DNA from: a virus
Taxonomy: Duplodnaviria > Caudoviricetes
Direction: 5' to 3' (one strand)
Virus record (IMG/VR): IMGVR_UViG_3300043414_000277
Coordinates: 1 to 30,337 of that record
Length of the DNA: 30,337 nt
In this document: one piece after another, positions 1-30,337 of the stretch
Numbering within the stretch: position 1 is the stretch's first letter
Layout of the letters: the number at the start of each line of letters is the position of its first letter
Translations under genes and position numbers: made by a program
The notes under the pieces: generated by a model
Database searches by the model: none
Seen by the model: the letters and a program-made list of their open reading frames with translations, nothing else
Told to the model about the DNA's origin: nothing

Positions 1-7
1 CTAAACA

Positions 8-241
8 ATGCCTCGTCGTATCTTTGAATTTGTTTGTGATAACGGTCATCGCACTGAAGCTTTTGTGGAACTAGAGTGCCGCGCAACTCCCTGTAGGGAA
101 TGTGGTTCTGATTCGACAAGGGTGACTAGTGCACCTACCATGAAGTTAGAAGGCTGGTCAGGCTCTTTTCCGACAGCTTATGACTCATGGGAACGCAAGC
201 GATCTGAAAAGCTCGCCCAAGAGAGGAAAGCGAACTCATAA
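8..241 (+). CDS. FmdB-like zinc-ribbon protein
   Basis: N-terminal FEFVCDNGH and CRECG motifs; lies just upstream of the scaffold gene. Confidence 0.7.
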   Translation: MPRRIFEFVCDNGHRTEAFVELECRATPCRECGSDSTRVTSAPTMKLEGWSGSFPTAYDSWERKRSEKLAQERKANS

Positions 242-323
242 GTAGCAATACCGGGTTTATATTTTAAATATTGTGAATCCTAGAACCATACATCTTATAC
301 GTGTGGCAGGAAAAGGAATTAGT

Positions 324-1094
324 ATGTTAGTAGATAATAATGAAGATAGTACTCTAGGTGAACTCGACGTAGTTGAACAACTCACCGCAACGCCTAAGAT
401 TGAAGAAGATCACGCAAGTGAAGACACAATCCCTGAGAAATACAAAGGGAAGTCCTCACAAGAGATTATTCGGATGCACCAAGAGGCTGAAAAGCTAATC
501 GGTAAACAGGCACAAGAAGTTGGCGAGGTTCGTAAACTTGCTGATGAATTGTTGAAACAGAGCCTATCGAGTAAGTCTGCACCTACTGAAGTAGAGCCTG
601 AAATTGACTTCTTTGAAGATCCTCAGAAGGCAATTCGTAATTCTATTGATAAGCATCCAGATGTTCTCGCAGCGCGTCATAGCGCCCAAGAGTTCAAGAA
701 GATGCAGATTCAGCAGAAGCTAAGTCAAGAGCATCCTGACTTCGGTACTATTGTTCAAAATCCTGAGTTTGCGGAGTGGGTAAAACAGTCTCCCATTCGC
801 ACTCAATTGTACGCTAAAGCCGATGGTGAGTTTGATTACGACAGCGCAAATGAATTGTTGTCTACCTTTAAGCAGCTTAAGGATATTAAGACGCAGCAGG
901 TAGCAGCCAAAGGTAAAGACACCTTAAAGCAGAACTTAAAAGCTGCTACTGTTGATACTGGTGGTACTGGTGAATCGTCGAAGAGAGTTTATCGTCGGGC
1001 CGACCTTATTCGGCTGCGAATGAGTGATCCGGATCGTTATGAAGCGTTAGAGCCTGAAATCATGCAAGCCTACGCTGATGGACGAGTTCGGTGA
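324..1094 (+). CDS. Capsid scaffolding protein
   Basis: Start moved to ATG 324 (SD AAAGGAA at 312-318); acidic N-terminus, IPEKYKGKS motif, coiled coil, C-terminal AYADGRVR; directly upstream of the MCP. Confidence 0.75.
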   Translation: MLVDNNEDSTLGELDVVEQLTATPKIEEDHASEDTIPEKYKGKSSQEIIRMHQEAEKLIGKQAQEVGEVRKLADELLKQSLSSKSAPTEVEPEIDFFEDPQKAIRNSIDKHPDVLAARHSAQEFKKMQIQQKLSQEHPDFGTIVQNPEFAEWVKQSPIRTQLYAKADGEFDYDSANELLSTFKQLKDIKTQQVAAKGKDTLKQNLKAATVDTGGTGESSKRVYRRADLIRLRMSDPDRYEALEPEIMQAYADGRVR

Positions 1095-1139
1095 GTTTAA
1101 TTTTATTAATTAATTTGTATATCTCTAGGAGTATTTAAA

Positions 1140-2078
1140 ATGGGTCTCGGAACAGCACACGTAACGGTAACAACAGCTAATACATTCATTCCTGAAATTT
1201 GGAGTGATGAAATTGTAGCTGCTTATAAGAAGAGCTTGGTAGCCGCTAACCTCGTCAAGAAAATGAGCTTCAAAGGCAAGAAAGGTGACACAGTTCACAT
1301 TCCTAGCCCTACACGTGGTTCAGCTTCTGTCAAGGCAGCTTCTACTCAAGTAACATTGATCGCAGCAACTGAAACTGAAGTGCAAGTCTTGATTAACAAG
1401 CACTACGAATACAGCCGTTTGATCGAAGACATCGTCGAAGCACAAGCCTTGTCTAGCCTCCGTCAGTTCTACACAGATGACGCTGGTTACGCACTCGGTA
1501 AGCAAGTTGACTCTGACCTGATCCGCTTGGGTCGTTTGGCTCAAGGTGGTACAGGTGCTCGTTATTCAGGCGCTTTCATCGGTTCTAACGGTACTACCGC
1601 TTATGACTACACCACTGACAACCAAGCTGCTTTGACTGACGCTGCAATTCGTCGTTCTATCCAGCGTTTGGATGACTCTGATGTGCCTATGGACGGTCGT
1701 TTCTTCATCGTTCCTCCATCGTCACGTAACACCTTGATGGGTTTGGCTCGTTTCACTGAGCAAGCTTTTGTGGGTGAACAAGGCGGTAACAACACCATCC
1801 GTAACGGTGAAATCGGTGATGTGTATGGCGTTAAAGTGTACGTTTCTACAAACGCTGACACACCTACTGATGCCGAAGATGGTACAGGTACAGCTCAACC
1901 AGCTCGTATCGCTCTGATGGCACACAAGGACTCTATGGTCTTGGTGGAGCAAGTGGGCATCCGCGCACAGACTCAGTACAAACAAGAATACCTCGGTACT
2001 CTGTTTACTGCTGACACTCTGTACGGTGTTGCTGAATTGCGTGACTACGCTTCTGTTGCCTTGGCAGTGCCAACCTAA
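1140..2078 (+). CDS. Major capsid protein (HK97 fold)
   Basis: FIPEIWS, KGDTVHIP, GRFFIVPP and DTLYGV motifs typical of podovirus MCPs; SD AGGAG; biased codon use; followed by a terminator. Confidence 0.92.
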   Translation: MGLGTAHVTVTTANTFIPEIWSDEIVAAYKKSLVAANLVKKMSFKGKKGDTVHIPSPTRGSASVKAASTQVTLIAATETEVQVLINKHYEYSRLIEDIVEAQALSSLRQFYTDDAGYALGKQVDSDLIRLGRLAQGGTGARYSGAFIGSNGTTAYDYTTDNQAALTDAAIRRSIQRLDDSDVPMDGRFFIVPPSSRNTLMGLARFTEQAFVGEQGGNNTIRNGEIGDVYGVKVYVSTNADTPTDAEDGTGTAQPARIALMAHKDSMVLVEQVGIRAQTQYKQEYLGTLFTADTLYGVAELRDYASVALAVPT

Positions 2079-2094
2079 TCGTTAAAGCTTAATT

Positions 2095-2125
2095 GATCCC
2101 CTCTTAACATGGAGGGGGTCTTTTT
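2095..2125 (+). terminator. Rho-independent terminator after the MCP
   Basis: GATCCCCTC-8 nt loop-GAGGGGGTC followed by TTTTT. Confidence 0.85.
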
Positions 2126-2159
2126 AGTCTTTCATATAATATCAATTAGGAGTATATAA

Positions 2160-2483
2160 ATGCCCGCTGCAACCGCTGTTGTTACCCGTCAAGGTAACGA
2201 TCAATTCCGTGGTCTGTTTTCAGACACATGGAGTGTAACTTGTACCTTGGACGCTGGTTCGCTAGTTGACGGTGCTGGTGAAACAGAAACTATTGCTGTT
2301 CCCGGTGTTGTCCTTGGCGACATTGTTCTAGGTTTTTCATTCGGTGTTGACAAAGCTGCTGTGGTTTGCCACGCCTACGTCAGTGCTGCTAACGTGGTCA
2401 CACTTCGTTTACAGAACGAATCAGGTGGCACTGTTGACTTGGCTTCGACTACTGTTAAAGTGGTTATTGGTCGTTTGGTCTAA
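2160..2483 (+). CDS. Putative capsid decoration/minor head protein
   Basis: 107 aa, beta-rich (V/T/G/A); strong SD AGGAG; follows the MCP. Confidence 0.5.
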   Translation: MPAATAVVTRQGNDQFRGLFSDTWSVTCTLDAGSLVDGAGETETIAVPGVVLGDIVLGFSFGVDKAAVVCHAYVSAANVVTLRLQNESGGTVDLASTTVKVVIGRLV

Positions 2484-2494
2484 TAAACAAACTG

Positions 2495-2522
2495 AAGGGG
2501 ATCCTCACAAGGGGTCTCTTTT
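2495..2522 (+). terminator. Probable intrinsic terminator
   Basis: AAGGGGATCCT-CACAA-GGGGTCTCTT hairpin (several G-U pairs) ending in a T run. Confidence 0.55.
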
Positions 2523-2550
2523 GGTTTGTGCCTATTAAGGAATTACCTCC

Positions 2551-2757
2551 ATGTTAGCTACCTTTAAATGTCTAATCAGTGGAAACACTGTTACCTTTGT
2601 GCATCAAGTTGATATTGACTCTATGAAGGGCCATCCTGACTACGAGCGCGTAGAGGAAGACACTCCTGTTGAAGATACTCCTCCTGTAGTAGCTACTAAA
2701 AAGATGGGCCGTCCAAGCAAGGCTGATCAACTAGCTCAACTTGAGGCTATGGAATAG
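2551..2757 (+). CDS. Hypothetical protein
   Basis: SD AAGGA; C-terminal KKMGRPSK AT-hook-like motif. Confidence 0.7.
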   Translation: MLATFKCLISGNTVTFVHQVDIDSMKGHPDYERVEEDTPVEDTPPVVATKKMGRPSKADQLAQLEAME

Positions 2758-2758
2758 C

Positions 2759-2962
2759 ATGGACGAAGTATCTGCACGAGAGTTTGGTAGGCTAGAAGCT
2801 CAGGTAGATTCTCTACAAAGTGAAGTGTCTGACTTACGTAAAGACGTTAAGTGCCTTCTAGAGCTTGCCAATAAGTCTAAAGGTGGTTTTTGGATGGGTA
2901 TGACTATTGCTTCTTTAGTTGGTGGCGGTATCACATTCTTCATGGATAGATTATTTAAATAG
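2759..2962 (+). CDS. Small coiled-coil membrane protein (XhlA/holin-like)
   Basis: Start ATG 2759; coiled coil followed by a C-terminal TM helix (GGFWMGMTIASLVGGGITFF). Confidence 0.6.
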   Translation: MDEVSAREFGRLEAQVDSLQSEVSDLRKDVKCLLELANKSKGGFWMGMTIASLVGGGITFFMDRLFK

Positions 2963-2970
2963 GACACAAC

Positions 2971-3168
2971 ATGGCTACAAAGAAACAAACAGTTAAGATA
3001 AGTAAAGTTATGGGTGAGTACAAAGAAGGTACTCTGCATAGCGGTAAAGGTGGCCCTGTTGTTAAAGACCGTAAGCAAGCTATTGCTATTGGCATGTCTG
3101 AAGCTAAGATGCCCATGCGTGGTCAGCGTACCATGAAGAACAAGATGAACAAATCTAAGAAAGTTTAA
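2971..3168 (+). CDS. Small basic protein, DUF6496-like
   Basis: KVMGEYKEGTLHSGKGGPVVKDRKQAIAIGMSEA signature. Confidence 0.7.
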   Translation: MATKKQTVKISKVMGEYKEGTLHSGKGGPVVKDRKQAIAIGMSEAKMPMRGQRTMKNKMNKSKKV

Positions 3169-3180
3169 GGGGTATAAACA

Positions 3181-3498
3181 ATGTCTACATTTCAATTAGA
3201 TCCTAATCAAGTAGCTTACGGTGTTGCCTCAATGGGCACTACTCAAGTTGCTTCAGTTACTAATTCTAGCGTTCAAATGACTGCATTCGGAGCATCAACA
3301 ACATTAGTGCGTATTGCTTGCTCACTGGGTCATTGCCATTATCAAATTGGTACAAGCCCTACAGCAAACCTCACAACATCTATGATGATGCCCAATAACT
3401 CTATTGAAATTATTGCGGTCACTCCCGGACAAAAGATAGCATTTATTAAAGATGCGACAGTTACATCTTCCACGGTTTCTGTTACTGAATTGGTATAA
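3181..3498 (+). CDS. Hypothetical virion protein
   Basis: T/S/V-rich beta protein within the structural operon. Confidence 0.6.
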   Translation: MSTFQLDPNQVAYGVASMGTTQVASVTNSSVQMTAFGASTTLVRIACSLGHCHYQIGTSPTANLTTSMMMPNNSIEIIAVTPGQKIAFIKDATVTSSTVSVTELV

Positions 3499-3503
3499 GC
3501 ATT

Positions 3504-4166
3504 ATGGCTTTGCCTACGTATCTTACTTTAGTAAATGACGTTCTAGTACGTCTTCGTGAAGCACAGGTGAGTGCTGTAACAGACACATCTTTAAGTACCC
3601 TCATTGGTAAGTTTGTTAATGATGCTAAGCGTGAGTGTTGCGATGCTTACGATTGGGATGCTTTCAATACCTCAATTACTATTTCTACAGTAGCTAGTCA
3701 GTACACTGGTTACACTTTAACTGGTGCGGGTACTCGCTTTCGTGTAACTAACGTTTTAGACATTACCAAGTATGGTGCTTTGCTTCCAACAACTATTAAT
3801 GAAATAGAGAAGAGAGTATTTAGCACAGCTTCGCCTCAAAACGCAGATCCTAGTGAATATGCCTTTAGCGGTGTAGACAGCAACGGTGACGCTGAAGCTA
3901 TGTTGTACCCTATTCCAGTAGGTGTCAGTAGTATTCGTTTTAGCTTGGTCGTGCCAGAAACTGACATGATAAACGCAACAGATACGACTAAGTTGCCAAA
4001 AGAACCTATTGTCTTAGGTGCTCTAGCTAGGGCTTTAGTTGAGCGCGGTGAAGACGGTGGATTGTCTAGCTCAGAGTGTTTTGCTTTAGCTAAGAAAGCA
4101 TTGGCTGATGCTATTGCCATTGAGGTGGCACGTTCACCTGAGAATGATGCTTGGGTCCCAGCGTAA
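3504..4166 (+). CDS. Head-tail adaptor / tail tubular protein A
   Basis: N-terminal YLTLVNDVLVRLRE...KFVNDAKR...YDW pattern; size and position. Confidence 0.75.
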   Translation: MALPTYLTLVNDVLVRLREAQVSAVTDTSLSTLIGKFVNDAKRECCDAYDWDAFNTSITISTVASQYTGYTLTGAGTRFRVTNVLDITKYGALLPTTINEIEKRVFSTASPQNADPSEYAFSGVDSNGDAEAMLYPIPVGVSSIRFSLVVPETDMINATDTTKLPKEPIVLGALARALVERGEDGGLSSSECFALAKKALADAIAIEVARSPENDAWVPA

Positions 4167-5710
4167 TGTCTCAGCAGCTCCAATCTTACTCGATAGCTGC
4201 TCCGGGCTTTTACGGCCTGAACACTCAAGACGCATCTCTTGATTTAGCTACTGGTTGGGCGTTAATTGCTAATAACTGTATCATTGATCAGTACGGACGT
4301 ATAGGTGCTCGTAAGGGATACACTAAGCAACATAGCACATTAGCTGCTTTAGGCACTGCTGACGTTAAAGTCATTGCTGAGCTTATCGACACTGCTGGAA
4401 CTTCATACACATTGTGTGCAGGTAACAATAAGATTTTTAAGTTAGTAGGTACTACGTTATCTGAAGTTACCTTTAACGGTGTAGGCACTGCTCCGACTAT
4501 TACAGATAGTAACTGGTCTACTGCTAACCTCAACGGACGCTTATACTTCTTTCAAAGAGGCTACCCACCTATTGGTTTTGATCCTTCTGTATCATCAACT
4601 ACTTACTTTAGAGCAGATCAAGAAACTGGTTACAACGGTACTGTTCAATTAGCTAATATTACTATCAGCGCCTATGGTCGTTTGTGGAATGCTGATACTA
4701 CAACAGACAAAGTAACTGTTCAATGGTCAGACACTCTGAATCCTCAAAAGTGGAGTACAGGCACAGCGGGTACATTAAATATAACTACTGTGTGGCCTAA
4801 AGGTGGAGACACTATTGTTGCCTTAGCTGCTCATAATAATTTCCTGTATATCTTTGGTAAACGTAACATCCTGATCTACACGGGCGCTAATACACCATCT
4901 ACAATGACTCTATCTGATGTCGTTACAGGTATTGGTTGTATTGCTCGTGACTCAGTTGCCAACACTGGCGCAGATATTATTTTTTTGTCTGAAACAGGAT
5001 TGCGTTCAATCTCTCGCACTATTCAAGAGAAGTCAGCTCCTTTGAATGACCTGTCTCGTAATGTACGTAATGACTTACTAGCTGCTGTTTTAGGTGAAGA
5101 CGCTACAACAATTAAATCAGTGTATTCCCCTCGTGAGGGTTTCTACTTACTGACACTGCCGTTAACTAAGCAAGTGTATTGTTTTGACACTAAAGCAACA
5201 CTTCCTGATGGCAGTTTAAGAGTAACTACATGGGACACTATTGAGCCTAAGAGTTTCTGCCAGCGCTCAGACGGTACGTTATTGTTCGGTCGTCCCGGCT
5301 ATATCTGCAAGTACACAAGCTACTTTGACAATGATGATGTAACGTATCGGATGCAGTATTACACTCAGCACACTGATTTAGGCCAACCTAACGTAACTTC
5401 TATTTTAAAGAAACTCAAAGTAGTAGTTATCGGTGGAACAGATCAAGTTGTAACTGTTAAGTGGGCTTATGACTTTACAGGTGCGTTTCAGTCCCAAAAC
5501 GTAACCATTGCTGATCAAGCTGTGAGCTATTATGGTGTCGGAGAGTACGGTACAGCTTATTACACTGATGGTGTAGCTTTACAGACTATTACTGTCTATC
5601 CTACAGGTAGTGGTAAAGTTATCCAAACAGGATACGAGACTGAAGTTAAAGGATACTTACTCAGTATTCAAAAGTTGGAACTTCAAGCAAAGAATGGTAA
5701 AATAGCCTAA
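4166..5710 (+). CDS. Tail nozzle / tail tubular protein B (P22 gp10-like DNA stabilization protein)
   Basis: ATG overlaps the upstream TAA; beta-propeller-like composition, GIGCIARDS motif; follows the adaptor. Confidence 0.7.
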   Translation: MSQQLQSYSIAAPGFYGLNTQDASLDLATGWALIANNCIIDQYGRIGARKGYTKQHSTLAALGTADVKVIAELIDTAGTSYTLCAGNNKIFKLVGTTLSEVTFNGVGTAPTITDSNWSTANLNGRLYFFQRGYPPIGFDPSVSSTTYFRADQETGYNGTVQLANITISAYGRLWNADTTTDKVTVQWSDTLNPQKWSTGTAGTLNITTVWPKGGDTIVALAAHNNFLYIFGKRNILIYTGANTPSTMTLSDVVTGIGCIARDSVANTGADIIFLSETGLRSISRTIQEKSAPLNDLSRNVRNDLLAAVLGEDATTIKSVYSPREGFYLLTLPLTKQVYCFDTKATLPDGSLRVTTWDTIEPKSFCQRSDGTLLFGRPGYICKYTSYFDNDDVTYRMQYYTQHTDLGQPNVTSILKKLKVVVIGGTDQVVTVKWAYDFTGAFQSQNVTIADQAVSYYGVGEYGTAYYTDGVALQTITVYPTGSGKVIQTGYETEVKGYLLSIQKLELQAKNGKIA

Positions 5711-5726
5711 TAATAGGGATATAGAC

Positions 5727-6878
5727 ATGACAGACTACACAAAAAGTACTAACTTTACAACTAAGGACACCCTGCCACCGGGGAGTGCTTTAAAGATCGT
5801 TCGCGGCACAGAGATTGACACTGAGTTCAACAACATTGCCACAGCAGTAGCTACTAAAGCTAACTCAACTAGTCCAACCCTCAGTGGTGGCACTATTGAT
5901 AACGCTGTCATTGGAGGCACTACAGCCGCTGCGGGTACGTTTACTACTTTGACTTCTACAGGCAATACCGTACTAGGTGACGCTGCTACCGATACACTTA
6001 ACGTAGGCGCTGGTGGTCTTATAAAGGATGCGTCAGGTAACGTAGGTGTGGGTGTTACTCCTAGTGCTTGGGCGGGAGGCTATAAAGCCATTCAAGTAGC
6101 AGGTTCATCAAGCGCTGCGTTTTCTGGTGATACAGGTTCTGCTCACATTACAACAAACACTTACTTTGACGGTACAAATTGGAAATATATTGCTTCAGCA
6201 ACGGCAATGGATTATTACCAATTTGCTGGTTCTCATGTATGGCGTAATGCAGCATCAGGTACAGCAGGTAACGCCATCACCTTTACCCAAGGAATGTCGC
6301 TTGATGCCAACAATAACTTTTTGGTGAACGGTACTTTTGGAAGCGGTGTCCAAGTGTTTTATAACAACACCGATGTAATTAACTCTCGTTCTGGACAGGT
6401 TGCAGGTACTAGCCGATCTCTCTATACAGGTTGGTACTCAGCAACATCAACAACGCAAGGAACATTGTCCTTTAACGTCACCACAAACGGTAACGTAACA
6501 AACACCAACAACAGTTACGGACCTATCTCTGACATCAAATTGAAAGAGAACATTACAGACGCTACGCCAAAACTTGATGATTTAATGAAAGTCAGGATTG
6601 TTAATTACAACCTTAAGGCGGATTTGGGCTATGAAAACCACAAACAAATTGGTGTAATTGCACAAGAACTTGAACAAGTTTTTGCGGGGCTAGTTGATGA
6701 AACGCCAGATAAAGACGAAGCAGGTAATGCTTTAGGGACAACAACCAAGTCTGTAAAAATGACTGTGTTCATCCCCATGCTCATTAAAGCCATCCAAGAA
6801 CAACAAGCCATCATCACTCAGCAAGCTGCGGCACTAACAACACTAACTGAGCGCATAACCGCGCTGGAGGCTAAATAA
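5727..6878 (+). CDS. Tail fibre with C-terminal intramolecular chaperone (Peptidase S74)
   Basis: N-terminal anchor (GTEIDTEFNNIATA); G/T/N-rich shaft; SDIKLKENI autocleavage motif, GVIAQELEQV and terminal coiled coil. Confidence 0.88.
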   Translation: MTDYTKSTNFTTKDTLPPGSALKIVRGTEIDTEFNNIATAVATKANSTSPTLSGGTIDNAVIGGTTAAAGTFTTLTSTGNTVLGDAATDTLNVGAGGLIKDASGNVGVGVTPSAWAGGYKAIQVAGSSSAAFSGDTGSAHITTNTYFDGTNWKYIASATAMDYYQFAGSHVWRNAASGTAGNAITFTQGMSLDANNNFLVNGTFGSGVQVFYNNTDVINSRSGQVAGTSRSLYTGWYSATSTTQGTLSFNVTTNGNVTNTNNSYGPISDIKLKENITDATPKLDDLMKVRIVNYNLKADLGYENHKQIGVIAQELEQVFAGLVDETPDKDEAGNALGTTTKSVKMTVFIPMLIKAIQEQQAIITQQAAALTTLTERITALEAK

Positions 6879-6879
6879 T

Positions 6880-7971
6880 ATGGGATTTTTTAGTGATTTC
6901 CTGAGTAACCCTCTTGATACTCTTGGCAATGTAGGTCAAAAGTTAATTGATAATCCTATTCCTGCTATTACAGCCTACGCTACAGGAAACCCTACTGCTT
7001 TGTTGGCCTACGGCGCTCCTACTAACTCTGGAGGTGGAGGTGGTACAGGACAGCTTAACCAAGGTCTTTTAAGCACTGCCGGTAGTTATCTACAGAACCA
7101 ATCGAACGTAGCAGGTAACAATGCAGCTGCTCAGTCCTCTCAGTTTCGTCCTGTAGGTATTACAAATAACTTTGGTACGTCTAACTTTGGTTATGACGCT
7201 AATGGTAACTTGACAAGTGCAGGATACAATCTTAATCCTCAACTACAAAGTGCTCAGACTTCCTTGATGGGAGGAATTCCTCAGACGTTACAAGACCAAG
7301 CTCGTATTCAAGCTATGGGTAGACAGTACATGACTCAGTCTCCTCAAGAGCAAGCACAGCAGTACATTGCTAACCAGCAAGCTCTGTTGGCTTCTAGTCG
7401 TGAACAGCAATCAGCTAACTTGATGAACCAGTTGAGCAACTCAGGTCGTACAGGCTTGTCTGTGGCTCAAGGCGGTAATTTAGGTATGGCTAATCCTGAG
7501 TATCAAGCTCTAGCGAATGCTCGTGCTCAACAAGACCTCCAGTTGGCTGCTGATGCTACTCAAGCAGGTCAGAAACAATATCAGTTTGGTCAGGGCTTAT
7601 TGTCTAGTGCTTACGATCCTTACACTGCTAATTTGAAAGCTTCTGGATACACTGAAGGGTTGGGACAACAGCCGTTTGATATTAGTACTGCCTTAGGCGC
7701 TAAACAATCTACAGCAGGTGCTAACGCAGCAGGTTACTTAAAGTCCGCAGGTCAGACTAATACATTAGCTCAGATCTTAGGCGGTGCATCAGGTAATAAC
7801 ATGCTTAGTGGCATCTTTGGCAATATATTAGGTGGGAATAACGGTCAAGGAGTTGGCGGAGGTATCACAAGTTCAGGTATGATGACTCCCACATATGACA
7901 TTTATGGTACAGATGTTTACGGCCCCAATATGGTTTATAATACTGTTCCGCTCGGCTACGCTAATCTCTAA
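6880..7971 (+). CDS. Internal virion/DNA ejection protein 1
   Basis: G/Q/N/A-rich with few charges; position after the tail fibre. Confidence 0.6.
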   Translation: MGFFSDFLSNPLDTLGNVGQKLIDNPIPAITAYATGNPTALLAYGAPTNSGGGGGTGQLNQGLLSTAGSYLQNQSNVAGNNAAAQSSQFRPVGITNNFGTSNFGYDANGNLTSAGYNLNPQLQSAQTSLMGGIPQTLQDQARIQAMGRQYMTQSPQEQAQQYIANQQALLASSREQQSANLMNQLSNSGRTGLSVAQGGNLGMANPEYQALANARAQQDLQLAADATQAGQKQYQFGQGLLSSAYDPYTANLKASGYTEGLGQQPFDISTALGAKQSTAGANAAGYLKSAGQTNTLAQILGGASGNNMLSGIFGNILGGNNGQGVGGGITSSGMMTPTYDIYGTDVYGPNMVYNTVPLGYANL

Positions 7972-7985
7972 GGAACGTAAATAAT

Positions 7986-9317
7986 ATGGCAACAGATTCT
8001 ATGATGGGCGGTCTGTTCAGCACTCCTGAACAATATCAACAACAACTTACTCAACAAGCTTTAGCTAATTCAGCTACTATGGCTCAGTTGACTCCTGAGC
8101 AGTCAGCTCGTCAGATGGCTCAATATGGAGGCTACCAACTAGCTGGCGGTATTGCTGGAGCTATGGGCGCTCAAGATCCTATGTTGAAGCTTCAAAGTAT
8201 GCGTCAACAGATTGTCCGTAATCTTGATCAAACGGATCCTAATGCTATTGCAACAGCAGCGCAACAATTAGCTCAAATTGGTGATCAACAAGGTGCTATG
8301 CAATTAGCTGATTTGTCACGTTCAGCTGCATTAAAGAAAGCACAAGCAGACAAAGCTATGCGTACAGCAGGTGCGACTACGGTGTCTGAGCGTAATCGTG
8401 AAATGATTGCTAACGCTGAGATTAAACTTGCTAAAAAGGAATCACTTACTCCTGAAGAGGAAGCACGAGTCCGTTGGTTGATTGGTCAAGAAAACAAACC
8501 TAAGATCTTCCGTGATTCAGACACAGGTGAGATTACAACCATTGAGCCTATTGACTTGATGTCTTCAGCGCCTAACCTAGCCGCTTTAGTGGGCAAGCAA
8601 GCTGCTCAACCATCAGTTCAAGGTGGTGTCAAGGCCACCACAGGTGTGACAGGAACAATTACGACAACTCCCGCAACTAAACTTCCAGCGTCCATTAAAA
8701 AGGAAGTTGGTACTGTTGATGAGCAGATGTCTACTTTGGAAACATCGATTAAAAAGATTACTGCTTTGACACCTAAGATTGACAACCTTAATCTAGGTCT
8801 ATATCAAAACGTGGAGCGCGGTGTATCAGCTTTCATCGGTAGGCCCACAGCAGATACCAAAGAGTTCAAGCAACTAAAACGTGAAGTTATCTCCCAAGCT
8901 AATAATCTTTTGTTGGCTGCTAAGGGAACACAAACTGAGGGCGATGCTCAACGTGCCAAAGATCAGATTGCAGATGAGGACACATGGAAGAACCGTGAGT
9001 TGTTAACTTCTGCTTTTGAGGATTTGGCTACTACATTAGCAAACACCAAGAAATCATTAGAGGTTAAACGCTCTACTTTGACTTCCTCAGGTATTCCCGC
9101 TATTCCCGGTCTTGGTGAAGGCGATATTGCACCTAATAAAAGCAACATGTCTGGAATGAATCCTCAGTTGCAACCAGCTGCTGAGACTCCTACAGCACCT
9201 AAAGGAAAACCTCTTACGCAAGACGTAATGAACAAAGCTAACGATGCTATCAAACGAGGCGCTCCTCGCGATGCTGTAATGAAGCGTTTAAAAGATCAAG
9301 GTTACGCTGTTCAATAA
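7986..9317 (+). CDS. Internal virion/DNA ejection protein 2
   Basis: Q/A-rich helical protein in the ejection gene block. Confidence 0.6.
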   Translation: MATDSMMGGLFSTPEQYQQQLTQQALANSATMAQLTPEQSARQMAQYGGYQLAGGIAGAMGAQDPMLKLQSMRQQIVRNLDQTDPNAIATAAQQLAQIGDQQGAMQLADLSRSAALKKAQADKAMRTAGATTVSERNREMIANAEIKLAKKESLTPEEEARVRWLIGQENKPKIFRDSDTGEITTIEPIDLMSSAPNLAALVGKQAAQPSVQGGVKATTGVTGTITTTPATKLPASIKKEVGTVDEQMSTLETSIKKITALTPKIDNLNLGLYQNVERGVSAFIGRPTADTKEFKQLKREVISQANNLLLAAKGTQTEGDAQRAKDQIADEDTWKNRELLTSAFEDLATTLANTKKSLEVKRSTLTSSGIPAIPGLGEGDIAPNKSNMSGMNPQLQPAAETPTAPKGKPLTQDVMNKANDAIKRGAPRDAVMKRLKDQGYAVQ

Positions 9318-9330
9318 ATAAGGAATAAAA

Positions 9331-10767
9331 ATGGCAGATGTGTCTTTTGATGATTTAATCCCTAAAGCAACTTCGTTTGAAGATCTTATTCCTCGTTCAA
9401 CAGGACAAGAACTCACTCGTCAATTAGGGTTAACAGGGCGTGCAGCTATTGAAGGTTTCACAGCTCCCGCTACTGCGGTGTTAGAAGCTGGTCGTGGCTT
9501 GTATAACATTGGCGCTAATCTGATGGGTTCAGAAAGCCGCATCCCTAGTTTTGCTCAAGCTCAAAGTCAAGCCCTAACGCAAGCAGGTATTCCTGAGCCT
9601 CAGACAATGGGTGAACGTGCTGTCCAAGCTGGCGCTCAAGCTATGATGGGCACAGGTTCGCTTGCTAAATTAGCTCCTAATGTTCCCGCATTGGCTGCTG
9701 ATATGGCTCGTCAGATTCCAGTATCTGCTGTTGCTGGCTTAGTGTCTCAACCCACTGCTGAAGTTATTAAAGACTACACAGGTAGTGATCTTGCAGCCAC
9801 TATTGCAGCTATTGGTGCAGGTACTTTGGCAGCTGGAGCGTCAGGTCGTGCTATTGGTGCAGCTATCAAAGAAAACAAACCTGTCTTTACAATGGAGGAA
9901 GTTAAGCAACGCGCTTCTCGTTCATATAAAGCTGTGGATGATGCCGGAATTGCAGTTAAGCCTCAGAGCGCCTTAAACATGGTTGGAGATATTCGTAAGT
10001 CTTTAGACGATGCAAATATGATTCCCGGATCTCCTGAAGCAGCTACAGTTGAACGAACACTAGCTCAGATGGAAAAGATCATTGGCACTCAAAGAGTTCC
10101 TTTTGCTACTGTAGACCGTCTTCGTCAATTAGCTAATGATCTGAAGGGTAGCTCTGAGCCAAAAGAAGCTCGTCTTGGTTCTTTAGCTGTAGATTCTGTT
10201 GATAACTACATCGCTAAGCTTAATGGTCGTGACTTAATTGCTGGTCAAGCAGGTCTAGACGATGCTGTTAAAAGAGTGATGGACGCTCGTAAGGATTGGC
10301 GTAATGCCTCTCGTGCTCAAGTTTTGGAAGACGCTCTTAACGTAGCTGAGATTAAAAAAGAGATGCCTAACGCTTCTGAAAGTGAGCTGATTCGTCGAGG
10401 CTTTGTTAATATTGCAGCTAACAAAAACAAGATGAATATGTTTAATGAGCAAGAACAGAATATCATTAAATCTGTTATCAAAGGCGGTAGCCTTGATCCT
10501 TTGTTGAGCTTTGCTTCTCAGTTTAATCCTCTTCGTTCTAAGTTGTCTGCTGGTGCGTATGGTGTTGCTGCTACTCAAGCACCAATGGCTGCTGGAGGTC
10601 TTGCCGCTGCTGGATATACTGCGGATACTTTACAAGGTTTGATGCGTCGACGAGCTGCACAACAAGCTGCTAATTCAATTGCTTCAGGTCAAGCTCTTCC
10701 TTCACAGCCTAACTTAGCTTATCGCGGCCTACTCTCAACAGGTTTGGTTCCTCCAGAAGTGAAGTAA
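9331..10767 (+). CDS. Internal virion/DNA ejection protein 3
   Basis: A/G-rich with hydrophobic segments; last of three large genes after the tail; SD AAGGA. Confidence 0.6.
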   Translation: MADVSFDDLIPKATSFEDLIPRSTGQELTRQLGLTGRAAIEGFTAPATAVLEAGRGLYNIGANLMGSESRIPSFAQAQSQALTQAGIPEPQTMGERAVQAGAQAMMGTGSLAKLAPNVPALAADMARQIPVSAVAGLVSQPTAEVIKDYTGSDLAATIAAIGAGTLAAGASGRAIGAAIKENKPVFTMEEVKQRASRSYKAVDDAGIAVKPQSALNMVGDIRKSLDDANMIPGSPEAATVERTLAQMEKIIGTQRVPFATVDRLRQLANDLKGSSEPKEARLGSLAVDSVDNYIAKLNGRDLIAGQAGLDDAVKRVMDARKDWRNASRAQVLEDALNVAEIKKEMPNASESELIRRGFVNIAANKNKMNMFNEQEQNIIKSVIKGGSLDPLLSFASQFNPLRSKLSAGAYGVAATQAPMAAGGLAAAGYTADTLQGLMRRRAAQQAANSIASGQALPSQPNLAYRGLLSTGLVPPEVK

Positions 10768-11480
10768 TGCCTCTAATCCTCCTTGCTGGTGCTCTCAAAG
10801 CTGTTGAGGCTATCCAGCAGGGATGTGAGCTATACAAAGAATACAAAGGCGTAGTCTTACAGGCTAAGGAGACCTTTGATGAAGCTAAAGAGCACGTAGA
10901 GGAAGTAGTTGGGTTATGGGGGTTCATTAAGTCTAAGTTGTTTCCGTCACCGCAGGAGCCACCTAAGCCTGTTACGCCGGAAACTACACCAACTAAAAAG
11001 GCTCCACCTAAGAGAGTACAACACAGTGAACAGGACATCAAGGCTGATTTAATAAAGAACTTGAAGATCTTCTTTAAAGCCATGATAGCCATTGACGCTA
11101 AGATAGCTAAACAGCAAGAACGTATTGACCATGAGGTCATAGAGCCTGATGAGTTACTTGATGTCTCCTTGGATTTAGTAATAGCTAAAAAGGAGATGGA
11201 GAAGGCCCAGAAGGAATTAAGAGAGACAATGGTTTACCAGAGTCCTCCTGAGTTAGGTTCACTTTACAGTGACGTAATTGAAATGTTTGGAATAGTGCGA
11301 GAGAAACAAGAAGTAACGCACTTGTTAACAATAAAACGCAGAAAAGAAGAAGTATTAAAGAAAACTAACTTAGTTAATAAGATTAGGAAACGGATATTAC
11401 TGGTCATAGTAATGGCTATATTGGTACTGGAAATATGGGGACTAACAGCAGCAATTCTTCTAGCGAGACACTCTACATAA
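10767..11480 (+). CDS. Coiled-coil protein with C-terminal TM helix
   Basis: TAATG coupling to the upstream gene; K/E-rich; C-terminal ILLVIVMAILVLEIWGLTAAILL. Confidence 0.7.
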   Translation: MPLILLAGALKAVEAIQQGCELYKEYKGVVLQAKETFDEAKEHVEEVVGLWGFIKSKLFPSPQEPPKPVTPETTPTKKAPPKRVQHSEQDIKADLIKNLKIFFKAMIAIDAKIAKQQERIDHEVIEPDELLDVSLDLVIAKKEMEKAQKELRETMVYQSPPELGSLYSDVIEMFGIVREKQEVTHLLTIKRRKEEVLKKTNLVNKIRKRILLVIVMAILVLEIWGLTAAILLARHST

Positions 11481-11584
11481 GTTTCCTTGTGATTCTTACT
11501 CTATTGTTTTGTATTATTTTACCTTTTGAACTCTACTTATATATTATTGTAAAGGACGCTGTAGCGGCGTGTAGTAAACCATGA
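11435..11584 (+). CDS. Small membrane protein (49 aa, not in ORF track)
   Basis: Hand-translated MGTNSSNSSSETLYISFLVILTLLFCIILPFELYLYIIVKDAVAACSKP; stop overlaps the ATG of the next gene (ATGA). Confidence 0.55.
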   Translation: MGTNSSNSSSETLYISFLVILTLLFCIILPFELYLYIIVKDAVAACSKP

Positions 11585-12066
11585 ACGACATACTATCAGG
11601 TCTTTTAAAGAATGTAGCACCCGGCCTAGCTACTGCTGTAATGGGTCCTCTCGGCGGTATAGCTGTTAAAGCTATAGCTTCTAAGTTAGGCGTAGAAGAT
11701 ACAGTTGAGGCGGTGGCTGCACACCTTCAGGCTAACCCTGATGCAGCTTTAAAACTGCGTGAACTAGACCTTAAAGAGTTGGAATTAAACAACGCTAATA
11801 CAGATAGCGCACGTAAGATGAACGCTGAAGTCCAGAACTCAGCTAATGCGTCTTGGTTATCAAAGAACATTGCATATTGTATTGACGTAGTGATCGTATT
11901 GAGTACTATTGGTCTTACATATATGTTGATGTCTCAGCAAGTTCCCCCAGACAACAAAGAATTAGCTCTCATGGCTTTTGGTTCTCTTGTTACTTTGTGC
12001 GGCACTGTTGTGAATTTCCATAGAGGCTCTTCGCAGGGCAGTAAAGATAAATCAAAAGGACTCTAA
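11581..12066 (+). CDS. Putative holin (3TM, GTA-holin-like)
   Basis: VAPGLATAVMGPLGG N-terminus, TDSARKM, two C-terminal TM segments and FHRGSSQGS tail; upstream of the endolysin. Confidence 0.6.
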   Translation: MNDILSGLLKNVAPGLATAVMGPLGGIAVKAIASKLGVEDTVEAVAAHLQANPDAALKLRELDLKELELNNANTDSARKMNAEVQNSANASWLSKNIAYCIDVVIVLSTIGLTYMLMSQQVPPDNKELALMAFGSLVTLCGTVVNFHRGSSQGSKDKSKGL

Positions 12067-12068
12067 AA

Positions 12069-12284
12069 ATGAAGCTAAAAGACTTCTGTGTTGTTACCGC
12101 TACAGGCTCACTTGTGCTAGTTGTCGTAGCTATGGTAGCTATGTTCGTTATTGCTTTGCTGGATTCAACAGTGGACGATAAGATTGTATTTGATATTGTA
12201 GGCCCTGCTTTCCAGACTATCGTTGGTGGATTCATTGGCTTGATTACAGGTATTAAAGTAGGAGAAGACAATGAACCTAAGTGA
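12069..12284 (+). CDS. Small two-TM membrane protein (lysis module)
   Basis: Two hydrophobic helices; lies between the holin-like gene and the endolysin. Confidence 0.6.
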   Translation: MKLKDFCVVTATGSLVLVVVAMVAMFVIALLDSTVDDKIVFDIVGPAFQTIVGGFIGLITGIKVGEDNEPK

Positions 12285-12723
12285 GCATTTTACATTGGAT
12301 GAGGCTACCTACAGTGAGACTGCTGTACGCAACGGTATCGACAATCAACCCTCTACTGTCCAACTTGAGAACATGAAGGTAGCAGCTCAGAAACTAGAGC
12401 AACTACGAGCCGTTACAGGGCCACTGAAGATTAACTCTTGGTTGCGTCTACCCGCCGTGAACGTGGCTGTTGGAGGCTCTAAAGTGTCCTCTCACATGGA
12501 CGGATGGGCCATTGATGTGTCTAGCTCTAAGCTGACTCCAATTCAGCTGTGTCAAGAAGTCAAGAAAGCTGGCATCAAATTTGATCAAATGATACACGAG
12601 TTTGGACGCTGGATGCACATTAGCTTTGCACCTGAGATGAGGCAACAAGAGCTGACTATCTTCAAACCTGAAGGTAAGTACAAAGCAGGTATCCTCACCG
12701 AAGAGGAATACCACAAAGCCTAA
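12271..12723 (+). CDS. Endolysin, Peptidase M15A family
   Basis: LSEHFTLDE, NSWLR, SSHMDGWAID (H and D zinc ligands), WMHISF (third zinc ligand). Confidence 0.88.
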   Translation: MNLSEHFTLDEATYSETAVRNGIDNQPSTVQLENMKVAAQKLEQLRAVTGPLKINSWLRLPAVNVAVGGSKVSSHMDGWAIDVSSSKLTPIQLCQEVKKAGIKFDQMIHEFGRWMHISFAPEMRQQELTIFKPEGKYKAGILTEEEYHKA

Positions 12724-12750
12724 AAAGAAAGCCCCGTGAGGGGCTTCTTA
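12722..12750. terminator. Bidirectional terminator between the convergent arms
   Basis: AAGCCCC-GTGA-GGGGCTT hairpin with an A-run on the left and CTT on the right. Confidence 0.8.
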
Positions 12751-12762
12751 GTTTCCGTTAGT

Positions 12763-12915
12763 CTATGTAAAGAGGATTGCCATTGTGAAGAATCCTAGGT
12801 GAATCAAGACAGCGGTAGCCATCTCGTAATCATCCTCAGCTACTTCAACAACGGCTTGATCAGTATGGGCAATACCGATTACAAAGCCTCCGGACCATGA
12901 AAAGTCTATAATCAT
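12763..12915 (-). CDS. Hypothetical protein (50 aa, not in ORF track)
   Basis: Hand-translated MIIDFSWSGGFVIGIAHTDQAVVEVAEDDYEMATAVLIHLGFFTMAILFT; ATGA overlap with the upstream gene. Confidence 0.65.
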   Translation of the reverse strand: MIIDFSWSGGFVIGIAHTDQAVVEVAEDDYEMATAVLIHLGFFTMAILFT

Positions 12916-13178
12916 TGTGGGTTCTCCTTTTTTAGTTTGTATTTAGGCTTATCATCAACTTCAATATTTAGATAAGTTTCTAAAAGATCCAAACGTCTTG
13001 CTAAAGAACCTGTTTGACTTTCATAACGAATTTTATGAAGATCTATTTCCAAATCTTGAACACGGCATTTAAGAAAATCAAAGTCTGCCTTTGATGGGGC
13101 AAGTCCGTGACCTTCTTTTTTACACTCATCCCAAACAAACTTAGATTTCTTTGCAAACCATTTATCAAACCAGTTCAT
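12912..13178 (-). CDS. Hypothetical protein
   Basis: Likely start MNWFDKWF at 13178 (TAATG coupling). Confidence 0.6.
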   Translation of the reverse strand: MNWFDKWFAKKSKFVWDECKKEGHGLAPSKADFDFLKCRVQDLEIDLHKIRYESQTGSLARRLDLLETYLNIEVDDKPKYKLKKENPQ

Positions 13179-13267
13179 TACCAGTGCCTCCAAGTATTAG
13201 CGATAATATGAAAGCAGGTGACCATCTCGATCACCCGCATGAGAACATTGATGTACTTAGATCTCAC
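13178..13267 (-). CDS. Small peptide (29 aa, not in ORF track)
   Basis: GTG start; (M)RSKYINVLMRVIEMVTCFHIIANTWRHW exactly fills the gap after nrdJ with overlaps at both ends. Confidence 0.45.
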   Translation of the reverse strand: MRSKYINVLMRVIEMVTCFHIIANTWRHW

Positions 13268-15158
13268 AGACCCCCGCGACACACGCAAGCATCTGAGCAC
13301 CTTCCACGTTATCTGTCTTCTCTGTCATTTGTTCCCAATCAATCTCAGTCGGCATTTGAGCAAGAAGTTCAGTATACGTATTTGAGTCAATGGCTTCATA
13401 GGGAGCTTGTCGATAAGTTCCACCATCCATCGGTAAATAAGATACACCAGTGATCTCATCGAAGTTCTCCCATGTCCACGCCCCTACCTTAGGCCACTCG
13501 TCCTCATTGACTGAGATGGTCACTGAAGGCTTATGCTCACACCAATGGCGCTGAAATGCTAACCACAGATCCAAGTGTTCAATAGCTGACAAGTCTTCAC
13601 GTAGACGAGCACCTTCAGGTGTCTTCATAGGGAACGAGAAGATAGTCGTTGACTCAGGCTTCATCACACAAGGCTCCCAAGGGAATCCAGCACTCTTCAA
13701 GAAGTCAGTAATTGGATCTTTGGCATCAGAACGTACACGGCGAATAAAATAAGTGCTGTGTTGAGGATGAATGCCACTAGCAGTACCAGTAAGCTGGCTA
13801 ACCGTTCCTTCGGGCTTGACGCAGGTGATTGCAGCAGAAGCATTGATGCCAAGTTCAGCAGCAAGATGCTTATTAGTATCCACAGCGACATTTTTCAGCT
13901 CCTCTAAACGTGCAGGTAAGTCTTTATCGTAGGCATCATTGAGCAACGTATTGTCCAAGATACCTGTCATGGAGACACCCAACAAGCGCTCATCTTCAGT
14001 GTTAGTCTGCCAGATCTTACGCAGATATGGAAAGTTAGTTAACGTGGATTGGAAGGTTCCCAAGATTGTCGCAATAGCGACTTTTTCTTTAAGAGACTCC
14101 AGTGTATCCCCCGAACGCACAATAACTGAGCTGAGGTTGCAAAACTGATAAGGGCGGAGAATAATTTCAGAACAAGGGTTAGTGCCCCATTCTTTATCGA
14201 GTACACGACGACCATTCTTAGACGCTTGAATCTCAGACGCATAGCGGTTAAAAATTCCACGCTCACCTGAGTGACTTTCATAAATATTGCTCCATTCACG
14301 CATAAACTGACCTACGTCAGGCTTGACATCATACACGGCTGAGTTGTTAGCCAAGGCACGTTGACCATTACCGTCCCACCAAGCTCCTGCCTTAGCGTGA
14401 GCCATACGATCATCACCCAAGTCAGACAAAGAGATCATTGCTGAGCGACGAACTCCACCGACAACCACAACTTCTCCAATTTTACAGAGAATATCATGTG
14501 CTTCAATCGAGAAGAGCTTGCGGCCTTGGGCAGTCTTAAACTTAGCGACCACGTACTTAAAGAGGTCAACCAACGGCTCTGGACCACTTGCACGGCCCCC
14601 GAAGGTCTTGAGGCGTGTACCAGCAGGGCGCACAGCAGAGACATCCCACTTAGGTACTTCTCCCGCCCACAATAGAGCGAGTACTTGTCGTAGTGCCTTA
14701 GCCCATCCTTCTTTGGAGTCCTTAACGTGAACCACAGTATTAGACTCATAAAGCTTTTCAGGAATCTCAGGTAAACGATTGACATACTTCTGCTCCACAG
14801 AGAAACCTACACCTGTACCGCACAGGAGAATGTACATAGCCTCATCGAAAGCTTTAGGGTCGTCAATGGGCATGTACGAACAGTTATAACCTGCTACGTT
14901 CTGACGCTCTAGGGCATCACCTGAGGTCATGATTGAGCGCATCGAAGGCATAACGTCCAAGTTGACAATAGCAGTGTTAAGTCGGATGTACAGTGATGCT
15001 GGCATTGTGTAGCCGTGGTTCTTCTGAAGGTGTTCCTGCATGAAGTCCATGTAGCGCTTAGCTGTCTCAGGCCAGTGCTCACGGCGACCTTTATCGTCCA
15101 AGTACCGGCTGTAACGGCTTTTAGCAATATAGGTCTGATACGGGGTCATTTGATTCAT
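13257..15158 (-). CDS. nrdJ: Class II (adenosylcobalamin-dependent) ribonucleotide reductase, monomeric RTPR type
   Basis: YNCSY, GTGVGFSV, VVVGGVRRSA, TNPCSEI, QFCNL, CVKPEGTVS motifs and C-terminal ACVAGVCEI; no beta subunit gene. Confidence 0.93.
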   Translation of the reverse strand: MNQMTPYQTYIAKSRYSRYLDDKGRREHWPETAKRYMDFMQEHLQKNHGYTMPASLYIRLNTAIVNLDVMPSMRSIMTSGDALERQNVAGYNCSYMPIDDPKAFDEAMYILLCGTGVGFSVEQKYVNRLPEIPEKLYESNTVVHVKDSKEGWAKALRQVLALLWAGEVPKWDVSAVRPAGTRLKTFGGRASGPEPLVDLFKYVVAKFKTAQGRKLFSIEAHDILCKIGEVVVVGGVRRSAMISLSDLGDDRMAHAKAGAWWDGNGQRALANNSAVYDVKPDVGQFMREWSNIYESHSGERGIFNRYASEIQASKNGRRVLDKEWGTNPCSEIILRPYQFCNLSSVIVRSGDTLESLKEKVAIATILGTFQSTLTNFPYLRKIWQTNTEDERLLGVSMTGILDNTLLNDAYDKDLPARLEELKNVAVDTNKHLAAELGINASAAITCVKPEGTVSQLTGTASGIHPQHSTYFIRRVRSDAKDPITDFLKSAGFPWEPCVMKPESTTIFSFPMKTPEGARLREDLSAIEHLDLWLAFQRHWCEHKPSVTISVNEDEWPKVGAWTWENFDEITGVSYLPMDGGTYRQAPYEAIDSNTYTELLAQMPTEIDWEQMTEKTDNVEGAQMLACVAGVCEI

Positions 15159-15412
15159 TTTTGGTTGTTCTCTAGTTCAATTAGTTTTTCAAGATAATGG
15201 ATTGCCTTTTGGAGGTCGGCTATACCGCCCTTGTCTCTCCAGCGGGACACGTATTTTACACAGTTTCCTTCAAAATAGCCAAGGTTATTTGCATAAATAT
15301 AGTCCCAAGGTTGAATTTCCTTCTCCTTGTAGTGCTTTCCACTTACTTGTTTAGCATTTGCACTACTTAACCCTGATTGATACTCTTCAATCTCTTTGAG
15401 TGTTGGTTTCAT
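15155..15412 (-). CDS. DUF3310 / T7 gp1.7-like putative nucleotide kinase
   Basis: HY...IQPWDYI...GNCVKYVSRW...DLQKAIHYL signature. Confidence 0.85.
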   Translation of the reverse strand: MKPTLKEIEEYQSGLSSANAKQVSGKHYKEKEIQPWDYIYANNLGYFEGNCVKYVSRWRDKGGIADLQKAIHYLEKLIELENNQK

Positions 15413-16172
15413 TGTGTGAGTACTTTCGTTCTAGGTATTCAATGGATAGGAACATCTCGTCAAAGTGTCCATCCTCTACTTCATTCATTACCAGTAAGCC
15501 CCTCCAATGACGGTTACTTAGCTGATCCATGTAATCTTCGTCGTGAAGATAGTAACTACCGGCAACAATAGCACAAATAGGCTTACCATCAGCACGTTTA
15601 CCATAAGCAATCTGTTTGCCTTGTTGATGACCTGCAACACACGACATATGGAGCTTAGAAATGATAGCAGCGGGAGAAGCAGCAGGACGGCCCATAGCAC
15701 CCACAGGCCAATAATGATTGAAGCCAACTCCGTTGATGAAAACTGGATGGAGAAACTCATGTACTTCCCAATCTTTCAAGTTGAGGTCATCATAGGTCAA
15801 TAGACCTTCAAGCATTGGATTGTTGTTCACAGCCCTTGTGAGGCGATGCTCATGGTTACCCTTCAAGAACACCATACGAGGCTTGTAAACCTTCTGCTTG
15901 GCCTCTTTCTGAGCCTTCTGGAGGTTGTGTAGAGGGTTCAGTAGGGTCAGCATCCCAGTGTTCCCTGCTGCAACGTCAGCTAGGTAGCGTTTACCTTCAA
16001 AGTACTTGCTACCTGCTTTGTCGTGGCTAGAGAGACTAGGGAAGTCCCAATGATCTCCTAAGTGAACTACGACATCTGGACGGTAATCACAAACTGCTTT
16101 CCCTGCCCATGTAAGGTGCTCTTGAGGAGCATCTGGTTTTGCTTGGGTATCTGGAATTACTAAGATACGCAT
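15387..16172 (-). CDS. Calcineurin-like metallophosphoesterase
   Basis: IPDTQ, HLGDHWD, KGNHE and GHQQ motifs. Confidence 0.85.
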   Translation of the reverse strand: MRILVIPDTQAKPDAPQEHLTWAGKAVCDYRPDVVVHLGDHWDFPSLSSHDKAGSKYFEGKRYLADVAAGNTGMLTLLNPLHNLQKAQKEAKQKVYKPRMVFLKGNHEHRLTRAVNNNPMLEGLLTYDDLNLKDWEVHEFLHPVFINGVGFNHYWPVGAMGRPAASPAAIISKLHMSCVAGHQQGKQIAYGKRADGKPICAIVAGSYYLHDEDYMDQLSNRHWRGLLVMNEVEDGHFDEMFLSIEYLERKYSHNETNTQRD

Positions 16173-16645
16173 TATTTAGGCAAGTCCAATTCGTAGACTT
16201 CAGGATAAGCTAAGAGAAGCTGCTGAAGCACTGCATCGTTCAAGCATCGTCCGTAACCTGCAAAAGGCTTTCCTGTACGATCATCAACTTCATTCAAAGG
16301 GAAGTTAACTGAGTAGTACACTTGCTCTTTGATGTTATATCCGTAATGATTGTTCATCTCGTCTAAGATGCGATCAAGAACGTCCATCCAAGTACTGTCG
16401 TGAGCTTCAACAATGAATGTGTGTCTCACAGGTTGTTTTTCCCCTTCAATGTCAATCCACTCATGGCTGTACATTTCAAACGCCCAATAATCCTCATCCA
16501 TGATTGTCTCTGTTTCTTCTACAAACTCGTACTTAGTCGTAGTCAATTCATGCCATTTGTTCTTTAAGTACTGAAACATAGTCATAGGTTCCTTTTTCGT
16601 TGGTTGATTGTTGATGTTGTGAAAGTATTCTTCAAGCTCCGTCAT
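16172..16645 (-). CDS. Hypothetical protein
   Basis: Acidic ORF; start at 16645 (SD GAGGT) or 16585 (SD AAAGGA). Confidence 0.65.
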   Translation of the reverse strand: MTELEEYFHNINNQPTKKEPMTMFQYLKNKWHELTTTKYEFVEETETIMDEDYWAFEMYSHEWIDIEGEKQPVRHTFIVEAHDSTWMDVLDRILDEMNNHYGYNIKEQVYYSVNFPLNEVDDRTGKPFAGYGRCLNDAVLQQLLLAYPEVYELDLPK

Positions 16646-16820
16646 CAATGACCTCACTGTCGTAGTCTGTATCATCTAGATACTTCTTACCTGCTTCAAT
16701 GCCTTGCTTCAAAGCTGTGATGATACCTAAGTTAAGAAGTGCGTGGCGTTCCTCATCGTTCATGTCGAACGTATAAGTTGCGCTGCCGTCTTCATGTTCC
16801 TTGCGTAATGTAACTACCAT
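16632..16820 (-). CDS. Hypothetical protein
   Basis: Start ATG 16820 with SD AAAGGT; EHEDGSATYTFD motif. Confidence 0.65.
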   Translation of the reverse strand: MVVTLRKEHEDGSATYTFDMNDEERHALLNLGIITALKQGIEAGKKYLDDTDYDSEVIDDGA

Positions 16821-17247
16821 CTGATACCTTTCTACGTCTTTCAACGATCCAATCGTGGGGGATTAACTTGTCAGAGTACATATAGCCATTTTTAACACAC
16901 CAATCACCATAGGTTGTACGTGATCCTTTGTGTAGCTTTTGTTTGCTATTTGAGAACACGAAACGAATGTCTAAGTTGGGATGCTGACGTTTGACTAAGA
17001 TGTGCTTCTGACGATCTAGAGCTGTGAATAAACCCTTAGTCTCAATGATGATACCGTTGTCAAGCACGAAGTCAGGTGTGTACTGGTGTTCACTCGCTGG
17101 CTTGATGTACTTAACTTTGGTCTTCTCATACGTGAAAGGGATACCCGCTTCAATGAGTGTATTAGCAACCTTTTCTTCCAAGCCGCTACGCCACCCATGT
17201 TTCATCGCATTAGCCCTGATGTTACTGGTTGTCTTACGAGTTACCAT
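16792..17247 (-). CDS. T7 endonuclease I-like Holliday junction resolvase
   Basis: RSGLEEKVA, YTPDFVL, IIIETKG, DRQKH and DIRFVF motifs as in T7 gp3. Confidence 0.92.
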   Translation of the reverse strand: MVTRKTTSNIRANAMKHGWRSGLEEKVANTLIEAGIPFTYEKTKVKYIKPASEHQYTPDFVLDNGIIIETKGLFTALDRQKHILVKRQHPNLDIRFVFSNSKQKLHKGSRTTYGDWCVKNGYMYSDKLIPHDWIVERRRKVSDGSYITQGT

Positions 17248-17530
17248 TTACTTTTGTTCTCTCATACTGATGCAACAGAGCACCGAAAGCATCTACAAAG
17301 ATCTCATCGTGATTAGTATGTCCCATAGCGAACATAATAGCGTGGACGAGTTCATGGCAGAATGTCTGCTCAGTGAAGTTCTTATTCATACCTGATCGAA
17401 GATGAATGATCTGAGTAGCACAATCACACTTACCATACTCAGATAACTCCTCTACGAACTTGACTTGCCACTGGCATCCAACAAGGTAGAAACTAGAGGG
17501 CACATTTGGTTTGATGTTCTTCGGAGCCAT
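17234..17530 (-). CDS. Small zincin-like (HExxH) protein
   Basis: TFCHELVHAI motif plus downstream HDE. Confidence 0.65.
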   Translation of the reverse strand: MAPKNIKPNVPSSFYLVGCQWQVKFVEELSEYGKCDCATQIIHLRSGMNKNFTEQTFCHELVHAIMFAMGHTNHDEIFVDAFGALLHQYERTKVNGNS

Positions 17531-18177
17531 AGAAGGTTTAAGTTTTCATCGACACGAAGTTGATTACCATCGTAAGCTTTGAGACAAGCATCATAGTATT
17601 CCTTTTCAGTTTTACAATCCTGTAGCAGCTTTGCAGCCTTTACAGGGCCAATGCCTTTCAAGCCAATGATGTTGTCAATACGATCCCCTGTGAGCACCTG
17701 AGTGAATAAGTTACGAAGACCTTGCTCCTCAGTAACGTAGTATTCCTCATGCTTCACAAAGTTGTAGTGCCAACCAGCGACTTGATCTAGGTCTTTGTCA
17801 ATGGAGACAATCCATCCGCCCGTCTTAGTTGCCTCAATAGCCACTGCATCGTCAGCCTCTTGTCCTTCAACCAGTTCTGCCCCTAGGCGCTGGAGATGGG
17901 TACGAATAGCTGCGTAATGCACTGGCTTCTTAGCATCCTTTCTGTTCCCTTTGTAAGGCTCAGTAACTGCTATGTCATTGCGAAAGTTACTACGACCTGT
18001 GATGTACGCTTTGTAATCATCGCACTTCAGGTTATCGTAAACAATCTCATGGATCAAAGTAGTCACACGAGCCAAACAGATAGCTTCATCAACGTCTTCA
18101 GATGCAAACCCAACGCGGTAAGTAATCAAATCGGCGTCAATGATGGCTAACTTAGGACGATCCTCAGAGTGCGTCAT
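17452..18177 (-). CDS. 5'-3' exonuclease (T7 gp6-like)
   Basis: IIDAD, YKGNR, EADDAV, DKDL and GDRIDNIIGLKGIGPVKA motifs; start 18177 with SD GAGGA. Confidence 0.9.
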   Translation of the reverse strand: MTHSEDRPKLAIIDADLITYRVGFASEDVDEAICLARVTTLIHEIVYDNLKCDDYKAYITGRSNFRNDIAVTEPYKGNRKDAKKPVHYAAIRTHLQRLGAELVEGQEADDAVAIEATKTGGWIVSIDKDLDQVAGWHYNFVKHEEYYVTEEQGLRNLFTQVLTGDRIDNIIGLKGIGPVKAAKLLQDCKTEKEYYDACLKAYDGNQLRVDENLNLLWLRRTSNQMCPLVSTLLDASGKSSS

Positions 18178-18583
18178 CGTCCTCTTCAACAGTTTCTGTA
18201 GGCGTGTAAGTCACTACCTCAGTCACCATCAACTTCTTGATCGTAGGTGCTAGGCCATGCTTCGCTGACATACGGTGAGTGTACGCTGTGAGCACTGCTA
18301 CGCACTTGGAGCCGTTACCGAGAGCCTTAACGTCAACTTCTTTCATGGAATCATCTGTGGGATTGAACAAGTACTTGCTCTTAGCCACAATGAAGTTACC
18401 TTGTGACTCTTTGTTCTTTACTTTGATGCCTAAGCCTGTGAGCTTTGCTGCATCGTCATCACTGATGTTACCGATGGTGCATTCGTAACGATCATTGTCT
18501 TCGTTAAATGCTTTGTTGAATTCAGCCATGTACTTCGACCAAAACAACTCACCGCTAATCTTTACTGGTTTCAAATCTGACAT
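18164..18583 (-). CDS. Single-stranded DNA-binding protein (gp2.5-like)
   Basis: LGNGSK motif, acidic C-terminal tail EEDDDAL; position in the replication module. Confidence 0.7.
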   Translation of the reverse strand: MSDLKPVKISGELFWSKYMAEFNKAFNEDNDRYECTIGNISDDDAAKLTGLGIKVKNKESQGNFIVAKSKYLFNPTDDSMKEVDVKALGNGSKCVAVLTAYTHRMSAKHGLAPTIKKLMVTEVVTYTPTETVEEDDDAL

Positions 18584-18602
18584 ATATCATTTCCTTTTTA
18601 AG

Positions 18603-18788
18603 TTATTGAAGGTAACTACCTTCTTTGCGAGAAAGATTCTCGGCTTCATCCTCAATGTACGCTAGTGCCGCTGAGAGCACTAAGTATACATCAAGAATAT
18701 CCAGATCATCGCTGTGCAAAAGCAAGAAAGAATCATCGCTAATGTTCAACATGATCTGAGATTTCAGTTTATCTGTTCTGTCTATCAA
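18603..18788 (-). CDS. Hypothetical protein
   Basis: ATGA coupling to the polymerase stop. Confidence 0.6.
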   Translation of the reverse strand: MIDRTDKLKSQIMLNISDDSFLLLHSDDLDILDVYLVLSAALAYIEDEAENLSRKEGSYLQ

Positions 18789-20518
18789 TGGGTTTCCCTC
18801 CAGTTAGACCCAACCTTGTATTCCCCATCGAGAGGGCATCGTAGATTATACGCTAACCCCGCTTCTCTTATCGATTGTACACCAGCTTTACCAACTAGGT
18901 CAGCAATGTCTGCTTTACATTCTATTTGCCACTCATCGTGGACATTGACGACGAACTTAGCATCCCATTTGTTGCACTTTATTGTATCCGCTAAGATACA
19001 CAAAGCCTTCTTCATGACGATAGCACCGGCCCCTTGAAGCAAGCTATTGACTGCCGCATGTTCAGAGCGAACCCATATCTTGCGACCATCAAGCCCCGGT
19101 ACATAGCCCTCGCACGCATATGCGGATACTTTATTACGTAGACGCTGCAACGCGGGAGTCCCTTTAAGAAAGGCATCGATAAGTTTTTGACCAGCGGCAC
19201 TACTACCACCGACAATCGATCCAATCTTCGCAGGACCCGCCCCGTATAGAAACGCATATATGAACGTCTTTGCTTGGTCGCGTGTTTGTAAACCGGCTGC
19301 TTTCTGATTAACCGTGTGGACATCCGTGCCCTCTTTAGACGATCCCTCACAGACTGTTTTGACATACTCTTTATCCTTCATGTAATGAGCTAACATACGC
19401 AGCTCTAAGCCACTAGCGTCACATCCAACTAGGACGTTACCTTCCTCAACTGTCCAACACTGACGACACTCAGGGCCATAGGGTGAGCCTGAGTTAGGGA
19501 TCTGTGCCATGTTAGGCTTCATGTGCGTCATGCGTCCCGTTACAGCCCCGTTTGTGATCACCCTACCGTGTACCCTGCCGTCCTTACCTACAACTTCTAA
19601 CCACGATTCAATCTGAGCTATGCGTTTACCTAGCATCATGTACTCAGCGATGATGGCTGCTATGGGGTACTTCAAACCCATCAGCACTGCTTCATCAACG
19701 ATAGCCTGACCTTGTGGGTAGTTAGCTGTAGGCTCGGTGAACTTCTTAGGTTTCCATCCTAGTCCAATGAGCTTCTCAGCTATTTGTTGTCTAGAAGCTG
19801 GATTGAATACCACCACTTCAGGTTTGAGGATCTTCCCTGTCTTTTTAGAGATGCGCTCAACCTCATACGGTGGATAGAGATCTTGCATTTTGTCATTGAT
19901 GGCACTCATCTTCCCCTTGAGTTCAGATAGTAGACAAGTAGCGTGAACTACATCGAGCTTGAATCCATTCTTTTCCTGCTTATTTATGATAGCTGCTACT
20001 TGGTGTTCAAGTTCAATGCTTTCTTGAGAGAAGTTTTTATCTTCAACACAAGTTTCCAGATGAGTAAATAGATTCCGTAAAACGCTAACATCGCGTAGGC
20101 AATAATGCTCAAGCAAAGCATCAACGGGCGCATCAAAACACTCACCAGAATAAGCCTCTTCACGGTTCATCATCCACTGCCACGTTGCCTTGTAGTCCAG
20201 CTTTGCTACCCCTAGCGTTTTGCCCCATGCGTCCAAGCTGTGACCGTTCTCTCTCGTTGGCTCTAGTAGCCTTGACACTACGAGTGTGTCGTATGCTTGC
20301 CTCAGTCCAATCTTTGTCTTCCAGAGCCTGTTTAAGATCGGAAAGTCGAATGATAGACCGTTCTGGGCTGCGATCAACGTAGCGTCCTTTAAGTAATCCC
20401 AGAGTCCTGTTGCTGCTTTCCATTTACGTACTTCTCCTGTGTCAATGTCTTGTGTCACACATAGATGTATAACATCATGCGCCATGTTAGTCTCAATGTC
20501 GAGAGCAATGCGTTTCAT
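18785..20518 (-). CDS. polA: Family A DNA polymerase with 3'-5' exonuclease (T7 gp5-like)
   Basis: ExoI LDIET, ExoII NGLSFD, ExoIII YCLRD; motif A DASGLELR, motif B RDQAKTFIYAFLYG, motif C VHDE. Confidence 0.95.
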   Translation of the reverse strand: MKRIALDIETNMAHDVIHLCVTQDIDTGEVRKWKAATGLWDYLKDATLIAAQNGLSFDFPILNRLWKTKIGLRQAYDTLVVSRLLEPTRENGHSLDAWGKTLGVAKLDYKATWQWMMNREEAYSGECFDAPVDALLEHYCLRDVSVLRNLFTHLETCVEDKNFSQESIELEHQVAAIINKQEKNGFKLDVVHATCLLSELKGKMSAINDKMQDLYPPYEVERISKKTGKILKPEVVVFNPASRQQIAEKLIGLGWKPKKFTEPTANYPQGQAIVDEAVLMGLKYPIAAIIAEYMMLGKRIAQIESWLEVVGKDGRVHGRVITNGAVTGRMTHMKPNMAQIPNSGSPYGPECRQCWTVEEGNVLVGCDASGLELRMLAHYMKDKEYVKTVCEGSSKEGTDVHTVNQKAAGLQTRDQAKTFIYAFLYGAGPAKIGSIVGGSSAAGQKLIDAFLKGTPALQRLRNKVSAYACEGYVPGLDGRKIWVRSEHAAVNSLLQGAGAIVMKKALCILADTIKCNKWDAKFVVNVHDEWQIECKADIADLVGKAGVQSIREAGLAYNLRCPLDGEYKVGSNWRETH

Positions 20519-21279
20519 TTTAATTCTTGTTCAAGCCTAGTGTTTAACTTTTTCCAAGCAATTGCTGCACACAATGGGACTTGTCCGTTTCCAATGGCTT
20601 TAAGTCTGTCCACCCAATAGGCCATAGCATCAGCCCTTCGCTGAAAGTAGGATGTGGATAGCATTGTCCGTGTAACTGGAACTCCAACTTGAATACGTTT
20701 GGTAGGACTCTGTTGAATCCCTTCGGACGTTTCTGAGTCACCGTGTGTCCGTTGAAGTCTCTTGATGTTGGAGTGGGCAACAAGCCAGAATCGATCTCTT
20801 TTGTGCTGTGCGCCAACGGATCCTGCTGATAACACACCCCACTCCGCATCGTACCCCATCGAGGCCAGATCTTCAAGGACAACTTCAAGTCCTCGTCGAG
20901 GAAGCAAAGGGGAGTTTTCTGCAAAAACGTAAGTTGGTTGGACTTCTCCGATGATTCGAGCCATGTGTTTCCACATACTTGATCGTTCTCCTGTGATACC
21001 TTCTCCTTTTCCTGCTGAACTAATGTCTTGGCAAGGGAAGCCTCCAGATACAACGTCAACAATTCCTTTCCAAGGTTTTCCATCAAAGGTTTGAACGTCA
21101 TCCCAGATTGGGAAAGGCGAGAGAAGTCCGTCATTTTGTCGGGCGACAAGTATGCTTGCGGGATAGGGTTCCCATTCAACGGCGCAAACTGTGTTCCATC
21201 CGAGCAATTTTCCTCCGAGAATGCCTCCACCTGCTCCTGCAAATAAAGAGAGTTCATTAAGGCTTTGCTGATTAACCAT
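20515..21279 (-). CDS. DNA cytosine-C5 methyltransferase, main (alpha) polypeptide
   Basis: Motif I LFAGAGG, IV GGFPCQ, VI FAENS, VIII HKRDRFW, X RLKAIGNGQV; no motif IX in this frame; likely start ATG 21279. Confidence 0.9.
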   Translation of the reverse strand: MVNQQSLNELSLFAGAGGGILGGKLLGWNTVCAVEWEPYPASILVARQNDGLLSPFPIWDDVQTFDGKPWKGIVDVVSGGFPCQDISSAGKGEGITGERSSMWKHMARIIGEVQPTYVFAENSPLLPRRGLEVVLEDLASMGYDAEWGVLSAGSVGAQHKRDRFWLVAHSNIKRLQRTHGDSETSEGIQQSPTKRIQVGVPVTRTMLSTSYFQRRADAMAYWVDRLKAIGNGQVPLCAAIAWKKLNTRLEQELK

Positions 21280-21284
21280 GACAT
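20544..21284 (-). CDS. Overlapping-frame methyltransferase beta polypeptide carrying motif IX
   Basis: 246-codon open alternate frame on the same strand; LLPTPT and HPTFSEGLMLWPIGWTD (motif IX-like); architecture as in M.EcoHK31I. Confidence 0.75.
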   Translation of the reverse strand: MSWLISKALMNSLYLQEQVEAFSEENCSDGTQFAPLNGNPIPQAYLSPDKMTDFSRLSQSGMTFKPLMENLGKELLTLYLEASLAKTLVQQEKEKVSQENDQVCGNTWLESSEKSNQLTFLQKTPLCFLDEDLKLSLKIWPRWGTMRSGVCYQQDPLAHSTKEIDSGLLPTPTSRDFNGHTVTQKRPKGFNRVLPNVFKLEFQLHGQCYPHPTFSEGLMLWPIGWTDLKPLETDKSHCVQQLLGKS

Positions 21285-21293
21285 TTTGTACCT

Positions 21294-21440
21294 TCACTTT
21301 AGATTTAAGAATAAGCCGATCTGGGCAAACGAGTATCCTATCCACATGATACCAGCACCCATGTCACCCTTGAGCCATTGTAGTGTCCCAACAATAGCGT
21401 AGCCAATGCCGATAGTCCCTACGATAATCATCTCAATCAT
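21294..21440 (-). CDS. Small two-TM membrane protein (48 aa, not in ORF track)
   Basis: Hand-translated MIEMIIVGTIGIGYAIVGTLQWLKGDMGAGIMWIGYSFAQIGLFLNLK; SD GAGGAG. Confidence 0.7.
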   Translation of the reverse strand: MIEMIIVGTIGIGYAIVGTLQWLKGDMGAGIMWIGYSFAQIGLFLNLK

Positions 21441-21607
21441 GTGATCTCCTCAAATGTAGGGTGCTGTAATTGACGAGCATAAAAATGAGCACGTTCATAG
21501 GCGTCATCGTGAATAAAACAAGCTTCGTTACGCCAATTAAACTGCCACCAACATTTGCTTTGAACCCACCAAACCTTGTTTGGATCCATCCATAGTCGGA
21601 TTCTCAT
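21437..21607 (-). CDS. Trp-rich hypothetical protein (56 aa, not in ORF track)
   Basis: Hand-translated MRIRLWMDPNKVWWVQSKCWWQFNWRNEACF...; ATGA overlaps at both ends; SD GGAGG. Confidence 0.65.
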   Translation of the reverse strand: MRIRLWMDPNKVWWVQSKCWWQFNWRNEACFIHDDAYERAHFYARQLQHPTFEEIT

Positions 21608-23220
21608 AGTGCCTCCAGAGTAACTTCAACCATACGTCCAGTGTTCATGTCGTACTTCAATGAGCAAGCGGGGCCAGTTAAACCGTTGTAGCGATTCTTA
21701 GCCACTGCTACCTTAGTAGTGTGACGTATCTCAGGGTCTTGGCTCATGGAGTTACGCTCCAAGGTGATAACAGCATCAGACAACTGAGCAATAGCACCTG
21801 AGCCTCGTAGTTGAGACAACGATACAGCCTCACCGTCCTCATGTCCCTTATTCGATGTGCTAGGACGCTTCAGGTGCGATACGCAGATCAAGGTAATACC
21901 AGTCTCCTGCACCAATGTACGAAGACGAGTCATCAAGACATCAATAGACTTACGCTCATCGTTACCATCCATACCAGAGACAACAAGAGAAATATGGTCG
22001 AGAAAAACCACGCGACAATCACAGGCACGAGCCATGTATCGAATGCGATTAAGGACGTTGTCAATAGCCAGAGAGCCAAAATGGTCAAACAAGAATACAC
22101 GATTAGTACCGAGAGTAGCATCGAAAGCCTCCTTCAATTCTTGTTCAGTGACTTCTGTGTCTGGCAGATGAAGTTTTTTGTTTGCGTGTAAGGACATAAT
22201 TGACCTTGCGGTTTTTCGCACTGACTCCTCCAAGAACATTCCTCCAATATTCCACTTTGTAGTTTCGAGTATTCGATAGAGGATTTCACGGAGAAACTGG
22301 GACTTACCAAGACCACTTCCAGCCGTGACGGTGATGAGTTCCGCTGATCGCAAACCATACAAGAGATCGTTGAGTCCTTTGAAGGGGTAGAAGGCTTCTG
22401 CAACGGGTTCAGGTGTAGATACGCTGTCCCACAACGTAGAGGCTTGGATGATGCCGTCTGGTACGTAACTCTCAGCTCTCCACCATTGGTTAACGTATTC
22501 AGTTGACTTTCCCTCAGATAGATAGTCGCTTGCATCCTTGTACCCTTTCAAATGTTTAACTATTTTAACCTTATTCCCGAACAACTCAGCAACTTCCCTA
22601 GCCGCCTTCTGTCCGGGTTCATCACCATCGAAGCAGATCACGATAGTCTCGAAGCTATCTAGATACTCATACTGAGCCTTGCAGTCTTTAACAGCCGCTG
22701 CAGCCCCGTTACGGATGCTCACAGTAGGCCACTTGCTGCCTGTCATCTGATACGAAGCCAATGCGTCTAGCTCACCCTCGACAATGGTAATGTACTTACC
22801 CTCTTTTTGAAACATTGATTGCCCGAACAGAGTAGCCTTGTTGAAGTTCCCTGCGATGGAGAATGTTTTGTTCTCTACTGTGCGAATCTTCTCAGCTACC
22901 TTCAAGCCTGACTCATCAAAGTAAGGATAGTAGTGTTTACCTGTCTCCTGTGTCACACCGAAGAACTCGCATGTATCTTTTAGGATACCCCTGTCAACTA
23001 TGGCCTTCACTTCCCCTTGTGTCTTCATCTGAAATACCTTTGTTATGTGTCGTTTTTCTACAACATTATCGACATGATCGCCTGATGTGTACACATGGCA
23101 GACATGACAGTATTGATGACCATCATCGTACAAGGACGAGCCATCTGAGCTGCCACAAGCCTCACATGGGCAATGCTTGATGAACTTAGAAGCAACCTTC
23201 AAAGCGTTGTTAAATGTCAC
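21604..23220 (-). CDS. Primase-helicase (T7 gp4-like)
   Basis: Zn domain CEACGSSD...CHVC; TOPRIM EGELDAL and FDGDEPG; Walker A AGSGLGKS, FLDHIS, SHLKR, LRGSGAIAQLSD, KNRYNG. Confidence 0.95.
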   Translation of the reverse strand: MTFNNALKVASKFIKHCPCEACGSSDGSSLYDDGHQYCHVCHVYTSGDHVDNVVEKRHITKVFQMKTQGEVKAIVDRGILKDTCEFFGVTQETGKHYYPYFDESGLKVAEKIRTVENKTFSIAGNFNKATLFGQSMFQKEGKYITIVEGELDALASYQMTGSKWPTVSIRNGAAAAVKDCKAQYEYLDSFETIVICFDGDEPGQKAAREVAELFGNKVKIVKHLKGYKDASDYLSEGKSTEYVNQWWRAESYVPDGIIQASTLWDSVSTPEPVAEAFYPFKGLNDLLYGLRSAELITVTAGSGLGKSQFLREILYRILETTKWNIGGMFLEESVRKTARSIMSLHANKKLHLPDTEVTEQELKEAFDATLGTNRVFLFDHFGSLAIDNVLNRIRYMARACDCRVVFLDHISLVVSGMDGNDERKSIDVLMTRLRTLVQETGITLICVSHLKRPSTSNKGHEDGEAVSLSQLRGSGAIAQLSDAVITLERNSMSQDPEIRHTTKVAVAKNRYNGLTGPACSLKYDMNTGRMVEVTLEAL

Positions 23221-23374
23221 TTTCTAGCTCCGGTATTGCACCGCAGTAGTCACACTTCGCGTAGTTCCAATGAGGCGCTGAGTACATAGGTCCACCACAT
23301 ACGTCACAAGTCCACTCTTGATCGTCATCATTGTGTCGCTCATCATTGAAGCACTCATCATCATCTAATTCCAT
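23210..23374 (-). CDS. Small acidic zinc-ribbon protein (54 aa, not in ORF track)
   Basis: Hand-translated MELDDDECFNDERHNDDDQEWTCDVCGGPMYSAPHWNYAKCDYCGAIPELESDI with two CxxC pairs; SD AAGGAG. Confidence 0.7.
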   Translation of the reverse strand: MELDDDECFNDERHNDDDQEWTCDVCGGPMYSAPHWNYAKCDYCGAIPELESDI

Positions 23375-23534
23375 TTGGGAACTCCTTCTTTGGCAGATTC
23401 TGCCTGTTTAACCATTGTTCAAATTTAGCGTCTGTCTCACTAGGTAGCGGTCTCTTTTTCTTGTGATGAGAGCGCTTAGGCGACACTGGTTCCCACTTGG
23501 GCCACGGTGCATTAGGTGCAAGTACTGTTTTCAT
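23361..23534 (-). CDS. Hypothetical basic protein
   Basis: Start MKTVLAPNAPWP at 23534; SD AAAGGT. Confidence 0.55.
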   Translation of the reverse strand: MKTVLAPNAPWPKWEPVSPKRSHHKKKRPLPSETDAKFEQWLNRQNLPKKEFPNGIR

Positions 23535-23594
23535 TTGAGGGCCACCTTTATCAGAGTTAAGACAAACACACATAGTGCCATGATCATGATTGTG

Positions 23595-23822
23595 TCACCA
23601 TGCCTTCTCAAATATTGCATTCTTTAAATCCCTATTAACTTTATCCCATCCGTACAAGACAATAAGCTCAACGAATTCGTGAAGTGTGTGATGATAATGT
23701 GCTTCTTCTTGCATCATTATCTGTTCTTCATGCTCATTAAAGGCTTGATCCGGTCTTGTTGCGTTGCTCATTAGAGTCTCATCTCTAACTTCTTGATCAA
23801 CTTCGACATTAGAATCTTTCAT
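23595..23822 (-). CDS. Hypothetical acidic protein
   Basis: SD AAGGGGA; 75 aa. Confidence 0.6.
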   Translation of the reverse strand: MKDSNVEVDQEVRDETLMSNATRPDQAFNEHEEQIMMQEEAHYHHTLHEFVELIVLYGWDKVNRDLKNAIFEKAW

Positions 23823-23894
23823 GTTATCCCCTTAATACTTTAAAGTAGTTTTAATGATATAGACAATAAAGTAGTATTTTACTTTAATGTACCT

Positions 23895-24170
23895 TTAATG
23901 TTCTTCATGTTCATCATCATAGTCTCTATAGCTCTCTATAGTATCTATAATGAGGTCATGAAAACCTGTAGAATCCCCTGAGTCCAGATTGTCATCTTCA
24001 TCGGTGTCAAAGTCCTGTTCTGTCATCAATGATCGATTGTCAATTGTGGGGATGATTGTCTTCACATCTTCAAAACAAACTTTACATAAGTCCAAGAACT
24101 GAAATGTAATGGCATGTTTACGTGTCGCTTCAAAATCAGATAGCAGACGATCGCAGTTTACGCAGTGCAT
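23895..24170 (-). CDS. Zinc-finger protein with acidic tail
   Basis: CVNC...DLCKVC; SD GAGG. Confidence 0.7.
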   Translation of the reverse strand: MHCVNCDRLLSDFEATRKHAITFQFLDLCKVCFEDVKTIIPTIDNRSLMTEQDFDTDEDDNLDSGDSTGFHDLIIDTIESYRDYDDEHEEH

Positions 24171-24228
24171 TTATAGCCTCTTTCATGGTTCACCCTAGTC
24201 AGGGTATTGATTTGTTAAAATAATGCCT

Positions 24229-24363
24229 TTAAAGCCCCATTAAAGGGCTCTCAGGCACATTGTCGAGTTGTTCATCTAACCACTTCCTATGGTCTTCAGG
24301 TGTCCAAGGTGTCAAAGGGTTATCTTCAGACGGGAAAGGCCACGTGTGTTGTATTTTTACCAC
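24229..24363 (-). CDS. Small hypothetical protein (44 aa, not in ORF track)
   Basis: GTG start with SD GGAGG; (M)VKIQHTWPFPSEDNPLTPWTPEDHRKWLDEQLDNVPESPLMGL. Confidence 0.5.
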   Translation of the reverse strand: MVKIQHTWPFPSEDNPLTPWTPEDHRKWLDEQLDNVPESPLMGL

Positions 24364-24412
24364 AAGTCCTCCGCGATGATGTAGTCCACAATGTAGCCAA
24401 TGATAATGATTG

Positions 24413-24655
24413 TCATTTAGGACTCCACTTTAAAGATGGAAAGCCCTCTAAAGGGTGTTTACCTTCAAAATAGGCATCTTGCAACATAGTCGAACCCTCA
24501 TCTTCAAGATCGACATAAATGGTCATATCCGCGTAATTGTGCCTCTCATAGGCAATGTCATAGGCAATAGCCTCCGATTCAGCCTCTACAGTGTAGTCAC
24601 TATGGTAATTCCCTCTAGTGTCTTCAACGTATACATTATATGTTTTTAGCGTCAT
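24413..24655 (-). CDS. Hypothetical early protein
   Basis: ATGA coupling; YTVEAESEAIA motif. Confidence 0.65.
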   Translation of the reverse strand: MTLKTYNVYVEDTRGNYHSDYTVEAESEAIAYDIAYERHNYADMTIYVDLEDEGSTMLQDAYFEGKHPLEGFPSLKWSPK

Positions 24656-24906
24656 TCTTTCACCCCTAAGTCAAAAGTTAAATTGTCGATTGAATCACAA
24701 AATTCGTCCCATTCTTTAAAGAATTCGAGACCGTCATCGTCAGTAGCGCATTCGTTGATAAATGGTGAGTACTTTTGCATTACCTTTTTAGTCTGAGACA
24801 ATAGGAACAGCAGTTCGTCCCGTGTAGAGACTAATTCGTCACACAATGGGTTTCCCTCAGCCCACAATCGTCGTTCAAGGCTTATAAATTCTTGATTGTT
24901 TAGCAT
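24652..24906 (-). CDS. Hypothetical early protein
   Basis: SD GGAG; in a tightly packed operon. Confidence 0.65.
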   Translation of the reverse strand: MLNNQEFISLERRLWAEGNPLCDELVSTRDELLFLLSQTKKVMQKYSPFINECATDDDGLEFFKEWDEFCDSIDNLTFDLGVKE

Positions 24907-25097
24907 GGTTTAGTCTCCAATTTAACAGAACAGATTAAAAGACTAGGGTATTTTTCCCTATCGCGATAGGCAAATGCATAATTTACAATCTTGCGTATGC
25001 TGCCACGCCTTGAAAGTAAGCCCATAGCAACAGCAGACGTTTTATACCCTTCTTTGCGGCCCACAATGGCCCCAGTACAGTCCCGAATGATATACAT
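24900..25097 (-). CDS. Hypothetical early protein
   Basis: SD AAGGGG; MYIIRDCTG...VG...GY. Confidence 0.6.
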   Translation of the reverse strand: MYIIRDCTGAIVGRKEGYKTSAVAMGLLSRRGSIRKIVNYAFAYRDREKYPSLLICSVKLETKPC

Positions 25098-25100
25098 GGT

Positions 25101-25475
25101 TTATCCCCTTATGTGAATGATTTCAAAGTGATCACGCATGAACGTCTGCGCATCCAATTCGTCACGCGCTACTAAGCCCCCTAAAATGGCATTGTATACG
25201 TCACGCTTTGAGTGATAATAGCCCGCGTGTTCGTCTCCATCACGGAAATTGCGCCATTGATTTTGCCGGTAATTGCGTTCAATGTCACGTTTAAGTGAAT
25301 GCGTTCGATAATGTGCAATAAACCCGTGCAAATTGTAATGTGCGATAAAGCCTGAGCATAGGTATAAATACTTATAACCCGTGCTGTTAAGCTTTTCAAT
25401 ATCAGTGCATGCCTTAAGCACGTTTGAGACAATTAAGGCCTTCTGACGTGCTGTTAGTGGTTCAATATTAGCCAT
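25101..25475 (-). CDS. Hypothetical early protein
   Basis: SD AAAGGA within the ACTTGCAAAGG leader motif. Confidence 0.7.
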   Translation of the reverse strand: MANIEPLTARQKALIVSNVLKACTDIEKLNSTGYKYLYLCSGFIAHYNLHGFIAHYRTHSLKRDIERNYRQNQWRNFRDGDEHAGYYHSKRDVYNAILGGLVARDELDAQTFMRDHFEIIHIRG

Positions 25476-25569
25476 TTGCGTATCCTTTGCAAGTAATGAT
25501 GCGACAGTGCATCCATAAAGGCCCGTTTAAAGGCCTTTAAAGCGGCATTGTAGGCGCTAATTTACTGAG

Positions 25570-25716
25570 TCAATACCGTGCTAACCATTCAGCCTCGATT
25601 AGCCCGTATGATCCCGATTGTTTTAATTCAGCGACGAAACTTTGATATTCCCAAGATGAAACCTTGTAAATTTCAATATGCTTTGACTTTAAATTGTGAG
25701 CTTGTATGCGATACAT
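25570..25716 (-). CDS. Hypothetical early protein
   Basis: Start MYRIQAHN at 25716; SD AAGGGA. Confidence 0.55.
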   Translation of the reverse strand: MYRIQAHNLKSKHIEIYKVSSWEYQSFVAELKQSGSYGLIEAEWLARY

Positions 25717-25726
25717 GGTGATCCCT

Positions 25727-26374
25727 TCATGCTGCTTTGATGATGCGAATAACTTTGGCCATTTTGACTCCGTGCGCTGCATAGGCAATTAATGGCACTG
25801 ACTTATCCCAACAAGCACGGCAACCTGAGCACTTACCGCCATTCTCGTATGCACGGCAAAGCTCCATTAAATCGGTTGCATCGTCACTTGTTGGGACAAT
25901 GACGGATCCGTGCAAGCCTTCGACGTATTGACCCGTCACTGAGTCACTTGAAAAGCGAACCGATACATTGTCGAGGCTTTGCATTGTAGTTAAGACAGTG
26001 CGAAACTTAGGGAATTTATGCATACGAGTTGGCAACCAGTGCTTGCACCATGGTGTCCGCTGCATAACCTCTAGAATTTTCTCAGCGAGTGCTGCTGAGT
26101 ATACATCCCCTGAATCGAACCAGCGGAAATAACGACTATCTTGCAGAGCTTGCACCATATCGTCGCACCATTCTAGGCGCTGCCAGTCAAGCTTGTTGTG
26201 AGCGCGTGGAGCTTTGACGTTTGGATAATTGTAGTTGCCTGTCGTGGCATAGCATCCTTTGCATGCGTCGACTAAAACACCATTTTCAATTGATGCTGGA
26301 CACGTTTCGAGTGCTTGTAAGCTCCATGACTTGATACCGTCGAGCTTTGATGTAACGCTGATTTTTACTGACAT
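25727..26374 (-). CDS. Gene product 88 (GP88)-family Cys-rich protein
   Basis: TCP...CKGCYA, FRWFDSGD, HWLPTR, VRFS and C-terminal C...CSGCRAC; start ATG 26374. Confidence 0.75.
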   Translation of the reverse strand: MSVKISVTSKLDGIKSWSLQALETCPASIENGVLVDACKGCYATTGNYNYPNVKAPRAHNKLDWQRLEWCDDMVQALQDSRYFRWFDSGDVYSAALAEKILEVMQRTPWCKHWLPTRMHKFPKFRTVLTTMQSLDNVSVRFSSDSVTGQYVEGLHGSVIVPTSDDATDLMELCRAYENGGKCSGCRACWDKSVPLIAYAAHGVKMAKVIRIIKAA

Positions 26375-26407
26375 AGTGCTGAACCTTTGCAAGTGAGTGA
26401 GTGTTTA

Positions 26408-26485
26408 TTATAGTGTCAACCAGATAACCAAAATGGCCACTGCATAAAGACAATACAGAATTTTATCAATGAGTGTATTTTGCAT
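26408..26485 (-). CDS. Small single-TM peptide (25 aa, not in ORF track)
   Basis: MQNTLIDKILYCLYAVAILVIWLTL; SD GGAG. Confidence 0.5.
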   Translation of the reverse strand: MQNTLIDKILYCLYAVAILVIWLTL

Positions 26486-26497
26486 GATGTGCTCCAA

Positions 26498-26692
26498 TTA
26501 AGTAAGATCAACTACAAAATTACAATCTTCGTAACTGACGCTGATAACGTCACCAGCAGTTAAAAAGTCAACGATCGCTATAAAACCAGCAGCGTCGATA
26601 TTGAGTTGAGTATCGGCCCAAGTTGCTACGCTGAAGAGGCTGCATGGTGCGGATGCTTCGATGTGTGTACGAATGTGCTCTAAGTTACTCAT
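26498..26692 (-). CDS. First early gene, hypothetical
   Basis: Start ATG 26692 after the AAAGGA SD; immediately downstream of the sigma54 promoter. Confidence 0.6.
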   Translation of the reverse strand: MSNLEHIRTHIEASAPCSLFSVATWADTQLNIDAAGFIAIVDFLTAGDVISVSYEDCNFVVDLT

Positions 26693-26744
26693 GGTGTGCA
26701 TATCCTTTGCAAGTTGATTGATTGTCGATTGACCCATTACATAT

Positions 26745-26761
26745 TGCAAGCGCCGTGCCAG
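26745..26761 (-). promoter_or_regulatory. Sigma54 (-24/-12) promoter for the early operon
   Basis: Minus strand reads CTGGCACGGCGCTTGCA, an exact match to YTGGCACGRNNNTTGCW with GG-N10-GC spacing; intergenic and correctly oriented. Confidence 0.8.
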
Positions 26762-26859
26762 CCCTGATTTAGTAGTACTCTTAGGTTACATTTATGGTGG
26801 CATTGTAGTCCTCTGGTGTACAGATCATGTAAACTGTAACGTATAGTAGTCATTTATGA

Positions 26860-26919
26860 TGCACCATTATGATACAATTTGTGCACTGGTGCACTGTTTT
26901 GGTTCACTTTTGTGCACCA
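26860..26919. promoter_or_regulatory. NtrC-like enhancer sites
   Basis: TGCACCATTATGATACA (26860-26876) and TGCACTGTTTTGGTTCA (26890-26906) versus TGCACCA-N3-TGGTGCA; extra half-sites at 26887 and 26913. Confidence 0.55.
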
Positions 26920-26931
26920 AGTTGTTTAGTC

Positions 26932-27088
26932 TGTGGATAACTACATACTTATGCACAGTTTAGTAACAGCCATGTGTGGATAACTTTGGAGGTAGGTGTT
27001 TACCCTTAGAACTTTAGTGTCGTTGGAGTAGTACTTTATAGGTGCTTCATAGTCCCTTACACCTAACCTGTGGAGAACCTGTGGATAA
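26932..27088. promoter_or_regulatory. DnaA-box cluster
   Basis: TGTGGATAA at 26932, 26975 and 27080; TTATGCACA at 26949; TGTGGAGAA (1 mismatch) at 27069. Confidence 0.75.
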
Positions 27089-27091
27089 CTT

Positions 27092-27111
27092 TACTGACTG
27101 ACTGGTCAGTA
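27092..27111. repeat. Inverted repeat, operator-like
   Basis: TACTGAC-N6-GTCAGTA. Confidence 0.45.
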
Positions 27112-27418
27112 GCATGTAAGGGTTACTACGTAGAACCTTTGGAGTAACTTGATAGGGGGGGAGGGGTATGCTTGTGTGTTTACTTTTGTGGGAGCTTCCT
27201 AAGTACACAAAAAAGACTAATTAAGAAAGTAGACATCATGACTAAAAAGTCTAATGAAATCAAAGAAGTTATGGCTTTAATTGGGGACAGGTTAGTCCAT
27301 AGGAGATAATCTGTGCACAGGAGCCTTGCATAGGTCACTTGTGAGACCATGAATGTGGACACAAGAGGTCTATGTAGTCACATAAGTGACAGAGACTATA
27401 AATAAATACAAATAAAGC

Positions 27419-27446
27419 TTGACAATCTAGAAAAGTACTATATAAT
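27419..27446 (+). promoter_or_regulatory. Sigma70 promoter upstream of the terminase operon
   Basis: TTGACA-16 bp-TATAAT with an A-rich UP-like tract upstream. Confidence 0.8.
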
Positions 27447-27707
27447 TCTCTATGAAGGTTATCCTTCCAAGAACTCAAATGAAGATCTAAGTAGACGGGC
27501 TACTTAGTTAATACGGGAAGTTCTTAATGAGTTACTTCAATGGACAACTTCCTAAGTTGTACACAGGAGGTAAATAAAGTAGTAATTACTTCATTAAGAT
27601 TCTTGTCTTAAATGTTAAATTAGATAGTTACTCTAGAGTACTCAGAGTAGCTTTCCCCTATTGTTATTTATATTACTATACATAGTACATCTCCACTAAG
27701 GACAAAG

Positions 27708-28121
27708 ATGGAACAACAAAGCACAGAGTTAAAAGTCAGAGGACGAGGTAGACCCAAGAAGGGTGAGATAGTAGCTAAGAAGTCTAAGAACAGAGGTACT
27801 CTAGGGCGTCCTAAGGGTGACAAGGCTATCATCGATGAGTACAAAGCTAGGATGCTTAACTCACCCAAGTCAGCTAAGGTCTTAGAGACTATCCTTAATG
27901 CTGCCTTGAATGATGACCATAAGAACCAAGCAGCTGCATGGAAGCTAGTCGTAGATCGTATTATGCCCGTGAGTGCATTTGAGCAAACTAAGCAAGGATC
28001 AGGCACACCTCAGATCTCAATTAACATATCAGGTCTTACAGCTCCTACTGTAGATGCTAATGAAGAAGTAGTCTATGACATTCAAGACGTAGAAGTGAAA
28101 GATACTGATGACGAGTCTTAA
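27708..28121 (+). CDS. terS: Terminase small subunit
   Basis: Directly upstream of and overlapping terL; basic RGRGRPKK/GRPKG N-terminus, helical core, acidic tail. Confidence 0.7.
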   Translation: MEQQSTELKVRGRGRPKKGEIVAKKSKNRGTLGRPKGDKAIIDEYKARMLNSPKSAKVLETILNAALNDDHKNQAAAWKLVVDRIMPVSAFEQTKQGSGTPQISINISGLTAPTVDANEEVVYDIQDVEVKDTDDES

Positions 28122-29367
28122 CTTTGAACTCCTGAAGTGGCAACAAGAGGTCTTCAAGTCCACTAAGCGATTCAAGGTAGTCGCTGCTGGTCGAAGGTGT
28201 GGTAAGAGTAGGCTATCAGCTGTAACGCTCCTCATAGAGGCTCTGAACTGTCCTGAAGGGTCAGCTGTGATGTACATAGCTCCTACCCTAGGACAAGCTA
28301 GAACTATTATGTGGGACTTACTGAATGACTTAGGTAGACCAGTCATCAAGTCCTCTCACGTTAACAACTTAGAAATTACCTTAATCAATGGACGTAAAAT
28401 CCTCGTTCGAGGCGCTGATAACCCTGATAGTCTCCGTGGTGTTTCTCTTACATATGTTGTCCTAGACGAGTGTGCCTTCGTTAAAGAAGATACTTGGCAA
28501 AAGATCATTCGAGCTTCTCTGTCTGACAAAAAAGGTAGAGCCTTGTTTATCTCTACACCTAGTGGACGTAACTGGTTCTATGATCTGTACAACCTAGGTC
28601 AAGAAGAGACAGACGAAGAGTGGAAGTCATGGCACTTTACCACCCAAGATAACGAGACTATCGATCCTAAAGAGATTGAAGCTGCTAAGAGAACTCTAAG
28701 CTCCTTTGCCTTCAAGCAGGAATACTTGTCTAGCTTCGATACTGCCGGTAGTGACTTATTTAAAGAAGAATGGTTAAAGTACAAAGATGAACCTCAATAC
28801 GGTGACTACGTTATCGCGATTGACTTGGCGGGCTTTGAAGATGTGGCTAAGAACGCGGGAGCCTCTAAGAAGCGCTTGGATGAATCAGCGATCACTGTCT
28901 GCAAGATTCTAGACAATGGGGATTGGTGGGTCAAAAAGATCATCCACGGACGTTGGGACATCAGGGAGACTGCCTCCAAGATCCTCCTAGCCGTTAAGGA
29001 GTACCAACCAGTAGCTGTGGGTATTGAGCGAGGAGCCTTGAAGAATGCCGTGATGCACTACCTTCAAGACTTGATGAGGAAGAACAATGTCTATACCCAC
29101 ATCCATGATCTGACTCACGGTAACAAGAAGAAGACAGATAGGGTCGTATGGGCCTTACAAGGTCGTTTCGAGCATGGACGTATCAGCTTGAACGAGGATG
29201 AGGATTGGAAACAGTTTGAGGATCAGTTCATCATGTTCCCTGCTACAGGCGTACACGATGACTTGATTGACTCCTTAGCGTATGTGGATCAGTTATGTAT
29301 GACCAACTATAGTCAAGACTACGACGAAGATGAACACGAAGTTTTAGACATAATATCGGGATATTGA
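28108..29367 (+). CDS. terL: Terminase large subunit
   Basis: Walker A AGRRCGKS, Walker B VVLDE, STPSG, nuclease motifs IAIDLA and HDDLIDSL. Confidence 0.95.
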   Translation: MTSLNFELLKWQQEVFKSTKRFKVVAAGRRCGKSRLSAVTLLIEALNCPEGSAVMYIAPTLGQARTIMWDLLNDLGRPVIKSSHVNNLEITLINGRKILVRGADNPDSLRGVSLTYVVLDECAFVKEDTWQKIIRASLSDKKGRALFISTPSGRNWFYDLYNLGQEETDEEWKSWHFTTQDNETIDPKEIEAAKRTLSSFAFKQEYLSSFDTAGSDLFKEEWLKYKDEPQYGDYVIAIDLAGFEDVAKNAGASKKRLDESAITVCKILDNGDWWVKKIIHGRWDIRETASKILLAVKEYQPVAVGIERGALKNAVMHYLQDLMRKNNVYTHIHDLTHGNKKKTDRVVWALQGRFEHGRISLNEDEDWKQFEDQFIMFPATGVHDDLIDSLAYVDQLCMTNYSQDYDEDEHEVLDIISGY

Positions 29368-29368
29368 T

Positions 29369-30337
29369 ATGGCAGAAGACTTAACACAACCCTATTTCGG
29401 TAATCCTCTTGTTACAAGACAAGGCGCTCAAGCTCGTCAGTTAGCCCAACAACGTAGCGCTGAGTCTTTACCTGATCCGCGCACGTATGGTTTTGTTAGT
29501 GGCTTATTTGGAACTTCTCCTGAACAATTAGGCATGAGTGTCTTGTCTCCTAACACTGCTCCCGCTAAAGAAGCTGCTTATTATGGGTATCAGGCTGGAA
29601 ACGCTGCTCAAATCGCTCCTGCATTAAAAGGGTTGTTTAATCTCTCAAAAGGAATGACAGCAGGTCAAACTGTTGCCGCTGAAGCCGAGCCTCTAATGGG
29701 CTATCATCGAACAACTACTCCTTTTGAAGGAGACTTTGTAAACACTAAAAATAAACTAGGTGTTTCTTTTGCAGGGGATCGTGGGTTTTATTTCTCGCCT
29801 AAATTAGACGACCCAGATTCACAGATTTTTGGTAAGTATGTCATTGCGGCTGATGTAAACGTAAAAAATCCTGCTCCGGTGTACCAAGTTAATTTTGGAA
29901 TGGATAATTATAAGACACCTCGAAGTGTTGTACCTGTAGATAGTAAATGGTTAAAAGAAAACCCTGAAGCTATAAAAGAAGGTGGGATAGCCATTGCTGA
30001 CTCAGTTGAAGCTTTAATTGCAGGAAAAACAGCTGAAAGAGCAGGTTCATTTAAGGATTATGAACAACAAGTAATTAATGCAGCTAAGAATAAAAAGCTG
30101 TTTGCACTTATAGATCCAGAAAAACTATATGATAGACAAGTAAAGCTTTTAGAAAGTAGAGGTTTTGATGGTTTTAACTACGTTCGACCCGAAACAGCCA
30201 CAAGTTCAATGCCTTCCCAAATAGTAGCGTTTAGGCCAGAACAGATTAAACGTAAGGCTGCAGGTAAGCAAGAGCAAATAACTGAACAGCTTACCAATCC
30301 CACATATCAAGACCCTATGGGTTTTACAATCAAATAA
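29369..30337 (+). CDS. Protein with ADP-ribosyltransferase-like (ART-PolyVal-type) domain
   Basis: GYHRT...F...GDRGFYFS...VNVKNP...GFDG...QIVAFRPEQIK pattern after an A/G/Q-rich N-terminus. Confidence 0.6.
   Translation: MAEDLTQPYFGNPLVTRQGAQARQLAQQRSAESLPDPRTYGFVSGLFGTSPEQLGMSVLSPNTAPAKEAAYYGYQAGNAAQIAPALKGLFNLSKGMTAGQTVAAEAEPLMGYHRTTTPFEGDFVNTKNKLGVSFAGDRGFYFSPKLDDPDSQIFGKYVIAADVNVKNPAPVYQVNFGMDNYKTPRSVVPVDSKWLKENPEAIKEGGIAIADSVEALIAGKTAERAGSFKDYEQQVINAAKNKKLFALIDPEKLYDRQVKLLESRGFDGFNYVRPETATSSMPSQIVAFRPEQIKRKAAGKQEQITEQLTNPTYQDPMGFTIK

Follow-up and report, generated by a model that had tools for sequence, protein, structure and literature searches.

How does a phage in which neither an RNA polymerase nor a transcriptional activator can be recognised begin to express its replication genes? 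The question is raised by a stretch of 30,337 nucleotides (hereafter the window), which comprises approx. 81% of the complete phage genome. In the window, a 1-kb region without genes (26693-27707) separates two divergent gene arms. According to family searches of its ORFs, the leftward arm (12763-26692, minus strand, approx. 14 kb) is a replication arm that contains small ORFs and genes for a GP88-family protein, a T7-like primase/helicase, a DNA methyltransferase, a DNA polymerase, an exonuclease, an endonuclease, a phosphoesterase, and a ribonucleotide reductase. The rightward arm starts with a 137-aa ORF, which has no family match and is named terS from its position alone, and the gene for the terminase large subunit (27708-29367, plus strand). 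Capsid, tail, and lysis genes are encoded on the plus strand at the start of the window, and the two arms meet at a bidirectional terminator-like hairpin (12711-12747). Behind terL lies a 322-aa ORF (29369-30337, plus strand) with a weak match to ART-PolyVal (E 2.7e-5, under the curated cut-off); in three relatives listed, a portal gene is found there within approx. 1 kb. What appears to be a gap at 24190-24416 (minus strand) consists of two overlapping short ORFs (19 and approx. 45 aa), which are kept in relatives. No Rfam match was obtained across 23000-28200, no tRNA genes were found in the window or in three relatives, and no integrase families were detected by Pfam among the 93 ORFs of the window and three near-complete relatives.

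The leftward arm is headed by a sigma54 (RpoN) -24/-12 box, CTGGCACGGCGCTTGCA (26745-26761, minus strand), with GG at 26759-26758 and GC at 26747-26746, i.e., the GG-N10-GC arrangement of NtrC-dependent promoters of the glnAp2 type; the predicted +1 is 26734. The initial annotation had placed this box 52 bp ahead of the first early ATG, and indeed the interval between box and ATG (26692) is 52 bases. The ORF behind it (26498-26692, minus strand; 64 aa, no family) is preceded by an AAAGGA ribosome site, and in 33 of 48 related regions the first ATG with a ribosome site lies no more than 130 nt from the box. It is likely, judging from these sequence features, that the box is the promoter of the replication arm. 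The pattern TGGCAC-N5-TTGC occurs once in the window with no mismatches; with up to one mismatch it occurs four times, which is no excess over chance (shuffle mean 2.07; 10/100 shuffles reach four).

The sigma54 holoenzyme requires an AAA+ enhancer-binding protein. Upstream of the box, two 17-bp NtrC-type sites are found where they had first been described: a proximal site (26860-26876, centre -134) with two mismatches (12/14 positions; 15.2 bits with a glnA matrix) and a distal site (26890-26906, centre -164) with three mismatches (11/14; 14.2 bits), 30 bp apart. Both of the perfect half-sites reported with them are also present (TGCACCA, 26891-26885; TGGTGCA, 26919-26913). The latter is part of a weak third NtrC-type site (26913-26929, centre -187), a position that scores 2.1 bits in the window versus 4-11 bits in close relatives.

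Loose consensus counts for the sigma54 or the NtrC motif alone are weakly above chance in the window, and independent matrices were therefore built from host promoters. A host search among genome contigs gave six distant matches in assorted MAGs, and a protein atlas search gave no usable match. Three of the MAG matches were inspected (L081, L082, and L086); they carry no leftward sigma54 box, and two of them have less than 700 bp upstream. Burkholderiales was chosen as the comparison order because L086 pointed there, and the sampling covers that order alone. From 61 Burkholderiales genomes, 30 glnA upstream regions were taken, 29 of which were usable (sigma54 box and enough upstream sequence), as well as 29 pilin upstream regions, 22 of which were usable; the pilin locus of G024 was left out of the pilin set, and this genome was counted in genome tallies only. 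Unseeded palindrome searches yielded nGCACCAnnnTGGTGCn from the glnA regions and GTGACG-N5-CGTCAC from the pilin regions. In the accessible text of PMC8743547, the E. coli NtrC box (TGCACCAnnnTGGTGCA) is the same as the motif derived from Burkholderiales glnA; thus, the host cannot be named from a match to Burkholderiales glnA. When the glnA matrix was run over the 30-kb window, the -134 and -164 sites ranked first and second, and in 5000 exact dinucleotide shuffles of the upstream zone (175 bp) their summed score was not reached once, so that the matrix scan suggested in the initial annotation came out in favour of both sites. Their spacing of 30 bp compares with 30-31 bp in host glnA, where the enhancer centres of the promoters sampled lie at approx. 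-97/-127. As in the glnAp2 type, the boxes lie 80-200 bp upstream, and at least two of them share the same helical face.

Conservation was followed by means of the 137-aa ORF, which as a query has approx. 590 relatives in IMG/VR. The best 80 of these approx. 590 were used, 55 of which have at least 1,200 bases upstream; removal of four duplicates and of loci with fewer than 1,500 bases left 51 loci (window included). The conservation of GG-N10-GC among relatives, on which the first proposal had been made to depend, was found: a leftward sigma54 box occurs in the same place and orientation, 850-1,400 bases upstream, in 46 of the 51 loci, a 75-fold enrichment over the rest of the loci for a zone that was picked after the data were seen. 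Across 48 distinct anchored regions, GG and GC are constant by virtue of the anchoring, and the spacer varies. NtrC sites of at least 12 bits number 59 in 6,864 upstream-zone positions of these 48 loci versus 8 in 448,459 positions elsewhere (482-fold), and site spacings cluster at 20-21, 30, 41, and 52-53 bp, which are multiples of the helical turn. Helically phased NtrC-type sites are present in 41 of the 48 distinct promoter regions, and seven carry TGTC-N8-GACA instead; it should be noted that the relatives are kin and that such counts are not independent events. A set anchored on a conserved G-run (see below) comprises 51 distinct loci, with L024 dropped for its missing anchor. Here the box lies inside the zone in 45 loci and at its edge in L040 and L044, which gives 47 loci with a box. 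All 47 have an enhancer-type site: at least two NtrC sites in 32, one NtrC site in eight, and the alternative type in seven (with NtrC sites counted from 6 bits upwards). Among the four loci that lack the box, three have no enhancer site at all, and L056 has one. The box is thus not essential to the group, and a working unit, as read from these sequences, would be expected to lose box and enhancer together, as seen here.

In favour of the paired elements, an IMG/VR-wide search for a strict NtrC box combined with a sigma54 box gave 72 stretches, compared with 14 for a control in which the box spacing was shifted by one base; 28 of the 72 have a tblastn match to window proteins within 2.5 kb. 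Against a simple rule, in 10 of 13 more distant relatives checked, whose TerL is 52-61% identical, the terminase genes lie on the side that the matched box faces. Eight of the 48 close relatives have a second, rightward sigma54 box, back to back with the first and facing the G-run/terminase side (144-151 bp in L046, L066, L069, L070, L072, L074, and L076; 225 bp in L005). Many of the Burkholderiales glnA promoters (L091-L120) share a TGTGGCACAAT-like element at approx. -55 to -40 of the sigma54 start; by eye, such elements are also seen before the first ORF of the sigma54-free phages L029, L043, and L056.

The statement in the initial annotation that neither a phage RNA polymerase nor an enhancer-binding protein is visible has held: RNA polymerase families were found in none of the 47 window ORFs, and PF00158 was not detected in this approx. 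81% complete record. Furthermore, PF00158 was not found in five relatives, two of which are complete by terminal repeats, nor was HTH_8 found in those five. Among the unmatched ORFs of the three near-complete relatives, no RNA polymerase was found, and the single-subunit phage enzyme that defines Autographiviridae was thus detected in neither set of ORFs. In addition, Pfam searches of the 93 ORFs turned up neither sigma factor nor regulator families.

Taken together, the sequence elements (with their spacing, conservation, and joint loss) and the finding of no phage activator or RNA polymerase argue for a promoter run by the host. It appears that host NtrC~P at -134/-164 activates the host sigma54 RNA polymerase at 26734 and so starts the replication arm, a reading to which we assign a probability of roughly 0.6. 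NtrB phosphorylates NtrC when nitrogen is limiting. NtrC~P would then bind the -134 and -164 sites (and possibly -187), contact the closed complex by DNA looping, with no clear IHF site to assist, and open the promoter near 26734. The transcript would run via the small ORFs toward the primase, polymerase, and reductase genes; this presumes read-through over 14 kb, which is proposed because no other promoter above chance is found in the arm. Replication would thus start well only in cells in which the Ntr system is on. The main benefit may be a promoter class with strong activity in slow-growing, nutrient-poor hosts, and the consequence would be failure or delay in nitrogen-rich cells. The ntrC gene is present in the single Burkholderiales genome that was searched, a genome with no established link to the phage.

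The initial annotation had gone further and tied entry into the lytic programme to RpoN and NtrC. As regards the replication arm, this claim finds partial support, given that box and enhancer are conserved, phased, and lost together, that no phage activator or RNA polymerase is found, and that there is no conserved leftward sigma70 promoter. It does not extend to the whole programme: a consensus sigma70 promoter (TTGACA-16-TATAAT; 27419-27446, plus strand) faces the terminase/structural arm, and hence not all transcription needs NtrC. Rightward matches of at least 10/12 recur in 40 of the 48 loci, and their spacer is 16 bp in most cases. NtrC dependence is therefore argued here, from sequence, for the replication arm of most members and not for the entire lytic programme. 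Three features had escaped the initial annotation, namely the other enhancer in 7/48 relatives, the missing box in 4/51, and the sigma70 promoter that faces the terminase arm.

The main rival is that the promoter, although dependent on NtrC, is an accessory one that drives the first few small ORFs, with the replication genes transcribed from other promoters (by a phage-modified host RNA polymerase) and nitrogen merely tuning infection. Two hairpins within the arm (approx. 24222-24258 and 25485-25555, no shuffle control) fall inside its first 2.5 kb, and two weak terminator-like matches lie at 24804-24821 and 24944-24960. In one complete relative, the leftward arm itself contains a further sigma54 box, and four of the 51 relatives manage without the box altogether. 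In addition, Pseudomonas phage YuA, as described in the accessible text of 10.1101/2023.10.13.562163, combines sigma70-like, sigma54-like, and phage-specific promoters side by side. However, the 14-kb leftward arm of the window shows no internal sigma70 or sigma54 promoter above chance (two sigma70 matches, like the shuffles, which give 0-3), and the 93 ORFs mentioned above include no sigma factor or regulator family. Leftward sigma70 matches of at least 10/12 are found in 11 of 48 control regions, at scattered positions. An accessory role is somewhat unlikely, and host NtrC acting on the whole replication arm is preferred.

It is quite unlikely that the promoter, albeit functional, is opened by another activator, whether a host enhancer-binding protein that recognises a similar site or a phage protein missed by the family searches. 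Room for such a protein is left by the many small ORFs without a family and by the approx. one fifth of the genome that lies outside the window; nonetheless, no AAA+ activator was found in two complete relatives. With the glnA-derived matrix, the window sites score within the host range, and their spacing is that of the hosts, whereas the pilA-derived motif fails: its best score is -1.3 bits, and 49 of 60 shuffles are equally good, so that PilR was rejected as the activator of the window promoter. With the pilA matrix, no relative scores above 7.2 bits. An argument for other activators comes from seven relatives (L025, L027, L028, L030, L038, L050, and L054), in which the sigma54 box is kept and the NtrC boxes are replaced by TGTC-N8-GACA; a different enhancer implies that other activators can serve this promoter.

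The alternative sites occur three or four per locus, at approx. -150, -130, and -87, and perfect copies are found in all seven of these loci and in none of the 41 others. Nonetheless, L030 weakly passes the NtrC shuffle test (3/500), and a single NtrC-like site of at least 6 bits is found in a wider zone of both L028 and L030. In a terS tree of 48 rows, the enhancer-type label needs four changes (2-4 in bootstraps); the alternative-enhancer rows sit among NtrC-type rows, and the well-supported branches are also compatible with a single origin. On the host side, TGTC-N8-GACA followed by a sigma54 box was found in 17 of 201 Burkholderiales genomes versus none for the reversed control. Of the 18 host matches, seven lie ahead of N-methyl pilin genes, with two of the seven in one genome; a flagellar rod gene and an Rnf subunit gene follow one match each. 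No enhancer-binding protein gene was found in the three host stretches examined. The sites fit TGT-N10-ACA, which we take to be the NifA pattern. They differ from the pilA motif GTGACG-N5-CGTCAC learned from Burkholderiales, and they resemble GTCaNTAAAtTGAC, the consensus proposed for P. aeruginosa FleQ in PMC6120874, which in its accessible text itself calls the motif unreliable. The enhancer might thus be a swappable input, in that seven relatives would have kept the promoter and exchanged its NtrC boxes for TGTC-N8-GACA.

A further possibility, which we consider very unlikely, is that the sites act as a decoy or roadblock, i.e., that they capture sigma54 holoenzyme, NtrC, and DnaA, either upsetting host regulation or helping replication or packaging, and that no productive transcription follows. 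Indeed, DnaA boxes are interleaved with the enhancer, and in some relatives the rightward sigma54 box faces an ORF-free region. Moreover, eight other phages matched by the IMG/VR-wide pattern (L182, L188, L194, L212, L223, L226, L235, and L236) carry near-perfect NtrC and/or sigma54 boxes in tandem arrays, several of which adjoin terminase genes, and in those phages a decoy is possibly a better fit than a promoter. In the window, however, there is a single box in the correct orientation, 52 nt ahead of a ribosome site and ATG; the enhancer sites lie at working distance and phase, box and enhancer are lost together in relatives, and the arm has no other promoter. Finally, chance matches in an AT-rich intergenic region, to which the weak excess of loose single motifs in the window might point (10/100 shuffles for sigma54, two shuffles for NtrC), can be dismissed, as far as sequence permits, in view of the 0/5000 shuffles, the 482-fold and 75-fold positional enrichment in relatives, and the helical spacing.

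The gene-free region holds other elements in addition to the proposed NtrC-dependent promoter. Four matches to the DnaA-box consensus lie at 26932-26940, 26949-26957, 26975-26983, and 27080-27088. The strict form, TTATCCACA, occurs 69 times in a 380-bp zone of the 48 loci versus seven times elsewhere (237-fold), and at least one box is present in 34 of these loci. Relatives have up to seven DnaA boxes, which in L013, L055, L057, L061, L065, and L077 lie between enhancer and promoter. It is possible that the boxes beside the enhancer represent a host-DnaA-assisted origin or a cell-cycle input. An imperfect palindrome of the GTARTACW-N1-3-WGTAYTAC type (26772-26789, centre approx. -46) lies between enhancer and promoter and is found within three mismatches in 34 of 48 regions (shuffle mean 5.3); judging from its sequence, it could be a phage operator for some protein. 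A host counterpart of this palindrome was sought and rejected (6/151 Burkholderiales genomes, below control). As regards IHF, for which we assume the consensus WATCAANNNNTTR, the best match in the window has three mismatches. An IHF-assisted promoter of the glnHp2/nifH type was rejected, as up to two mismatches are found in 37 of 48 regions versus a shuffle mean of 35.4.

Further to the right, a conserved G-run (27155-27166, plus strand) lies 260-425 bp upstream of the sigma54 box in anchored loci. Of 26 contigs that end upstream of terS, two start inside this element, which on its sequence may be a candidate genome end or packaging signal; assembled contigs cannot, however, show genome ends. 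Over approx. 50 bases to its right, the G-run is followed by a conserved T-rich and A-rich stretch. Another palindrome, TGTKGT-N6-ACAACA, is found at 24347-24364 of the window, inside the early arm and in differing coding contexts, and at -106 and -222 in L002, L003, L008, L010, L017, L052, L058, and L067; in Burkholderiales it occurs in 7 of 121 genomes (control 0), beside unrelated genes. Sites resembling a Fur box, as we assume its consensus to be, are present in six of 51 control regions (L008, L029, L043, L061, L066, and L072), two of which lack a sigma54 box. At 24400-24420, an internal Fur-like box, which overlaps the start of a short ORF and is shared by 7 of 22 relatives, is not claimed.

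The promoter type as such is known. The unit shares with the glnAp2 type (E. coli and Burkholderiales glnA) the -24/-12 box, two 17-bp NtrC boxes approx. 30 bp apart, and the lack of a clear IHF site. It differs in that it heads DNA-replication genes, that its sites lie further out (-134/-164 vs. approx. -97/-127 in the sampled hosts), that it is mixed with DnaA boxes and the -46 palindrome, and that it is known from sequence alone. A full-text search, with most subscription papers outside its coverage, returned no phage promoter with NtrC enhancer sites; the accessible parts of PMC3184105, PMC12316311, and PMC5491218 contain nothing on phage enhancers, and that of PMC7693777 reports a doubtful phage sigma54-like factor. 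The setting in a phage replication arm was thus not found described.

Among cultured phages, no close relative was found by blastn or tblastn, and the best full-length match of TerL is 27%; the primase/helicase is 44-49% identical to pelagiphage, cyanopodovirus, and SIO1 proteins. Two sequencing runs, labelled freshwater metagenome, contain the full stretch and are possibly its source, hence non-independent; one contig matches 25500-27844 without a difference. GenBank MW202484 has its GP88 gene in common with the window, and no comparable cassette was seen by eye in the 1,450 bases inspected upstream. With RNA polymerase-less podoviruses of the LUZ24-like and SIO1-like types, the window phage shares a T7-like replication arm, arms that diverge beside the terminase genes, and reliance on host RNA polymerase. 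LUZ24 differs in that its promoters are mostly sigma70-like (62.5%, according to the accessible text of 10.1101/2023.10.13.562163), whereas a sigma54 box heads the replication arm in the window. Like the window phage, YuA has no RNA polymerase; it is lytic and uses host sigma54. Its sigma54-like promoter P015, one of 21 YuA start sites, has a start mapped by ONT-cappable-seq, and the main text names no enhancer or activator, the word "enhancer" having no occurrences in the part accessible (10.1101/2023.10.13.562163). Among 50,697 phage records, YuA gave no match to 24400-28200 of the window.

To our knowledge, nutrient control of lytic phage infection in natural waters is known mostly from correlations. 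Within this context, the 230-bp element would tie the onset of phage DNA replication directly to the host Ntr system. Since the NtrC box is identical in E. coli, the element is testable there, and the natural variants (NtrC type, alternative enhancer, and sigma54-free) are ready-made controls. We tentatively extend the reading to the group as a whole: in these approx. 590 contigs of uncultured lytic podoviruses, a host enhancer-binding protein may start the replication arm through an input that has been swapped (NtrC in the majority, an activator of the pilus/flagellum type in some, and no such input in a few), and together with the DnaA boxes this might allow the phage to sense the state of the host before commitment and to stall in nitrogen-rich cells. 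The finding suggests an isolation strategy, namely plating on nitrogen-limited hosts. If true, the extended reading would mean that lytic infection is gated by nutrients without any lysogeny genes, and it could account for the absence of a cultured member of the group on rich media.
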